A stretch of 64,000 nucleotides of DNA from Vicinamibacterales bacterium (GTDB lineage: Bacteria > Acidobacteriota > Vicinamibacteria > Vicinamibacterales > UBA2999): NCBI GenBank assembly GCA_041659285.1, contig JBAZYO010000002.1:105284-169283 (forward strand), written 5' to 3'. How positions within the stretch are numbered: position 1 is the first letter of the stretch; each line of letters starts with the position of its first letter. This document shows positions 1 to 64,000 of the stretch, piece after piece. The notes beneath the pieces were generated by a model. The model searched no databases. It saw nothing but the letters and a program-made list of their open reading frames with translations, and was not told the origin of the DNA. Position numbers and translations under genes: made by a program.

Positions 1-585
1 GTGGGATCGTGGTTTGGCCGTTCGGCCGTGGTGCTCGGCGCCGCCGCCCGCGACACGCACGGCATCGTCCATTGCATCGATCCGTTCCCGCAGCGGGACG
101 ACTGGCGTCGCAATGCGGACGGCAGCTACTCATTCGAGGTGGCGGTCGATGGCCACCGCCACACCGGCTACCTGGAACAGACCGTGTGGCCGGCGCCGTT
201 CGAGGCGCAGATGGCGCCCATCTACGCCACCCATCCCAGTGTCTTCGACGGGTTCCTGGACAACGTCCGCGAGCGCGGGCTGCAGTCCGTGGTCCAGCCC
301 CATCGCGGCACCGCGTCCACCTTCGCCGGACAGGCTCCGCCCTCGTTCCAATGCCGCCTTCTGTTCCTTGACGGCGACCATGGCTATGCGGCGGTGCGGG
401 ACGACATCATGCGGTTGACGCCCTTCCTGGTCCCGGGCGGGTGGATTTGCTTCGACGATGCATTTTCCGGCTATGACGGCGTGAATCGCGCGGTCACCGA
501 GTTCATCATCGAGAGTCCCGAGTTCGATCTCAAGCGGCAGATGACCCGGAAATGCTTTGCCGCGAGGAAGGCGCTGCGTCGCTGA
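1..585 (+). CDS. class I SAM-dependent methyltransferase (Methyltransf_24/CmcI-like); 5' end probably outside the window
   Basis: The ORF is open from the window edge. The C-terminal motif LLFLDGDHGYAAVRDDIMRLTPFLVPGGWICFDD is typical of this MTase family. Confidence 0.65.
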   Translation: MGSWFGRSAVVLGAAARDTHGIVHCIDPFPQRDDWRRNADGSYSFEVAVDGHRHTGYLEQTVWPAPFEAQMAPIYATHPSVFDGFLDNVRERGLQSVVQPHRGTASTFAGQAPPSFQCRLLFLDGDHGYAAVRDDIMRLTPFLVPGGWICFDDAFSGYDGVNRAVTEFIIESPEFDLKRQMTRKCFAARKALRR

Positions 586-599
586 GGCGCGGACATGCG

Positions 600-1319
600 A
601 TGAAGCGGGTCGCGATTCTCCAGTCGAACTACATTCCGTGGAAGGGGTATTTCGACCTCATCCACGACGTCGATACGCTCGTGTTTTATGACGACGTCCA
701 GTACACGACCAACGACTGGCGGAACCGCAATCGCATCAAGACCGCGTCGGGGCCGCAATGGCTGACCATACCCGTGGGCAAGCACATGCACCGCCGGATC
801 TGCGACGTCACGCTGCCATGGGACGGGGCCTGGGCGGAGACGCACTGGCGCCGGATTGAGGCGGCCTATCGGCATACGCCGTACTTCCCGCAGTACCGCG
901 ACTACTTCGAGGCCTTGTATCGAGGACGCCGGTCGACATCGTTGTCTGAGCTGAACCAGGCATTCGTGATGGGCATCTGCCGCGACCTGCTCGGCGTGGC
1001 GACACGGTTCGAGCAGTCCGGCGACTACGCGCTGACCGGGACGAAAGGCGCGCGCGTCTTCGACCTGCTCGATCAAGTCGGTGCCGACGTGTACGTCTCC
1101 GGACCTGCCGCACGTGCCTACCTCACCGACGACGCTTTCACGGCGCGCGGCATGAGCGTCGTCTGGAAGGACTACAGCGGATACCCGGAGTATCCCCAGG
1201 CGCACGGTCCGTTTCGCCACGACGTCAGCATCCTTGACTTGTTGTTCCACACCGGACCCGACGCGCCGTGGCACATCTGGGGCTGGCGCGAGACCGCCGC
1301 TCGGGTGGTGGCGGCGTGA
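600..1319 (+). CDS. WbqC family protein (sugar-modification accessory protein)
   Basis: The N-terminus MKRVAILQSNYIPWKGYFDLIHDVDTLVFYDDVQY is the WbqC hallmark. I chose the ATG at 600 because the 16 residues upstream of it look like non-coding junk. Confidence 0.8.
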   Translation: MKRVAILQSNYIPWKGYFDLIHDVDTLVFYDDVQYTTNDWRNRNRIKTASGPQWLTIPVGKHMHRRICDVTLPWDGAWAETHWRRIEAAYRHTPYFPQYRDYFEALYRGRRSTSLSELNQAFVMGICRDLLGVATRFEQSGDYALTGTKGARVFDLLDQVGADVYVSGPAARAYLTDDAFTARGMSVVWKDYSGYPEYPQAHGPFRHDVSILDLLFHTGPDAPWHIWGWRETAARVVAA

Positions 1320-4057
1320 CCACGACACGCGACTCGATCGTGGACGCGGAGCGATGGCTTGCCGGAGTGCCGGTCGAGGGCTCTTCGGCGCTTTGTGTCA
1401 TTGGCCTCGGTCAGGGCTGTCTGCTGGATGCGTTGGACCAGCGCGGCTGGAGCGGCCGTGTCGTCGCGCTGGAGCCGGACACCTCCTCGTCGCCCGAAGG
1501 CCTCGGTCGGCCTCAGGTCCAGGCATGGCTGAACGCGGGCCGGCTCACGATCGTAGCCGGTCCCACCTACGACGGTCTCGACCGCGCGCTGTTGTCGATC
1601 GAGTTGACCTCGGAGAAGCCGGTGATCGTACTGAATCCGTCGGTGGCGCGCGCGCATCGGGATCAGGCCATGCAGGCCGCTCGGCTCATTGGCCGCGCGT
1701 GGTTTGGGGCACGAGCCAACCAGGAGGCCAAGCGCCAGAACGGCGGGCGCTACCTGCTCAACACGCTGCGCAACGCCCGGACGATAGCGGCGGAGGGCGA
1801 CGCCGCGGCGCTGGCGGGCATTGGCGCGCACGTGCCCGCAATTGTGGTCGGCGCCGGCCCCTCGCTCGACCGCAACCTGCCCGACATCGCGGCGTACCGC
1901 GATCGCGCGCTGATCATCGCCGCGGACACGTCGCTGCGGCCGCTGCTGGCGGCGGGCATCCATCCCGACCTGGTGGTGGCCCTCGATCCAACGGAAACCA
2001 ACGCGCGCCATCTCACCGAGCTGCCGCCGTGTCCCGGCACCTTCCTGGTCGCGGAAGGCAGCCTCGATCCGGAAGCGTTGCCTCACTTCGCGGGCCGCAC
2101 GTTCTTCTTCAACGTGTCGGATCACCATCCGTGGCCGTGGTTGCGGAGCCTTGGCGTCAGCCGCGGCCGGCTGCGTGCCTGGGGGTCGGTCCTGACCACG
2201 GCGTTCGACCTCGCGTTGACCATGGACTGCGATCCGATCGTGTTCGCCGGGGCGGACCTGGCGTTCACCGATGGTCGGCCGTACGCGCGAGGCACGACGT
2301 TTGAGGAGGTCTGGTACCGCGCCCAAGCGTGGGGACAGCCTCTCGAGGAGTGCTGGTCCGCCGCTGTCGCGGCGTGGCCGGAGACTTTCGAGACGGACGT
2401 ACGTGGCGCGTCGGTCCGCACGGCCCCGCACTTGCGGGCGTTCCGCGATTGGATCGCGACGGAAGCGGGCCGAGCGGTGGGTCGTACGATCTTCAACGGC
2501 ACCGGTGCCGGCATCCTGCTCGGACCGGGCATCGTTCAAGCGTCGCTCGAACTGACGCTCTCGCACTTGCCGGCGCTCGCAACGGCCGCGCGCGACCGCA
2601 TCGCAGGCACCTGCCGCCCGAACAGGCAGGCGGTATGTCCTTTCCCGGCCGAAATCGACACGCCTACGCTCAACGCCTGGCGCGGCTTCGGCGGCACCGA
2701 CTGCAACGTCGAAGCGGTGATGCGGGCACTGGGTCGGTGCGGCGGTCCCGGCCCTCCGGTCGATCTGCCGCCTGCCGTTCGGCCGGCGGCCAACCCGACG
2801 ACGGATTCGGCGGAAGTGGTTCTGGAATGCACGGCGGCGGACCGTGACCTCGTCTCTACAATCGAGGACGCGTGGCGACGCCTGGGCGATGTCGATCGAC
2901 TGGTCCTGCTCGACCAGACCGGCGCGCCCGGCGGCGCGTCGGTGAGGCGGGCCCTCTTCCGCTTTCTCGAACGCCATCCAGACGTCACCGCCCGTCACGG
3001 CCGTTTTTTCGATCCGTTCAGCAAGACCTCCTGGGTCGACAGGCGCTCGCCCGGCGAGTTGTTTCCAGGACTGGACCTCGACAAGTTTGCCCCGCATCAC
3101 GAGGCAGTGGCGATGCGCCTCGCTCCGCTGCTCGTCGAGCACTTCACGCCAGGATCGGTGCTCGACATCGGGTGCGGGGCAGGCTATTGGCTGCGCGCAC
3201 TTGAATCACACGGAGTGGCCGACGTGTGCGGTGTCGAAGGCGAAGATCTGGCCACCTTCGCCCCAACGCGCTCCTTCGATCTGTGTCTCTGTCTCGGTGT
3301 TGTCCAGCGGCTCCATGCCCAGGCAGCCGACGCCGTCGTCGCCGCCTGCACCAAGGCCAGCGATACCGTCGCGTTCTCGGTAGCGGCCGCGGCCATTGGG
3401 GCGCCGGGCTATATCAACGAGCGGCCGTCGAGCGTGTGGCACGAGCTGTTCCTGGAGCACGGGTTCGCCGCCCACGACGAACTCCGTCCGATCGTCGAGG
3501 AACGCTGGGGCGGCTACCGCTCGTCGTACGACTTGCTGACGGTGTATCGTCGCGTCGCGAGCGGGGGTAACCAGCTCTCCGCCCCGACACGGAGTGCACT
3601 CATCGCGGCGGCCCGCCGCGCCGACGACCTCGTGCTGCAGACTCATTGGTACGCACACGCCCTCGGCGCCGTGCCACGGGCCACCGGCAAGCCGGCGATG
3701 CCGCAGGTGCGCTACGAGCGGCTGACGATACCTCCGGCGCGGATGGAATCCGGAGGCGCCAAGGGCGTGCGCGTGTTTCGATTCCGTGCCGCCGCCGCGC
3801 TGTCGCTCCTCGCACCAGGCGCCGAACCGCCGAGCCTTCATGAGGACCAGCGCCCGCTGCGGCGCCTCGAGTCGGCCGAACAGGACCGGTCCGGCCTCTT
3901 CGGCACGTTCGCAGTGCACCAGGATTCGATCGCGTTCTCCGCTGCCGACGGCAGTGATCCGCGCCACAACGGACGACACTACACAGTGTCCGTGCCGGCC
4001 CACATTGCCTGGCTCGAGCGCCTTCCCATCGCGACCATTCTGGAGCACGGCTTGTGA
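1316..4057 (+). CDS. large multidomain Maf-like protein: DUF115/MptE-like domain plus class I SAM methyltransferase domain plus unknown C-terminal region
   Basis: The GTG at 1316 overlaps the previous stop (GTGA). The DUF115 core reads VVGAGPSLDRNLPDIAAYRDRALIIAADTSLRPLLAAGIHPDLVVALDP. The MTase motif I reads VLDIGCGAGYWLRALESHG. An alternative ATG lies at 1268. Confidence 0.7.
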   Translation: MTTTRDSIVDAERWLAGVPVEGSSALCVIGLGQGCLLDALDQRGWSGRVVALEPDTSSSPEGLGRPQVQAWLNAGRLTIVAGPTYDGLDRALLSIELTSEKPVIVLNPSVARAHRDQAMQAARLIGRAWFGARANQEAKRQNGGRYLLNTLRNARTIAAEGDAAALAGIGAHVPAIVVGAGPSLDRNLPDIAAYRDRALIIAADTSLRPLLAAGIHPDLVVALDPTETNARHLTELPPCPGTFLVAEGSLDPEALPHFAGRTFFFNVSDHHPWPWLRSLGVSRGRLRAWGSVLTTAFDLALTMDCDPIVFAGADLAFTDGRPYARGTTFEEVWYRAQAWGQPLEECWSAAVAAWPETFETDVRGASVRTAPHLRAFRDWIATEAGRAVGRTIFNGTGAGILLGPGIVQASLELTLSHLPALATAARDRIAGTCRPNRQAVCPFPAEIDTPTLNAWRGFGGTDCNVEAVMRALGRCGGPGPPVDLPPAVRPAANPTTDSAEVVLECTAADRDLVSTIEDAWRRLGDVDRLVLLDQTGAPGGASVRRALFRFLERHPDVTARHGRFFDPFSKTSWVDRRSPGELFPGLDLDKFAPHHEAVAMRLAPLLVEHFTPGSVLDIGCGAGYWLRALESHGVADVCGVEGEDLATFAPTRSFDLCLCLGVVQRLHAQAADAVVAACTKASDTVAFSVAAAAIGAPGYINERPSSVWHELFLEHGFAAHDELRPIVEERWGGYRSSYDLLTVYRRVASGGNQLSAPTRSALIAAARRADDLVLQTHWYAHALGAVPRATGKPAMPQVRYERLTIPPARMESGGAKGVRVFRFRAAAALSLLAPGAEPPSLHEDQRPLRRLESAEQDRSGLFGTFAVHQDSIAFSAADGSDPRHNGRHYTVSVPAHIAWLERLPIATILEHGL

Positions 4058-4065
4058 CCAGCGTC

Positions 4066-5403
4066 TCACAATAGTTCGATCGCGGATCGCGTCCGCTTAT
4101 ACCCCCTACCAGTTGAGTGGGTGCTCGCCGCGCCGGCGAGCAACCGCTCCGCCATCTCGCTGCCCACGACGATGCGCAGGATGCGTTCCATGTGCGCGTC
4201 CTCATCGTGGTGCTGCGCAACATACCGAAGATTGGCGGCGCGCATCCGTAGGCGTGCCTGCCGATCCGCCAAGAGTCGATCGACGGCACCCCCGGCTTCT
4301 TCTGGTGACGTACAGTTGACGAGGACTGCCCCGAGACCTTGATCGATCGCCTCCCGATAGGTCGCCTGATCGCCAATCACGCCAACACCTCCGGACGCCG
4401 CGCATTGAAGGACAGAAAGCGATAATGGCTCGTCTTGCTGGGTCAGCGACACGAACACATCCGAGATGGACATGAGCTCAGCCACTTGGTCGAGAGGGGC
4501 ATCGCCATCAACGCCAATGAAACGGGAACCGACACCAGCGCTCGCGGCACGCCGGCGTGCTTCGGCCATCGCGACCTCAGTGCCTAAACCGCCGAGAAAG
4601 ACCAAATACGTGCGTGGACGACGCGAGGCCAGATCCAGCAGCCCCTCCAGCGCAACCTCGGAACCCCAGAACGGCCGAAGTCGCCGAACGTTCATGACCA
4701 CCTCCGCGCCCCTCGGGATGCCATACCTGGCGGCAATCTCTGCCGCTTTGGCCTCCGGTGCCGGGGCGAACTGTTGGCGGTTGACGCCCAAAGAGATAAC
4801 GGCCGTCCGTTGTGATGGCACTTCGAACTGGTTGATGATGCGCTGCTGAACGCCGCGCGATCCAGCGATGACGTACGTCACCCGCTGCAGGGCCGACTTC
4901 ATCAACTCCGCCGCTGTATCTGACGTGTTACAGAATTGCAGCACATCCCCGCCCCACGCGAAGAGCGTGCGCCGCACGTTGGTGCAGAGAGCGGTCGCCG
5001 TCCCGTATGCGAACGCCTCGTGGCCCAGCACAGCAATTGGACTCAGGGCGTTGACGGCGGCCGCAATCGCGAGACCATCGGCGAGGGGAGGCAGAAGCGA
5101 AGGCGGCTGGGCGCCGCCCTCCCACGACGCGAGGGCGGTCGCCACTCTGTCAGCCGTGGCTCTGTGTAGTTCCGATTCGAGTCGGGCGAGCACGGGCAGG
5201 ACGAGGTCAAGTACGGAGCGAACCTCGCGCGCCATTCCGTGCTCCGCCGCGACGACACGCACACCATCCGCGTTGACGCTGGGACCATCCCAGTGATGGG
5301 CCGTGACGATTGCGACCTCGATGCCCCGTTCCTTCCAATAGCGCGCCATCGATTGGACAAATGTCGATTTGGGGTTACCGATCAACACCAGGGGTCGCCG
5401 CAT
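4066..5403 (-). CDS. GT-B fold glycosyltransferase (GT4-like)
   Basis: A 445 aa ORF. The C-terminal half (VMNVRRLRPFWG...YLVFLGGLG...DVFVSLTQQDEPLSLSVLQCAASGGVGV) fits the GT-B donor-binding domain. Confidence 0.65.
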   Translation of the reverse strand: MRRPLVLIGNPKSTFVQSMARYWKERGIEVAIVTAHHWDGPSVNADGVRVVAAEHGMAREVRSVLDLVLPVLARLESELHRATADRVATALASWEGGAQPPSLLPPLADGLAIAAAVNALSPIAVLGHEAFAYGTATALCTNVRRTLFAWGGDVLQFCNTSDTAAELMKSALQRVTYVIAGSRGVQQRIINQFEVPSQRTAVISLGVNRQQFAPAPEAKAAEIAARYGIPRGAEVVMNVRRLRPFWGSEVALEGLLDLASRRPRTYLVFLGGLGTEVAMAEARRRAASAGVGSRFIGVDGDAPLDQVAELMSISDVFVSLTQQDEPLSLSVLQCAASGGVGVIGDQATYREAIDQGLGAVLVNCTSPEEAGGAVDRLLADRQARLRMRAANLRYVAQHHDEDAHMERILRIVVGSEMAERLLAGAASTHSTGRGYKRTRSAIELL

Positions 5404-5654
5404 GCGCGCAAGACCTGCAAGGTGGCAGCCAGCCCTCTGTTGGCCTTGCTCTTGCTCTGATTCGTCGGCACGGCCTGTTTTTCGGGGGAATTGCCGCGCG
5501 CGCTATCGCCCGGCGTCGGCCCCACGGCAGCCGGTGTCGAAGTATCGACAGCGTCGGTTATGAGCAACCGGGACCTGGGCGGCAGGCTCAGTAACGCCAG
5601 GAAGACGGACCAGTTGATAACGATCAGAACGAAGGTCAGACAAGGCGATCGACC

Positions 5655-7355
5655 GTGAAGGCGTTGGCTAGAACCGTGCACGCACCACATTCCGGGGACC
5701 TGACGATGTTGTCGTCCTTATCTCGCGGGGCCACAGCCGCAACCGGACCGCGGCGTCGGGTGCTCGTGTTCCGAAGCTGCCGAATGCCACAGTTCCGGTC
5801 TGCGCTGGAGCAGGTGAGACGTCAGCATCCATCGGCAGACGTCTGGGCGTTGACTCACGAGGACTTCTCCGACCAGGTGCTGGCGACCGGTGTTGACCAG
5901 GTGGTGACCCATCGTGCGACCCGCCTTGGCGCCGCTCGACTCGGGCTCAGGCTCCTGATGCGGTTGCGGCGGCTCGACTTCGATGTCGTTGTCATCCCAC
6001 TCATGAGCGCCCAACTCGGACCCGCGGCCAATCTGATGCGGCTGGCCGCTTGTCTCGGCGCCCCCACGGTGTCGCTACATGTCGGCGGGGCGCCGATGCG
6101 GACAAACCCGCTTCGAATCTTCCGCCGGCTTGCGGTCGCCGCGACGCTGAACTGTCGGGACATCGTCATATTGGGGCAAATGCTGCGGGCGGCCGTTCGG
6201 CACCGACCAGCCGGAGAGCCCAGGCTGACCGGAGCGCCGATGCGCGTTCTGCACATCATCAATAGCCTTGGCGTGGGTGGCGCGCAGACGCAGTGCGCGG
6301 AACTGGTGAACTGCACGCCGCGTGGGCAGTTCGATATCGACGTCCTGGTGTTGGCTAACGACAGCGATTTCTCGCTGAACCGGCTACGCCGCAGCGACGT
6401 CTCAATCGCCTACCTGGAGTCCGATTGGCACTCCGGCACTATCGTGGACTCCATCGCTGAACACTGCCGGCGCGGTCGGTACGACGTTGTCCACACATGG
6501 CTGCCCATGGCGAACATGGTGGGTACGGCCGCCGCCCGGTTGGCTGGCGTGCCTCGGATCTTGGCATCGGTACGAAGCGTCAACCCGGGGAACTTCCCGC
6601 AATGGCGGCAATGGTGGCATCGCATCGGCGATGTTCTGGCGGCTCGGATCGCAGATGTTGTCACCGTCAATGCCCAGCCGCTCGTCAAGGATCACGCCGG
6701 GTGGGCTCTGATGAATCCGCGCCGCGTCCAGGTCGTGCACAACGGCATCGATCCGTCTTTCATTCAAGAGGACTTGGCGGCTGCGCGCACATGGTTGCGC
6801 CAGTCGCTGGCCATTGCGGCTGACACGCCCCTGATCGGGTGCGTTGGGCGCTTGGCCATCGAGAAGGACCAGGCGACACTCGTACGCGCGCTCGCCCTGC
6901 TTCGGGATGACCGCGTCCGATTCCACGCGGTCCTGGTGGGCGACGGAGCGTGCGAGGCCGCTCTGCGGGCGCTGGTCGTCGACCTGGGTCTGGGTGATTG
7001 CATTTCGTTTCTTGGCGCGCGCACCGATGCCCGCCGGATCATGGCGGGTCTTGACGTGCTGGCCCTGACGTCGCGTTTCGAAGGCTTTCCCAACGTCTTG
7101 CTCGAGGCCGGGCTTCTGGGTGTACCTGTTGTTTCGACTGATGCCGGTGGCGTCATCGATGTGCTGGCCGATGCGGAGGGGCTCTGTCCGTGCGGCGACG
7201 CGCGGGCCGTGGCCAAGGCACTGTCGTCAACGATCCGACATCCCGAGCGGACCGCGGCGAGGGCGGTGCGGTTGAAGGCCCGGTGCCATGAGCACTTCAC
7301 CGCTGATCGGATGGTGGCGAAGTGGATGGCGCTGTACCAGCACGGCGCGGCGTGA
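5655..7355 (+). CDS. glycosyltransferase family 4 with a ~195 aa N-terminal extra module
   Basis: The canonical GT4 begins at the internal MRVLHIINSLGVGGAQTQ (ATG 6240) and ends with the EGFPNVLLEAGLLGVPVVSTDAGG motif. The N-terminal module is paralogous to the separate ORF 12629-13153. Confidence 0.75.
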   Translation: MKALARTVHAPHSGDLTMLSSLSRGATAATGPRRRVLVFRSCRMPQFRSALEQVRRQHPSADVWALTHEDFSDQVLATGVDQVVTHRATRLGAARLGLRLLMRLRRLDFDVVVIPLMSAQLGPAANLMRLAACLGAPTVSLHVGGAPMRTNPLRIFRRLAVAATLNCRDIVILGQMLRAAVRHRPAGEPRLTGAPMRVLHIINSLGVGGAQTQCAELVNCTPRGQFDIDVLVLANDSDFSLNRLRRSDVSIAYLESDWHSGTIVDSIAEHCRRGRYDVVHTWLPMANMVGTAAARLAGVPRILASVRSVNPGNFPQWRQWWHRIGDVLAARIADVVTVNAQPLVKDHAGWALMNPRRVQVVHNGIDPSFIQEDLAAARTWLRQSLAIAADTPLIGCVGRLAIEKDQATLVRALALLRDDRVRFHAVLVGDGACEAALRALVVDLGLGDCISFLGARTDARRIMAGLDVLALTSRFEGFPNVLLEAGLLGVPVVSTDAGGVIDVLADAEGLCPCGDARAVAKALSSTIRHPERTAARAVRLKARCHEHFTADRMVAKWMALYQHGAA

Positions 7356-7404
7356 GGGTGAGGGCCTGGTACGACCGACTGTTGCCAGACAAAGGAGACA
7401 GACA

Positions 7405-8733
7405 GTGAAAATCGACTTGCTCGAGTGGATTTGTTGCCCGGACTGCAAGAGCGACCTGGCGCTCGCAGTGACCACCGGCGATGCCACGACCGTGACTGAA
7501 GGCACGCTGGCCTGCGCGACGTGCCACGCCAGCTATCCGATTGTGAGGGGCGTGCCGCGGTTCGTTCGTCATGATGGTTATGTCGGCACCTTCTCATACG
7601 AATGGAACAAGTGGAGTCGCGTCCAGCTCGACCCGGCCAACGGCGGGCGCGAATCGGAAGAGACCTTCACCGAGAAGACCGGCTTCACACCCGGCGACCT
7701 GCGCGGCAAGCTTGTACTCGATGTCGGCTGCGGCGCCGGACGTTTCCTCGACATCGCCTCGCGCTGGGGCGCGCGGTCCATCGGCATCGACTTCTCGTTC
7801 GCGGTCGAAGCATCGCAGGCGAATCTCGGACTGCGGCCCAATGTTGACGTCATCCAGGCTGACGTGTTCCATTTGCCGTTCCGCGATGAGATCTTCGACG
7901 CCATCTTCTCGATCGGCGTCCTTCACCACACTCGCAATACGCGTGAGGCGTTTCTGTCGCTGCCTCGGCACCTGAAGAGCGGTGGTGAGATCGCGGTGTG
8001 GCTTTACTACTACACCGATCCACTCTACAACCGCGCCACGGATTTCTGGCGGCGCGTGGTGGGCGGGTGGCCCAACGGCGCCATCTATGCGTGGTCGTGG
8101 CTGCTCTGCTTTCTCTTCTCTGGGCTGTACAGGCGGCCGTTCATGTCGCGCTGGCCATGGGGCCACCTCCGTCGCGTACTACCGGTTAACACGCATCCAG
8201 ACTGGCATTGGCGTGTACTCGACACGTTCGATTGGTACTCGCCGGTATATCAAGACAAGGACTGCTCGCCCGAGCGCGTCGTCAATTGGTGCCGCGAGGG
8301 CGGCCTGCGTGGCGTGGAGCTCCTCACCTTCCCCACCTCCATTCGCGCGCGCAAGGATCCCAAGGGGACACTCCCGCTCCTTAAGGCACTCCCTGACTTG
8401 AGTAACAAGCGCCTCGTGGTGTTCGGGGCCGGCGCGGCAGGTCTACTGGCCTTCGAGCAGCTCCAGAAAATCGGTATTCCCAACCAAGTGGTCGCAGTGT
8501 GCGATAACGACCCGGCAAAGGCTGGCGCGCGCTTCGCGGGGCATACGGTCAGGCCCTTTGATGATGTGCCACGGGACAGCTATGACCACATCGTCATCGC
8601 ATCGCCGGGCGGCCTGCCCGCCATCTCCGCGCAACTCAGCCAGGCTGGCTTGGTGGACAAGCGCGACTTCTTTTCGCTGGGATTCGTCGAAAACCTCACG
8701 CCGCTGCTCCGCTTGGCCAGTTCGGAAACGTAG
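7405..8733 (+). CDS. Trm112-like zinc-ribbon plus class I SAM methyltransferase (Methyltransf_11) plus C-terminal Rossmann-like domain protein
   Basis: The GTG at 7405 is preceded by AAGGAG. Domain motifs are CPDCKSDL...CATCHASYPIVRGVPRF (Trm112-like), VLDVGCGAGRFLD (MTase motif I) and KRLVVFGAGAAGLLAFEQL (Rossmann-like GxGxxG). Confidence 0.7.
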   Translation: MKIDLLEWICCPDCKSDLALAVTTGDATTVTEGTLACATCHASYPIVRGVPRFVRHDGYVGTFSYEWNKWSRVQLDPANGGRESEETFTEKTGFTPGDLRGKLVLDVGCGAGRFLDIASRWGARSIGIDFSFAVEASQANLGLRPNVDVIQADVFHLPFRDEIFDAIFSIGVLHHTRNTREAFLSLPRHLKSGGEIAVWLYYYTDPLYNRATDFWRRVVGGWPNGAIYAWSWLLCFLFSGLYRRPFMSRWPWGHLRRVLPVNTHPDWHWRVLDTFDWYSPVYQDKDCSPERVVNWCREGGLRGVELLTFPTSIRARKDPKGTLPLLKALPDLSNKRLVVFGAGAAGLLAFEQLQKIGIPNQVVAVCDNDPAKAGARFAGHTVRPFDDVPRDSYDHIVIASPGGLPAISAQLSQAGLVDKRDFFSLGFVENLTPLLRLASSET

Positions 8734-8873
8734 CGCCACAATCTGATCGGCATGCTCTGCATCGACGCCGTCGGCATGGTGCAACGCGATTTCGACCGCT
8801 ACCTGCCGCTGTGTGCTGACGGCTGCATTCTTTCGGTCGACGCATCTATCGTCTGTGGGGCACTGATGTTTGC

Positions 8874-10127
8874 CTAGCCGCGGGCCGTCCGCAGGTCGTC
8901 ATGCTCGAAGGCGGACGCCATCCGGTCGAGCGCCGCCGTCGAGAGACCGTGCCGCGCGCCTTCCTCGCGCCACGTCGAGACGGCGTGCCCAACGGCCCCA
9001 GCCAGGGCCCGTGCCTTACCGGCATCGAGTTCAAAGTAGCCGGCCACCGCCATCGCCAGGGCGAGGGATGCCGTGGTGTCGTCTTCGTTGATGGCCGTGG
9101 TGAGGATGCGCGGCTTGATATCGACGGGCACCGGATTGAGGTCGAAAGCGGGCGACAGTCGCCAGCCGCCTGGTCCTTCGTACAGAAACCCGTGGTTACG
9201 CAGGTGGTCGTCGGTATTCGAGATCAGGATGTTGAAGACCATCCGGCACCAGAGCGCCTGAATGTCTTCCCGCGGCGCGGCCCCATGCTGTCGCAGGGCA
9301 TCGACGATTTCGAGATAGCTCCGCGTCTCGGTGTCTCGAGCGCCCAGCATGCTCATGGCCGACAGATACGGAATGCGCCGCCGGCCGTCCCGATCGAAAC
9401 GCCGCAGCAGGAGCACGGATTTGCCCGCCACGGTTTCGAGGCGGGCGGCGGGAACCCTGAGACCGGCCTTCCGAGCCAACGCCAGGGCCACCGCCTCCCA
9501 CACCACCGTGTCGTATTCATCGTCGCGGTGGGGGAACTTCGCGATGGCGAGGCTGCCGTCCTGCTCTCGCACCGACGCCTTGGGCCGGGCACCGCCCAGC
9601 GACGAGCCCGGCGCAACGAGCAGGCGCAGGTCCTCGTCGGTGTCTTCGTCGTCCACCACGCGCTCGGCGGCCGACAACAGCCTCGGGAGTTCGACCAGAG
9701 GCGGGATGCGCGTGCCCCCCTGTTCGCGCAAGAACGGTCCGCCTTCGTGTTCGGCAAATCGTAACGCACCCTGTCGCGCCTCGTCGTCCACAAGCAGGAG
9801 GTAGTCGATCTCCTGGAGAGTGCGGGGGACGCTCCCCACTTTCGCCGAGCGCCGGCGTTCCATACGCCGCATCAGCGCCCGGCCCCAACGGTCCGGCGCC
9901 GAATCCCCGATGGCGCCAAACATCGGCGCGTCCGCGGGGGTGTGAAACGGACCGGGGCCCAGCTTGAGGGCCGGCTCCAGCGAGAAACGCCGGGCATGCC
10001 GCAGCCACCCGGCGTCGTATTCAAAGGTCGCGGTCTCCCGGTTCTTGCGGACACGAGCCCAAAGACGTCCGACGAGATGCGGGACACCTGCCAGGTCGGC
10101 GTGGACGAGGATTTCCCGATCCATCAC
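8874..10127 (-). CDS. hipA: HipA-family serine/threonine kinase toxin (type II TA)
   Basis: The protein has a HipA N-terminal coupling domain and the kinase-core motif NTDDHLRNHGFL. Its start overlaps the stop of the upstream HTH gene (GTGATG). Confidence 0.85.
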   Translation of the reverse strand: MMDREILVHADLAGVPHLVGRLWARVRKNRETATFEYDAGWLRHARRFSLEPALKLGPGPFHTPADAPMFGAIGDSAPDRWGRALMRRMERRRSAKVGSVPRTLQEIDYLLLVDDEARQGALRFAEHEGGPFLREQGGTRIPPLVELPRLLSAAERVVDDEDTDEDLRLLVAPGSSLGGARPKASVREQDGSLAIAKFPHRDDEYDTVVWEAVALALARKAGLRVPAARLETVAGKSVLLLRRFDRDGRRRIPYLSAMSMLGARDTETRSYLEIVDALRQHGAAPREDIQALWCRMVFNILISNTDDHLRNHGFLYEGPGGWRLSPAFDLNPVPVDIKPRILTTAINEDDTTASLALAMAVAGYFELDAGKARALAGAVGHAVSTWREEGARHGLSTAALDRMASAFEHDDLRTARG

Positions 10128-10468
10128 GCGCCCTCGATGCCTTTCGGTGTGCGCGGTCCCCTAATACGCTTCGGCAAATGCTCTTCTTCAAGCTCACGGC
10201 CGAGTGAGTCGTGCTTGGGATCGGCAATGTCGGCCAGGCGCTCGACCATGCCCATCACGAAAAGGACGGTGGCGCAGATGCCAAGCGCCACACCGGGATC
10301 GCCCTTTTCAAGCTTCAGAAGGGTCGTGCGGCTGATCGAAGCGCGCTCGGCCGCGATGGCCGCAGGAATACGGCGGCGCCGACGGGCATCGCGGATGTCG
10401 TGCCCCAGCTTGCGTAAAGCGCGTCTGACGGGGATCGGGACGACGACTGACGCTCGACTCGTTCTCAT
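10124..10468 (-). CDS. hipB: XRE-family HTH antitoxin (HipB-like)
   Basis: The HTH reads IPAAIAAERASISRTTLLKLEKGDPGVALGICATVL. The gene lies immediately upstream of hipA and overlaps it. Confidence 0.75.
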   Translation of the reverse strand: MRTSRASVVVPIPVRRALRKLGHDIRDARRRRRIPAAIAAERASISRTTLLKLEKGDPGVALGICATVLFVMGMVERLADIADPKHDSLGRELEEEHLPKRIRGPRTPKGIEGA

Positions 10469-10470
10469 GC

Positions 10471-10535
10471 TGTAACGTCCATTTTAATGCTCTCTATATA
10501 GCTTATTGTATATTATTATGAACGTTTCACAAAGC
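10471..10535 (-). promoter_or_regulatory. AT-rich putative hipBA promoter/operator region
   Basis: This is the only strongly AT-rich stretch I noticed in the window (attttaatgctctctatatagcttattgtatattattatgaacg). It lies directly upstream of hipB. An imperfect inverted repeat, TGTAACGT (10471-10478) and ACGTTTCACA (10522-10531), flanks it. Confidence 0.4.
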
Positions 10536-10725
10536 AGCAGACTCAGCACCGCATTGCCCTGATGGCTGCCGCCTTCCTGTCTCCAGTCAGTCGAACCGCC
10601 AGCCGACACCAGTGTCGTCCTGCCGACATCGCACGCCCCTTCCGTCGGCGCTCCCGGAGACAGCAACGATGCCTGCGACGGTCATTTGCGGGCATACGGC
10701 TTGCAATGCCCTCGGGCAGCCATCC

Positions 10726-12645
10726 ATGTGCGGCATCTGCGGAATGTTTGGACGCCCGGATCGGGCGGTGGTCGGCCGGATGGCCGCCGCCATGGTGCAT
10801 CGCGGCCCCGATGACGACGGCTTCCATGTCGACGAGCACGTGGCCCTCGGGTTCCGCCGCCTGTCGATCATCGACGTCGCCGGCGGCCATCAACCCCTGA
10901 CCAACGAAGACGGCTCGCTGCGCCTCGTCTTCAACGGCGAGATCTACAACCACCTCGAACTGCGGGCGGAGCTCGAAGCGCGCGGCCACCGCTTCCGGAC
11001 GAAGAGTGACGGCGAAGTCATCCTGCACCTCTACGAAGAGCAGGGGACGACGTTCGTCGACCGCCTGAACGGGATCTTCGCGTTCGGGTTGTGGGACAGC
11101 CACGCGCGGCGCCTGGTGCTGGCGCGCGACCATCACGGCGTGAAGCCGCTCTACTGGAGCCAGACCGCGACCTCGTTCCTGTTCGCCTCGGAACTGAAGT
11201 CGGTGCTCGCCAGCGGCCTGGTGTCGCGCGACATCGATCCCGAGGCGGCCGGCCAGTACCTCGTGTACCAAGCGGTGCCGCCGCCGTTGTCGATCCTGCA
11301 GCAGGTCAAGATGCTGCCACCGGGCCGCGTCCTGATCCACGAGGGCGACAGCCCGACGATTCGGATCTACTGGCGGCCGCCGACCCACCAGGACGATCCG
11401 GTGCAATCGGTCGACGAAGCGAAGGCCCTGGCGCTTGGCGGTCTGCGCGACGCCGTGCGCCGGCAGATGATGTCGGAACGGCCGCTCGGCGTCTTTCTCT
11501 CTGGAGGGGTCGATTCGAGCGCGCTCGTCGCGCTCGCCTCCGAGCACGTGACCCATCCGCTCAAGACGTTCTCGGTGGGATTCGAGGGGAAAGACGAAGC
11601 CATCCTCACCGAATGGCCGTGGGCGCGCCTGGTCGCCGAACGCTACGGCACCGACCACCACCAAGTCGTGCTGTCGGAGTCGATGTTCCGGGACGCGCTG
11701 CCCCACACGTTCGCGGCCATGGATCAACCGACCTCGGATGGGATCAACTCATACTGGGTGTCGTATGCCGCCGCTCGGCACGTGACCGTGGCCCTCTCGG
11801 GCACCGGCGGCGATGAGCTGTTCCTCGGCTACGATCGCGACCGCGCGTTGCTCGAGGCCTCGACGCTGGCCTCACCGTTGGCCACCCTGCCGGCCGGCTA
11901 CGTCCGGCGCGTCGCGCGCTGGCTCGACCGAATGCCGGACACCGGCCTCTGGCCCGGCGCCGCCCGGCTGAAGCACGCGGCGCGAACCTTCGCGCTGCTC
12001 GATGCCGAGTTCGTCAGCCCGCGTGTCATCGGCATCTTCGAGGAGGCGGCGCGCGATCGGATGATGGCCGCCGCGCTCAAGGCGCGCCACGGCGCGTTCA
12101 TGCATCCCACGGCCTTCCTGCGCGCCGACGTGCCTCCGGACCCGGCCCGGCCAGGGGAGTGGATCTCCCGATTGGAACAGCGCGCCTACCTGTCGTACGT
12201 CCTGCTGCGCGATATCGATGCCATGTCGATGGCCCACTCGCTCGAGGTCCGCGTGCCGTTTCTCGACCCGCGCTACACCGAAGCCATGGCGCGCATTCCG
12301 GTGGAGATGAAAGTACGCGACGGCATCGGCAAGTGGGTGCTCAAACAGGCGCTGCGAGACGTGCTCCCGGACGCCGTGCTCTTCCGTCCGAAGATGGGCT
12401 TCGGGCTTCCGTACAACGTCTGGATGCGGCGGTCGCTGGCCCCGATGGTGCGCGACCTGCTCAGCCCGGATCGCATCCGCCGTCGAGGCGTCTTCGATGC
12501 CGTGGCCGCGCAGGCCCTCGTCGATCGCTTCTACGCTGGAGACGACGCGATTTGGCGACAAGTGTGGACGCTGTTCGCCTTCGAGGGCTGGGCGACCGCG
12601 GTGCTGGATGCCCGGGCGGAGGTGCGCGATGACGTCGCCGCCTGA
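10726..12645 (+). CDS. asparagine synthase (glutamine-hydrolysing) family amidotransferase
   Basis: The start is MCGICG (N-terminal nucleophile Cys2). The protein has a GATase-II domain and then the PP-loop SGGVDSS. Confidence 0.9.
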   Translation: MCGICGMFGRPDRAVVGRMAAAMVHRGPDDDGFHVDEHVALGFRRLSIIDVAGGHQPLTNEDGSLRLVFNGEIYNHLELRAELEARGHRFRTKSDGEVILHLYEEQGTTFVDRLNGIFAFGLWDSHARRLVLARDHHGVKPLYWSQTATSFLFASELKSVLASGLVSRDIDPEAAGQYLVYQAVPPPLSILQQVKMLPPGRVLIHEGDSPTIRIYWRPPTHQDDPVQSVDEAKALALGGLRDAVRRQMMSERPLGVFLSGGVDSSALVALASEHVTHPLKTFSVGFEGKDEAILTEWPWARLVAERYGTDHHQVVLSESMFRDALPHTFAAMDQPTSDGINSYWVSYAAARHVTVALSGTGGDELFLGYDRDRALLEASTLASPLATLPAGYVRRVARWLDRMPDTGLWPGAARLKHAARTFALLDAEFVSPRVIGIFEEAARDRMMAAALKARHGAFMHPTAFLRADVPPDPARPGEWISRLEQRAYLSYVLLRDIDAMSMAHSLEVRVPFLDPRYTEAMARIPVEMKVRDGIGKWVLKQALRDVLPDAVLFRPKMGFGLPYNVWMRRSLAPMVRDLLSPDRIRRRGVFDAVAAQALVDRFYAGDDAIWRQVWTLFAFEGWATAVLDARAEVRDDVAA

Positions 12646-13153
12646 ACGCGTCGTGCTGATCCGGTCTGGCCGCCATGTTGGCGTGGCAATCGCCGCGCTG
12701 CGGACGGCCTACCGTGGCTGTCAGGTGACCATCGTCACCACCCCCGCCGCCGAAGCCTCGTTGCGGCAGGCCGGTGTGCTGGAGTCGGAATTATTGATCT
12801 ACCGGACCCGGCCCCAGTTCGACGCGTGGCCGTTCCTGCGGAGCGGGGTGCCCCTGCGGTTATGGCTCCGCGGCTACGATCGGGTGGCCGTGCTGTGGCA
12901 GGATCCGTCAGGGGCCGACCGCGCCAATGTCGACCGCGCGGCCCTGCTGCTGTCGCCGCGAGGGTTCGAAGCCATCACGCCTGACGGTACGCTCATCCAG
13001 CGTGACACCGCGTCGCTGGTCACCCGCGAACTGCGTACCGCGCTTCGGTCGATGGCCGCCCTGACGGTGATGGCCCTTGGCCTGTATCTGCCGGCTCACC
13101 TGGCGCGCCTCTTCAGGCGCCCGTCGCGCGCCGCCGCCACCAGGTCACGCTGA
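12629..13153 (+). CDS. hypothetical protein; stand-alone copy of the module fused to the GT4 at 5655-7355
   Basis: The ATG at 12629 overlaps the asnB-like 3' end, and the stop overlaps the next GT4 start (TGATG). It resembles residues ~33-120 of the 5655 ORF (RVVLIRSGR.../RVLVFRSCR...). It has a C-terminal hydrophobic helix. Confidence 0.45.
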   Translation: MTSPPERVVLIRSGRHVGVAIAALRTAYRGCQVTIVTTPAAEASLRQAGVLESELLIYRTRPQFDAWPFLRSGVPLRLWLRGYDRVAVLWQDPSGADRANVDRAALLLSPRGFEAITPDGTLIQRDTASLVTRELRTALRSMAALTVMALGLYLPAHLARLFRRPSRAAATRSR

Positions 13154-14217
13154 TGCGCGTGCTCCATGTGCTCGAGACCCTCGCGGCCGGCGGCGTTGAA
13201 ACCACGTTCCTGAATGTCCTGCGGCACCTGTCCACCGCCATGACGCACGACGTGCTGGCGTTCGCCGGCGGCGCGCTCGAATCCGAGTATCGAGCCATCG
13301 CCAATCGCGTGACAATCGCGCGACGCACCCGCGATCTCGAAGCGTTGTTGGCTGACGGCGCCTATGACGTCGCCCATATCCTCTTCGAGCGCTGCGCGGA
13401 GCGGCTGTTGCCGCTGCTGGTCACGCGTACCGCCACCGCGGTTGTCTACGGCAAGAACTACGACTTCAGCGGCCAATGGCGCACCACCGAAGGATTCCAC
13501 TGGACCCCGGACGACGCGATGATGGCCGCGTGCGACGGCGTGACCTTCACCACGCCGGCGCTGGCTGCCGGCTACGCTCCGGAAGAGACGGCGCGCGGGT
13601 GTGTGCTCGGGAAGGGCGCCGACGTGACACCCCTGCTGTCGATCGAGCCCCCCGCTGCCGACGCCCGCCAGCGAGTCTTGGTGATCGCCAACCCGACGCC
13701 ACGCAAACGGCTCGGCGACCTCGTGGCGGCGCTCGCGATCGTCAGGCAGACCGTACCGGAAGCCGAGATCCGCGTGCTGGGACAAGGTGATCCGCCCGAG
13801 GAAGCCCGCCTGCGCGCGCTCGCGCACCAGCGCGGGACCGCCGGCGCGTTCGACCTGGCCGGGGTCTCGCGCGACGTGGCTGCCGAACTGCGTCAAGCGC
13901 GCGTCGTCGCCTTATGCTCGGGCAGCGAAGGCGTGCCCACGGCTCTGCTCGAAGCCATGGCCGCGGGGCGCCCCGTGGTCGCTACCGACGCCGGCCACGT
14001 GCGATCGATCGTGAGCGATGGCGTGGAGGGATTCGTCGTGCCCATCGGCGATGTCGATGCCATCGCCGATCGCTTGATCCGCCTGCTTCAGGACCCGGCT
14101 CTCGCGCGACAACTGGGACGCCGCGGCCGCGCCCGCGCCCGCCATCACGCCGTCGAAGCCATCGCGGCGCGGCTGTCCACCGTGCTTGCCGCGCAGGCGG
14201 TCCGCCATGCCGCGTGA
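13153..14217 (+). CDS. glycosyltransferase family 4
   Basis: The N-terminus is MRVLHVLETLAAGGVETT and the C-terminal motif is SEGVPTALLEAMAAGRPVVATDAGH. Confidence 0.8.
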   Translation: MRVLHVLETLAAGGVETTFLNVLRHLSTAMTHDVLAFAGGALESEYRAIANRVTIARRTRDLEALLADGAYDVAHILFERCAERLLPLLVTRTATAVVYGKNYDFSGQWRTTEGFHWTPDDAMMAACDGVTFTTPALAAGYAPEETARGCVLGKGADVTPLLSIEPPAADARQRVLVIANPTPRKRLGDLVAALAIVRQTVPEAEIRVLGQGDPPEEARLRALAHQRGTAGAFDLAGVSRDVAAELRQARVVALCSGSEGVPTALLEAMAAGRPVVATDAGHVRSIVSDGVEGFVVPIGDVDAIADRLIRLLQDPALARQLGRRGRARARHHAVEAIAARLSTVLAAQAVRHAA

Positions 14218-15376
14218 TCTGATTGCGTCGATCGGCACCGATCGCTACCTGACGGCCGACGATCTGGGCTCGGGGGCATTCAGCCACGATGCAGCGGTCA
14301 CGTGGAAGACCTACCGCACGCAGTTTGACGGGTTTGCCGGCGCCTGTCTCGACCCGCAGTTTGCCAGGCTGACGCATCCGGCCACACACGCCGGCATACC
14401 GCGGGTCCATCCCGGCACGGCCGTCATCATCGCCGGCGCCGGCCCGTCGCTGGAGCACGTGGCCCCCGAGTTGGCGCACGCGCGCGACCGCCTGTCGATC
14501 TGGACCTCCCTGCGCGGAGCCGAGGCTCTCGCGACCTACGGATTGGCGCCCGATCTCCTGCTCGTCCAGCACCAAAGCGACCTCGACGCGTATCTCAGCG
14601 TCCGTCACCTGGACGATCGGAACGGCGCCACCCCGGCGAATCACGCCCCGGTCGTGCTGGCCGAAGCAAGAACACCGGCGGCCTTGATTGCGCGCGTTCC
14701 TTCTGCCCGGCTGGCGGCCTTCAACGGCGCCTGCGGCTGGGGGTTGTGGCCCGCCAGCCTGGCCTGGCTGGCCGCGGCCGCCGGCGCCGACGCCATCGCC
14801 CTGGCCGGCATCGACTTGGGGACTGCTGACGCGCCGGACCCCGCGCATGAGGCCCTGCGGGCGCTCCTCGGCCTGCTCGCCACTACCACCACCGCCGTGA
14901 CCGTCGATGCCGGCGGCGCCGACAAACCGGGCTGGGCCCGCGCGCCGATCACCCCGCTGACCAGCGCGACCGGCGCGCGTACCGTCCTCCTGGAGCGCGC
15001 GCCGTGGCCGGAGCCCGAGGCTCGCATCGAGGCGCTCGCCGCGGGACTCGAATACCTGCGCGAGGCCCTGGACAGCGCGACAGCATTTCGCGCGCTCGCG
15101 ATTGAAGCGCGCGCCTCTCGGCCGCGGGGACAAGCGGAAGGACGCCTGGCCGACGCCTGGAATGTCGTGCTGGGTTGGCGCCACACGCCAGCCATGCGGG
15201 CGGCGTTTCAAGAGGACCTCAGCGTCAGCTTCCTGCCCCGGTTCTGGCGTCAGGCTGCACCATCGGTAGCCGGCCCGCTGTGGCGTCCGCTGCTGCTGGC
15301 CACCGACGAGATTGTCCGTCAGGCGGACCGCGCGCGGTGGTGCGTGTCCGCGCCGCGCAAGGCGATGTCCGCATGA
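14207..15376 (+). CDS. DUF115/MptE-like (Maf-like) protein
   Basis: The core AVIIAGAGPSLEHVAPELAHARDRLSIWTSLRGAEALATYGLAPDLLLVQH...ALAGIDLG fits the DUF115 pattern. The start overlaps the previous gene. An alternative ATG lies at 14186. Confidence 0.6.
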   Translation: MPRDLIASIGTDRYLTADDLGSGAFSHDAAVTWKTYRTQFDGFAGACLDPQFARLTHPATHAGIPRVHPGTAVIIAGAGPSLEHVAPELAHARDRLSIWTSLRGAEALATYGLAPDLLLVQHQSDLDAYLSVRHLDDRNGATPANHAPVVLAEARTPAALIARVPSARLAAFNGACGWGLWPASLAWLAAAAGADAIALAGIDLGTADAPDPAHEALRALLGLLATTTTAVTVDAGGADKPGWARAPITPLTSATGARTVLLERAPWPEPEARIEALAAGLEYLREALDSATAFRALAIEARASRPRGQAEGRLADAWNVVLGWRHTPAMRAAFQEDLSVSFLPRFWRQAAPSVAGPLWRPLLLATDEIVRQADRARWCVSAPRKAMSA

Positions 15377-16344
15377 CGCCTCCGACTCGGGTGTCGGTAC
15401 TATTACCGGTTCGCAACGGCCTGCCCCACTTGCGTGCGGCACTGCGCAGCGTCCTGGCCCAGTCGTTCACTGCCATCGAGGTGATCCTCATCGACGATGG
15501 GAGTGTGGACGGTTCCGGCCGTGTTGGCCTCGACAGTGGTGATGCGCGGGTGCGGGTCATCCCGGGCGGGGGCCTCGGCATCGCCCACGCGCTTAACCTC
15601 GGGCTGGCCGCGGCCACGGGCGAGTTCATTGCGCGGCAGGATGCCGACGACCTCTCCGCTCCTGATCGGTTCGCCCGGCTGGCCCGCTACCTCGACGACC
15701 ACCCAGAGGTGGCCGTCGTGGCGTCGCAGGTCGACTTCATTGACGACGCGGGGCGCCCGGTTCACACGCCGTGGACGCGGGCCGTCGCAGCGCAATGGGA
15801 TCGCGCCCGGACGCCAGAGGAGATCGGCACGCTGATGCCGTTGACCTGCTGCCTCGTGCACGGCAGCGTGATGGCTCGCCGCTCGGTCCTGATGGCCCGC
15901 GGCGGGTATGACGAGCGGTTGCCAGTGGCGCAGGATTACGACCTCTGGCTGCGCCTGCTGCCGGAGCACCGTTTCGCGAAACTGGACGAATGTCTGTACA
16001 GCTTTCGCATCCATTCGAAACAGATCAGTGCCAGTCACGGTTCCGTGCAGGCCGAACATGCCGTGACCGCAAAGCTCCGTTACCTCGAGCGAGTCGCGCC
16101 GGTGCCGGCCGCCGCTCGCGTCCGCATCTTCGGAGCTGGCACCGGTGCCGACATCTATCGCCGCGCGTTGGCCGCATCCCGGTGGGCGCTTGCCGGGCCG
16201 CGCGAGCGATGGGATGTCGCCGTCTTCACCGACTTCAACCGGCTCGACGCCGACATGCATGACGCCGCCGCTCACGAGGCGCGCCCCCTGCGGCGCATCG
16301 CCAACTTCCTGGTCGCCGGGGATTCGATCGGGGTGGTCTCGTGA
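15373..16344 (+). CDS. glycosyltransferase family 2
   Basis: An ATGA overlap links it to the previous gene. The GT2 motifs are VSVLLPVRNGLPHLRAALRSVLAQSF...ILIDDGSVDGS and a DxD-like QDADD. Confidence 0.85.
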   Translation: MTPPTRVSVLLPVRNGLPHLRAALRSVLAQSFTAIEVILIDDGSVDGSGRVGLDSGDARVRVIPGGGLGIAHALNLGLAAATGEFIARQDADDLSAPDRFARLARYLDDHPEVAVVASQVDFIDDAGRPVHTPWTRAVAAQWDRARTPEEIGTLMPLTCCLVHGSVMARRSVLMARGGYDERLPVAQDYDLWLRLLPEHRFAKLDECLYSFRIHSKQISASHGSVQAEHAVTAKLRYLERVAPVPAAARVRIFGAGTGADIYRRALAASRWALAGPRERWDVAVFTDFNRLDADMHDAAAHEARPLRRIANFLVAGDSIGVVS

Positions 16345-17510
16345 GGACGGGGCCAATCGTCCACCTGACGACGTTTCTGCAGGGCGGCGCCGGACGCGCC
16401 GTGACGCTGCTGGCGTGTGCGCAGCGGCGCGCGGGGCATGACGTGGTGGTCGTCACCAGCCGCACGCCGGCGCCAGGCTACGAAAACTATCAGGAATACC
16501 TCGACACCATTGCCGCGGCCGGCTGCCGGCTCGTTCAGGTCGACTCGCTGTTCAAACGGGATGACGGCCTCAACCGGGCGGCGCTCGACAGTACACGTGC
16601 GGCGCTGCAAGGGCAGCGACCGCAGCTCGTGCACGCGCATGCGGCCGTGCCCGCGCGCATCGGCCTCCGCCTGGCGTCACGAGGTTGCCCGGTGGTGCAG
16701 ACGATGCACGGATGGAGCCGGCACAAGACGCCTGACCAGGTCGCGCAGGACCTCGACATCATGCGCGAGGTCGATCTCGTGGTCTTTCCGTCGGCGGCCG
16801 CGGCCGAGGAACTGCGCGCCGCAGGCGGATCGTTCCGCGCTACTGCCATCGTCCCGTGCGGCATTCCGGTCGGGGCGCCCGCGGCGCCGCTTCCGGCCGG
16901 CCTCGAGCACCTTCAGCGTCGCCGGGCCCAGGGCGCCCGCGTGCTGGTGACCATCGGCAGCCTGACGCGCCAGAAGAACCACGCCGTGGTCATCGACGCA
17001 CTGCCCCCGCTCGTCGAGCGGCACGACGTGATCGCGCTGCTGGTGGGAGAGGGTCCCGAGTTGCCGGAGCTTCGCGCGCGCACCGTCGATCTGGGTGTCA
17101 GCGACCGCGTGCACTTCGCGGGCTATGTGGCCGAGGCCTCCAGCGTGCTGGCGATCGCCGATGTACTCGTCCAGCCGTCACTGACCGAAAGCTTCGGAAT
17201 CGCCGTGGCCGAAGCCTTCCGCGCTGGGGTGCCGGTGGTGGCCAACAACATTCCGGCGCTGGCCGAGTTGCTGGCCGGCGGCGCGTACGGCTGGATGTTC
17301 GACGGCGACGATGCCGATGACCTGGTTCGAACGCTCGATCGCGGCCTTCGCGCACCGCAGTCCGAAGTTGCGGACATGACCGCGCGGGCCCGGCGGCGCT
17401 TCGACGACCTCTTCACGGAACGCCGAATGGTCGATGGCTACGCGCAGGCGTTCGAACAGGCCCATGTGGCGCGGGGTGCCGCGGCCAATGCGGACCCGGC
17501 AGCGGACTAG
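16341..17510 (+). CDS. glycosyltransferase family 4
   Basis: The GTG start overlaps the previous stop. The motifs are LQGGAGRAV at the N-terminus and SLTESFGIAVAEAFRAGVPVVANN at the C-terminus. Confidence 0.85.
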   Translation: MRTGPIVHLTTFLQGGAGRAVTLLACAQRRAGHDVVVVTSRTPAPGYENYQEYLDTIAAAGCRLVQVDSLFKRDDGLNRAALDSTRAALQGQRPQLVHAHAAVPARIGLRLASRGCPVVQTMHGWSRHKTPDQVAQDLDIMREVDLVVFPSAAAAEELRAAGGSFRATAIVPCGIPVGAPAAPLPAGLEHLQRRRAQGARVLVTIGSLTRQKNHAVVIDALPPLVERHDVIALLVGEGPELPELRARTVDLGVSDRVHFAGYVAEASSVLAIADVLVQPSLTESFGIAVAEAFRAGVPVVANNIPALAELLAGGAYGWMFDGDDADDLVRTLDRGLRAPQSEVADMTARARRRFDDLFTERRMVDGYAQAFEQAHVARGAAANADPAAD

Positions 17511-17528
17511 CCGGCGACGAGTCCACCA

Positions 17529-18668
17529 CTACGCGCGCCGCGCCTGACGCTCCACTCGCCCGAGCGGTCGCGGGCGCGCCAGCTGCATGGCCTCCGGACT
17601 CACGCGGTAATCCGGCACGGCCGCCGCCAGCTCGGTCAGCGTTCCCGCCGCGTCACCGCGAGCCACGCGGTACTGGAGGCGACGCACGGCCGCGGCGATG
17701 GCCGCCGCGTCGCCGGTCACCTGGCGGGCCACCCATATTCGCGGGTCGCTGGTGCGGCACATCCGGATGCCCTGTGTGGTGAGCTCCTCGTGCCGCTTCT
17801 CGCCCGGTCGCAAGCCGATCACCTGCAGCGGCACGGGCGCATGGCCGGCCGCCGCCTCGATCCGCATCAGGCGCGCGGCCAGATCGCCAATGGCGACCGG
17901 CTGCCCCATGTCGAGCCAATAGGTTTCGGCCCGCTGCGACAGCCGCTCGGCCTTGATGACCAGCGACACGGCCTCGCCGGCCGTCATGAAGTAGCGGGTG
18001 GCGGCCGGATCGGTCACCGGCACGGGCTGCCCGGCTCGGATGCTCTGGCGCATGACTGCCAGCACGCTGCCACTGCTGCCCAGCACGTTCCCGAAGCGGA
18101 CCACGATCGGCTGAAAGCTGCGGTCGGCGCCTGTGGTCACCGCGAGCTCAGCCAGTCGCTTGGTGGCCCCCATCACACTGCGAGGCGTGGCCGCCTTGTC
18201 CGACGAGATCAGCACGAACCGCGCACCGGCCTCCCGGGCCGCTTCAGCCATCTGCAGCGCGCCGAGCACGTTGGTCTCAACCGCGGCGCACACCGCGCGC
18301 TCCGCCATGGTCACGTGCTTGTAGGCCGCGGCGTGAAAGACCACGTCGGGCCGCGCCTCCCGGCAGACCGCGCGCAGGCGGCGGCGCGTCACGTCGCCCA
18401 GCACGACTTCGAGCGGCACACCCGGCTCGGCGTGTGTGATCTCACGTTCGATCTGGAACAGGTTGAACTCGGACTGATCGACGAGCGTCAACCCCGCCGG
18501 CTGGCAGCGCGCGACTTGCCGCGCCAGTTCAGCGCCAATCGAACCACCGGCGCCGGTGATCAACACGCGGCGCCCCTCGAACGCGCCCCGGTCGGCGGCG
18601 GTCAGCAGGCGGCAGACCGGACGGTCCATCAGTGTTTCCAGTTCGGTCTCGGTGAAGGGAATGGTCAT
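17529..18668 (-). CDS. Polysacc_synt_2 (CapD/PseB/PglF-type) nucleotide-sugar 4,6-dehydratase
   Basis: It has the NAD-binding motif VLITGAGGSIGAELARQV, then AAYKHVTMAE (YxxxK) and FVLISSDKA. Confidence 0.8.
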   Translation of the reverse strand: MTIPFTETELETLMDRPVCRLLTAADRGAFEGRRVLITGAGGSIGAELARQVARCQPAGLTLVDQSEFNLFQIEREITHAEPGVPLEVVLGDVTRRRLRAVCREARPDVVFHAAAYKHVTMAERAVCAAVETNVLGALQMAEAAREAGARFVLISSDKAATPRSVMGATKRLAELAVTTGADRSFQPIVVRFGNVLGSSGSVLAVMRQSIRAGQPVPVTDPAATRYFMTAGEAVSLVIKAERLSQRAETYWLDMGQPVAIGDLAARLMRIEAAAGHAPVPLQVIGLRPGEKRHEELTTQGIRMCRTSDPRIWVARQVTGDAAAIAAAVRRLQYRVARGDAAGTLTELAAAVPDYRVSPEAMQLARPRPLGRVERQARRA

Positions 18669-19393
18669 GGTTCGTCCGACGTTTCAGTGGCGGGGTTCAA
18701 GATCACGATATCGACCCGCCGGTTGCGGGCACGGCCCTCGGCGGCTTCGTTGGAGGCGCGGGGGTGAAACTCCGAATAGCCCGCCGCCGACAAGCGGTCC
18801 GGTGCAATGCCGCCTTGCCCAATGAAGAACGCGATGACTTGCGTGGCGCGGGCGGTGGACAACTCGAAGTTCGACGTGAACCGCTCCGTGCGGATGGGTG
18901 TGTTGTCGGTGTGCCCTTCAATGCGAATGGCGCTGGGCAGTTGTGCCATGACCGTGGCCACGCGGGCCAGCAGCGTCTCGGCATCCGGCGCGAGGTCGGC
19001 ACGGCCGGTCGCGAATGAGAACGCCTCGGGAATGGCCAGCACGAGTCCCCGGCGGTCTTCGATGAGTTCGAGGCGCCCCGACGTCAGGTCGGCGGCAAGC
19101 GCGTGTTCGATGGCCATCCGCACGTCCGGGTCGGGCTGCGCCGGCAACGCCGGGCCGACCAGCGCCGGCCCCTGCCCCAGCAACCCGTCGCTCGGAGGCG
19201 GCGGCAGTGGGGCGCCCACGGCCTGGCGCAGGCCCTGGGCCAGTTCCGGCAGCCGCCCCGCGTCCGCCGCCGCGACGGCGTACAGCGCGGTGAAGAGCGC
19301 GAACAACAACGTGACCAGATCCGCATACGGCACCATCCACCGGTCTCGGGATGGGGCGCCGGCGCCGACTGGATGCCGCGCCCGTCGTCTCAC
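18665..19393 (-). CDS. motB: flagellar motor stator protein MotB (OmpA-like C-terminus)
   Basis: The N-terminus reads WMVPYADLVTLLFALFTALYA, with the conserved Asp before the TM helix. The C-terminal OmpA domain reads IRIEGHTDNTPI...NFELSTARA...NRRVDIVI. Confidence 0.85.
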   Translation of the reverse strand: MRRRARHPVGAGAPSRDRWMVPYADLVTLLFALFTALYAVAAADAGRLPELAQGLRQAVGAPLPPPPSDGLLGQGPALVGPALPAQPDPDVRMAIEHALAADLTSGRLELIEDRRGLVLAIPEAFSFATGRADLAPDAETLLARVATVMAQLPSAIRIEGHTDNTPIRTERFTSNFELSTARATQVIAFFIGQGGIAPDRLSAAGYSEFHPRASNEAAEGRARNRRVDIVILNPATETSDEP

Positions 19394-20184
19394 GCCGCCC
19401 CCCGTGACGGTTCGTGTCGCGACCGCAGAAAGCCGGCCAGGTACTCTTCGACCATGCGGGGATGGGCGGCCCGGCGAAGCACCACCGCGCCCTCGATGAT
19501 CAGCTCACGGTGAAGCGCGGCAGTCCGGCTCATCACGCGCAATCGCGACGCCAGGGGCAGCAGGACGAGGTTGGCTGACCCGACGCCGTAGACGGTGGCC
19601 ACGAAGGCCACCGCGATTCCCCCGCCGACACCGGCCGGGGTCGCAAGATTTTCCATGACACGGATCAACCCGAGCACCGCGCCCAGAATGCCCAGGGTCG
19701 GGGCGTAACCGGCCGCTGTCTCCAGCACGAGGGCGCACTCTTCGTCGGCGTCTTCACGGGCATGGCTGAAAGTAGTGAGGGCCTGCCTGATCTCCTCCAC
19801 CGGCTGGCCGTCGACGACCAGGCCGAGGGCGCGCGCGAGAAAGGGATCGTCCGCGGCGGCGAGGTCGGACTCGAGCGACGCCGGCCCGCGGCGGACCACC
19901 CGGGCCGCGTAGTGCTCGAATCGGGTGATCAGCGCCGATTGGGCGTCAGGCATCACGCGGAAGACCTTCGATAACGCCGCTCCCGTCCGGACCAGGCGCG
20001 ACCACGGAAAGCTCAACATCAGCGCCGCCGCCGTGCCGCCAAACACCACGAGGGCGGCGGTCGGCTGCACGAGCGCGTACCAGCGCCCGCCATCGGCCCA
20101 CTGCGCCACGCCAATCACGGCGGCCGTCAATCCGAGGCTCAGGATTGCGACCCGATCGCGACGGGGCCGCGGGCGCAGGCTCAT
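19390..20184 (-). CDS. motA: flagellar motor stator protein MotA
   Basis: The MotA/TolQ/ExbB channel motif is YAPTLGILGAVLGLIRVMENL...IAVAFVATVYGVGSANLVLLPLA. An ATGA overlap links it to motB. Confidence 0.85.
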   Translation of the reverse strand: MSLRPRPRRDRVAILSLGLTAAVIGVAQWADGGRWYALVQPTAALVVFGGTAAALMLSFPWSRLVRTGAALSKVFRVMPDAQSALITRFEHYAARVVRRGPASLESDLAAADDPFLARALGLVVDGQPVEEIRQALTTFSHAREDADEECALVLETAAGYAPTLGILGAVLGLIRVMENLATPAGVGGGIAVAFVATVYGVGSANLVLLPLASRLRVMSRTAALHRELIIEGAVVLRRAAHPRMVEEYLAGFLRSRHEPSRGAA

Positions 20185-20900
20185 CTCGCCTTGGTCTCCG
20201 ACTCGGGCTGGCGTTCGTCACGCAGTGCGTCCGCCGCCGCGATGAACGCGGACAAGGGCACCGGCGCCGCGGCGGCGCCGCCGGCGGCGGCATACAACCG
20301 TCGCATGGCTTCGAGGTCCTCAGCGGTATCCACGGTCAGCCGCACCTCGGGCCGCCGCAGGGCCCCGGGCGCCAGCGCGTCAAGAGCCACGAACCGGCGG
20401 TCGCGCCGGATCAGCGGAGTCACGTGCTCGCGATCGTATGGCTCGGTCGCCAGCAGGTCGGCATAGCGCAAGGCCGCACACGACACGGCCTCGACGCCCG
20501 CGCCGTATGGGAGCCCGTGTTCCAGCACATAGCCGGCCCCGGTGCGCCGCAGCAGTTCGAGCATGCGCCGCGGCGCGTCCATGTCGACGGCCGGGTTGTC
20601 GGCGGTGGCGCGGATGCACTCGACGAGATCGAGCGTGGTGGCCGCCAGCACGTAACGGCCCAGCACGTCGTCGGCGGGCCCTCGCACGACCGGAACGTCG
20701 AGACGACCGGCCTCGGCAACCAGGACATCGTCTTCGGGTTGGGCCGTCGTCACCAGCACGACCGGCAGCCCGGAGCGGGCCCGCAACCGTTCGACGCAGT
20801 GCGCAAACAGCGACCGGCCTTCAATTGGGGCCAGTGACTTGCCGGGCAGGCGCGTCGAGCCCATGCGTGACTGCAGGAGAATGGCGGCACGCCCGCTCAT
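20181..20900 (-). CDS. SpsF-type cytidylyltransferase-like protein (CTP_transf_3)
   Basis: The motif AAILLQSRMGSTRLPGKSL is typical of this family. ATGA overlaps occur at both ends. I rejected the longer start at 20993 because that N-terminus is Arg-rich junk overlapping the upstream gene. Confidence 0.75.
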   Translation of the reverse strand: MSGRAAILLQSRMGSTRLPGKSLAPIEGRSLFAHCVERLRARSGLPVVLVTTAQPEDDVLVAEAGRLDVPVVRGPADDVLGRYVLAATTLDLVECIRATADNPAVDMDAPRRMLELLRRTGAGYVLEHGLPYGAGVEAVSCAALRYADLLATEPYDREHVTPLIRRDRRFVALDALAPGALRRPEVRLTVDTAEDLEAMRRLYAAAGGAAAAPVPLSAFIAAADALRDERQPESETKAR

Positions 20901-21907
20901 GCGACCGCTCCGATGGCGACTTCGGGTTGATGCATTGACAGCCTGACCTGTGAGTCTTCGAGAAACACGGATGCCTCGTAACTGGTGATCCACAACCGAT
21001 CGCGAAACTGGCCGATGGCGGGCGGCACGGCACGGCCCGCGGCCAGATCGACCAGCATCCGCGGAAAATCCGCCCCCGCCTCAATCGTGAGGGGAATACC
21101 GCCAGAGAAGCGCGGGTTGATTTCAAACACGACGGGCCGTCCGCCGACGACCCGGCACTGGATGTTGATGGCGCCGGCGAACGGGATGGCCTTCGCGCAT
21201 GCCTCGGCCAACTGAATGAGCGAGGGATCGTTCACGGTGCAGCCCCGATCGATGACGCCGGCGCGAATGTGGTCGCGGCGCCGCGGCACGATTGACAGGG
21301 GACGGCCCGTGAAGTCGCACAGCATGTCGATGGTGAACTCGGCACCTTCGAGGTAGCCCTGGACGACCGGATTGGCCACGTAATCGAGAAAGAACGCAAG
21401 CTCACGGGCATTGCGGACGACGTGGGCGCCTACACCGCCGCGGCCGTGCCTCGGCTTGATGAACAACGGATACCGCGGCGCGGCCGGCAGTTCGTGCGGC
21501 AGCCACGATTGGGCCGCGGCGATGCCGCGGGCGGCCAGCGCCACGCAGGTCGCGTGCTTGTCGTCGCAGAGCACCGAGGTCTCCGGGGCCGACACCGCGA
21601 CCCACACCCCGTGGTTGGCGAAACGCGCGCGGGCCTGCCCGAACAGGGGTAATTCGTCGTCAATGGTCGGCACGACGAGCGACACTCCCTCGGCGACCGC
21701 GATCTCGAGTACCGCGTCCACGTAGCCGGGCTCACTGGCCAACGGCACCCGGAACGCCCGGTCGGCCGCGTACACCGCAGGTGACAGCGCATTGACGTCC
21801 GTCACCACGACCCTGCCGCCAAGCCCGGTGTCAAGCAGCGCCCGCTGAAAGGCCTGGACCAGCGGAACCCGCCGCGAGGCGGCGGTCACGAGCACGTTAT
21901 GCGACAC
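20897..21907 (-). CDS. ATP-grasp domain enzyme (CPSase-like ligase)
   Basis: NVLVTAASRRVPLVQAF...PLFIKPRHGRGGVG...VFEINPRFSGG fits the ATP-grasp pattern. I chose the GTG at 21907 because the longer ATG at 21973 would overlap the upstream gene by 77 nt. Confidence 0.7.
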   Translation of the reverse strand: MSHNVLVTAASRRVPLVQAFQRALLDTGLGGRVVVTDVNALSPAVYAADRAFRVPLASEPGYVDAVLEIAVAEGVSLVVPTIDDELPLFGQARARFANHGVWVAVSAPETSVLCDDKHATCVALAARGIAAAQSWLPHELPAAPRYPLFIKPRHGRGGVGAHVVRNARELAFFLDYVANPVVQGYLEGAEFTIDMLCDFTGRPLSIVPRRRDHIRAGVIDRGCTVNDPSLIQLAEACAKAIPFAGAINIQCRVVGGRPVVFEINPRFSGGIPLTIEAGADFPRMLVDLAAGRAVPPAIGQFRDRLWITSYEASVFLEDSQVRLSMHQPEVAIGAVA

Positions 21908-22973
21908 GGCTGGCCTCGCGTGACGATCCCGCCAGGTCGAGGTCGAACAGCGGCAAGCCCGCCTCGACGTCATGCGCCAACCGGCAGCCGATCACGGCGC
22001 CCTGACGTTCCACCGGAACGCCGGTGGCGGGCCGCAACGCGACCAGGTCGCCGGGCGCGAGGACGTGGCCCGCCGGCAACCGGCGAGCCGCATACAGTCC
22101 GCGGCGGCTGGCCGCCTTGTTCGGCGTCTCCGCCGGGACGCACGTCTTGTGGCCGGAGCCGAGCGCGGCCTGGGCCTGCGCCGCGGTCCGCACGGCCGCG
22201 GCCAGCTCCGCCGGCGTGCTGGACACGTCGGCGTCGATCGAGCCGTCGCCGCGTTCGAGGATGAGATGCCGTTCGTAGATCGACGCGCCGAGCGCGACGG
22301 CCAGCGGCAGCCCGGCGGTGTCGGCGCTATGATCCGAGAGGCCCACCGGGACGCCGAATTCGTCCGCCAGGGAGGCGATGACGCGGAGGTTCTCACTGCC
22401 CGCGGGCACGGGATACGCGGAGACGCAGTGCAATAGGGCCACCTGATCGGCCCCCGCGGCCTGCGCCCAGCCCAGCGCTCGCCGGACCTCGCTCAGGGCC
22501 GACATGCCGGTCGAAATCACCAGGGGGCGTCGCGTCCGGGCGCACCGAACGATCAGTTCGGCCCACGTCACGTCGCCGCTGGCAATCTTGAACCCGTCGA
22601 CGCCCAGACCGTCGAGCAGGTCGACGGCCGCTTCGGACAGCGGCGTCGCGAGGACCGCCAGGCGGTGTTCGCGCGCGCGCGCGATGATGCGACGGTGGGC
22701 CGCTTCGTCCAGTTCGAACCGCGCGAAGAATTCGCGCATCGACGTCGCCGTCACGTGCGACGGCGCGGGCGCATTCGGCGCGACCAGCGCGGTGGCCTCG
22801 AGGGTCTGCAACTTGATCGCCGAGGCGCCGGCCGCCGCGGCCGCATCGACCAGCGCCAGCGCGCGGTCGAGCGAGCCGCCGTGATTCAAGCCGATCTCGG
22901 CGATGACAAACACCGGCTCCGAGCTGGCGATCAGGCGACCGCCGACCTCACACTCCGCCCGATCAAAGGCCAT
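21897..22973 (-). CDS. pseI: N-acetylneuraminate/pseudaminate synthase family (NeuB/PseI/SpsE) with C-terminal SAF domain
   Basis: The motif is VFVIAEIGLNHGGSLDRALALVDAAAAAGASAIKLQT, followed by a C-terminal SAF-like region (LPAGHVLAPGDL). Alternative starts lie at 22985 and 23012. Confidence 0.85.
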   Translation of the reverse strand: MAFDRAECEVGGRLIASSEPVFVIAEIGLNHGGSLDRALALVDAAAAAGASAIKLQTLEATALVAPNAPAPSHVTATSMREFFARFELDEAAHRRIIARAREHRLAVLATPLSEAAVDLLDGLGVDGFKIASGDVTWAELIVRCARTRRPLVISTGMSALSEVRRALGWAQAAGADQVALLHCVSAYPVPAGSENLRVIASLADEFGVPVGLSDHSADTAGLPLAVALGASIYERHLILERGDGSIDADVSSTPAELAAAVRTAAQAQAALGSGHKTCVPAETPNKAASRRGLYAARRLPAGHVLAPGDLVALRPATGVPVERQGAVIGCRLAHDVEAGLPLFDLDLAGSSREASRVA

Positions 22974-23664
22974 GAACTCCCCCATGCCTTTCCATGAGCC
23001 GTTCCGCGACATGTGGCACCTCGGTCAATGAGCGCACGGTCGCATCGGCGGCGTGCGTTGGTTGAATGAACGGCAGCCGGTAGGTGGCCACCTGAATGGT
23101 TCGCATGCCCGCGCGCGACGCGCCGAGCATGTCGGCGACGGGATCGTCACCGACGAAGACCGATCGGCCGGCGGGCACGCCGAGACGCGCCGCGGCCTCG
23201 AGAAAGGGCCCGGCATCGGGCTTGCCCGCGCGCGTGCCCACCGCGTGGGCATAGACGATGGTGTCGACCAGCGGTGACAGTCCGAGAGCGGCGACCTTGC
23301 GCGCTTGCATCTCGGGAAGGCCGTTGGTCACGACCGCCAGCCGCCAGCGTGCGCGCAGGCCGACCAGTGTGTCGAAGGACGCGCGCGGCAGCCGCAGGCG
23401 CGGCCGATGCGCGCGAATCATGTCGACCAGTGAGGGCACCAGCGAGAGCGGCAGCGCAAACCTGGAGAGGCAGCGCTGCAGTTCACGCCCCCGCTCCCCG
23501 TTCCGAGAGGCGTGGAGCAAGGCGGCGCGCGAGGCACGCCGCGGCACGCCCCAGGTCCGATCGAGATAGCGGGACACGGCGTCGAACCCGCTCTCGACGA
23601 AGCCGTCGAGGGGGTACAGCGTGTCATCCAGGTCGAAGATCACAGCGCGTGTCTCAGGCCCCAA
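22963..23664 (-). CDS. HAD-superfamily hydrolase
   Basis: HAD motif I is AVIFDLDDTLY and the C-terminal motif is VFVGDDPVADMLGA. Confidence 0.75.
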   Translation of the reverse strand: MGPETRAVIFDLDDTLYPLDGFVESGFDAVSRYLDRTWGVPRRASRAALLHASRNGERGRELQRCLSRFALPLSLVPSLVDMIRAHRPRLRLPRASFDTLVGLRARWRLAVVTNGLPEMQARKVAALGLSPLVDTIVYAHAVGTRAGKPDAGPFLEAAARLGVPAGRSVFVGDDPVADMLGASRAGMRTIQVATYRLPFIQPTHAADATVRSLTEVPHVAERLMERHGGVHGL

Positions 23665-24670
23665 GCGGTGGCCTCCCTTCGACCAGTGGCGCGTCGAGCC
23701 ACGGCCGCAGGCGGCCGGCCACCCGAAAGACGCCGCAGCCGTCGACCAGTCGCATCGCCGCCCGCGCCTGACGCCGGGCGGTGGCGGGAGCCATCAAGTC
23801 TTGCACCGCCGAAGCGACACGCGCGGCGGTGGTCTGGTCACAGGACGGACCGCCGCCGTCCACGACCGCGCCGTGGCGGGCCATCGCGCGGATCGCCGGC
23901 CGCTGAGCGGCGGTGACGGCGAGGGCCACCGTCGGCACGCCAAGCGCGCACGCCTCGTAGAGCGTGATCCCGCCGGCCACCACGGCCACCGCCGCCCCGG
24001 ACAACTCCGCCACCAGCCCACCGGGCGCCGTGACCCACGATGCCCCGGCCAGCGCCGGCGCCTGACGCCGCCGAGAGAATCCGCGTGCCACGCGGATGTC
24101 GGCGCCGGGTATGCGATCCGCGATCGCATCCACCAGGCACGCGGCCATGGCGTAAACATGCGCGCCGCCACCGAGCGCAATCAACACGCGGCCGGCCCGC
24201 GCCGACCGGCCAGCCTGTCGCGCCTCGTTCACGGCCGGGTCGAGGATGGCGTAACGCGGACCTCGCAGCACGTCGGCGCCACGCGCCGGCCGCGCCGTGA
24301 CGCTCCCGTCGATCGACAGATCGGACTCTGAGTCGCGGCCCTCGAGGTCCCGAATCGTCGCCACGGGCACACGGAGGCGGCGCGCCCGACGGACCCAGCG
24401 CGTTTCTTCGACGGGCGAGGGATCGTCCACGACGATCAGTGACGGTCTCCCTGTCGACACGCCCTCGTCACGCCCACCGCCGAGCACGCGCCAGCCAAGC
24501 GACGCGGCAATAGCGCGGGTCTGGCCCGAGCCCCGCAGCGAGACCACGGCGGGCACTCCCAGAGCGCTGGCCAGCGATCGGCAGCGCACCAGGTGGCCGA
24601 ACCCAAGACGAGGTCCGGCCGCGACGCGAAACACGACCGTGGCCGGCGCGGCGCTGTCGATGACCGTCAT
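23654..24670 (-). CDS. pseG: PseG/SpsG-like UDP-sugar hydrolase (GT28 C-terminal type)
   Basis: The N-terminus VVFRVAAGPRLGFGHLVRCRSLASAL matches the PseG signature (G-GH-xRC). An ATGA overlap links it to the aminotransferase. Confidence 0.7.
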   Translation of the reverse strand: MTVIDSAAPATVVFRVAAGPRLGFGHLVRCRSLASALGVPAVVSLRGSGQTRAIAASLGWRVLGGGRDEGVSTGRPSLIVVDDPSPVEETRWVRRARRLRVPVATIRDLEGRDSESDLSIDGSVTARPARGADVLRGPRYAILDPAVNEARQAGRSARAGRVLIALGGGAHVYAMAACLVDAIADRIPGADIRVARGFSRRRQAPALAGASWVTAPGGLVAELSGAAVAVVAGGITLYEACALGVPTVALAVTAAQRPAIRAMARHGAVVDGGGPSCDQTTAARVASAVQDLMAPATARRQARAAMRLVDGCGVFRVAGRLRPWLDAPLVEGRPPLGA

Positions 24671-25839
24671 GCCCGTCCCAGCATGAGGCGGCGCAGGACC
24701 TCAATCACGCGGCCGGCGTCGGCGTGGCTCATGCCTCCGGACAGCGGCAGCGACAACACACGATCCGAGACCAATTCGGCATGCGGGAACATTCCGCGCG
24801 TCAACCCAAACCGTTGCGCGTAGTAAGGGTGCAGGTGCAGCGCGCGGAAGTGGACACTCGTCGCGATGCCCTCTTTGGCCATGGCCGCCGCGAGCGCGTC
24901 GCGGGTCCAGCCGGACTCGGGCGCGACGAGCACCGTATAGAGATGGCGCGCATGGCGATCGCCCTTGGCCACCGGGGCCGGCCGCGTGAGGGGCAGCCCG
25001 GCGAGCGCCTCGTCGTACATGCGCCAGATGGCCTCGCGTCGCACGAGGTGCGGACCCAGGCGCGCCAGCTGGTGCAGGCCGATCGCCGCCTGCAGGTCCA
25101 TCATGTTGTACTTGTAGCCGGGCATCACCACGTCGTAGTGGGGCGACCCGTTCGGCCCGTAGCGCGCCCACGCATCGCGGCTCATGCCGTGCAGGGCCGC
25201 GACGCGGGCGTACTCCGCGCCCTCGCGGGAGGAGGTCGTCAACATCCCGCCTTCGCCGGTCGTCAGGTTCTTGGTCGCGTAGAAGCTGAAGCACGAAAAA
25301 TCGCCGGTCGTGCCGATCTTGCGGCCTGCCGCGACCGCCTCGACGGCGTGCGCGGCGTCTTCGATCAGGATCAGGCCGGCGCGCGCCGCCACCGCCCGCA
25401 TGCCGGCGACATCCACCGGACGCCCGGCGTAGTGCACGGGAATGATGGCGCGCGACCGCGGCGTCACCGCGGCGGCGGCGGCAGCCGGTGACAGGTTCCA
25501 GGTGACCGGGTCGATGTCGGCAAACACCGGCGTCGCGCCGGTGTGCACCACGACGTTGGCGGTCGCGCAGAAGGTCAACGGCGTGGTGATGACCTCGTCG
25601 CCGGGACCGATTTCCGACGCCAGCAGCGCCAGGTGCAGGGCCGCCGTGCACGAGTTGACGGCGACCGCGTGCTCGACGCCAATGTACTCGGCAAACGCCC
25701 GCTCGAACTCGCGCACGCGGGGCCCCGTCGAGAGCCACCCCGAACGCATGGTGGCCACGACCTCGTCGATCTCCAGATGACCGATCGAGGGCGGGGCGAA
25801 GTTCACGACGCCGTCGGCCACCGTGGTGCTGACGGCCAT
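24667..25839 (-). CDS. pseC: DegT/DnrJ/EryC1/StrS-family sugar aminotransferase (PseC/SpsC-like)
   Basis: The motifs are EIDEVVATMRSGWLSTGPRVREFE and FSFYATKNLTTGEGG (PLP Lys). The ATG at 25839 overlaps the upstream stop (TGATG). An alternative ATG lies at 25869. The 100 aa N-terminal extension in the ORF track is Arg-rich junk. Confidence 0.85.
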   Translation of the reverse strand: MAVSTTVADGVVNFAPPSIGHLEIDEVVATMRSGWLSTGPRVREFERAFAEYIGVEHAVAVNSCTAALHLALLASEIGPGDEVITTPLTFCATANVVVHTGATPVFADIDPVTWNLSPAAAAAAVTPRSRAIIPVHYAGRPVDVAGMRAVAARAGLILIEDAAHAVEAVAAGRKIGTTGDFSCFSFYATKNLTTGEGGMLTTSSREGAEYARVAALHGMSRDAWARYGPNGSPHYDVVMPGYKYNMMDLQAAIGLHQLARLGPHLVRREAIWRMYDEALAGLPLTRPAPVAKGDRHARHLYTVLVAPESGWTRDALAAAMAKEGIATSVHFRALHLHPYYAQRFGLTRGMFPHAELVSDRVLSLPLSGGMSHADAGRVIEVLRRLMLGRA

Positions 25840-26360
25840 CAATTCACCCACATCCGGGTCGGCAGCCATTCCCGGGGCGGCCGCGGCGCCGACCGGGTGC
25901 GGGGGCCATCGCCCAGAAGGGCTGAGGTCAAGTGGATCCGGGTCCGGGCGCCCTCGACGCCTTCCACCTCGAGGAACGGCGCGCGCCACCCGAGCGCGCA
26001 CGGTGGCCCGATCGCCACTTCCTGCTGGGGATTCACGTCGCCCACGAACACACCATCCAGTTCGAGGATCTGAATGCGCTGGTTCCCGTAGTCCGCGACG
26101 GCCAGCCAAAGCGCGTCGGGGCCGGACGCGGGCAGCCACTCACCACTGAATTCAGGCCGCACGAAGGCCAGGTCCAGTGGCGTGTTGAACTGTCCCGGGC
26201 CCCGGCCCCGTTCGCCGAACACGTGCAACAGCCGCTCGAACTCATCCGAGATCGTCACCCGGTGTCGAAGGGGATCGCAGCGATAGGTGAGGCGGCGGCC
26301 GTGTCCGCCCAGGCTCACCTTGGCGACGCCGGTCACGAGATGCTCGATATGAGTCGTCAT
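25839..26360 (-). CDS. small protein with one clear NHL-type repeat
   Basis: The start MTTHIEH (ATG 26360) forms an ATGA overlap with the upstream gene. GERGRGPGQFNTPLDLAF...LAVADYGNQRIQILELDGVFV matches the NHL repeat consensus. Confidence 0.45.
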   Translation of the reverse strand: MTTHIEHLVTGVAKVSLGGHGRRLTYRCDPLRHRVTISDEFERLLHVFGERGRGPGQFNTPLDLAFVRPEFSGEWLPASGPDALWLAVADYGNQRIQILELDGVFVGDVNPQQEVAIGPPCALGWRAPFLEVEGVEGARTRIHLTSALLGDGPRTRSAPRPPREWLPTRMWVN

Positions 26361-26971
26361 GCCGCGCACCGGTCGTGCAGCGCGTCGAACACCGCGCCCC
26401 ACTCGAGCAGCGCCGGCGCCAGGTCGAATTCCAGCGCATCGGCCACTGCCACCCAGTCTTGCCCGTGCTGCCCCTGCGCCATGACATCGAGCACGACACC
26501 GACGGCGCCGAGCACGTCGGCGGCACTGCCGCGGCCGCACGGCAGGTAATCCAGTTCGGTCCCGGCGGCCGTTGCCGAGGCCGCGGTCAGCATGGTGAGC
26601 GTGCGGATGGCCTCGACCAGCGACGTCAGTTGCCCGTGGGCGTCCTGGAGGTCATGGCCGCGAAACGCCTGCCCGACCCGGCAGGACGCGGCCGCCAGCA
26701 CCGGGAGGCTCTGCCCCGCGGTGCCCAGCGTGCCGCGCAGCACGCGGGCGCGATCGAGCATGTCGATGTCGATCGTGCGGATGCCGGCCAACGGCTGGGA
26801 GATCACGTCGGGCGCGCGAAATGACGGCTGGTCGACACCATCGAACCGGACCGCCGTCACCGCCTGCCGGCGCCCGGCGCACTCCTGATCCAACCCGTTC
26901 AGCAGGTCTCCCCACGTTTTCTGGCCGGAATCGAGCGGTCTGGGCGAGTCGTTGACCAGGCACTCCACCAT
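26357..26971 (-). CDS. hypothetical protein (first gene of the sugar/motAB chain)
   Basis: The ATG at 26971 lies 8 nt after AGGAGAG. I recognised no family. Confidence 0.45.
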   Translation of the reverse strand: MVECLVNDSPRPLDSGQKTWGDLLNGLDQECAGRRQAVTAVRFDGVDQPSFRAPDVISQPLAGIRTIDIDMLDRARVLRGTLGTAGQSLPVLAAASCRVGQAFRGHDLQDAHGQLTSLVEAIRTLTMLTAASATAAGTELDYLPCGRGSAADVLGAVGVVLDVMAQGQHGQDWVAVADALEFDLAPALLEWGAVFDALHDRCAA

Positions 26972-27082
26972 TTGCATCTCTCCTCTTGCCGTCCCGCAGA
27001 GCGAGAAGCTTGCCAACCGATCGCGTTTCGCGCCGGCCGCATCCGGACGCCTCGCCCACGCACCAACGCACCGCCGCAGTCG

Positions 27083-27109
27083 TCAAGCAAACGCGCTGGT
27101 CGCCGATTG
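27083..27109 (+). promoter_or_regulatory. candidate sigma-28 (FliA) promoter for the che operon
   Basis: TCAAG-N14-GCCGATTG has the same geometry as the fliC and flgM candidates. It lies about 255 nt upstream of the cheA ATG. Confidence 0.5.
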
Positions 27110-27363
27110 AACTCAAGCAGTCGCTTTGGATGGGATCGCGCCTCCTTGATATGTCAGTGGCGCCGTTAGGCGGCCAAATTGTCGGGCAGGCGACACCGGG
27201 CCGCCGGACCAACGACACCCGCCGCGTTGGCTGTCACGCGCAAATCGCGAAATAGGCGGTCTTTCTTGCGGCGGGACATCTCATCAGGCGAGATGGCACG
27301 GTCTTGCATCCGCTGGGACGCGGGTCGACCGGAATCGATTCGGAAGGGTATTGGAAAACAGGC

Positions 27364-29634
27364 ATGCAGCCTCTCGACGACGTGGTCAAGGAATTTCTGG
27401 TTGAAAGTCTGGAGAACCTCGACAGGCTTGACCGCTCGCTGGTCGACCTGGAGCAGGACCCGCACGACCGCGAGAATCTGGCGAGCATCTTTCGCACGAT
27501 CCACACCATCAAGGGCACTTGTGGATTCCTCGGGTTCGGCAAGCTCGAGTCGGTGTCGCACGTCGGCGAGAGTCTTCTGAGCCGCATGCGTGACGGCGAA
27601 CTGGTGCTCAATGCCGCGATCACAACGGGCCTGCTGGCCATGGTCGACGCCATTCGACGCATCCTGGCGGTCGTCGAGGCCACCGGAGGTGAACCCAATG
27701 AGGACTACGGCGAACTGATCGCCATGCTGAACCGCTTGAACGCGCCCGGCCAGAAGCCGGCGGCCGCGCCGGCGGCGACCGTCGTGATGGCCGAGGCCGT
27801 CGCGGCCCCCGGCCCCGCGTCGTCCCCGGTTGGGACGGCCACAGACACGACAGCGCCGCGCCCGGAACACGCTCCGGCGCGCGCGACCGAGGAGATCCCT
27901 ATGGAGATCGAGATCGTCGACGCGCGCAGTTCGGACGAGCGGCCCACCGGCGGCGAGCGCCGTCCCGCCATCGTCGACACGTCCCTGCGGGTGGACGTGG
28001 GCCTGCTCGACAAGTTGATGAACCTGGTCGGGGAACTGGTCCTGGCTCGCAACCAGATTCTGCAGTTCACCACCTCGCTGAGCGACTCGGCATTCATCGG
28101 CGCCACGCAGCGGCTGAACCTGGTGGCCTCCGAGCTGCAGGAAGGCGTGATGAAGACACGCATGCAGCCGATCGACAACGTGTGGAGCAAGTTCCCACGC
28201 GTCGTGCGGGATCTCGCAATCGCCTGCGGGAAGCAGGTGCGCATCGAGATGGTGGGCAAGGACACCGAGCTCGACAAGACGATCATCGAGGCGATCAAGG
28301 ATCCCCTCACTCACGTCGTCCGCAATTCGGCTGACCATGGGATCGAGACGCCGAGCGCCCGGATCGCCTGCGGCAAGCCGCCGGAAGGAGTCGTCAGGCT
28401 CAGGGCCTTCCATGAGGGCGGCCAGATCAACATCGAGATTAGCGACGACGGCGCCGGCATCGACCCGGAAAAAGTCCGCCGCAAGGCGGTCGACCGGTCG
28501 ATGGTCTCGGCCGAACAGGCCGCCCGGATGAGCGACCACGAAGCGCTGCGGTTGATCTTCCTGCCCGGGTTCTCAACGGCGGAGAAGATCACCAACGTGT
28601 CCGGCCGCGGCGTCGGCATGGACGTCGTCAAGACCAACATCGAGAAGATCGGGGGCACGGTCGACATCCAGAGCACGCTCGGCCAGGGCACGACGCTCAA
28701 GATCCGCATTCCGCTCACCCTGGCCATCATCCCGGCGCTGATGGTGTCGACCGGCGGCGAAGTGTTCGCCATTCCGCAGGTGAGCCTGCTCGAGCTGGTC
28801 CGGCTCGAAGGCGAGCACGCCCGGGCCGGCATCGAGCGCATCGGCGCCGCGACGTTCTATCGACTCCGCGGCAACCTGCTGCCGCTGGTCCAACTGCATA
28901 GCGAACTCAACCTGGCGTCGCAGGGCGATCCCGGCATTGTCAACATCGTCGTGCTGAAGGCGGACGACCGCCAGTTCGGCCTGGTCGTCGACAGCGTAAA
29001 CGACACCGAGGAAATCGTGGTCAAGCCGCTCGGACGGCAGCTCAAGAGCGTCCAGGTGTTTGCCGGCGCCACGATCATGGGCGACGGCCACGTCGCCCTC
29101 ATCCTCGACGCCACCCGGCTGGCGCAACAGGCCCACGTGCTGAGCGCGGATCGCGACCGGAAGCCGAGCGACCGGCAGGGTGGCCCGCTCGCGCACGAGA
29201 CCGCCGACGCGCAGACGTGGATGTTGTTCCAGGTCAACGGCACCGAGCGCATGGCGATGCCGCTCCACCTGGTGGCCCGCCTCGAGGAATTCGCGACCGC
29301 CGACATCGAGCGTTCGGGCGGACAGGAGGTCGTGCAGTACCGCGGCGAGATTCTGCCGCTGGTGAGCCTCACCCGTTTCTTTGGTGGCACCGCCAACAGC
29401 GAGTCCGACCCCCGCCAGGTGATCGTCTTCTCCGACCATGGCCGGAGCGTTGGCCTCGTGGTCGACCGGATTCTCGACATCGTCACCGAGACCATTACTC
29501 CGACGCGGTCCCAGGCCCGATCCGGCATTCTCGGGGCGGCCGTCATCCAGCAACGGGTCACCGACCTGCTCGACGTCGCCGCCATCGTCCGGCATGCGCT
29601 CCCCGAGTCCGTGTCCGAGCCGGTGGCCGCGTAG
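27364..29634 (+). CDS. cheA: chemotaxis histidine kinase CheA
   Basis: The HPt domain (FRTIHTIKGT), the dimerisation and HATPase domains (HVVRNSADHGIE, GRGVGMDVV) and a C-terminal CheW-like domain are all present. Confidence 0.9.
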   Translation: MQPLDDVVKEFLVESLENLDRLDRSLVDLEQDPHDRENLASIFRTIHTIKGTCGFLGFGKLESVSHVGESLLSRMRDGELVLNAAITTGLLAMVDAIRRILAVVEATGGEPNEDYGELIAMLNRLNAPGQKPAAAPAATVVMAEAVAAPGPASSPVGTATDTTAPRPEHAPARATEEIPMEIEIVDARSSDERPTGGERRPAIVDTSLRVDVGLLDKLMNLVGELVLARNQILQFTTSLSDSAFIGATQRLNLVASELQEGVMKTRMQPIDNVWSKFPRVVRDLAIACGKQVRIEMVGKDTELDKTIIEAIKDPLTHVVRNSADHGIETPSARIACGKPPEGVVRLRAFHEGGQINIEISDDGAGIDPEKVRRKAVDRSMVSAEQAARMSDHEALRLIFLPGFSTAEKITNVSGRGVGMDVVKTNIEKIGGTVDIQSTLGQGTTLKIRIPLTLAIIPALMVSTGGEVFAIPQVSLLELVRLEGEHARAGIERIGAATFYRLRGNLLPLVQLHSELNLASQGDPGIVNIVVLKADDRQFGLVVDSVNDTEEIVVKPLGRQLKSVQVFAGATIMGDGHVALILDATRLAQQAHVLSADRDRKPSDRQGGPLAHETADAQTWMLFQVNGTERMAMPLHLVARLEEFATADIERSGGQEVVQYRGEILPLVSLTRFFGGTANSESDPRQVIVFSDHGRSVGLVVDRILDIVTETITPTRSQARSGILGAAVIQQRVTDLLDVAAIVRHALPESVSEPVAA

Positions 29635-29651
29635 CCAGCGAGCAACAACCC

Positions 29652-30161
29652 ATGAGCACACTCACAGCCAACGCTGCATCCTCTCTCGCTGGCGCCTCGG
29701 CGCCGACCGGCACCGCGCGACAGTTCTGCACCTTCGTGCTCGACGATTTGTACTTCGGCGTCGAGGTGCTCAAGGTCCAGGAAGTGATCCGCTATCAGGA
29801 CATGACTCGCGTGCCGCTGGCGCCCGGGGTGGTCCAGGGCTTGATCAACCTGCGCGGGCAAATCGTGACCGCGATCGATCTGCGGCGCCGCCTCGAGCTG
29901 CCCGAACGTAGCGACGACGCGCGGCCCATGAACGTGGTGGTCCGCACCTCTGACGGCGTCGTCAGTTTGCTGGTCGACGAGATCGGCGACGTCGTCGAGG
30001 TCGACGATGCCAGCTTCGAGCGTCCACCGGACACGATTAGCGGCGCGGCGCGCGCGCTGGTAACCGGCGTCTACAAGCTGAAGCATCGCCTGCTGCTCGC
30101 CCTCGACGTCGAGCAGACCACCGCGCTCGACCTCGAGTCGGCCGCCGAGCGGAGGATCTGA
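29652..30161 (+). CDS. cheW: chemotaxis coupling protein CheW
   Basis: The CheW domain reads QFCTFVLDDLYFGVEVLKVQEVIRYQDMTRVPLAPGVVQGLINLRGQIVTAIDLRRRL. Confidence 0.9.
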   Translation: MSTLTANAASSLAGASAPTGTARQFCTFVLDDLYFGVEVLKVQEVIRYQDMTRVPLAPGVVQGLINLRGQIVTAIDLRRRLELPERSDDARPMNVVVRTSDGVVSLLVDEIGDVVEVDDASFERPPDTISGAARALVTGVYKLKHRLLLALDVEQTTALDLESAAERRI

Positions 30162-30165
30162 CACC

Positions 30166-30624
30166 ATGCTGCACGCACTGTCGACGTTAGTCGTGATGAT
30201 CGTCTTCGCGGGCGTGATGGCCCGCAAGCGGCCCGCCATTCACCTGCCGCTGATGGTCATGGCATTCGTGATCGACCTGAGCCTGGTGCTCTATATCGAA
30301 GTCACCCGCCACGCGGTCGAGCGTGTTGTCGGTCCGGCTGGGCCGCTGATCTGGTTTCATGCGTCGATCTCGACGCTCGTGCTCCTGGCCTACCTGGGCC
30401 AAATTACGCTCGGCCGCCGGATGCTGGCCGGCCGCGCGACCTCCCGCCGGGCGCACATCGCGCTCGGCCTCACGTTCTGCGTGCTGCGCGGGACCAATTA
30501 CGTCACGGCGTTCATGGTGTCGAGCGCCGCCCCGGCCGCCGTGCTGCAACAGGCAGCGGATTCGCATCCCGCGGACACCGATCTTGCGACCACGACACTC
30601 ACCCCCCTTCCCGAGAGAGAGTAG
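30166..30624 (+). CDS. four-TM His-containing membrane protein, DUF420-like
   Basis: There are four predicted hydrophobic helices, with His residues at helix-proximal positions (AIHLP, TRHAV, WFHAS, RRAHIA). The spacing reminds me of DUF420/CtaM-type proteins. Confidence 0.5.
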
Positions 30625-30629
30625 ATCTG

Positions 30630-32735
30630 ATGCGAACCGCCACAACCACCCCTCTGGCCACCACCACGCTGTTCGAACGTCTGGGCGGCGTACCGGCGAT
30701 CAAGGCCGCCGTCGACGCCTTCTACGAGCGCGTGCTGGCCGACACCGACCTGAAGCCGTTCTTCACCGGCGTCAACATGCGCTGGCTCAAGGGGCGCCAG
30801 AACGCCTTCTTCATCCAGGCGCTCGGCGGGCCACAGGTCTACAAAGGCAAGGACATGGCGGCCGCGCACGCGAAGCTGGCGATCACGCCGGAGCACTTCG
30901 GCCAGGTCGCGGGGCACCTGGTGGCGGCCCTGACGGCGGTCGGCGTGCCGAAGGCCCTGGTCGACGAAGTGGTGGCGGCGGTGGCGCCGCTGGCGGCGCA
31001 AATTGTCAATTCGCCGTCGCAGCCAGTGGGCGGCGCGGCGTCATCGGCCGGCGCGGGTGCGCGCAGGCCCCAACTGGCGCTTGCGCGCCCCGCACAGAAA
31101 GAGCGATTCGGTATGGCTAACGGACACACGAAGGGCGCCAACGCCGTGGCTTCGCGCGACGAGGCGGGGGCGGGCATCACGGAATTGATGGAATCGACCG
31201 AGGGACTGCGCGCGAGCCTGGATGCGCTCCGCGCCAATGTCATGATCGCGAACAGCGATCTCGAGATCGTTTACGTCAACGAACGGAGCGTCGAAACGCT
31301 GAAGGGCATCGCCGGCGACATCAAGTCGTCGTTCGGCCTCTCCCTCAACGACATCGTCGGCGGCTCGATTCACCGCTTCCACAAGGATCCCCGCCGCATC
31401 GAGGCCATCCTGCGAAACCCCGCCTCCCTGCCTCATGAGGCCCAGTTCACCTTCGGCGGCATCACGCTGAAGGCGTCGGTCAACGCCGCGCACGGCCCGC
31501 ACGGCGACGTGATCGGCTATGTCGTCAACTGGGACGACGTCAGCGAGCGCATGCGGCTTGACGCCGAGATGGGTCGTGTGAGTTCGATGATGGAGAACAT
31601 GCCGATCAACGTCATGTTCGCCGATCGCGATCTGAAGATTCAGTACCTGAACCCGGCGTCGACCCGGACCCTCAAGACGCTCGAGCAGTATCTGCCGGTC
31701 CGCGTCGACCAGCTGATCGGCCAGGTCATCGACGTCTTCCACAAGAACCCGGCCCATCAGCGCAGCCTGCTCGGCGACCCGAAGAACCTGCCGCGGCAGG
31801 CCCACATTCAGGTCGGGCCGGAAACGCTCGATCTGCTGGTCAGCCCGATCTACGACAACAACAAGACCTACGTGGGCGCGATGGTCACCTGGTCGGTGGT
31901 GACCGAGAAGCTCGCCACCGAGCGCAAGGCCAAGGAACTGCAGAACGAGATCGCGCAGACGGCCCAGACGCTGGCCTCGTCGTCGGAAGAGCTGACGGCG
32001 CTCAGCCAGCAGATGGGCAGCGGCGCCACCGAAACGGCCGCGCAAGCCAATATCGTCTCGGCCGCGTCGGAGGAGGTCAGCAGGAACGTGCAGACCGTTG
32101 CCACCGGCACGGAGGAGATGAGCGCCAGCATTCGCGAAATCGCCAAGAACGCCAACGAGGCCGCCAAAGTCGCGACCAATGCGGTGAAAGTGGCCGAGAC
32201 GACCAACGCCACGATCAACCTGCTCGGCGAGAGCAGCGCCGAGATCGGCAAGGTCATCAAGGTCATCACGTCGATCGCCCAGCAGACCAACCTGCTGGCC
32301 CTCAACGCCACCATCGAGGCCGCCCGGGCCGGCGAGGCCGGCAAGGGCTTCGCCGTCGTCGCCAACGAGGTCAAGGAGTTGGCCAAGGAAACCGCGAAGG
32401 CCACCGAGGACATCGGCCAGAAGATCGAGGCGATTCAGCTCAACACCAAGGGCGCGGTCGCGGCCATCGCGCAAATCGGCGAGGTGATCAACCAGATCAA
32501 CGACATCTCGAACACGATTGCCAGCGCCGTGGAAGAACAGACGGCGACCACCAACGAGATCACGCGCAACGTGGCTGAAGCCGCCAAGGGCACCGCCGAA
32601 ATCGCGCAGAACATCACCGCCGTCGCCCAGGCCGCGAAGAGCACGAGCGACGGCGCCCAGGAGACGCAGAAGGCCTCGAACCAGCTCTCGGAGCTGGCCG
32701 CCGGTCTCCAGGATCTGGTCAACCGGACCAAATAG
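30630..32735 (+). CDS. soluble methyl-accepting chemotaxis protein with N-terminal group-I truncated haemoglobin and two PAS domains
   Basis: The trHb motifs are [15 protein letters not shown] (B10 Tyr), FFIQALGGP and [15 protein letters not shown] (F8 His). The two PAS-like units carry IHRFHKDP and VFHKNP. The MCP hairpin tip reads [38 protein letters not shown] see no TM helix. Confidence 0.85.
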
Positions 32736-32795
32736 TCATTGCCCGTCGCGGCCGGCGCCCGAGCCGGCCGCGATGGCTTCGTTTTTGGAGACTCC

Positions 32796-33182
32796 ATGAA
32801 GGCTCTCGTTGTCGACGACTCTCGTGCAATTCGCGTGATTCTGGGCCAGATGCTGTCGGACCTCGGCTACGAGGTTGCCGAAGCACGGCACGGGCGCGAG
32901 GCTCTCATTCATCTTCAGGCCCACACCGATACCGCACTCGCGCTGATCGACTGGAACATGCCCGAGATGAACGGCCTGGAACTCGTGCAGGCCGTACACG
33001 CCGACCCACAGCTGGCCGACATCCGCCTGATGATGGTCACCACCGAAACCGAGATGGCGCAGATGGCCCGCGCCATCGAAGCCGGCGCCCACGAGTACGT
33101 CATGAAGCCGTTCACCAAGTCCGTGATCGAGGGCAAGCTGCAGCTGCTCGGCCTGCCAGGCGCGCAAGGGGCCGCGGCGTGA
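32796..33182 (+). CDS. cheY: chemotaxis response regulator CheY
   Basis: A single REC domain (KALVVDDS...LIDWNMPEMNG...KPF). GGAG lies upstream of the ATG at 32796. Confidence 0.9.
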   Translation: MKALVVDDSRAIRVILGQMLSDLGYEVAEARHGREALIHLQAHTDTALALIDWNMPEMNGLELVQAVHADPQLADIRLMMVTTETEMAQMARAIEAGAHEYVMKPFTKSVIEGKLQLLGLPGAQGAAA

Positions 33183-34306
33183 GTCGGATCCGTGTACTGA
33201 TTGTCGATGACGCGGTCGTCATCCGCCGCCTGGTCGGCGACGTCCTCAGCGCCGACCCGGAGATCGAGGTCGTGGGCACGGCCGCCAACGGCCGGATCGG
33301 CCTGCAGAAGATCACGCAGTGCAACCCCGACGTCGTCACGATGGACGTCGAGATGCCCGACATGAACGGCATCGAGACCCTCAAGGAAATCCGCAAGACG
33401 TGGCTGAAGCTCCCGGTCATCATGTTCAGCACGCTCACGGAGCGGGGAGCCGCGGCGACGCTGGACGCGCTCCAGGCGGGCGCCTCCGACTACGTGACCA
33501 AGCCCGCCAACGTCGGCAGTGTCACGGCCGGCCTCGAGGCCGTCCGCCGGGATCTCATCCCCAAGATCAAGGCGCTCGCCGGACGAACCGCGGTGCCCGC
33601 AACCGTGGCACCGGCCGCGCGGCAAATCGCGACGCTGGCGACCGCTTGCTCGCCCGCCAGCCTGACGGGCCAGATCAACATCATTGCCATTGGCGTGTCG
33701 ACCGGTGGCCCCAACGCGCTCGCGGAGCTCCTGCCGGCGCTGCCGGCCACGCTGCCGGTGCCGATTGTCATCGTGCAACACATGCCACCGATGTTCACCC
33801 GCCTGCTCGCCGAACGCCTGGACGCACAGTCGGCCATCAAGGTGGCCGAGGGGCGCGCCGGCATGACCCTCGAACCGGGCCATGCCTACATCGCGCCGGG
33901 CGACTTCCATATGACGCTCCAGAGGCGCGGCACGGCCGTGGAAGTGGCCGTCAACCAAGAGCCTCCCGAAAACTCCTGCCGGCCGGCCGTTGATGTGCTG
34001 TTCCGGTCCGTCGTCGCACAGTTCGGGAGCGGCACCTTGGGCGTCATCCTCACCGGGATGGGGCAGGACGGCCTGCGTGGCTGCGAGTTGATTCGCGAGA
34101 CCGGCGGCCAGGTGGTCGTCCAGGATGAAGCGTCCAGCGTCGTCTGGGGCATGCCAGGCTTCGTGGCGCGCGCCGGGCTGGCCCACCGCGTGCTGCCGTT
34201 GAACACGATTGCGGGCGAGCTTGTCCGCAGAACCGCCTCCGCTAGTGCCCGGCCCGCCGTTCCGGTGAGCGCGTTTGGCGGCATGGCTGTTGCGAGGACC
34301 ACATGA
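33179..34306 (+). CDS. cheB: protein-glutamate methylesterase/glutaminase CheB (REC plus CheB_methylest)
   Basis: The REC domain (RVLIVDDAVV...MDVEMPDMNG) is followed by the methylesterase motifs IGVSTGGP, IVQHMP and GMGQDG. A GTGA overlap links it to cheY. Confidence 0.9.
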   Translation: MSRIRVLIVDDAVVIRRLVGDVLSADPEIEVVGTAANGRIGLQKITQCNPDVVTMDVEMPDMNGIETLKEIRKTWLKLPVIMFSTLTERGAAATLDALQAGASDYVTKPANVGSVTAGLEAVRRDLIPKIKALAGRTAVPATVAPAARQIATLATACSPASLTGQINIIAIGVSTGGPNALAELLPALPATLPVPIVIVQHMPPMFTRLLAERLDAQSAIKVAEGRAGMTLEPGHAYIAPGDFHMTLQRRGTAVEVAVNQEPPENSCRPAVDVLFRSVVAQFGSGTLGVILTGMGQDGLRGCELIRETGGQVVVQDEASSVVWGMPGFVARAGLAHRVLPLNTIAGELVRRTASASARPAVPVSAFGGMAVARTT

Positions 34307-35157
34307 GCATTTCGGCACCAGACTTCGACTTCGTCCGCACGCTCGTCTGCGACCAGGCGGGCATCGTGCTCGAGAACGGGAAGGAATACCTCGTCGAGTC
34401 GCGCCTCGGGCCTCTCGCCAAGCGGTCCGGCTTCGACTCACTCGAGTCGCTGGTCGTGGCCCTCCGCCGCACCGATGCCACGTTGCGCCGGACCGTCGTC
34501 GAAGCGATGACCACCAACGAGACGACGTTCTTCCGCGACATCGAACCGTTCGAAGCGCTGCGCAAGCACGTGGTCCCGGAGTTGCTGGCCGCGCGAAGCG
34601 CCTCGAGAGAGTTGAACATCTGGTACGGCGCGTCGTCCACCGGCCAGGAACCGTACTCGCTCGTCATGATGTTGCTCGAGCACTTTCCCCAGCTCGCAAC
34701 GTGGAACGTCACGCACTTTGCCACCGACATCAACCTCGAGGTGCTCGAACGGGCCCGGCAGGGGAAGTACAACCAGATCGAGATGAACCGGGGCCTGCCC
34801 GTGACCTACCTGGTCAAGTACTTCCAGAAGTGCGGGCTCGAGTGGCAGCTCAAGCCGGCGGTGCGCGACAAAGTGCGGTTCGAGCAAATGAACCTGGTGA
34901 AGGCGTGGCCAACGCTGCCGGTCTTCGACATCGTCATGCTGCGCAACGTGATGATCTATTTCGATGTCGAAGCGAAGAAGCAGATTCTGGGTAAGATCCG
35001 CCGCCAGCTCAAGCCCGATGGCTACCTGTTTCTGGGCGGCGCGGAAACCACCATGGGACTGACAGAAGCGTTCCAGCGCGTGCAGCTCGACCGGGCCGGA
35101 TGCTACCGGACCAGTGAAGCCGCGCGGGACCTGTCGATGACGCGAGGAGCGGCGTGA
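34303..35157 (+). CDS. cheR: chemotaxis protein methyltransferase CheR
   Basis: The motifs are TNETTFFRD, IWYGASSTGQEPYSL and MLRNVMIYFD. An ATGA overlap links it to cheB. Confidence 0.9.
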   Translation: MSISAPDFDFVRTLVCDQAGIVLENGKEYLVESRLGPLAKRSGFDSLESLVVALRRTDATLRRTVVEAMTTNETTFFRDIEPFEALRKHVVPELLAARSASRELNIWYGASSTGQEPYSLVMMLLEHFPQLATWNVTHFATDINLEVLERARQGKYNQIEMNRGLPVTYLVKYFQKCGLEWQLKPAVRDKVRFEQMNLVKAWPTLPVFDIVMLRNVMIYFDVEAKKQILGKIRRQLKPDGYLFLGGAETTMGLTEAFQRVQLDRAGCYRTSEAARDLSMTRGAA

Positions 35158-35621
35158 TGCAGATTGACGCACAAGAAATCGCGGGCCTGATTGACGACAT
35201 CTGGATGGCCACGCTGGGCCTCCCGACCCGGCCCGCCGCGCCGGATGCCGACGGCCCGTCTGCGGCCCACCCCACACTCGACGGCATCATCAACATCGCC
35301 GGCGACTGGCAGGGCACGGTGGCGGTGCAGGTTCCCAGGGCGCTCGCCGCGGTGATCGCCGCGCGGATGTTCCGCCTGGGTGACCAGCAACCGACGATCG
35401 AGGACATGCAAGACGCCCTCGGCGAAATCACCAACATGACCGGCGGCAACATCAAGGCACTGCTCCCGGGCCAGTGCGTGCTGTCACTCCCGGCCGTCAT
35501 CGAGGGACGGGCCTACACCATTCGCGTACCCAGTTCTCACGTGGTCACCAAGGTCGCCTTCGAGTGCGCTGGCTTCCCCGCCCTGGTCAGCCTGATGACG
35601 GCCGGCACGTCTCAAGGTTGA
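35157..35621 (+). CDS. cheX: CheX-like chemotaxis phosphatase
   Basis: DALGEITNMTGGNIKALL and SLPAVIEG fit the CheX family. GAGGAG lies 7 nt upstream of the ATG at 35157, and a GTG at 35154 is also possible. Confidence 0.65.
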   Translation: MQIDAQEIAGLIDDIWMATLGLPTRPAAPDADGPSAAHPTLDGIINIAGDWQGTVAVQVPRALAAVIAARMFRLGDQQPTIEDMQDALGEITNMTGGNIKALLPGQCVLSLPAVIEGRAYTIRVPSSHVVTKVAFECAGFPALVSLMTAGTSQG

Positions 35622-35624
35622 TCG

Positions 35625-35942
35625 ATGGAGACACCAATGGTCGAGCCGCTGACGGTTTTTGAATCACTCGGTCCGCTGAGCCTCTACCGCACGCCCGCGG
35701 CAGCCGCCGGCGCCTCGGCGCGCATCGCCGCGGCCCAACACGAGCTGCAGCAGCGCTTCGCGCAACAGCCGTCGGATCTCGATCGCGCGCGGTACGCACT
35801 CGAGGTCGCCTCCACCCTTCTACTCACGCTGCGAAAGCGGGCGTGCTCCTGCGAGCTGTCGCATCGCGACCTGGCCTGCGAGAACGTCGACGTCCATCAG
35901 GTTCTCGCCGACTGGATCGACTTCACCAGGACGCGGCTGTGA
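35625..35942 (+). CDS. hypothetical small protein
   Basis: A 105 aa ORF that starts 3 nt after the cheX stop. It has no recognisable motif and a weak RBS. Confidence 0.3.
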   Translation: METPMVEPLTVFESLGPLSLYRTPAAAAGASARIAAAQHELQQRFAQQPSDLDRARYALEVASTLLLTLRKRACSCELSHRDLACENVDVHQVLADWIDFTRTRL

Positions 35943-35989
35943 TCGCCCGGCGGTTCGCCCGGCGCACTCAACGGTAGCAGGCTGATCGC

Positions 35990-37540
35990 GTGTCGCTCGG
36001 CGCCACCGCCAGACGATCGTTTGAACTGGGACGCCTTGGCGTCGATGTCCTGCGCGCCCAACGGCAGGACGATGGGCCCGGCCGCGACGCCGCCCGCCGA
36101 ATGGTCGCGCTCCGGATGGGCCGCATGCGGGGCCTGCCCCAGAAGATCGGCCAGATCCTCAGCCTCGGCGAGCTCGACACCGGCACGTCCCTCTTCTCGG
36201 AACTGACCGATGCCGCCGAGCCCGCGCCGGCAGCGGAGAGCTTCGCTTGGATCGCGCGCGAGCTCGGCGCCCCCATCGAACGCGTCTTCCGGCATCTGGA
36301 CCAACGCGGAGCGGCGGCATCGCTCGGGCAAGTGCATCGGGGTGAGCTGCACGACGCGCGGGCCGTCGCCGTCAAGGTGCAGTTCCCCGGCGTTCGCGAA
36401 TCCCTCGACACCGATCTGTCGGCCCTGGGCTGGCTGGCCGCGCCGCTCTCGGCCAGGCGCTCGGGCTTCGACCTCGAGGAGTACCGGGCGGAGATGCGCC
36501 GCAGTTTGCTGCGAGAGCTCGACTACGATCTCGAGGCGGCCACGCTGCGCCGCTTTGCCGCGAGAGCGGACCAGGTGCCGGGCCTCGTCACGCCCATCCC
36601 GATTGACCAGTTCTGCACGCCGCGCCTGATTACCATGTCCTGGGTTCCTGGCGACCGCCTGCAGGCCACGACAAACTGGCCCGATACCGCGCGGCATGAG
36701 GCCGCACTCGTGCTCCTCCGCCTGTTCCTCCGCGGCAGCTTCGTCTGGCGGGAGGTACACGCCGACCCGCATGCCGGCAACATCCGCTTCGCGCGTCAGC
36801 ACGACGGCGTGCGCGTGGGGGTCATCGACTTCGGCTGCGTCAAGACCCTGAGCGCCGCCGAAAGCGACGCCCTCCGGCGGCTCGCCCAGGACGGCCCGGA
36901 CATGACGGGCAACGAACTGTTCGACACCTACGTTGAGCTGGGGTTCGACCCGCGCCTGCTCGCGCCGATGGCCGGCCGCCTGCACGCCGTCACGGCGGTG
37001 CTGTTCGAACCGTTTCATGCCCGCGGGCCATTCGACTCCCGGCACTGGGACGTCTCGGCCCGGCTCGCCGAGGCCCTCGGCGACGACCGGTGGAATTTCC
37101 GGTTCGCGGGACCAGCGTCGCTCCTCTTCTTGATTCGTGCCTTTCAAGGCCTCGTGCAGTATCTCCGCGCGTTTGAAGCCACGATTGACTGGCGGCGCGA
37201 ACTGCTCGCGATTCCACGCCACCTGGATAGCGGCCACCCACAGCCGCGCGCCGATCGTGCGGCCGCGCGCGCTTCAGCAGGAGACTCGATGGAAATGCTC
37301 GCATCCAACCTGCGACTGCAGGTCGAACGCAACGGTGAGACCGTTGTCCGGCTGGCGTTCCCGGCCAGCGCCGCCGCGCATCTGCCGGACCTGGTACCTG
37401 TGGACCTCGGCGAACGGCTGCACGCTCGCGGCATTTCTCTGGCGCAGCTGGCCGAGTCGACGGTGGCCGCCGGATACCCGCCCGGGGATCTCTTTCGACT
37501 GGACGACGGCGCCAGCAAGGTGCGGGTATGGCTCGACTGA
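35990..37540 (+). CDS. ABC1/UbiB-family atypical kinase with extra C-terminal domain
   Basis: It carries GLPQKIGQILS, AASLGQVHRGEL, AVKVQFPGV and HADPHAGN. About 100 aa of unknown C-terminal sequence follows. Confidence 0.8.
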   Translation: MSLGATARRSFELGRLGVDVLRAQRQDDGPGRDAARRMVALRMGRMRGLPQKIGQILSLGELDTGTSLFSELTDAAEPAPAAESFAWIARELGAPIERVFRHLDQRGAAASLGQVHRGELHDARAVAVKVQFPGVRESLDTDLSALGWLAAPLSARRSGFDLEEYRAEMRRSLLRELDYDLEAATLRRFAARADQVPGLVTPIPIDQFCTPRLITMSWVPGDRLQATTNWPDTARHEAALVLLRLFLRGSFVWREVHADPHAGNIRFARQHDGVRVGVIDFGCVKTLSAAESDALRRLAQDGPDMTGNELFDTYVELGFDPRLLAPMAGRLHAVTAVLFEPFHARGPFDSRHWDVSARLAEALGDDRWNFRFAGPASLLFLIRAFQGLVQYLRAFEATIDWRRELLAIPRHLDSGHPQPRADRAAARASAGDSMEMLASNLRLQVERNGETVVRLAFPASAAAHLPDLVPVDLGERLHARGISLAQLAESTVAAGYPPGDLFRLDDGASKVRVWLD

Positions 37541-37559
37541 CAAGGCCCGGCGCCCGGTG

Positions 37560-37949
37560 ATGCGGGGCCTGCTCGCGGCGACCGGCACCGCATCGGCGTG
37601 CCTGGGTGCCCTGGGAATCTTTGTCCCGTTGCTCCCAACCACGCCGTTTCTCCTGTTGAGCGCGTACTGCTTCAGCAAGAGCTCGCCGACGCTGCATGGT
37701 TGGCTGGTGACCAACCGCCATCTCGGCCCTTATCTCGCGCGCTACCAACCGGGTCGGCGGCTGTCCCCGCGCGACCTCGCGCTGGCGTTAGCGGTGCTCT
37801 GGGTATCGATCGCCGCCTCCATCGTGCTCGCGATGCCCCATGCGGCGGGCCGGGCCGCACTAATCGGCGTGGCGACGGCGGTCAGCATCTACCTCGTCAG
37901 ACGGGGTTCGGCAGGCGACTCGTCAAGCCGCGACGCCGTGCGCCCGTGA
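37560..37949 (+). CDS. DUF454 (YbaN-like) inner-membrane protein
   Basis: GIFVPLLPTTPFLLLSAYCFSKSSPTLHGWL is the YbaN/DUF454 signature. Confidence 0.7.
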   Translation: MRGLLAATGTASACLGALGIFVPLLPTTPFLLLSAYCFSKSSPTLHGWLVTNRHLGPYLARYQPGRRLSPRDLALALAVLWVSIAASIVLAMPHAAGRAALIGVATAVSIYLVRRGSAGDSSSRDAVRP

Positions 37950-38786
37950 GACCTCGCACAACGCCGCGTCCGTGAGCAGGCACACGCGCCCGAAGGTCAC
38001 GAAGTCGAGCCCGAGCCGACGATAGCTCAGGGGGTCGACCGCTACGTTGAGCCCTTCCGCGCCAGAGCCGGCCTCGATCGTCTTCGCCACCACATTGGCG
38101 ACGCAGACAGCGTCGAGCGTGGCGGTGGCATTGACGAACGGGGGCGAGTGATGCCGCCGAACGGCGTCGGTGACTTCCGGTGGGAACCGCCACGCGTCAG
38201 CCATCGCGGCGCCGACCGCGGCGTGATCGGTGCCGAGCAGGTCGCGTTCCGCCTCCACGAAGGTCAGGCCGCGCGTGCGCGCATGCGTGGCCAGGTCGTG
38301 CACGCCGGTATTCAGGCACCGCGAGATGAGCAGTTTGCCGACGTCGTGCAACAGCGCCGCGGTCTCGGCCATCGGCGGAATCGACGCGCGCGGAGCGGCC
38401 GCGGCCAATGCGCGAACCGCGAGCTTTGACGCGGCACCATGGACCCAGAGGTCGCGTTCGTTGAGGTGGTAGACCGGCGTCGTCACGCGAAGTTTGGCGA
38501 GGTAGCCCTCGAGCACCAGGTCCAGCAACGCGACCGCGCCCATGCGGAGCACGGCCTCGCGCACCGTGGGCGCGCCCGCAGGCGCCAGACGAACCGAGGA
38601 CGCGTGACGCAAGACGGAAGCGGTCACCACCGGATCCAGCTCGATGAGCTCGGCGACCTGGGCCAGCGCCACGTCGTTGCCGCGCACCATGTCGATCAGA
38701 CGCTGCGCCGTGATCGGCAGCGGTTCCAGGTGCGCGAGCCCCTTCACGATCGCCGCCGGCAACGCCGTCATTGTCAGTCCGGGCAT
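37923..38786 (-). CDS. HDOD domain protein
   Basis: The HDOD motifs are LPITAQRLIDMVRGNDVALAQVAELIELDPVVTASVLR and LLHDVGKLL...GTDHAAVGAAM. I chose the ATG at 38786, which lies 5 nt after GAGGGA. Confidence 0.8.
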   Translation of the reverse strand: MPGLTMTALPAAIVKGLAHLEPLPITAQRLIDMVRGNDVALAQVAELIELDPVVTASVLRHASSVRLAPAGAPTVREAVLRMGAVALLDLVLEGYLAKLRVTTPVYHLNERDLWVHGAASKLAVRALAAAAPRASIPPMAETAALLHDVGKLLISRCLNTGVHDLATHARTRGLTFVEAERDLLGTDHAAVGAAMADAWRFPPEVTDAVRRHHSPPFVNATATLDAVCVANVVAKTIEAGSGAEGLNVAVDPLSYRRLGLDFVTFGRVCLLTDAALCEVSRAHGVAA

Positions 38787-38803
38787 TGTTCCCTCTATAA
38801 AAC

Positions 38804-38830
38804 ACATCGGCGCCCGTGGGCGGAGGTTGA
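38804..38830 (-). promoter_or_regulatory. candidate sigma-28 promoter for the HDOD gene
   Basis: The minus strand reads TCAAC-N14-GCCGATGT, ending 17 nt before the HDOD ATG. It is divergent from the fliC candidate. Confidence 0.4.
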
Positions 38831-38930
38831 GGGTGTCCGCGAGGGCGGTGTCGGGCCACCGGCCGCCGCGCCGGGATAGCGTCGATGAGGTCGCAGCGCT
38901 GCTTGTGGCACGTCGGCCACACCGGTTCAT

Positions 38931-38957
38931 TCAAGAACCCGACCGGGTGCCCGATTA
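38931..38957 (+). promoter_or_regulatory. candidate sigma-28 promoter for fliC
   Basis: TCAAG-N14-CCCGATTA lies about 79 nt upstream of the flagellin ATG. The classical consensus is TAAA-N15-GCCGATAA. Confidence 0.5.
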
Positions 38958-38993
38958 CTCCTCAGACAGGGGAGGCGGTAAGCGCCACCCCAC

Positions 38994-39011
38994 GCCGGCA
39001 GGGACGCCGGC
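38994..39011 (+). promoter_or_regulatory. candidate CsrA-binding hairpin in the fliC leader
   Basis: GCCGGC-AGGGAC-GCCGGC forms a 6 bp stem that presents GGA in the loop. A second GGA-rich site (CACGGAGGAGAG, 39019-39030) overlaps the Shine-Dalgarno sequence. Confidence 0.35.
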
Positions 39012-39035
39012 CCCACTTCACGGAGGAGAGTTCAG

Positions 39036-39842
39036 ATGGCATCGTTTTCAGTAGTCAGCAACATCTCGGCGTCGAACGCACAGGCCAACCTGCAGGCCAC
39101 CGGCCTTGGGCTGCAGAAGGCCCTTACCCGCCTGTCGAGCGGCTTCCGCATCAACTCGGCCGGCGACGACGCGGCGGGCCTCGCCGTATCGAACAAGTAC
39201 CGCAACACGCAGGCGGTGCTCAACCAGGGTATCCGCAACGCCAACGACGGCCTGTCGACCCTGCAGATCAAGGACGGCGCGCTCAACAACATCGGCACGC
39301 TGCTCGACCGCCTCTCCACGCTCGCCACGCAGTCGGCCTCGGCCGCCAGCACCGTCGACCGCACCTCGCTGAATGCCGAGTATGCGGACGTGCTGACCGA
39401 AATCACTCGTGAAGCCAACGTCGCCGGCCTCACGGCTTCGGCGGGCTTTTCGGTGTTTGTCAGCGCCGAAGCGACGGCGTCGAACGGCAAGGTCACGGGC
39501 ACCATCGGCGCGGCCGACCTGACCACCCTGACCATTAACGCCACGACCGTCACCTCCGCGGCCAACGCGGAAACGGCACTGGCGGCGATCGCGGTGGCGG
39601 TGACCAAGCTCGGCACCGCGCAGAGCACCATCGGCACCTTGCAGAACCGCCTGGAATTCGCCACCAGCCTGGCGCAGAACCAGGTCGTCAGCAACAAGGC
39701 CGCCGAAAGCCGCATTCGCGACGCCAACGTGGCGGAGGAGTCGGCGAACATGACCCGCTACAACATCCTGACGCAGAGCGGCATCGCCGCCCTGTCGCAG
39801 GCCAACCAGTCCAGTTCGTCAGTTCTGTCCCTCCTCCGGTAA
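39036..39842 (+). CDS. fliC: flagellin (short, D0/D1-only type)
   Basis: The N-terminus is NISASNAQANLQATGLGLQKALTRLSSGFRINSAGDDAAGLAVSNKYR. The C-terminus is LQNRLEFA...IRDANVAEESANMTRYNILTQSGIAALSQANQSSSSVLSLL. A strong RBS (GGAGGAG) precedes the start. Confidence 0.95.
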   Translation: MASFSVVSNISASNAQANLQATGLGLQKALTRLSSGFRINSAGDDAAGLAVSNKYRNTQAVLNQGIRNANDGLSTLQIKDGALNNIGTLLDRLSTLATQSASAASTVDRTSLNAEYADVLTEITREANVAGLTASAGFSVFVSAEATASNGKVTGTIGAADLTTLTINATTVTSAANAETALAAIAVAVTKLGTAQSTIGTLQNRLEFATSLAQNQVVSNKAAESRIRDANVAEESANMTRYNILTQSGIAALSQANQSSSSVLSLLR

Positions 39843-39856
39843 GGGACGCTCGTAGC

Positions 39857-39893
39857 GGGCGGGGCCGGTATACGGCCCCGCCCGTTATTTTTT
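39857..39893 (+). terminator. Rho-independent terminator after fliC
   Basis: An 11 bp GC stem, GGGCGGGGCCG-GTATA-CGGCCCCGCCC, is followed by GTTATTTTTT. Confidence 0.75.
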
Positions 39894-39933
39894 CGTCAGT
39901 CGTGGCCCCCAGTGGCTTGGCATTTGCAGGAGC

Positions 39934-41307
39934 GTGAGCGTGGGTTCAGGAATCACGTTCAGCGGTTTCAACAGCATCGACTTCAACGTCGTCCTCAACG
40001 CCGTCATGCAGCAGGAGAGCCGCCCGCTGACGTCGCTGCAGAGCCGGCAAAGCGCGCTCCAGTCGCGGGTGACCAGCTTCACAACGCTGCAGACGCGCGT
40101 GTCGGCACTGGAAAGCGCCGCCAAAGCCCTGTCGACGGCCGGGACCGCCACGGCCTTCAAGGCGACCAGCAGCGATCCGCTGGCGGTCGGCGTGTCGGCC
40201 GGTTCCTCGGCCGTCGCCGGGCGCTACGACATCGTCGTCAACGAACTGGCACGCGCACAGGTCACGGCGTCCGCGAGCACGGCGCCCGACGCCGACACCA
40301 CGGCGATCGCCACCGGCGGGACGATCACGATCGGCGCCGAGATCATCACCGTCAGCAGTTCCGTCACGCTCAAGCAATTAAGCGACGCCATCAACGCCAA
40401 CGCCAACGCTCCGGCGCGAGCATCGGTCGTGCAATCCGGCGCCGCCAGTTTCAAGCTGGTCCTGACGTCCAAGAGTACCGGGGCGGCCAACGCCTTCACG
40501 ATTGCCAACGGTCTCACCGGCGGGGCGGGCCTGGGCTTCACCGATACCGACGCCGACCTGGTCTCGGGCGATTCGGCGGCCGACAACGCCGTGCAAGCCA
40601 CCGACGCCCAGGCCCTGATCAACAACATCGTCGTCTCGAGCGCCAGTAATACGCTCGACGCCGCGGTGCCTGGGACCACCATCACGCTGTACAAGAAAGA
40701 CCCGGCGGCCACCATCGTGGTCGACGTTACCGAAGATCCGTCGGCGCTCAAGGCCAAGCTGCAAACGTTCGTCTCGACCTTCAACGATCTGGTGAAGTTC
40801 ACGACCGACCAGGGCCTTTCGGCCGGCCGCGGCGACCAGGGCAGCATCGGCCGCGACCCGCTGCTGCGCCAGTTGCGCAACTCGCTGCGCGGCGCCCTCG
40901 GCGCGCCGTACGCCACCGGCGGGCCCTATTCGTATCTCGCGCAGGTCGGCGTGCAGGCAACACGGGCGGGTACGCTGGAACTGAACGCCACCACCTTCGC
41001 CGAGGCCACCAAGAACGGGGGCGCCGACGCCGGCAAGCTGCTGGCGGGCACCGATGTGACGCCAGGGGCGCTCGCGTCGATCAAGACCCTCCTGACCCAG
41101 TACACGCAGACGTCCGGCATCCTCAAAGGCGTTCAGGAACAGTTGACCTCGCAGATCTCACGCCTTGGCAGCCAAATCATCAGCATGCAGGATCGCCTCG
41201 CCATCCGGCGGGCGGGCCTGCAGCAGGAATACAGCGCCGCGGATGCGGCGATGTCGCGCCTCAAGAGCCAAAGCGGATCGCTCTCGTCGTTTGGCCAATC
41301 CCTGTGA
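39934..41307 (+). CDS. fliD: flagellar filament cap protein FliD
   Basis: The N-terminus is GITFSGFNSIDFNVVLNAVMQQESRPLTSLQSRQSALQSRVTSF. The C-terminus is RLAIRRAGLQQEYSAADAAMSRLKSQ. The start is the GTG at 39934 or at 39940. Confidence 0.9.
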   Translation: MSVGSGITFSGFNSIDFNVVLNAVMQQESRPLTSLQSRQSALQSRVTSFTTLQTRVSALESAAKALSTAGTATAFKATSSDPLAVGVSAGSSAVAGRYDIVVNELARAQVTASASTAPDADTTAIATGGTITIGAEIITVSSSVTLKQLSDAINANANAPARASVVQSGAASFKLVLTSKSTGAANAFTIANGLTGGAGLGFTDTDADLVSGDSAADNAVQATDAQALINNIVVSSASNTLDAAVPGTTITLYKKDPAATIVVDVTEDPSALKAKLQTFVSTFNDLVKFTTDQGLSAGRGDQGSIGRDPLLRQLRNSLRGALGAPYATGGPYSYLAQVGVQATRAGTLELNATTFAEATKNGGADAGKLLAGTDVTPGALASIKTLLTQYTQTSGILKGVQEQLTSQISRLGSQIISMQDRLAIRRAGLQQEYSAADAAMSRLKSQSGSLSSFGQSL

Positions 41308-41332
41308 TGTCTCCGAACCGAAACCACCCATC

Positions 41333-41752
41333 ATGATGCAGAACAAAGGCCTGAACGCTTACCGCCAGACCGAAGCCCAATCCCGCACGCCCCTCGAGCT
41401 GGTGGTGATGCTCTACGACGGCGCGCTGCGGTTTCTGGCCGTGGCGCACGACGCCGTGCAGCGCCGCGACATCCCGGCCAGGCGCGACGCGATCTCCCGT
41501 GCGCTCGCGATCATCTCCGAACTGCAGAGCACGCTCGACCTCGAACGCGGCGGCGTCGTCGCCGCCGACCTCGATAACTTGTATGCCTACATCACGAAGC
41601 GCGTGATGGAGGCGGCCGCCAAGAACGACACGGCGCCGCTCGACGACGCGCGCCGGCTGCTCGAAACCCTTCGTGATGCCTGGCAGACGATTGCCGTGTC
41701 GCCGGCCGCGGCGGCCGACGCGGCGGCCGGGCTCCGCGCGGGAACCAGGTGA
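41333..41752 (+). CDS. fliS: flagellin-specific chaperone FliS
   Basis: AYRQTEAQSRTPLELVVMLYDGALRFL...ISRALAIISELQSTLD...LDNLYAYI fits FliS. Confidence 0.9.
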   Translation: MMQNKGLNAYRQTEAQSRTPLELVVMLYDGALRFLAVAHDAVQRRDIPARRDAISRALAIISELQSTLDLERGGVVAADLDNLYAYITKRVMEAAAKNDTAPLDDARRLLETLRDAWQTIAVSPAAAADAAAGLRAGTR

Positions 41753-42222
41753 ACCCGCACGAGCTCGCGGACGCGGTCGAAGAGTACCGGGCGGGTCTCG
41801 AAACCGGCGTGACGCTGCTCAGGCAGCTGCGGAACATTGCCAGCCGGCAACGCGAAGGCACCGAACAACGCGACTACGAACGCCTGGCGGCCGACAGTGA
41901 CGCGCGCGACCGGCTCACGCGTGCACTCGTGGCGGTCGAGCCGGGCCTGCGCGCCGTGCGCGCGCGCCTGGCGGCGGTGCGGGTTGACCTCACTACGATT
42001 GCGGGGTTTGCGGAAGTGCTGGCCCTCCGCCTGACGGCCGCTGAACTGGTGGCCGGCATCCTGGACACCGACCGCGAGTCGATGAAAGCGCTGGCCGACG
42101 CCGAACTGGCGCGGCGGGCCGCCGTCGCGAGCCTCGAGTGCGGCGAGACCACGCTGGCAGCCTACCGGCGCGTCCTCAGCCCCCCCATCACCGGCGCCTC
42201 ACTGCTCGACAGGCGTGGCTAG
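41749..42222 (+). CDS. hypothetical helical protein in the fliT position (possible export chaperone)
   Basis: The GTG start overlaps the fliS stop. The protein is all-helical and Arg/Ala/Leu-rich. The assignment rests on position alone. Confidence 0.35.
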   Translation: MNPHELADAVEEYRAGLETGVTLLRQLRNIASRQREGTEQRDYERLAADSDARDRLTRALVAVEPGLRAVRARLAAVRVDLTTIAGFAEVLALRLTAAELVAGILDTDRESMKALADAELARRAAVASLECGETTLAAYRRVLSPPITGASLLDRRG

Positions 42223-42252
42223 CGTCCGTTCTTGGGCCGCTGTTCAGCGCAG

Positions 42253-42804
42253 CTACGACAGCCCAGCTTCCATCTTCACCTTGGTGAAGCAATCGGGACA
42301 AATGCCGTGGCTGAACTGGGCCTCGGAATGCTGCGTTACGTAACTTTCCATCTGACGCCATCGACTGTCGTCCCGAATCTTCTTGCAGTACGAACAGATC
42401 GACAGGATGCCTTCGAGGCGCTTCACGTGCTGGCGCAGGCCGAGGATGCGCTCCGCGACGTGCAGCTTGGCCAGCAGTTGTTCGATATCCAGAGGCTTGG
42501 TCAGAAAGTCATCGGCGCCCGCGGTCATCGCTTCCAGGTAGTTCGTCTTCCCGCCGTGGGCGGTCAGCAGGATGATGTAGGTGTAATTTGCGTTGCCTGT
42601 CTGGCGAATGGCACGACACAATTCCAGGCCATCGAGATCTGGCATCTGCCAGTCGGAAATCAGGACGGGACAAGGCGCCTCACGCCACGCGGTCCACGCG
42701 TGCAGGCCGTTCTCGGCGGCGACGACCTCGTGGCCGGCCTTCTGAAGGGTGGCCTGCAGAATCAAGCGCGAGGTGGCATCATCTTCAGCGATAAGTATCT
42801 TCAT
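42253..42804 (-). CDS. response regulator: REC domain plus C-terminal Cys-rich module
   Basis: The REC domain reads [11 protein letters not shown]...LISDWQMPDLDG...KPL. The C-terminus reads SICSYCKKIRDDSRWRQMESYVTQHSEAQFSHGICPDCF. An ATGA overlap links it to the upstream kinase. Confidence 0.8.
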   Translation of the reverse strand: MKILIAEDDATSRLILQATLQKAGHEVVAAENGLHAWTAWREAPCPVLISDWQMPDLDGLELCRAIRQTGNANYTYIILLTAHGGKTNYLEAMTAGADDFLTKPLDIEQLLAKLHVAERILGLRQHVKRLEGILSICSYCKKIRDDSRWRQMESYVTQHSEAQFSHGICPDCFTKVKMEAGLS

Positions 42805-45800
42805 TGATGTGAATCCTGGTTCAGTTCCCGAGCGATCTCGGTTTGCACGCGCTGGAATTCCGAGTCCAACCGCACCAACAGCGGGGTGACGTCCGCCAGG
42901 TCCTCCGCGCACCCGGCTGCTTCGAGCCGGCCGCAGATGGGAGCCATGGTCGCCGCGCCGACGTTCAGGCTCGCGCCCTTGAGCGCATGCGCGGCCCGTC
43001 CGAGGGCAACCGGATCCTGCCGGCCGGCCGACGCCCGCAGGTCGGTCAAGTACTTCGGGGCATCCTCCAGAAACGCCTGCATCACCCGTCCGAACAGCGA
43101 GGGCGTCGTCTGCTGCGCCAGCGTCCTGAGCTGCTCGATCACGGCCGGGTCGAGCGCGTCACGCGGCGGCGGGGCCGGGCGTTCCGCCTCCTGTGACATC
43201 GCCGCCGGCGACCCGCTGCCTGGCCGCGGTCCGCTGCTCAGCCAACGATCGAGTGTTTCGACCAGAGCCTGCAGTTGCACAGGCTTGCTCATGTAGTCGT
43301 CCATACCGGCCGCCAGGCATTTCTCGCGGTCGCCGGCCAGCACCTTGGCCGTCATGGCGATGATCGGAACGCGGGGCCGAGGCCGGGCCGATTCGCCGAG
43401 TCGCGCTTCGAGAGCCCGGAATGCACGCGTGGCCTCGAAGCCATCCATGACCGGCATTTCGCCGTCCATGAACACGAGATCGTACGGCTGTTGCTGAAGC
43501 AGCTTCACGGCTTCGGCGCCGTTGCCGGCCAGCTCCACCTGGCAGCCGAGGCCTTCGAGCGCGAGTTGCGCGACGCGCTGGTTCGTGGTGTTGTCGTCCG
43601 CCACGAGTACGCGGCCGTGGAAGCGCGGCCGGCCCGGCACTGCGTTGGCGGCGGGCCGCGCGGCGCCAGGCGCCTGGCCGGCGCCCACTTGCCCGGCTCG
43701 GACCGCGATCAGCACATCGAACAGCGCGGACGGCCGCATCGGCTTGACCAGGGATCCGGCGAACCCGCCCACCCGTGTCAGTTCCGCCGCGTTCTTTTCG
43801 ATCGTGGTCGTCAACAAGATCAACGCGGCTTCGCGCAACAGGGGATCGGCCTTGATGGTCCTGGCCAGGCCGATGCCGTCCATGCCTGGCAGGTGATGGT
43901 CGATGAGCACGATTTGATACGAATCGCCGGCCGCGGCGGCGGCGTGCAGCTCGGCCAGCGCCTGCTCGACGGAGGCCGCGGCGCTGCTGGGAATGCGCCA
44001 GCCACACAACTGTTCGTAGACGACGCGACGGCTGATCGCGTTGTCGTCGACCAACAGTACGCGCGCCGCCGTGATGTCCACGCCCAACGGCGCCGGCACT
44101 GGACTGGCCTCGACGGGTAACGGCAAGGTGAACCAGAATTTCGACCCTTCGCCGATGCGGCTATCGACACCGATCTGGCCGCCCATCAACTCGACCAGGC
44201 GCTTGCAGATCGCCAGGCCCAGGCCCGTCCCGCCGAAGCGCCTGGTGGTGGAGGCGTCGGCCTGCGAGAAGCGCTCGAACAGGCGGCTCACCGCCTCGGG
44301 TGTGATGCCGATGCCACTGTCCTCGATCGAGACACGCAGCCCGGCCCGAGCCTGCCGCGCCGCCTGCGGCTCCTCCTCAACGCTGACCAGGACATGCCCG
44401 TGCTCGGAGAACTTGATCGCATTGCCGACCAGGTTCACGAGCACTTGTCGAATCCGGCTGGCATCGCCGTGGAACCGGCGCCGGGCGTCCGGCGCGTAGC
44501 GCAGGACCAGCTCGAGCCCTTTCTGCTGCGCGCGCTCGGCGAACATCCCGCCCACTTCCTCCACTGTCGTCAGCAAATCGAACGGGGCCTCCTCGATGGG
44601 CATCCGGCCGGCCTCGATCTTCGAGATGTCGAGGATGTCATTGATCAGCGTGAGCAGCGAGTGCGCGCTCGATCGCGCGATCGTGGCCAGCTCGCGCTGC
44701 CGAGCGGTCAAGTCGCCGTCCATGAGGAGGCCGACCGCGCCAATCACGCCGTTCATCGGCGTGCGGATCTCGTGGCTCATCGTCGCCAGGAACTCGCTCT
44801 TGGCGCGGTTGGCGGCTTCGGCCTCGGCCTTGGCCTGCAGCAGTTCCGCCTCGGCCCGCTTGGCCTCCGTGACGTCCCGAATCGCGCTAATCACGACCGC
44901 GCCATCCGTCGTCTCCAACGGGCTCAGGCTGATCTCGACCGGGATTTCCGAGCCATCCTTGCGCGACGCGAAGAGCGAGCGCTTGGCGCCCATCCGTCGC
45001 GCGCTGGAAGAGGCCGCGAACGAGTTCCTCCGGGCGATATGGCCCGTGAAGCGGGCTGGAATCAGGACCTCGACGCTCCGCCCGAGGAGTTCCGCGCGCG
45101 AATAGCCGAAGAGTTGTTCCGTCTGCGAATTGACCAGCACGATCTGGCCGTCGCGATCGACGATGACCATGGCATCGGGCGCGGCTTCCAGCAGCCGCTT
45201 GAACTGCTCGTCGGAATTTTTCCGCGTGGTGACGTCCTGGATCGTGCCGGCCAGGCGGGTGACGTTGCCGGCGCCGTCGAGCAACGCTTCCACGCTGCCG
45301 TGCACGAAGCGCACCTCGCCATCAGGCCGCACGATCCGGTTATCCAGACTGGCGTGGGTCTTCGTCGCCAGCACGGAGTTGACCCATTCAACCATCCGCC
45401 GCCTGTCGTCCGGATGCAGGCAGGCCAGATACTGCTCGTAGCTGGGGATGCAGTGCTCGCGGTCGACGCCAAAGATCAGGAAGGTCTGGTCCGACCAGGT
45501 CATCGCATTGGCGACCACGTCCCATTCCCAGCTGCCGACCTGAGCGACCGCCTGTGCCCGCGCCAGCTCCGCGGTGCGCTGCCGGACCCGTTCGTCCAGT
45601 TCGACCGCGACCTGGCGAAGCTCGTCTTCCTTGGCGCCGATCGCCCGCGCCATGCCATTGAACTCGCGCGCCACCAGCCCGATGTCGTCGTTGGATGAAT
45701 CCGGGATGGGCTCGTTGAATCGTCCGGCGGCGACGCTCGCCACGCTGCGACGCAACGCCCGCAGCGGCCGGACAATCCGGCGCGCCACCAAAAACGCGAG

Positions 45801-46778
45801 CGCCGCCGAGCCCAACAGCGCCAGGGCACCAATTTGGACCAGCGCCCACTCAAACGCGCGAACCGAGGCGAAGGCCTCGGCCTGATCGATCTTGACGACG
45901 AGTCCGAGCTGATACCGATCGACCCAGTGACACGCTTCGACCACCGGAACGCCCCGGTAATCGTGCGCCCGCGACACGCCGCTGCCACTCTCGATGCAGC
46001 GGCGGACGGTCAGGGTGTCGATCTCGCGCCGCAGCACCGCCGCTTCCTTGATGAATCGCGGCTGCGTAATCAGCAAGCGGTCGCCGTTGAAGAGGAAGGA
46101 GTCCTCCGACTGGTGCCGGCCCGTTCGCCGTTGAGCGATCGCATTCAGCGCGGCCAGATCCATGCGGCCGGTCAGCACCGCCAGCAGGCGACCCTCGGCC
46201 GAGCGCACCGGGGCCGAGACGACCATCGCCGGCCCCTTGAGAGTGGTGGAGTAGTACGGCCCCTGCAAGTGAACGGCGACCTTGCCGCTGATGAAATAGG
46301 GGCGGGCCAGTTTCGAGGTGCCTTCTTCCGCAGGCGCGGTCGACGCCACGACGATGCCGCCCTGCGGCTCGATGACCGACACGTCGAGGAAGGCGGCGTG
46401 CGGGCCGCTCGTGAATGGCGCCAGCTCCTGAAGGAGCAGCCCGTGAATGGACCGCGCCTCGCCGGAAAGCGGCATCGCCGCCGCCAGGCTGGCGACGCGT
46501 GTCACCAGATCGCCGCCCGCAGCCAGCTGCCCCAGATCATTCAGGCGCTCGTTGATGGCCGCATCGAGCGCCGCTTCTTTTTCGATGGCGAGCGAGAGCA
46601 CTTCGCCGACGGCGGCCGACTCGAGGCTGGCGCTCCCACTGCGATACGAAAGCACGCCAACGACGGTCAGCAGCGTGGCGGCAAAGAGCAGGAAGATTAC
46701 GACAATCCGTGACGTGATGCCCAGTGCCATCGTGCGTTTCCATGCCGTATACGAACGGGTTGCGAGTCGAGCGATCAT
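42801..46778 (-). CDS. hybrid sensor histidine kinase (TM, periplasmic sensor, HAMP, 2x PAS, HisKA, HATPase, 2x REC, HPt)
   Basis: The motifs are the H-box [11 protein letters not shown], the G2 box [19 protein letters not shown], the REC aspartates in [11 protein letters not shown] and [11 protein letters not shown], and the HPt [14 protein letters not shown]. The start is uncertain (ATG 46778 or 46730). Confidence 0.85.
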
Positions 46779-46961
46779 CGGTCCTGTTTTCCGGCCGGCC
46801 TGCGAGTGGGGCCGCCAGGCGTTCTTCCTAGCAAGAACGGCACCAATGGCCGAACCGGCGGGTGGCCACGATCCGCGCGACGTGATGTTCAACGCGATGG
46901 CTGGCGGACCGACGGTGATGTCGGGATTTCGACACGGGCGGGCGTGGTTCCCCGTTTGGAG

Positions 46962-47660
46962 CTACTGATTCAGCCGATCGAAGAGCACGAGCCGCGCCGC
47001 TTCGCGCAGGCCCGTTGCGGAAAACGGCTTCTCCAGGAACGCCTCCCCCTCAGCCAGTTCGTCGCGGCCTTCGAAGAGTTGGTCGGAAAAACCGGTCTGG
47101 TAGAGCACGCGGAGATTGGGCAGCCGCTGGCGAAACCGGTCGGCGACCACCGGCCCCGTCATCCCCGGCATGTGGAAGTCGGTGATCAGCAGGTCGAGGT
47201 CCTGGCCGGACGATCGCTCCAGTGCTTCCATCCCACTGTTTGCCGACAGGAGCTCGAAGTTTTCATGACTGAGGATCCGGAGCAGCACTTCGACCATCAA
47301 CGGATCGTCGTCGACGACCATCACCCGCTTGCGTGGAAGCGGCCTGAGGTGACCGTCGGTGTCGCGGCGCTGGCCCGCCGGCGCCTCCCCCAGCAGGCGA
47401 TCCAGCTGCGCCAGGTCCGGCACCGGGAGCGACGCGGTGGCGGGCGTGCGGCCCGCCTGGAAGCGCTCCCGGTCGGGAGCCGGTTCCAGACGAAACGCGA
47501 CCGGCAGGTTGCCTTCGGCGCCAATGCTCCAGAGCCTGTCGATCAGAGCCTGCGGCAGCCCGAGCTCGATGCCCGCCACATACACTTCGGCGCACAACGT
47601 CTCGAGCTCGTGAACCCGGCGTTCCAGTCTCGCCACCCGGGCCGTCTCCATGGACTGCAT
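46962..47660 (-). CDS. response regulator with C-terminal REC and unknown ~110 aa N-terminal domain
   Basis: The REC domain reads KRVMVVDDDPLM...LLITDFHMPGMTG...EKPF. The N-terminal region looks coiled-coil-like. Confidence 0.7.
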   Translation of the reverse strand: MQSMETARVARLERRVHELETLCAEVYVAGIELGLPQALIDRLWSIGAEGNLPVAFRLEPAPDRERFQAGRTPATASLPVPDLAQLDRLLGEAPAGQRRDTDGHLRPLPRKRVMVVDDDPLMVEVLLRILSHENFELLSANSGMEALERSSGQDLDLLITDFHMPGMTGPVVADRFRQRLPNLRVLYQTGFSDQLFEGRDELAEGEAFLEKPFSATGLREAARLVLFDRLNQ

Positions 47661-47668
47661 CAGCTACC

Positions 47669-48589
47669 TCATTCGCTCACAGGATGTTGGATCGACCCCG
47701 ACAAGAACGCCGCGATCTCGGTGAACCCGCACCGCTCGTATAATCGGCCGCCCCGGGTGTTGGATTCACTCACCAGGAGTGTCAGCGTGCGATAGCCCGC
47801 GCTGGCGCTGCGCGCCATCACTTCGGCCAGCAACGACGACCCGAGGCCACCCGCCTGCGCGTCCGGGCGCACGGCGAGTTGCGCCAGATGCGCGGTCGTC
47901 GCGGCGAGCCGGGTGACCAGCGCGACGCCGTCAAGGTTGCCGGAGGGGTCTGGCGTGACCGCGCTGAGTGCCGGCGCGAATGCCCCGCACGCGGTCGTGC
48001 CGAGCAGTTGCGCGAGGTATTCGATCCAGTCGGCCACCCTGCCCCCGGGCGCAAAAGGGCGCGAGCGGTCGGGGCCGTAGGTCTGCGCCAATAACGACGC
48101 GAGCTTCGACAGATCGGCCGGCCGCCACCCACGGGGCCCGGCCGGGCGCGTCGGGTCCGGGTTCGCTTCGCAGGACAACGCGCGAACGAGGTAGCGGTAG
48201 CGTTCCACGGCCACGCCCCTGACGGCCAGTTCGCCGGCCAGCCCCGGCGCATCAAAGGGTCCGAACAGCAGGGCGCCGCTGGCCGATTGGGCTTCCGGCG
48301 AAGTCCACACCGCGTCGAGGAGTTTCGCCGTGACTTCCCGCGACGAGGACACGAGCCCACCGACCTGCACTTGGTCGCCGTGACGAAGGTGATATGACCA
48401 GCCCCGTACCCGGCCGTCGGCCCCGGTCGCGATGAAACCGGGCAGCGCGCCGGTCCGCCGCGCGTCTTCGATGCAGGCCCAGGTCGGCGAGGTCTCCCAG
48501 AGCAAGTCGTGGCGCCACCGCGCCGCCTCCGCCGCATAGAGAGGCGCCAGTAGCGCCGCGTCACCGGCCCGCCAGTCACTCACCGTCAT
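47669..48589 (-). CDS. GNAT-family acetyltransferase (tandem GNAT-like architecture)
   Basis: The C-terminal acetyl-CoA motif is QLAVRPDAQAGGLGSSLLAEV...RGGRLYERCGF. Its ATG overlaps the csrA stop (ATGA). Confidence 0.7.
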   Translation of the reverse strand: MTVSDWRAGDAALLAPLYAAEAARWRHDLLWETSPTWACIEDARRTGALPGFIATGADGRVRGWSYHLRHGDQVQVGGLVSSSREVTAKLLDAVWTSPEAQSASGALLFGPFDAPGLAGELAVRGVAVERYRYLVRALSCEANPDPTRPAGPRGWRPADLSKLASLLAQTYGPDRSRPFAPGGRVADWIEYLAQLLGTTACGAFAPALSAVTPDPSGNLDGVALVTRLAATTAHLAQLAVRPDAQAGGLGSSLLAEVMARSASAGYRTLTLLVSESNTRGGRLYERCGFTEIAAFLSGSIQHPVSE

Positions 48590-48843
48590 GGCGGGGCATC
48601 GGTCACCAGCGCGCCTGCCAGCCGGCGGCGCAACCGGTTCGCCGCGTCCATGGTCTGGCCTGCGGTCGCCGCCGACGCATTGGCGGCGCTCACCAGTTCG
48701 TAGACTTCCTGCCGGTGCACGGCGACCTCGCGCGGGGCGGTGACGCCCAGCCGGACGCCGTCCTTGCCGACGCGCAGCACGCGCACTTCGATGCCGTCGC
48801 CAATGATGTTCGCTTCGTCGCGCTTGCGGGTGAACACCAGCAT
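48586..48843 (-). CDS. csrA: carbon storage regulator CsrA (FliW-partnered type with C-terminal extension)
   Basis: MLVFTRKRDEANIIGDGIEVRVLRVGKDGVRLGVTAPREVAVHRQEVYE fits CsrA. The gene lies 4 nt downstream of fliW. Confidence 0.9.
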   Translation of the reverse strand: MLVFTRKRDEANIIGDGIEVRVLRVGKDGVRLGVTAPREVAVHRQEVYELVSAANASAATAGQTMDAANRLRRRLAGALVTDAPP

Positions 48844-48847
48844 GGCG

Positions 48848-49276
48848 TCAGGCCAGAGAGAGGCGATGGTCGACCGGATACGGACTATCACCAGGAATCA
48901 CCTGGACCCCGATCATCCGGCGCGGGTTGACGACCACCGGCGCCCGCAAGTTGACGAGGGCGGTGTCGGCATCGAGGCGCACCAGGGCCAGCCAGACCAG
49001 GCGGTCGTCGTCGCGCGCCTCTAGGCGATGGCGGGACGCCGGAGGAAGCTCGAAGTGGTAGGCCGGCAGCACCAGACGCTGGTCGACGGCGAGAAACGAT
49101 GGATGCGGGTCGTCCAGGCTCTGCAGGCACGTCAGCGGATCGAGCGCAGACGCCGTGATGATCACAAAACGCTGGCAGCCCTCGAAGCCCGGCACCCCCT
49201 CAGGGAATGCCACGACGGCGGCGGACTGCACGTCAAACGACCCGAACCGGGTTTCAATGATCGACTTGCCGGACAC
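48848..49276 (-). CDS. fliW: flagellar assembly factor FliW
   Basis: IETRFGSFDV...VAFPEGVPGFEGCQRFVII...LQSLDDPHPSFLAVD fits FliW. The start codon is GTG. Confidence 0.9.
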   Translation of the reverse strand: MSGKSIIETRFGSFDVQSAAVVAFPEGVPGFEGCQRFVIITASALDPLTCLQSLDDPHPSFLAVDQRLVLPAYHFELPPASRHRLEARDDDRLVWLALVRLDADTALVNLRAPVVVNPRRMIGVQVIPGDSPYPVDHRLSLA

Positions 49277-49279
49277 TGG

Positions 49280-50170
49280 TCACCTCAAGTAGTCGAGGAG
49301 CGACGCTTTCGACCCGTTACCGACGGCGCCGAGGGCCGCCTCGTACGCCGTCCGCGCCTGGGTCATCTGGCTGATCGCCTTCGCCATGTCAACGTCTTGA
49401 TCCTGAGACACACGCCTCTCGGCGGCCAGGCGGAACCGGACGAGCGTCTCTTGCTCCTCGTCGATCCCGTACTGATCGGCGCCGACCTGGCTTTGCGCCC
49501 GCAGCGTGCGGTCGAAGGTCCGGGCGAGGGCCGCCATGCCGGTTTCCATGCCGGGCTCGTCGCTGACCTGGGCGGCCGCGATCATGACATCGAAGGCCGA
49601 GAGCACGTCGGTCGCGTCGGCACCCTGTGCGATGGCGCGGCCGTCCATGGCGATGGTCGCGCTGCGGCTGCGTCCGATGTCCACGGTCACCGGCGCGCCG
49701 TCTCCTTGATAGGTCCACACACCGGCGGCAAAGACGTACGGCGGCGTCAGCGCGGCGCTGCCGCTGAAGAGATACGTGCCGCGAAACGTGGAGTTGAGAA
49801 AACTCGCGGTCCGGTCGCGCTGCCCCTGCAGCTTCGCGACGAGGGCGTCCCGAGTCGCCTGATCCGCGGTGTTACCGCGCGCCGTGGCGGCGGTGGCTTG
49901 CGCTTCGGACAGCGTATCGACCAGCGCCGTGAGCACGCCGTCGAGCACTGACAAGCGGGCGCGCGCGGTGTCGGCGGAGCGCGTGTAGGCGTCGAGGGTG
50001 CCAATTTCGGTGTGGCCGTCAATCGCCCGCTGCGCCGCCACAGGATCGTCGCTCGCCGAACGCAGGCGGCGCCCGGTGGCGACCTGCTCCTGCGCCCGCG
50101 CGAACTGCTGGGCGGCGGTATTGATGGCGTCGAGGCTCTCGTCGATCGCCCGGAAAGTCACGCGCATCAC
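49280..50170 (-). CDS. flgL: flagellar hook-associated protein 3 FlgL
   Basis: The flagellin-like N-terminus reads QVATGRRLRSASDDPVAAQRAI. The C-terminus reads MAKAISQMTQARTAYEAALGA. Confidence 0.85.
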   Translation of the reverse strand: MMRVTFRAIDESLDAINTAAQQFARAQEQVATGRRLRSASDDPVAAQRAIDGHTEIGTLDAYTRSADTARARLSVLDGVLTALVDTLSEAQATAATARGNTADQATRDALVAKLQGQRDRTASFLNSTFRGTYLFSGSAALTPPYVFAAGVWTYQGDGAPVTVDIGRSRSATIAMDGRAIAQGADATDVLSAFDVMIAAAQVSDEPGMETGMAALARTFDRTLRAQSQVGADQYGIDEEQETLVRFRLAAERRVSQDQDVDMAKAISQMTQARTAYEAALGAVGNGSKASLLDYLR

Positions 50171-51528
50171 CCGCCTCCCACGATCCGCATCAACGTCGCC
50201 AGCATCTGGTCGACGGCCGAAAAATACTTCGCATTGGCTTCGTATGCGCGCTGAAACCGCATCATCATGGCCGCCTCTTCGTCGAGCGAGACGCCGGATA
50301 TCTGATCGCGCAGCTTGGCAACCTGGTCGACGATCTCCCGGCGGCTCATTTGCTGCGTCTGCGCCGTCTGGGCGTCGGAGCCCACCTGGTAGACGAGCTG
50401 CCCCCAGCCTTCGGCGAGCGTGGCCGTGGCGCCGACGATCCGGGCCTCGCGCACGCCGGCGATGGCCTTGGCCACCTGGTTGTCCCCCGCCGCGCCGGAC
50501 TGCGACGCCGCCACCAGTCTCGAGTCGGCCGCCACGCCCGGATCCATCGTCACCGCCGCGGCCGCGCCCGCGGCGACGGCGAGGGGGGCGAAGAAGTTCC
50601 GGTTGGTCCCTCCGAGAAGGTCGATGCCGCCACGATGCAGCGTATTCACCTGCTGCGTCAGCGCGAAGGCAATGGTGTCGAGGCGATCCCGGTACGCCGG
50701 GATGTTCGTGTCGCGTACATCCAGCCAGCCTGACAGCCGTCCCTTGGTGATGCCGGCGGTGATGTCGACGCCGCCGAGCGTGACCGCGGCCAGTCCGGCA
50801 GGGGCGACACTGGTGGCGGACAGCGCATAGGCGTTGCCGCCGATCACGATCGCACGCCCATTCCCCACCGACACATCCGCGCCGCCGTCTGCCCGCGGGA
50901 CCACGGAGACGCCGGCCAGTTCCGACAGTTCCTTCAGGACCAGTCCCATCTGGTCCTTCAGTCCTTCCGTATCGGCGCCGTTGGCGCCGGCGATGGCGGC
51001 GTTCAATCCAGCCGCCTGCGAACCGAGCGCGTTGATGCGGTCGAGACCGCCGCGCACCTGCGCATCGGCCATCCGCTGCGCATCGCTCAACCGTGTTGAG
51101 AGGTCGCCGAATGCCCTGCCGATCAGCCCGCCCTGCAGGACCACGCTGTCACGTAAGACGGTGGACGTGGGGTCGTTGGCCAGGTCAGCAAAGGCGTCGA
51201 AGAACGCGGTCAGTTGGGCGTCGAGCGAGGCGCCCGGCGCGCCCAGTGACGCTTCCACCACCGCCAGCGAATCGGCGACGGCTCCCTCCCTGGCTTCCGC
51301 CGGCAACTCCTGGCGCACCCGCGCCTCGAGCATCGCGTCGCGACGGGCCCGAATGCCCAGCACTTCCACACCGGTCTGCCCCGAACCGCTTTGCGCCAAT
51401 TCAACCGTGCGACGCGTGTACCCATCCGTGTTGAGATTGGCGATGTTCTGACCGGCCACGTCCAAACCGGCGCGCTGCGCGTCGAGCGCGCGGGCGGCCA
51501 TCGCGAGGCTGCTCATGAGTCCGGACAT
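50167..51528 (-). CDS. flgK: flagellar hook-associated protein 1 FlgK
   Basis: The N-terminus is MSGLMSSLAMAARALDAQRAGLDVAGQNIANLNTDGYTRR. The C-terminus is GVSLDEEAAMMMRFQRAYEANAKYFSAVDQML. The ATG at 51528 overlaps the upstream stop (TGATG). Confidence 0.9.
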   Translation of the reverse strand: MSGLMSSLAMAARALDAQRAGLDVAGQNIANLNTDGYTRRTVELAQSGSGQTGVEVLGIRARRDAMLEARVRQELPAEAREGAVADSLAVVEASLGAPGASLDAQLTAFFDAFADLANDPTSTVLRDSVVLQGGLIGRAFGDLSTRLSDAQRMADAQVRGGLDRINALGSQAAGLNAAIAGANGADTEGLKDQMGLVLKELSELAGVSVVPRADGGADVSVGNGRAIVIGGNAYALSATSVAPAGLAAVTLGGVDITAGITKGRLSGWLDVRDTNIPAYRDRLDTIAFALTQQVNTLHRGGIDLLGGTNRNFFAPLAVAAGAAAAVTMDPGVAADSRLVAASQSGAAGDNQVAKAIAGVREARIVGATATLAEGWGQLVYQVGSDAQTAQTQQMSRREIVDQVAKLRDQISGVSLDEEAAMMMRFQRAYEANAKYFSAVDQMLATLMRIVGGG

Positions 51529-51887
51529 CAGAGCCGTCCTTTCATGCCCGTACCGCGCAGACCCGGACCAACCGGCATGGCCGCCCGGTGGTCGTACCCG
51601 CCCGAGCGGCCCTGTGCCGCCAGCGCCGCCTGCACGACGTCGGCCGCCGCCGTGCCCAGGATGCGGCACCGTGCGAGGGCCGCGCGGGCACGCGTCAACT
51701 CGGCGGCGAGGGCGGCCCGATCAGCCGAGGCCACGGCGGTCACGTGGCCCAGATCGGCCAGCGCCGCCGCCAGCTTCTGCTCGGCGGCCATCAGCGCCGA
51801 ATTGTCCGGTGTGGACAACGCGCTCGCCACCGCCTCGAGGGCGGCGGCCAATCGGGTGGCCAGAGCCACCGCAGGTGAGCGAACCAT
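51528..51887 (-). CDS. FlgN-like export chaperone (by position; weak sequence support)
   Basis: A 119 aa Ala/Leu-rich helical protein between flgM and flgK, coupled to flgK. Confidence 0.45.
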   Translation of the reverse strand: MVRSPAVALATRLAAALEAVASALSTPDNSALMAAEQKLAAALADLGHVTAVASADRAALAAELTRARAALARCRILGTAAADVVQAALAAQGRSGGYDHRAAMPVGPGLRGTGMKGRL

Positions 51888-51899
51888 CGTCAGAATCCG

Positions 51900-52202
51900 T
51901 TACTCGTCCTGGCCCAGCGCGCGGTCGATCAACACATCGGCCAGCCGGCCGGGGTCGTTGCCGAGCTCACCGCTGGCGAGGAGGGCCTTCGCTCGCGCCA
52001 CCACCTCGGGCCGCACGTCCGGCGTCTGGCCGGCTGCCGCCGCGGCGGACTGGGCCAGCTGGACGCCGGTCGAGAGGCTGACCTGATCCGCGGTTGCGGA
52101 CGGCCGGACCCGCCCGGCGCCCTTGCTGTCCCGGGTCTCCGCGGCGTATGCCTGCTGCGCGGCGGCGGTTTCAAGATTGGCGCGGGTGTTGTCGATCTTC
52201 AT
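51900..52202 (-). CDS. flgM: anti-sigma-28 factor FlgM
   Basis: A 100 aa protein. The C-terminus VRPEVVARAKALLASGELGNDPGRLADVLI fits the FlgM sigma-28-binding region. The RBS is GGGAGAG. Confidence 0.75.
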   Translation of the reverse strand: MKIDNTRANLETAAAQQAYAAETRDSKGAGRVRPSATADQVSLSTGVQLAQSAAAAAGQTPDVRPEVVARAKALLASGELGNDPGRLADVLIDRALGQDE

Positions 52203-52260
52203 ATTGTGTCTCTCCCGATCTCGCGCCAAGGCGCTGGCGCACGAGACCGCCATGATTCCA

Positions 52261-52287
52261 GAATCGGCCAAGGCCATGAATCCTTTA
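52261..52287 (-). promoter_or_regulatory. candidate sigma-28 promoter for flgM and downstream genes
   Basis: The minus strand reads TAAAG-N14-GCCGATTC, and the -10 element ends 58 nt upstream of the flgM ATG. It overlaps the flgJ stop codon. Confidence 0.55.
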
Positions 52288-53088
52288 ATGGCCGTCCAGG
52301 CCGGCGGCGCCGGTGACCCGGGCGAGCCCGGCAACCGATTCGGGATCCACCGGTTGCCCGTTCTGCCGCACTTCGAAGTGGAGATGCGGCCCGGTGGCAC
52401 GTCCGCTGCTGCCCGAGCGGGCAATCGCCTGTCCGGCGGCCACCGTCATTCCGGCCCGCACCTCGCTGGCCGACAGGTGCGCGTAGCGCGTCTCAGTTCC
52501 GCCACCGTGGTCGACCACGACCATGAGGCCGTAGCTGCCCCGCTCGCCGGCAAACGAGACCACGCCGCCGGCGGCGGCGCGCACGTCTTCGCCGTACGCG
52601 GTTCGCAGGTCCTGGCCGGCGTGAAACCGCGTCTCACCGAGAATCGGATCGGCGCGCCAGCCGAAGTCCGAGTTGACGATCGGACCCGGCGCCCGTGACA
52701 TCGTCGCTCCGTCGGGCACCACGTCCGCCGGGGCCGGGGCGGGTGCCGACAAGGCCTCGAATCCTGCGATCGGGAATGCCCCGGCGCCGCTCGGCGCGCG
52801 CCGCGCCAGACTCTGCACCAGGAACTCCGACAGTCCGACGCCGCCCGAACGGCTGAGCGACAAGCCCAGTTCACTAGTGAAGGCGTCGGTCAGCATCGAC
52901 CCGCCCAGGTCGTCGCCCTCGCTTTCCGCGTCCAGCGATTCCCGCATCTCTCGCAACATCTGCGCCAGCAACAGCGACTCGAACTGCTGCGCCAGTGCGC
53001 GAACCGCGGTCAGGTCCGGTCCGGAGGATTCGCCGCCGGCCGATTCAAGCGAACGATCGCGACGGTCGATTGTGTTGATGGCGTCCAT
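52285..53088 (-). CDS. flgJ: FlgJ-type rod-binding domain fused to an M23 metallopeptidase
   Basis: The N-terminal rod-binding motif is ALAQQFESLLLAQMLREMRES. The C-terminal M23 motifs are FHAGQDL and GPHLHFEV. Confidence 0.8.
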   Translation of the reverse strand: MDAINTIDRRDRSLESAGGESSGPDLTAVRALAQQFESLLLAQMLREMRESLDAESEGDDLGGSMLTDAFTSELGLSLSRSGGVGLSEFLVQSLARRAPSGAGAFPIAGFEALSAPAPAPADVVPDGATMSRAPGPIVNSDFGWRADPILGETRFHAGQDLRTAYGEDVRAAAGGVVSFAGERGSYGLMVVVDHGGGTETRYAHLSASEVRAGMTVAAGQAIARSGSSGRATGPHLHFEVRQNGQPVDPESVAGLARVTGAAGLDGH

Positions 53089-53091
53089 GAC

Positions 53092-54219
53092 TTAGAGGAT
53101 CACGATGTCGGCGCGCAGCGCACCGGCGGCCTTCAAGGCCTGCATGATGGCGATGATGTCGCGGGGCGTGGCGCCAAGCGCGTTCAGGGCGCGCACCACG
53201 GCCTCGAGCGTCGTCCCCTCTTCGAGGGCCACCAGCCGAGACGGCTGGTCCTGCACGGTGACGTCGGTTTGGGGCACGACCACCGTGTCACCGGCGTTGG
53301 AGAACGGCGCCGCGGGCTGGGAGACGTCGTAACGCGTGCGAATCGTCACCGATAGATTGCCATGGGCCACGGCGGCCGCACCGAGACGGACGGCCCCGCC
53401 GATCACCACGGTTCCAGATCGTTCGTTGATGACGACCCGTGCCGGCACATCGGATTCCACCGGGATGACCTCGAGCCGCGCCATCATCTCGGAGATCGAC
53501 GCCCGGTAATTTTCCGGCACGCGGATCGCCACGGTGCCGGGATCGACCACGTGCGCGGTGCCCACCCCGAGCTCGAGGTTGACGGCCTGCGCCACGCGCG
53601 ACGCGCTCACGAAATCCGGTTCGCGGAGCGCCAGCGTGACAGTCTCCGTCGCCGGCAGGGTCGCGCCGTTGCCGAGCTGCACGGTCGCCCCGCTGGGCAC
53701 GCGGCCCACGGTGAGATGGTTGACGGCCACCGAGTTGTCGCCGCCGCCGCCGCCGAAGCCGCCGATCGATAACGGCCCCTGCGCCAGCGCGTAAATCTGG
53801 CCGTTGGGGCCGCGCAGCGGGGTGGCGAGGAGCGTGCCGCCCTGCAGGCTGCGCGCGTCACCGACGGAAGAGGCCGTGATATCGACGCGGGCGCCGGCTC
53901 GCGCGAAGTTGGGAAGTTCGGCGGTCACCAGCACGGCCGCCACGTTCTCCACCTTCACCTGGCCGGCCGGCACCGACAGGCCGAACTTCTCGAGCATGTT
54001 GGTCAGCGACTGGATCGAGAACAGCGTCTGCCGGCGGTCGCCGGTCTTGTTGAGACCGACCACCAGGCCGTAACCGAGGAGCGGCATCGCGGCCAGCCCC
54101 TGCAACGACGCCACATCCTTCAGGCGCGCCGCCGGATCCACTCGGGCGGAAGCGGCGCTGGCGCTGACCAGCAGGAAGACCACAATCGGAACGCGAAGAT
54201 ACTGCCGCATGGGACGCAC
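53092..54219 (-). CDS. flgI: flagellar P-ring protein FlgI
   Basis: It has a signal peptide, then RLKDVASLQGLAAMPLLGYGLVVGLNKTGD and the C-terminus LNALGATPRDIIAIMQALKAAGALRADIVIL. Confidence 0.95.
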   Translation of the reverse strand: MRPMRQYLRVPIVVFLLVSASAASARVDPAARLKDVASLQGLAAMPLLGYGLVVGLNKTGDRRQTLFSIQSLTNMLEKFGLSVPAGQVKVENVAAVLVTAELPNFARAGARVDITASSVGDARSLQGGTLLATPLRGPNGQIYALAQGPLSIGGFGGGGGDNSVAVNHLTVGRVPSGATVQLGNGATLPATETVTLALREPDFVSASRVAQAVNLELGVGTAHVVDPGTVAIRVPENYRASISEMMARLEVIPVESDVPARVVINERSGTVVIGGAVRLGAAAVAHGNLSVTIRTRYDVSQPAAPFSNAGDTVVVPQTDVTVQDQPSRLVALEEGTTLEAVVRALNALGATPRDIIAIMQALKAAGALRADIVIL

Positions 54220-54221
54220 CT

Positions 54222-54911
54222 CTAGAAGATCTTGTTGAGAAACCGCACCAGCCAGCCTGGCGACAGGCTGTCCTTGATCAGACCGCGGCCGAAGTAGCGA
54301 ATGCGCAACTGGCCGAGTGCGGCTGACGAGACGACGTTTCCGGGGCCGACATCGGCCACCCGCGCCACGCCCGTCAGCACCACGATCTGACGGTCGCCGT
54401 TGATCTCGATCTCGCGCACCCCCTCGAGCAGCAGGTCGCCGTTCGGCAGCACCTCGGCGACACGCGCGGTGACGATCGCCGACAGCGAGCCCGCGCGCGT
54501 GGTCGCGCCGGCGCCCGTGAACCCGGTCTCCGCCTTGGCCGCCGCCAGGCTCGCGGGCGTCACGATGCCAGGCAGTTTCTTCTCGAGGCCGAACAGCGAC
54601 GGCACGCCGATGTCGGCGCCGCTCGATTTCGACAGCGTCGAGTCGGCAGTCCCCGACGCCGACAGGTTCTCCGCGATGTTGATGGTCACCAGATCGTTGA
54701 CCCGCCGCGCGCGCAGGTCGGCCATGAGGCCGTTCATCCAGCCGTACGGCTCCGCCGCGGGTCCTGCGGCCTGGGTCCGCGCGGTCTCGAGATAGCGGGC
54801 GATCAACTCGTTGTAGGTGTCGGCGGCTTTGGCGTTGCCCTTCTTGCCCTGCGCCAGGGCGGGCATCGCCGTCACCGTCATCACCCAGGCGAACAGTACG
54901 GCTCTAGTCAT
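54222..54911 (-). CDS. flgH: flagellar L-ring protein FlgH
   Basis: DLVTINIAENLSASGTADS...LLLEGVREIEINGDRQIVVLTGVAR fits FlgH. There is no Cys anywhere in the protein. Confidence 0.9.
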   Translation of the reverse strand: MTRAVLFAWVMTVTAMPALAQGKKGNAKAADTYNELIARYLETARTQAAGPAAEPYGWMNGLMADLRARRVNDLVTINIAENLSASGTADSTLSKSSGADIGVPSLFGLEKKLPGIVTPASLAAAKAETGFTGAGATTRAGSLSAIVTARVAEVLPNGDLLLEGVREIEINGDRQIVVLTGVARVADVGPGNVVSSAALGQLRIRYFGRGLIKDSLSPGWLVRFLNKIF

Positions 54912-55593
54912 GAACGATCTCCACGGTGCCCGCAGACACCACGCGGGCCTTGAGGGCGCGACGGCTGTGCGCGTTGATGACGCGAATCACCGACCCGGTG
55001 CCGCCGTTCTGAGCCGCCACCATCGTCGCCGAGACGTCGGCGCCGGACACGACGGCGGTGGCCACGACCTCATCGCCGACGCGAACGGTGGGGGCGAGCG
55101 CCAGCACCGAGCGCCCGAGACAGGCGCCGGCCGCCAGGTCCCGGACGGCGCGGCTGCGGTGGGCCTCGGCCAGGGTTGGAACGGGACGCAGCACGCCGGT
55201 CTCGATCGCGTGACGAGCGGGCGCGAGATCGTCCGTCCGCAGGTCATGGCCGCGCCCGATCGCCCGTCGCGCGTGCGCGTGATCGAGGATGACGCGCACG
55301 CTGGCCAGCGCTCGTCCGCGGCGCGCCGAGCGGCGCGATTCGGCGGGCTCCGTGGACTCGAGGGTGAAGCGCATCGGGCGATCCAGCCGCGCCGCCGGAT
55401 CGGGAATGGCTCGCATCCGTTGCGCCGCGACGGGAGACAGCACGCGCAGGTCCTCGACCAGCACCGTCGCGTCCGCGCCCATGCGTTCGCGGATGGCGGC
55501 CACAATCGCGGCGGCGACCCGGCCGCCCGGATCGCCGGCGGCGGTGGGCCCCGGGGCCGAGAGCAGGAGTGCGGTCGTCAGCAGGCTCAACAT
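54904..55593 (-). CDS. flgA: P-ring assembly chaperone FlgA
   Basis: The start MLSLLTTALLLSAP (a signal peptide) has its ATG at 55593, overlapping the flgG stop (TGATG). The C-terminus is VRVGDEVVATAVVSGADVSATMVAAQNGGTGSVIRV. Confidence 0.8.
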   Translation of the reverse strand: MLSLLTTALLLSAPGPTAAGDPGGRVAAAIVAAIRERMGADATVLVEDLRVLSPVAAQRMRAIPDPAARLDRPMRFTLESTEPAESRRSARRGRALASVRVILDHAHARRAIGRGHDLRTDDLAPARHAIETGVLRPVPTLAEAHRSRAVRDLAAGACLGRSVLALAPTVRVGDEVVATAVVSGADVSATMVAAQNGGTGSVIRVINAHSRRALKARVVSAGTVEIVHD

Positions 55594-56381
55594 CACCTGG
55601 CCAGGTTGTTGACTTGCGCCAGCATCTCGTCGGCCGCCTTGATGACCTTCGAGTTGGCCTCGTAGGCGCGCTGGCCGAGGATCATGTTGATCATCTCCTC
55701 CACCACGCTGACGTTGGAGTCTTCGAGGAATCCCTGCTGGAGGGTGCCGCGACCGTCGGTGCCCGGCGCGCCCACCTGGGGCTCGCCGGATGCGGTCGTC
55801 GCGGTGTAGATGTTGCCCCCCATGGGCTTCAACCCGGCCGGGTTCTGGAAGGACGCCATCTCGAGGGTGCCCACCTGCTGGGCGGCGGTCTGCCCGGCCA
55901 CCATCGCCGACACGATCCCGTCCTTCGAGATGGTGACCGAGGTGGTGGCCAGCGGAAGCGAGATGGCAGGCTCGACGGTATAGCCTTCTGACGTCACGAC
56001 CTGCCCTTGCGCGTTGCGCTGCAGCGCGCCTGCCCGTGTGTATCCGGTGCTGCCGTCGGGCAATGACACCTGCAGGAAGCCGTCGCCCTGAATCGCCACG
56101 TCCATCGGTGAATTGGTGGCGCGCAGGTTGCCCGAACTGAAGTCGCGCGAGGTCGCGACCGGACGGGTGCCGAGACCGGTCTGCATGCCGGTGGGCGATT
56201 CGCCGGCGCCGGGCGTCGGCGAACCCGGCGCCGTGGTTTCCTGATAGACCAGATCTTCGAACTGAACGTGGCTCTTCTTGAACCCTGGCGTGTTGACGTT
56301 CGCCAGGTTGTGGGCGACGTTGTCGATGTTGGCCTGCTGAGCGTTCATGCCGCTGGCGGCCGTATACAAGGCGCGAATCAT
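55593..56381 (-). CDS. flgG: flagellar distal rod protein FlgG
   Basis: The N-terminus is MIRALYTAASGMNAQQANIDNVAHNLANVNTPGFKK. The C-terminus is GFLEDSNVSVVEEMINMILGQRAYEANSKVI. Confidence 0.95.
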   Translation of the reverse strand: MIRALYTAASGMNAQQANIDNVAHNLANVNTPGFKKSHVQFEDLVYQETTAPGSPTPGAGESPTGMQTGLGTRPVATSRDFSSGNLRATNSPMDVAIQGDGFLQVSLPDGSTGYTRAGALQRNAQGQVVTSEGYTVEPAISLPLATTSVTISKDGIVSAMVAGQTAAQQVGTLEMASFQNPAGLKPMGGNIYTATTASGEPQVGAPGTDGRGTLQQGFLEDSNVSVVEEMINMILGQRAYEANSKVIKAADEMLAQVNNLAR

Positions 56382-56398
56382 GGTCTACTCCTAAGCGG

Positions 56399-57121
56399 TT
56401 ACCGGCGTCCAAGCGAGTCAATGGCTCGCCCGTCGACATCATTCATGAGCACCGAGACGGCCTTCTGCAACGCCTGAAAACTGCGCGACACGCCGGTCAG
56501 CTCGCCGATGCGCTCCGACACCGACACGTTCGATTCCTCGAACACGCCGGACTTCACGACCGCTCCGTCGACGGGCTGCGGAACCTGCGACGGCCCGGCC
56601 CGCAGAATGGCGCCACCCTCGCGGACCAGCTCGCGCGGCTCGTTGAACCTGACGACCTGCAGTTTGCCGGCGGCTTTGTTCCCGCTCATCACGGTGCCGT
56701 CGTCGGCGATTGTCGCCACGCCGGTACCGAGCTTGATGGGACCGTCCTCGCCCAGCACCACGCTGCCGTCGGAAGTCTTCAACGACCCGTCCGCCGCCTG
56801 CAGCAAGTTGCCATTCCGGGTGTAGCGGGGGCCGTTCGGAGTTTGCACCAAGAGAAATCCGTCCCCCTGGATAGCGATGTCGAGTTGCCGGCCGGTCGGT
56901 GTCACCGTCCCCTGCCGCATGTCGAGGCGGCGCCGGCCAACGGAGACGTCGATGGCGGTTTCGAGGGCGTCGCCAAACGCTGGACGCGGCGCGTTCGCGT
57001 TGCTCACGCGTTCGCCCTTGAAGCCGGCGGTGCCGGTGTTGGCCAGGTCCTCCGACAGGCGATCGAGCTGGTCGAGCCGGGCCCGCATGCCGCTCAGTGC
57101 GATGTAATAGCCGCCTGACAT
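56399..57121 (-). CDS. flgF: flagellar proximal rod protein FlgF
   Basis: The ATG at 57121 lies after AGGAGG. The N-terminus is ALSGMRARLDQLDRLSEDLANTGTAGFK. The C-terminus is FEESNVSVSERIGELTGVSRSFQALQKAV. Confidence 0.9.
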   Translation of the reverse strand: MSGGYYIALSGMRARLDQLDRLSEDLANTGTAGFKGERVSNANAPRPAFGDALETAIDVSVGRRRLDMRQGTVTPTGRQLDIAIQGDGFLLVQTPNGPRYTRNGNLLQAADGSLKTSDGSVVLGEDGPIKLGTGVATIADDGTVMSGNKAAGKLQVVRFNEPRELVREGGAILRAGPSQVPQPVDGAVVKSGVFEESNVSVSERIGELTGVSRSFQALQKAVSVLMNDVDGRAIDSLGRR

Positions 57122-57944
57122 GGCACCTCCTCTGGTGACGTCACATTGACCGCACGGGCCAGCAGCACGTCCTCGACGAGGCCGCCGCCTTGCACCCGGA
57201 CCCAGGTATACGGCTCCCATCGGGCTTCGGTCACGGTGGTGTCGCCGCCGCGGGTCGCGGCGGCGGCAATGTGCGCGGCGGCGTCCGAGAGGCTGGCGGT
57301 TTGCACGAAGTCAGTCGCGGAGGTGCCGCTGGCACTGGCGTCCACATCGGCGCCATAGTTGGCGAGCAGAGCCCGCCAGTCGTCATCCGTGACCAGGTAA
57401 GGTTCGGGCACCCACCCCGTCAGCCGCCGAAGCGCGCCCAGCGCGCGTCGCGGCACGGGCGCGGAACAGGCCACGCGCAGGCGGCCCTCTTCAACGCCGC
57501 TGATTGGCACCAGGCCAAGCGCCCGGACCGCGTGAGGAGACAGACCGCATGGCGCGTCCCGCACCGCCGAGACGTCCACGGCGGCGAGATAACCGACACC
57601 GGCCTGCGCCGCCAGCACGCGGAGGACGCCCTCGCGCTCCGCCGCGCCCATCGCACACAGTTGTTCGCCGAGCTTCAGCCGGCTCCCCTGCTGCGCCGTC
57701 AGCGCGCGCTCGATGGCGTCGGCGCCGCAGATGCCGTGTGTCGCAGGAGCGCGCCCAGCCGCATCGGCGGCACGGCGGGAATCCCCGCGGCTACCGGGCG
57801 CGCTTCGATGAGCCGCCGGCGCGCCATGCGCTCGACACACGCCTTCGAACAGAACCACAAGCCGTCGACGTTGGCGCCCAGGCCGTGCCGCACGAGCAGC
57901 TCCGGACGCCACCGACCACACGCTTCAGCCGCGCATCGCGCCAT
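57094..57944 (-). pseudogene. frameshifted (or mis-sequenced) gene: N-terminal Cys4 zinc-ribbon plus tandem MshEN-type motifs plus T2SSE_N-like domain
   Basis: Frame A (57944 to 57699) encodes MARCAAEACGRW...FCSKACVERM...PPMRLGALLRH. Frame B (from 57735 down to 57094) encodes GICGADAIERALTAQQGSRLKLGEQLCAMGAAEREGVLRVLAAQAGVGYL.... The two frames meet at an (AC)3 run, 57736-57741. Confidence 0.5.
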
Positions 57945-58311
57945 GATTGTCTCCAGACTCTGCGATGGTCGATGCCAGTTCCAGGTGGAGCCGCACTTCG
58001 CCATGGGAAAGGGCCTCGGCGGCGGCAATGTCGTCAATCGACTGCCCGTGCCGCGCCGCGCTGGTGATCCGCCGCGCCGTGGCGCCGCGGGACGACCGGG
58101 CGGCACGCTGAGGCGCGGTCCGGTCAAGTTCGGTGGCGACGTTGGCAAGGCCGATCTCGGTAGTGTCGGTCAGCAACTCCAGGGCGGCCGCGAGGTGGGC
58201 CAGCCGATCGCCAAAACGGCTCAAGGTCTTGAGCGCCGCCGACACGCGCACGATCACCACCGCCTCGGCCAGCGCCACCAGCGCGAGTCCGCCAATCACG
58301 TAGATTTCCAC
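57925..58311 (-). CDS. small N-terminally anchored protein, DUF2802-like (possible C-terminal HTH)
   Basis: The GTG start lies 1 nt after the fliN stop. The TM helix is IYVIGGLALVALAEAVVIV. The C-terminus ARRITSAARHGQSIDDIAAAEALSHGEVRLHLEL resembles the DUF2802 tail found in flagellar clusters. Confidence 0.45.
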   Translation of the reverse strand: MEIYVIGGLALVALAEAVVIVRVSAALKTLSRFGDRLAHLAAALELLTDTTEIGLANVATELDRTAPQRAARSSRGATARRITSAARHGQSIDDIAAAEALSHGEVRLHLELASTIAESGDNHGAMRG

Positions 58312-58312
58312 C

Positions 58313-59089
58313 CTATGCCTCCAATGCCCGGATTCGCTCGGTCGGGCTCACCACGTCGGTAATCCTGACGCCGTAGTTGCCGCCGACCACGACCACCTCG
58401 CCGCGGGCGATCAACCGATCCCCAACCAGCATCTGCACCGGCTCGTCGGGCGAACGCTCCATGTCGATGATCGATCCCGGTCCCAGTGTCAGGAGGGTCT
58501 TGAGGGGCATCACCGTTCGGGCGAACCGGACGACCAGCGGCAACTCGATGTCGAGCACCGCGTCGAGCTTGTTCGCAGCCCCGTGGTCCGCCGCGCCGGC
58601 GACTCTGGCCGTTGCGACCATGGCCGTCGTGGCGACGGCGGCCTCGGCCACGATGGTGGCCCCGCCAACCGCGACGCGGGCGACGGCGTCGCCCACGTGG
58701 AGGTCCGCCCACACCGCCGGGGCCGGCGACTCCCCGGCCGCGGCGCCCGCGAGGGCAATCTCAACAGCGGTGAACGGCGGCTTGGTCGCCTGCGCTCCGG
58801 CGGCCTGCGACCACATTTCCCCGAGCATGTCCGCCACCGTGGCCGCATCGGGGGTCTCGTCCATGCCCATGACGCGCCGCGCCAGGGCCTCGGCGCCTGA
58901 TTGATCGACCCACAACAACGCGGTTCCGGTGAGCGCGCCCTTGGCGGTGGCCGTGATGCACCATCCCGGCCCGTGCGCGCCCTCGGCCGCCGGTGAGGCG
59001 GTGACGCCGCCCACCACGGCGTCAATGGCCGCGACGAGTTCGGCGATCAGCGATTCCGCAAACGATCGGGGAGTCAGCGGTGTCTCCAT
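58313..59089 (-). CDS. fliN: flagellar switch protein FliN with extended N-terminal domain
   Basis: The C-terminal SpoA domain reads IELPLVVRFARTVMPLKTLLTLGPGSIIDMERSPDEPVQMLVGDRLIARGEVVVVGGNYGVRI. Confidence 0.85.
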   Translation of the reverse strand: METPLTPRSFAESLIAELVAAIDAVVGGVTASPAAEGAHGPGWCITATAKGALTGTALLWVDQSGAEALARRVMGMDETPDAATVADMLGEMWSQAAGAQATKPPFTAVEIALAGAAAGESPAPAVWADLHVGDAVARVAVGGATIVAEAAVATTAMVATARVAGAADHGAANKLDAVLDIELPLVVRFARTVMPLKTLLTLGPGSIIDMERSPDEPVQMLVGDRLIARGEVVVVGGNYGVRITDVVSPTERIRALEA

Positions 59090-59090
59090 G

Positions 59091-60068
59091 TCAGGCTGCG
59101 GTCCGGGCGCGACCGCCGCAGCGCTGATCGAGACGCACACCGATGCGGCCCGCCTCGACCGACAGGCGGCCCTTGAACTTCGCGGTGCTCCCGACCAGGA
59201 CGTCGATGGGCCGGTGCGCGGCGACGCCGAGCGATACGACGTCGCCGGGCGCGAGGGCCAGCAGTTCGCGGGCCGGCAGTTGCGATGCGAGCAGCGCGCT
59301 GATCGCCACCGGAACCCGCGAGAGGCTCTCGTGCACCCACTGCCGCTCGCTGGCCGTCGGCTCCCGGCGCTGACGATGCCAGGCTTGCGCGAAATGGCTG
59401 CCGGTGGTTTCGACGAGGCTGACGGGCAGACAGAGGTTGGCCATCGCCCGCGAGTCGCCGACCTTCATGTCGAACACGATCATGATCACGGTCTCGTTCG
59501 GCGCGGCCACCTGCAGCATCTGCGGCCGTGTCTCGCGGCCGCGAATGCCAAAGGCCAACTCGACCAAGGGGCGCCAGGTCTCGGTCAAGGCGTCCAGAAA
59601 GAGCTTCACGATCGCGTCAATGACGTGCTGTTCGATGTCGGTCAGCGCACGGGTCAGCGTCGCGGTCTTGCCAACACCGCCCAGCATCCGGTCGATGATG
59701 GCGAAGGCTACCGCCGGATTGATCTCGAGCGCGCCCAACTCGTCGAAGGGCGGGATGGCCAGCGCATAGAATGCGGTCGGGTCGGCCAGCGACATCAGGA
59801 ACTCGGAATACGAGAACTGCTCGACCGACACCACCGACACGTCGGAGATCGTGCGCAGGTACGCCGACATCGAGGTCGAGACATTGCGGGCGAAGCGGTC
59901 GTGCAGGAACCGCAGCGAATGCAACTGCTCCTTCGACACGCGGTCGGGGCGCCGGAAGTTGTAGCGGCGGACCGCCGACGGCTCGGGCTCGTCGTGCCGT
60001 TCCGGGGCGGACTCGACGGGCGCCGACAGCAGGGCGTCGATTTCGTCCTGGGTGAGGATCTTGCCCAT
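59091..60068 (-). CDS. fliM: flagellar switch protein FliM
   Basis: The N-terminus MGKILTQDEIDALL is the CheY-P binding motif. It is followed by RYNFRRPDRVSKEQLHSLRFLHDRFARN. Confidence 0.9.
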   Translation of the reverse strand: MGKILTQDEIDALLSAPVESAPERHDEPEPSAVRRYNFRRPDRVSKEQLHSLRFLHDRFARNVSTSMSAYLRTISDVSVVSVEQFSYSEFLMSLADPTAFYALAIPPFDELGALEINPAVAFAIIDRMLGGVGKTATLTRALTDIEQHVIDAIVKLFLDALTETWRPLVELAFGIRGRETRPQMLQVAAPNETVIMIVFDMKVGDSRAMANLCLPVSLVETTGSHFAQAWHRQRREPTASERQWVHESLSRVPVAISALLASQLPARELLALAPGDVVSLGVAAHRPIDVLVGSTAKFKGRLSVEAGRIGVRLDQRCGGRARTAA

Positions 60069-60072
60069 GCGA

Positions 60073-60807
60073 CTAGTGCGTCCCCTTCCGCTGGATGACA
60101 TCGCCCAGGAACGACCGCAGCCGCGCCACGGCCTGCGTGCGCAACTGCGACACCCGCGACTCACCGACGCCAATCACTTCGCCGATTTCCGCCAGCGTCA
60201 ACTCTTCTTCGTAATAGAGGGCGAGGATCTGCCGTTCGCGGTCGGGCAGTTGTGCCACGGCGCGAGCCAGATGCCCGCGCAGCTCTTCCCGCTCGAGGCG
60301 GGCGTGGGGCCCTTCCGCCGGCTCGATGGCCAGTTCCAGGGCCGACTGGCCCTCACCACTGGCCGCGGCCTGACGGATCGACGCCAGGTCCACACTCCGC
60401 AGTTGATCGAGCATCCGGTCGTACTCGGGCTCCGAAACATTCAGCGCGGCGGCGATCTCGGCGGCGTCGGGTTCGCGTCGGAGTTCGCCGCGCAGGCGCC
60501 CGATGGCACTGTCAACGTCCCGGCGCAGCTTGCGGACCGCCCTCGGCGCCCAATCGAGCCCGCGTAACGAGTCGAGCATGGCACCGTGGATCCGGCGCCG
60601 TGCGAAGGCGTCGAAGGGCACGCCCAGCGCAGGCTTGAAGCGGCCCGCCGCGTCAATCAGCCCGAGCACGCCAACGCTGACGAGCTCCGAGACCTCGACC
60701 TGCGAGGGCAGGCGGTGGGCCAGCCGGCTGGCCATCGTCTTGACCAGACCGACGTGTTCCATTACGAGCTTGTCGCGGATTTCCAGATCATCAGACTGTC
60801 CCGTCAT
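60073..60807 (-). CDS. fliA: RNA polymerase sigma-28 factor FliA
   Basis: Region 2 reads LVMEHVGLVKTMASRLAHRLP. Region 4 reads LPDRERQILALYYEEELTLAEIGEVIGVGESRVSQL. The RBS is GGAGG. Confidence 0.9.
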   Translation of the reverse strand: MTGQSDDLEIRDKLVMEHVGLVKTMASRLAHRLPSQVEVSELVSVGVLGLIDAAGRFKPALGVPFDAFARRRIHGAMLDSLRGLDWAPRAVRKLRRDVDSAIGRLRGELRREPDAAEIAAALNVSEPEYDRMLDQLRSVDLASIRQAAASGEGQSALELAIEPAEGPHARLEREELRGHLARAVAQLPDRERQILALYYEEELTLAEIGEVIGVGESRVSQLRTQAVARLRSFLGDVIQRKGTH

Positions 60808-60862
60808 GCCTACCTCCGCGTCCCCGTTGTCTTGTCCATCGCGGGTGAACTCAATCGCCGGC

Positions 60863-61861
60863 TCAACATGTGGCCGCCGCCCAGGCGCCCGCTTCGTCTC
60901 GCAGCACCGCGGCCGCGAGCCCCTCCGACGTGGCGCGCGCCAGATCCTCCGGAACGCGCTGGCCCGCCGTCATGTACGACACGGGAATCTGCCGCTCGGC
61001 GAGCACACCCAGGAGCGGCGCCAGCGACTCGGCTTCATCGACTTTCGTGATCACCAACCGGTTCGGGTGGACGTCGTAATAGGCGTCCAGGATGCGGCGA
61101 GCCGACGTCGCGCTGGTGTCTGCCGCCATCACCAGATGCGTCCGCACCCCGCGCCGGCTGCCAAGCAGCCGCCGCAGATCGCGCAAGCCACCATCGCGGG
61201 GCGAGCGGCCGGCCGTGTCCACCAGCAGCGGTGTGCGGCCCCGCGTCAGCGCCTCGTCGAGATCCTCAATGGTCCGGGCAATGCGAAATGGGGCGCCGAT
61301 GATGTGAGCGTAAGCACGGAGTTGCTCCACCGCGCCGGCCCTGAACGCGTCGGCGCCGACCAGCCCGAGCGGCCGGCCGTGCAGCGCGCGCTGTTGCGCC
61401 GCGATCTTCGCGATCGTGGTCGTCTTGCCGACGCCCGGGGGCCCGATGAACACCTCGACCCGGGCAAACGCTTCCTCGCCTGCGGTAATCGCCTCCATCT
61501 GCGTGGCCAGGGCCCGCTGCAACGCGCGGAGTGACGCCCCACGGCGTTCCGATGGCGACAGCCCCTCAGCGACGGCTTCGGCCAGGGACCTGGTCAGGCC
61601 GCTGGCCATGAGCCGCGCCACAATCCCGTCACTGGGGCCAGAGGTGTCGGTGGGCCGGCTGCTGGCGGCGGCCGGTCGACTCTCGCGGTCGCCACCCGGC
61701 ATGCCCGCGGTCAGCTGCACTTCGCGCATGCCGAGCCACCCGCGCCAGCCGCGCGCCGGAACCATTTCGCTCGATAGCACCAGCGCGGTGGGGCCCAACT
61801 CCTCCCGGATCGCTCGAAGTGCCTGTCGCACCGTGGGTTGGCGAAACTGTTTTGCCTGCAT
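60863..61861 (-). CDS. flhF: flagellar biosynthesis SRP-type GTPase FlhF
   Basis: The start is MQAKQFRQPTVRQALRAIREELGPTALVL. The G1 motif is GPPGVGKTTTIAKIA, followed by DTAGR and TKVDE. The longer ORF in the track overlaps flhA out of frame. Confidence 0.85.
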   Translation of the reverse strand: MQAKQFRQPTVRQALRAIREELGPTALVLSSEMVPARGWRGWLGMREVQLTAGMPGGDRESRPAAASSRPTDTSGPSDGIVARLMASGLTRSLAEAVAEGLSPSERRGASLRALQRALATQMEAITAGEEAFARVEVFIGPPGVGKTTTIAKIAAQQRALHGRPLGLVGADAFRAGAVEQLRAYAHIIGAPFRIARTIEDLDEALTRGRTPLLVDTAGRSPRDGGLRDLRRLLGSRRGVRTHLVMAADTSATSARRILDAYYDVHPNRLVITKVDEAESLAPLLGVLAERQIPVSYMTAGQRVPEDLARATSEGLAAAVLRDEAGAWAAATC

Positions 61862-61862
61862 C

Positions 61863-63902
61863 TCAGTCCAGCGTTGCAATGGACGCCACGCGAATCTGTG
61901 GCGGAATCTCGTTGTGTGACAGCACGCCCAGATGCGGAAGCACCCTGGCGAACAGCCGCCACACATGCGGCCGTAGCGTCGGTGTGCAGAGAAGCACAGG
62001 CTGTGCCACCGCAGCGCCGATGATTTCGGCGATCCGGCTGGCCAGTCGCTGGGCCTGTGCCGGGTCGAGGGCCAGCATGGCGCCCTGCTCGGTGCGCACG
62101 AGGGAGGACACCAGCCGCTCCTCGAGCGCCGGGGCAATGGATATGGTGGGCAGGTCGCCCTGCTCGGTCTGGTACGGTCGGCAGATGGCGCGGCCGATCG
62201 CCGCCCGCACCGCCTCCGAGACGGCATCCGGATCCTTCGTCGCCGGCAGCGCGTCGGCGATCGCTTCGAGAATGCTGGTCAGGTCGCGAATCGGCACCCG
62301 CTCGCGCAGCAGTTGCCGGAGCACCTTCTGGATGTCGCCGATCGAGGCGAGCTTCGGCACCAGTTCCTCCACGAGTTTCGGGGATGACTGCGCCACCCGG
62401 TCGACGAGTTCCTTGGTGTGCTGCCTGGTCAACAAGTCGGGCAGGAACGTGCGGATGGTTTCGGACAAGTGCGTCGACAGGGCCGTGGTCGGGTCGACCA
62501 CGGTGAACCCCGCCGCCGAGGCCCGCTCCCGCTGGTCCGGACTGATCCACACCGCGGGCAGACCAAAGGCCGGCTCGCGCGTGGGCGTGCCGTCGAGCGT
62601 GATGTCCGCCGTGCCCGGGTTGATCGCCAGCAGCCGATCGGCGAACAGTTCGCCCCGCGAGACTTCGACCCCCTTGACCTGGATGGCGTAGCTGCGCGGC
62701 GCCAGCTGCAGGTTGTCGGCCACGTGCACCGGCGGCACGATCACGCCGGTCTCGGTCGCAATCTGTCGGCGGATGGCGCGCACGCGATTGAGCAGCGTGC
62801 CGCCCTGTTGTTCGTCGACCAGGGCCACCAGCGCGTAGCCCACTTCCACGCTCAGGGGATCGACGGCCACCGCCGTGTCCAACGCGTCCGGCGCCGGCGC
62901 CGGCGTCTCGGCCGAAGCTCCGGTCCGCTCGGACACGGCCCGGTTCGCATAGGCCGCCGCTCCCAGACAGGCCGCCACGGTGATGAACGCCACCTTGGGC
63001 AGGCCGGGAATCAGGGCCAGCAGCACGAGGGTGCCGGCAGCGATCGCCAGCGGCTTCGACCGGGCGAGCAGCTGATCCGCCACCTCTTCACCCAGGTGGG
63101 AATCCGACGCCGCCCGCGTGGTGATGAGACCGCCCGACATCGACACGAGCAGCGCGGGGATGGCCGTCACCAGGCCCTCTCCCACCGTCAGGATGGTATA
63201 GGTGCGTGCCGCCGTCGCCAGGTCGAGGTCGTGCTGAAACACGCCGATGATCAGGCCGGCGACGATGTTGACGCCGGTAATGAGTACCGCCGCCAGGGCG
63301 TCGCGCTGCGTGAAGCGGATCGCGCCGTCCATCGCGCCGTAGAAGTCGGCCTCTTTCCGCACCCGCTCGCGCCTGGTGCGCGCCTGGGTGTCGTCGATGA
63401 TGCCGGCGTTCAGGTCGGCGTCGATCGCCATCTGCCGCCCCGGCATCGCGTCGAGCGTGAACCGGGCGGTGACTTCGGAGATGCGCACCGCGCCGTGATT
63501 GATGACCAGGAACTGAATGGCGATCAGCACCAGGAACACCACGATGCCGACCACGAAATTGCCGCCGACCACGAACTGGCCGAACGCCATGATCACGTGC
63601 CCCGCCGCGTCGACCCCGTCGTGACCGTGCATCAGGATCAACCGCGTCGACGCCACGTTCAGCGACAGGCGCAACAACGTCAGCAGCAGCAGCAACGTTG
63701 GAAACACCGAGAACTCGACCGTCTGCTTGATGTAGACGACGGTCAGCATCAGGACCACCGCCAGCCCGATGTCAACCGACAGCAGCAGATCCAGCATGAG
63801 CGGCGGCAGCGGCACGATCATGAGCAGCACCACCGCGAGCAGGCCGGCCGGCACCAGCATGTGCGAAGCGCGGCCTATGGGGGAGGTCTGTTGGGTTGTC
63901 AT
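61863..63902 (-). CDS. flhA: flagellar type III export gate protein FlhA
   Basis: The N-terminal polytopic region contains FPTLLLLLTLLRLSLNVASTRLIL and VGEGLVTAIPALLVSMSGGLITTR. A cytoplasmic domain follows. The RBS is AGGAG. Confidence 0.95.
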   Translation of the reverse strand: MTTQQTSPIGRASHMLVPAGLLAVVLLMIVPLPPLMLDLLLSVDIGLAVVLMLTVVYIKQTVEFSVFPTLLLLLTLLRLSLNVASTRLILMHGHDGVDAAGHVIMAFGQFVVGGNFVVGIVVFLVLIAIQFLVINHGAVRISEVTARFTLDAMPGRQMAIDADLNAGIIDDTQARTRRERVRKEADFYGAMDGAIRFTQRDALAAVLITGVNIVAGLIIGVFQHDLDLATAARTYTILTVGEGLVTAIPALLVSMSGGLITTRAASDSHLGEEVADQLLARSKPLAIAAGTLVLLALIPGLPKVAFITVAACLGAAAYANRAVSERTGASAETPAPAPDALDTAVAVDPLSVEVGYALVALVDEQQGGTLLNRVRAIRRQIATETGVIVPPVHVADNLQLAPRSYAIQVKGVEVSRGELFADRLLAINPGTADITLDGTPTREPAFGLPAVWISPDQRERASAAGFTVVDPTTALSTHLSETIRTFLPDLLTRQHTKELVDRVAQSSPKLVEELVPKLASIGDIQKVLRQLLRERVPIRDLTSILEAIADALPATKDPDAVSEAVRAAIGRAICRPYQTEQGDLPTISIAPALEERLVSSLVRTEQGAMLALDPAQAQRLASRIAEIIGAAVAQPVLLCTPTLRPHVWRLFARVLPHLGVLSHNEIPPQIRVASIATLD

Positions 63903-63909
63903 CGATCTC

Positions 63910-64000
63910 CTACAAAGTCAGCTGCTTGATCCGGACCAGGTACGCCAGCACCTCGGCCACCGCGCCAAACAAGTCGCCGGGAATCGCCTCGCCCACGTCG
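63910..64000 (-). CDS. flhB: FlhB C-terminal fragment (gene continues beyond the window)
   Basis: The reverse frame reads DVGEAIPGDLFGAVAEVLAYLVRIKQLTL*, which matches the conserved FlhB C-terminus. This ORF is not in the supplied track because it is under 60 aa. Confidence 0.7.
   Translation of the reverse strand, partial: DVGEAIPGDLFGAVAEVLAYLVRIKQLTL

Follow-up and report, generated by a model that had tools for sequence, protein, structure and literature searches.

The gene at 30630 to 32735 on the forward strand of the window (the whole stretch of 64,000 nucleotides of Vicinamibacterales DNA that was analysed) encodes a soluble chemoreceptor of 701 residues, in which a group-I truncated haemoglobin (trHb) is followed by a disordered tether, two PAS domains of the predicted Aer2 haem type and a kinase-control hairpin. 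We read this protein, with a probability of roughly 55%, as a cytoplasmic haem-based taxis receptor for a gas, most likely O2, that has an Aer2-type core and carries its HbN-like trHb as an accessory and not as the transmitter. The haem His and Trp of the PAS domains, the continuous helix from PAS2 into the MCP hairpin and the Che operon near flagellar genes are directly visible in the sequence or the model. The open reading frame was found exactly where the first-pass annotation had placed it, with every motif quoted there, and the domain order given there, trHb (group I)-linker-PAS-PAS-MCP, proved correct by Pfam and by structure comparison. In a database search, the protein was identical to a methyl-accepting chemotaxis protein recorded at NCBI under 'MAG: Vicinamibacterales bacterium' (P0001). 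The gene is laid out as follows:

30630..32735, + strand: soluble chemoreceptor trHb-linker-PAS1-PAS2-MCP, 701 aa (ORF list, Pfam)
30666..31019, + strand: group-I (HbN-like) truncated haemoglobin, residues 13-130 (HbN 1idr alignment, Foldseek)
31020..31193, + strand: disordered Ala/Gly-rich tether, residues 131-188 (AlphaFold pLDDT, composition)
31194..31565, + strand: PAS1, a distinct subtype of predicted Aer2-type haem PAS, residues 189-312 (NCBIfam Aer2 model, column mapping)
31566..31925, + strand: PAS2, predicted Aer2-type haem PAS, residues 313-432 (Aer2 PAS alignments, Foldseek)
31926..32735, + strand: kinase-control (MCP) hairpin, residues 433-701 (Pfam MCPsignal, motif scan)

A profile search and a structure prediction had both been proposed in the first-pass annotation. 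In the former, the Bac_globin, PAS and MCPsignal profiles all matched: Bac_globin at residues 13-126 (E 1.6e-22; 80 bits compared with a cutoff of 21), PAS_4, PAS_8 and PAS_10 across residues 197-420, and MCPsignal (PF00015) at residues 506-671 (E 3.5e-33). These domain matches are well above chance level. No transmembrane segment was found in the receptor, the top 19-residue Kyte-Doolittle mean (1.64) lying within the globin G-helix, and the protein is soluble, as had been claimed.

The structure prediction gave an N-terminal domain with the 2-on-2 helical fold of a truncated globin (pLDDT 70-83). When this domain was superposed on Mycobacterium tuberculosis HbN (GlbN; 1idr) by Foldseek, the TM score was 0.87 and the rmsd 1.2 Å over 115 columns. 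Domain-level matches were used because the whole AlphaFold model is multi-domain with a pTM of 0.26, which makes its global TM scores meaningless. At the sequence level, residues 13-130 aligned gaplessly to HbN residues 14-131 (E 6e-31; ~47% identity). The key residues in this alignment are Tyr32 (B10), Phe45 (CD1), Leu53 (E7), Gln57 (E11), Phe61 (E15), His80 (F8; nt 30867-30869) and Val93 (G8); those at B10, E11, E7, E15, G8 and F8 are identical in HbN. The quoted globin motifs were located as LFERLGG at 14-20, FYERV with Tyr32 as B10, FFIQALGGP at 60-68 and AAAHAK with His80 as F8. Across homologous globin domains, the B10 Tyr, the CD1 Phe and the F8 His were each retained in 90 of 90, the E11 Gln in 83 of 90, and the Gly-Gly hinges G19-G20 and G66-G67 in 89-90 of 90. 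By fold, hinge and pocket residues, the N-terminal domain is a group-I truncated haemoglobin (trHbN). It differs from HbN, a free-standing protein of ~136 aa, in being fused to a receptor and in having a different, Thr-rich pre-A segment. The charged pre-A tail of HbN is required for rapid NO dioxygenation.

HemAT and the S-family resemble the window receptor in being soluble aerotaxis receptors whose MCP signalling part carries a haem globin fused at its N-terminal side. The globin of characterised HemAT-type chemoreceptors is, however, the 3/3 sensor globin and not the 2/2 fold, as the first-pass annotation had pointed out (PMC7475203, PMC13401364). In HemAT, this protoglobin-like domain (PF11563) is joined directly to the signalling helices (PMC7475203), whereas the window receptor has a 2/2 group-I trHb (PF01152), a disordered tether, and predicted haem PAS domains in between. 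Neither the PF11563 nor the Globin profile matched in the receptor; Bac_globin (PF01152) and 2/2 structures matched instead. The receptor has no 3/3 sensor-globin input domain and is therefore not a globin-coupled sensor of the S-family. To our knowledge, each of the aerotaxis receptors studied so far uses one type of cofactor: Aer has FAD-PAS, Aer2 has haem-PAS and HemAT has a 3/3 globin. In the family described here, a 2/2 haemoglobin shares one receptor with at least two PAS domains predicted to bind haem.

The first-pass annotation had described two PAS-like units. Two PAS domains are indeed present, but their Aer2 haem type, apparent from NCBIfam and from the conserved His and Trp, had been missed. 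The NCBIfam Aer2 model (NF041847) matched residues 191-441, that is, the PAS region alone, with an E of 1e-72; on this equivalog the receptor scored 245.5 bits compared with a cutoff of 1200. The PAS motifs RFHKDP and VFHKNP were located at residues 249 and 369, respectively, and their histidines, His251 and His371, aligned with the His of Aer2 FHKNP. PAS2 has the E-eta His371 (nt 31740-31742), the H-beta Leu402 and the I-beta Trp421 (nt 31890-31892). It aligned to the PAS of PaAer2 (3vol/4hi4) and PAS2 of VcAer2 (6ceq) with an E of ~1e-16, the identity to solved Aer2 PAS domains being 34-37% and the Foldseek TM 0.85 for 6ceq and 0.79 for 4hi4; the Thr is kept, but the motif reads V-V-T, not D-x-T. 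PAS1 adopts a PAS fold in the AlphaFold model (pLDDT ~70) and has the E-eta His251 (nt 31380-31382), the I-beta Trp301 and an extra His248; the H-beta position, Leu in Aer2, is Ala282, and the motif reads D-V-S. As it lacks the H-beta Leu and has the additional His248, PAS1 may bind haem differently.

Among 361 homologous PAS domains, the E-eta His was retained in 360 and the I-beta Trp in 359. Judged by the ligand His and by the Trp that bonds O2, the two PAS domains are both predicted to bind haem b in the Aer2 manner, and with these residues kept in nearly every homologous domain (~360 of 361), the receptor probably carries three haems. A FAD-binding PAS of the Aer type was considered and rejected, as both the match and the conserved His and Trp point to the haem PAS of Aer2.

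In the AlphaFold model, a continuous helix (residues 426-566) leads from the last strand of PAS2 into the MCP region. The complete MCP signalling hairpin reported earlier was upheld by the PF00015 match and by the conserved tip, EAARAGE at 563-569; the region aligned to Tsr and TM1143, and a motif scan predicted methylation-type motifs at ~457, 492 and 632. In the PDB alignment the hairpin has one heptad fewer per arm than Tsr and is hence 34H-like. The C-terminal pentapeptide is absent from it. No HAMP domain was matched in the receptor at E up to 0.01, and the idea that a HAMP had been overlooked after PAS2 was rejected for this protein on this ground and because the modelled helix is continuous. 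A HAMP-like inserted segment is present in the homologs P0092, P0115 and P0216.

The Aer2 receptors, namely PaAer2, VcAer2 (two PAS domains) and VvAer2 (three PAS domains), are likewise soluble MCPs in which the C-terminal-most PAS adjoins the output. In their conserved core, a PAS is followed by a di-HAMP and a kinase module of 36 heptads that has a pentapeptide at its C-terminus, and they belong to F7 systems, which do not steer flagella (PMC10107281). In contrast, the window receptor lacks HAMP and the pentapeptide, is 34H-like, has an N-terminal trHb and is encoded in an operon with flagellar genes nearby. Having no di-HAMP and scoring far under the full-length cutoff, it falls outside the definition of an Aer2 receptor.

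The mechanism of Aer2, and the roles of its last and upstream PAS domains, have been described (PMC10107281). By analogy with PaAer2, VcAer2 and VvAer2, the binding of O2 to the PAS2 haem would move the H-beta Leu and rotate the I-beta Trp. The change in PAS2 would pass, with no HAMP relay, into the kinase-control helix and alter the activity of CheA; PAS1 would tune PAS2, and CheR and CheB would provide adaptation. Because Aer2 signals through a di-HAMP that is absent here, the sign and the mechanics of the PAS-to-kinase coupling may differ.

According to the first-pass annotation, no trHb-MCP fusion is known to have been characterised. We also found no experimental study of a trHb-MCP in the literature searched, which lay mostly outside subscription journals, so that this absence is not proof. 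The architecture itself is neither rare nor unnoticed: roughly three in four of the 120 best-matching database clusters showed trHb-PAS-MCP, and an in silico report appeared in 2018 (PMC6194562). In that work, Sharma, Parales & Singer described the combination Bac_globin+PAS+MCPsignal for Cc_4972 of Corallococcus coralloides, and their survey of 8,075 complete genomes counted no more than 7 proteins of this kind (PMC6194562). A 2026 review still cites the Cc_4972 architecture as a prediction only (PMC13401364). Metagenomes commonly contain the trHb-PAS-PAS-MCP architecture, and it is widespread among soil bacteria; the lineages of soil and sediment in which the family abounds (Acidobacteriota and Planctomycetota among them) are hard to study. 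When genome contigs were scanned with the full-length alignment, through patterns taken from the MCP tip, the matches listed were mostly generic MCPs and did not include the genome of the window; of those listed, only L001 and L036 covered the globin, and the scan therefore says little about phyletic distribution.

Like Cc_4972, a proposed aerotaxis sensor, the window receptor combines the three Pfam domains, is cytoplasmic and is encoded in a che cluster with an ABC1 kinase (PMC6194562), a likeness drawn at the level of domains. Neither the Aer2 haem type of the PAS domains nor the HbN-like character of the globin was recognised in the 2018 paper, which also makes no mention of the split/fused dynamics described below (PMC6194562). 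The hosts differ as well, Corallococcus having no flagella whereas the host of the window has flagellar genes. The window receptor is a further member of an already noticed, uncharacterised receptor class and not a new kind of system.

The low-complexity linker reported after the globin agrees with the composition (of 56 residues, 14 are Ala and 9 are Gly), and residues 130-192 were also predicted to be disordered (AlphaFold pLDDT 27-42). This tether of ~60 residues differs among homologs in both length and sequence. The globin is N-terminal in most relatives; in 6 of the 120 best matches it is C-terminal on a short Gly/Ser tether, in some relatives it is double or quadruple, and in ~28 of the 120 best matches it is absent. 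It forms a separate upstream ORF in L097, L117, L105 and L002, and a separate downstream ORF in L138. An exhaustive HMMER search, used in place of a globin-only word-index search that had returned short proteins only (many probably fragments on short contigs), found truncated globins also on MCPs that contain GAF and on a CheA-like protein. The trHb is an added module, separable from the receptor. The disordered tether, together with a globin that is variably N- or C-terminal, multiplied, absent or encoded by its own gene, argues for an accessory and not a primary allosteric input. To call the receptor trHb-coupled, as had been done, overstates the role of the globin, since in the AlphaFold model it is PAS2 that is wired into the signalling helix.

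It is possible, although we consider it unlikely, that the trHb is itself a signalling input, which is how the first-pass annotation read it, i.e., a second sensor of very high affinity for O2, NO or CO that on ligand binding would either dock at PAS1 or the MCP helix or be released from it, making the receptor a two-range or two-gas device. The invariance of the haem pocket across 90 fused globin domains and the recurrence, across phyla, of linkage to Aer2-type PAS receptors fit such a true second sensor equally well as they fit an accessory. HemAT provides a precedent for globins driving MCPs (PMC13401364), and upstream domains modulate signalling in VcAer2 and VvAer2 (PMC10107281). Moreover, as the AlphaFold model is a monomer with a pTM of 0.26, it is compatible with ligand-dependent docking of the globin. 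Against a direct input stand the length (~60 residues), disorder and variability of the tether and the lack of a globin in many close homologs; a globin found at either end, in 1-4 copies or on a separate polypeptide is hard to square with a fixed allosteric path.

With the trHb as an accessory, its most likely job would be to adjust the gas signal locally, at the array of receptors, which is the least certain part of our reading. Its chemistry would be of the HbN type, i.e., very tight O2 binding and/or NO dioxygenation, by which it may protect the ferrous haems of the PAS domains against jamming by NO or may widen the range of the sensor; it is unlikely to act by pushing on the signalling helix. 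Counting against this, no reductase is encoded near the receptor, and a NO dioxygenase would need one to recycle the ferric haem.

The tether also contains a trace of an earlier gene boundary:

31096..31115, + strand: relic internal ribosome-binding site and start codon (sequence, Met162 conservation, SD enrichment)

The site reads AGAAAGAG, followed after 9 nt by ATG (Met162, nt 31113-31115). Met162 is nearly the sole conserved residue of the linker, being invariant in alignment A1 and present in at least 90% in A2. A linker Met was found in 28 of 37 distinct fusions, and at 22 of these 28 it was accompanied by a Shine-Dalgarno (SD) duplex of -5 kcal/mol or stronger, compared with 12% of the remaining internal Met codons (p 3e-10); a within-linker control gave a p of 2e-10. 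The unfused, two-gene versions read TAAGGAG...ATG. At the globin/receptor junction, the sequence is TAAGGAGAATTGAACATG in L097 and AAAGGAGAATCAGTCATG in L091, and a single nucleotide separates the fused from the split state. The trHb would thus ancestrally have been a separate gene, co-transcribed immediately upstream of the receptor, and fusion would have come about through the loss of a TAA stop that overlapped the receptor's SD site.

Most fused genes retain the SD-ATG in the linker, where it may be functional in sister lineages. In the window it has decayed to AAAGAG, a weak SD of -2.1 kcal/mol compared with -7.7 to -8.8 in sister lineages; for this reason, an internal translation start was rejected for the window gene and the site is treated as a relic. 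E. coli cheA, which gives two products, CheA-L and CheA-S, from in-frame starts, may serve as a precedent only. Both are chemotaxis genes with an in-frame internal SD-ATG and a potential shorter product minus the N-terminal module, but the candidate site of the receptor is a relic of gene fusion, and a decayed one in the window.

A more specific proposal, which we hold to be rather doubtful, is that the trHb is no sensor but an enzymatic filter tethered to the array (a NO dioxygenase or an ultra-tight O2 binder), toggled between split and fused states by one nucleotide and giving two receptor isoforms in the manner of CheA-L and CheA-S. With such a filter, the haem sensors of the Aer2 type could still be read in places where both O2 and NO are present. 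The dose of globin per array would be set genetically, with the retained internal SD-ATG yielding a long isoform that has the globin and a short one that lacks it. The physiological roles of truncated haemoglobins are still debated. If the globin is a tethered module that processes NO or O2, the receptor would clearly exemplify a chemoreceptor that brings its own signal-conditioning enzyme; if these readings hold, truncated haemoglobins would gain a defined cellular address, and the split/fused series would constitute natural experiments on the importance of covalent linkage. As it stands, the result is a well-supported annotation of a receptor class.

The receptor gene lies within a CheA-CheW-x-MCP-CheY-CheB-CheR-CheX operon beside flagellar genes in this Acidobacteriota (Vicinamibacterales) MAG, and the gene order around it was found to be conserved when 40 related loci were compared. 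Its neighbours are:

27304..29634, + strand: CheA histidine kinase with Hpt, dimerisation, HATPase and CheW-like domains (Pfam; upstream of the receptor in 26 of 40 related loci)
29652..30161, + strand: CheW coupling protein (Pfam CheW, E 4.5e-33; in 32 of 40 related loci)
30166..30624, + strand: DUF420-like four-helix membrane protein, 152 aa, divergent, CtaM/YozB-like (homolog Pfam matches, AlphaFold)
32739..33182, + strand: CheY response regulator (Pfam Response_reg)
33179..34306, + strand: CheB methylesterase (Pfam)
34303..35157, + strand: CheR methyltransferase (Pfam)
35154..35621, + strand: CheX phosphatase (Pfam)
35990..37540, + strand: ABC1/UbiB-type atypical kinase (Pfam ABC1, E 2.5e-48)

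The DUF420-like protein of the window gave no Pfam match itself, but 18 of 25 homologs matched PF04238 (DUF420; best E 2.5e-6). Its model has four helices (pLDDT 85), and His26, His65 and His97 are invariant.

This neighbourhood raises the alternative, improbable in our view, of a redox or energy-taxis receptor, in which the haems would report the redox state of the cell and not gas binding, electrons would be exchanged via the DUF420-like protein and an ABC1/UbiB-linked quinone pool, and the kinase would read the ferric or ferrous state. It draws on the conserved placement of this His-rich, four-helix membrane protein directly between cheW and the receptor, on the recurrence of the ABC1 kinase as a neighbour (found also in L161), with the same pairing in Corallococcus (PMC6194562), and on the ready oxidation of VvAer2 PAS1 in vitro (PMC10107281). 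Yet the DUF420-like gene was detected at that place in only 15 of the 40 related loci, and the ABC1 gene adjoined the receptor in only 7. When the fold of the DUF420-like protein was compared with the PDB, nothing significant emerged (best E 0.65), a cytochrome included; the matches to cytochrome b561 and a designed di-haem bundle were weak and were discounted as evidence. The characterised Aer2 PAS domains, moreover, signal by O2 binding and not by a redox change (PMC10107281).

We consider it very improbable that the fusion arose as an artefact, through a stop lost by sequencing or assembly error, or that it is an accident in decay, with a globin that is non-functional baggage: although the window comes from a metagenome-assembled genome and the fused and split states are one nucleotide apart, the same in-frame fusion recurs across several phyla, in independent assemblies and cluster representatives that number in the dozens, the key globin residues are invariant, and GC3 is uniformly high (0.89) over the receptor ORF. 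Downstream of the receptor, the SD context suggests that the true start of cheY is probably the ATG at 32796.

The receptor gene lies at 30630-32735, as the first-pass annotation had it; it is on the + strand and encodes 701 residues, and its third-position GC (0.89) is as high as that of the genuine genes around it. The product was identical to the database entry 'MAG: methyl-accepting chemotaxis protein [Vicinamibacterales bacterium]'; hence, the window comes from an uncultured acidobacterium. In Pfam, residues 13-126 matched Bac_globin with 80 bits (cutoff 21; E 1.6e-22), 197-420 matched PAS families and 506-671 matched MCPsignal (E 3.5e-33), and every motif quoted in that annotation was found in its place. 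The claimed lack of a membrane segment was also borne out: the most hydrophobic 19-residue stretch of the receptor had a Kyte-Doolittle mean of only 1.64 and fell within the globin. The original observation was thus right, and a sharper annotation is possible. The receptor is a soluble, Aer2-like chemoreceptor that lacks a HAMP domain and carries an HbN-type globin on a tether; its gene belongs to a flagellar che operon. The protein is predicted, and probably so, to carry as many as three b-type haems, since it combines this globin with two PAS domains that carry the haem His and Trp of Aer2.

When residues 13-130 were aligned with Mycobacterium tuberculosis HbN (PDB 1idr), no gap was required (E 6e-31). 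With HbN numbering offset by one, we take Tyr32 to be B10, Phe45 CD1, Leu53 E7, Gln57 E11, Phe61 E15, His80 F8 and Val93 G8. In 90 globin domains drawn from the 120 best homologs, the B10 Tyr, CD1 Phe, F8 His and first Gly-Gly motif were each present in 90/90, and Gln E11 was kept in 83. The globin part of the AlphaFold model (pLDDT 70-83) superposed on 1idr with a TM score of 0.87 (rmsd 1.2 A, 47% identity). The proposed group-I (N-type) assignment therefore stands, and the domain is a bona fide truncated haemoglobin.

The two 'PAS-like units' of the first-pass annotation are indeed PAS domains; what it chiefly missed was their Aer2-type haem identity. The NCBIfam model of the Vibrio Aer2 aerotaxis transducer covered residues 191-441 (E 1e-72). 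PAS2 could be aligned with solved PAS-haem domains, those of Pseudomonas aeruginosa Aer2 (3vol, 4hi4) and PAS2 of V. cholerae Aer2 (6ceq); a 12-residue block and a later W-x-x-x-T-E are among the aligned stretches, and its model superposed with TM 0.85 on 6ceq and 0.79 on 4hi4. Two residues define Aer2 PAS domains: the E-eta His, which is the haem b ligand, and the I-beta Trp, which forms a hydrogen bond to bound O2; the H-beta Leu and a DxT motif at the C-terminal end contribute to signalling (PMC10107281). The corresponding residues are

E-eta His: His371 in PAS2, His251 in PAS1
I-beta Trp: Trp421 in PAS2, Trp301 in PAS1
H-beta position: Leu402 in PAS2, Ala282 in PAS1
C-terminal motif: V-V-T (Thr kept) in PAS2, D-V-S in PAS1
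Extra His: His248, in PAS1 only

Among the PAS domains of the 120 best homologs, the E-eta His was found in 360/361 and the I-beta Trp in 359/361. By these residues, both domains of the receptor are predicted to be Aer2-type haem domains. PAS1 is a distinct subtype that forms the first PAS domain in many homologs, and its haem or ligand binding may differ, e.g. through a six-coordinate haem. The slot between the globin and the last PAS domain is evolutionarily plastic.

Some further features of this region may be noted. At 31371-31382, PAS1 reads His248-Arg-Phe-His251, with the second His three residues ahead of the haem-ligand His; Ala282 (31473-31475) replaces the pocket Leu, and IE stands where the PAS2/Aer2 motif has QR. 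In some close relatives (P0044, P0047, P0050, P0051; L087, L099, L103, L119, L120, L129), an ordinary PAS_3-type domain without the Aer2 haem motif (…AVIEFxLDGTI…GRHHSMF…) replaces PAS1 or lies in the linker. A GAF-like segment occurs between the globin and the last PAS in L114, L118 and L152.

The AlphaFold model of the receptor (monomer, 32-sequence alignment, pTM 0.26, with the individual domains confident) showed the globin, a disordered tether (residues 130-192, pLDDT 27-42), PAS1 joined by a short helix to PAS2, and a single unbroken helix from the end of the last PAS2 strand (426) to the hairpin tip (566). In this model, output would be mechanically coupled to PAS2 and not to the globin. 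The hairpin is 34H-like, with one heptad fewer per arm than E. coli Tsr; it has three methylation-type adaptation motifs, and the receptor has no C-terminal pentapeptide. Pfam detected no HAMP domain in the receptor, and some homologs have a HAMP-like insert at the PAS2/hairpin junction. From work on Aer2, the signal would be O2 binding at the haem of the last PAS domain, modulated by the upstream PAS domains (PMC10107281). Aer2 keeps its kinase restrained through a di-HAMP unit in its conserved core (PMC10107281); as the receptor lacks this unit, its PAS-to-kinase coupling logic may differ from that of Aer2.

The architecture was then counted among the 120 best clusters at 90% identity, as follows.

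trHb-PAS2-MCP: 35 clusters
trHb-PAS3-MCP: 33 clusters
trHb-PAS4-MCP: 11 clusters
trHb-PAS1-MCP: 4 clusters
trHb-PAS5-MCP or trHb-PAS6-MCP: 2 clusters
trHb-trHb-PAS4-MCP: 1 cluster
PAS3-MCP-trHb, globin C-terminal: 6 clusters
Without globin: 28 clusters

Source names included Vicinamibacterales, Bryobacteraceae and a Mycobacteriales MAG; the SAR324 and Nitrospinaceae entries were relatives without globin. A pattern scan of JGI metagenomes gave at least 506 confirmed relatives. An exhaustive HMMER search with the globin alone (1.84 billion cluster representatives) gave 4,660 relatives; the best 150 (145 sequences) included 11 trHb-PAS-MCP proteins, 9 more trHb-PAS fragments, others with GAF or HAMP domains, and one (P0281) with four globins in front of PAS-PAS-MCP. 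Tandem arrays of 2-12 truncated-haemoglobin units were seen in 87 of these 145 (P0174-P0234 and others), P0174 having 12 units in 1,882 residues. In the CheA-like protein P0254 (578 residues), a truncated haemoglobin lies between the HATPase_c and CheW-like domains, which suggests that chemosensory arrays acquired the globin in more than one way.

A Bac_globin + PAS + MCPsignal receptor, Cc_4972 of Corallococcus coralloides, was put forward in 2018, purely in silico, as a special aerotaxis sensor; its gene cluster also contains ABC1 and ABM genes, and seven such proteins were counted in 8,075 complete genomes (PMC6194562). An ABC1 kinase gene is near the receptor gene in the window as well. 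An aerotaxis review of July 2026 still cites Cc_4972 as a prediction only (PMC13401364), and a 2020 globin review gives bacterial chimeric truncated globins for the O and P groups only, not N (PMC7475203). The first-pass annotation knew of no characterised trHb-MCP fusion. The architecture is common and was already noticed computationally, while experimental work on any trHb-MCP was not found in the literature searched. The receptor is thus a further member of a widespread class. New here is the recognition that the PAS domains are of Aer2 type, that the globin is a separable module and that fusion arose through one nucleotide, with the Shine-Dalgarno (SD) site and ATG retained.

No alignment of the homologous linkers was possible apart from a single Met (Met162 in the window receptor), invariant in one homolog alignment, at least 90% conserved in a second, and usually preceded by Lys-Glu. 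In many lineages, the linker DNA has AAGGAG followed 6-9 nt on by ATG, which reads as an SD site with its start codon. A linker Met was present in 28 of 37 distinct N-terminal fusions. At 22 of these 28, a correctly spaced anti-SD duplex reaches -5 kcal/mol or better; of the 616 other internal Met codons in these genes, only 12% have one (Mann-Whitney p 3e-10). Inside linkers, such a site accompanied 67% of Met codons and 17% of the remaining codons (Fisher p 2e-10). In the unfused locus L097, the globin gene ends ...AAG CAC TAA GGAGAATTGAAC ATG..., the PAS-MCP gene begins at that ATG, and the two share one reading frame. Split genes also occur in L117, L105 and L002, and in L138 the MCP gene is followed by a separate globin gene. 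Comparison of fused L091 (AAA GGA GAA TCA GTC ATG) with split L097 (TAA GGA GAA TTG AAC ATG) indicates that a single base change at the SD-overlapping stop codon would interconvert two genes and one. In sister Vicinamibacterales genes the internal site is still strong (AAGGAG, -7.7 to -8.8 kcal/mol), and in some lineages internal initiation may yield a globin-less isoform. The sequence is AAAGAG in the window and in its nearest relative (-2.1 kcal/mol for Met162), and the site in the window looks like a decaying relic.

HbN binds O2 very tightly and has NO-dioxygenase chemistry, and every residue behind these properties is retained in the receptor globin. For this reason, we rank first, by analogy, a globin that conditions gas locally, by NO removal, O2 buffering or range extension; this is the most likely reading. 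The main rival is that the globin is a true second sensor that docks ligand-dependently. The globin, however, tolerates a long disordered tether, either terminus, 1-4 copies, physical separation and attachment to other array proteins, which argues against a fixed allosteric path and favours a role needing only proximity to the array. Less likely is a redox relay through two neighbouring gene products, a DUF420-like membrane protein and an ABC1 kinase, and an artefactual fusion of globin to receptor is very unlikely. The genes around the receptor gene are, in order,

27304-29634, CheA
29652-30161, CheW
30166-30624, + strand, 152-residue membrane protein, between cheW and the receptor gene
30630-32735, + strand, receptor
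32739-33182, CheY
33179-34306, CheB
34303-35157, CheR
35154-35621, CheX
35625-35942, 105-residue ORF
35990-37540, + strand, ABC1/UbiB-type atypical kinase

This gene order recurs among 40 related metagenome loci whose receptor is fused. Neighbours in the 40 loci were CheW (at least 32), CheA (at least 26), CheY (at least 19), CheB (at least 18), CheR (at least 17), the membrane protein in the equivalent position (at least 15) and ABC1 (at least 7), these being lower bounds as many of the contigs are short. Flagellin, FliD, FlgL, FlgK and FlgI are encoded less than 20 kb away; hence, the operon probably steers flagellar motility.

The 152-residue protein has four helices, with His26, His65 and His97 invariant and His3 at least 90% conserved. 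DUF420 was matched by 18 of its 25 homologs, the window protein itself having no Pfam match; this CtaM/YozB family is related to the halves of haem A synthase (PMC8239418). That the protein is a conserved neighbour is also new from this analysis. As a putative haem-handling membrane protein within a che operon, it may anchor or load the receptor or exchange electrons with it. The ABC1 kinase gene directly adjoins the receptor gene in L161 (8152-9684). In L162, a Vicinamibacterales relative, a glutamyl-tRNA reductase gene (5595-6842; GlutR_N + Shikimate_DH; HemA) lies between the trHb-PAS-MCP and cheY genes. HemA catalyses the first step of haem synthesis, and its presence fits a heavy haem demand of the receptor.

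A nonulosonic-acid sugar locus (17529-26139, - strand) directly precedes the che and flagellar genes, and this suggests flagellin glycosylation:

17529-18668, - strand, PseB-like dehydratase
21897-23012, - strand, NeuB
24667-26139, - strand, probable aminotransferase

Amid the flagellar genes are a hybrid histidine kinase of 1,363 residues (42801-46892, - strand; dCache-HAMP-PAS-PAS-HisKA-HATPase-REC-REC-Hpt) and, next to it, a response-regulator gene (46962-47660). Between the ABC1 kinase and flagellin genes lie a DUF454 membrane protein (37137-37949, + strand) and an HDOD-domain protein (37923-38930, - strand); HDOD genes flank the receptor operon in 4 of the 40 related loci as well.
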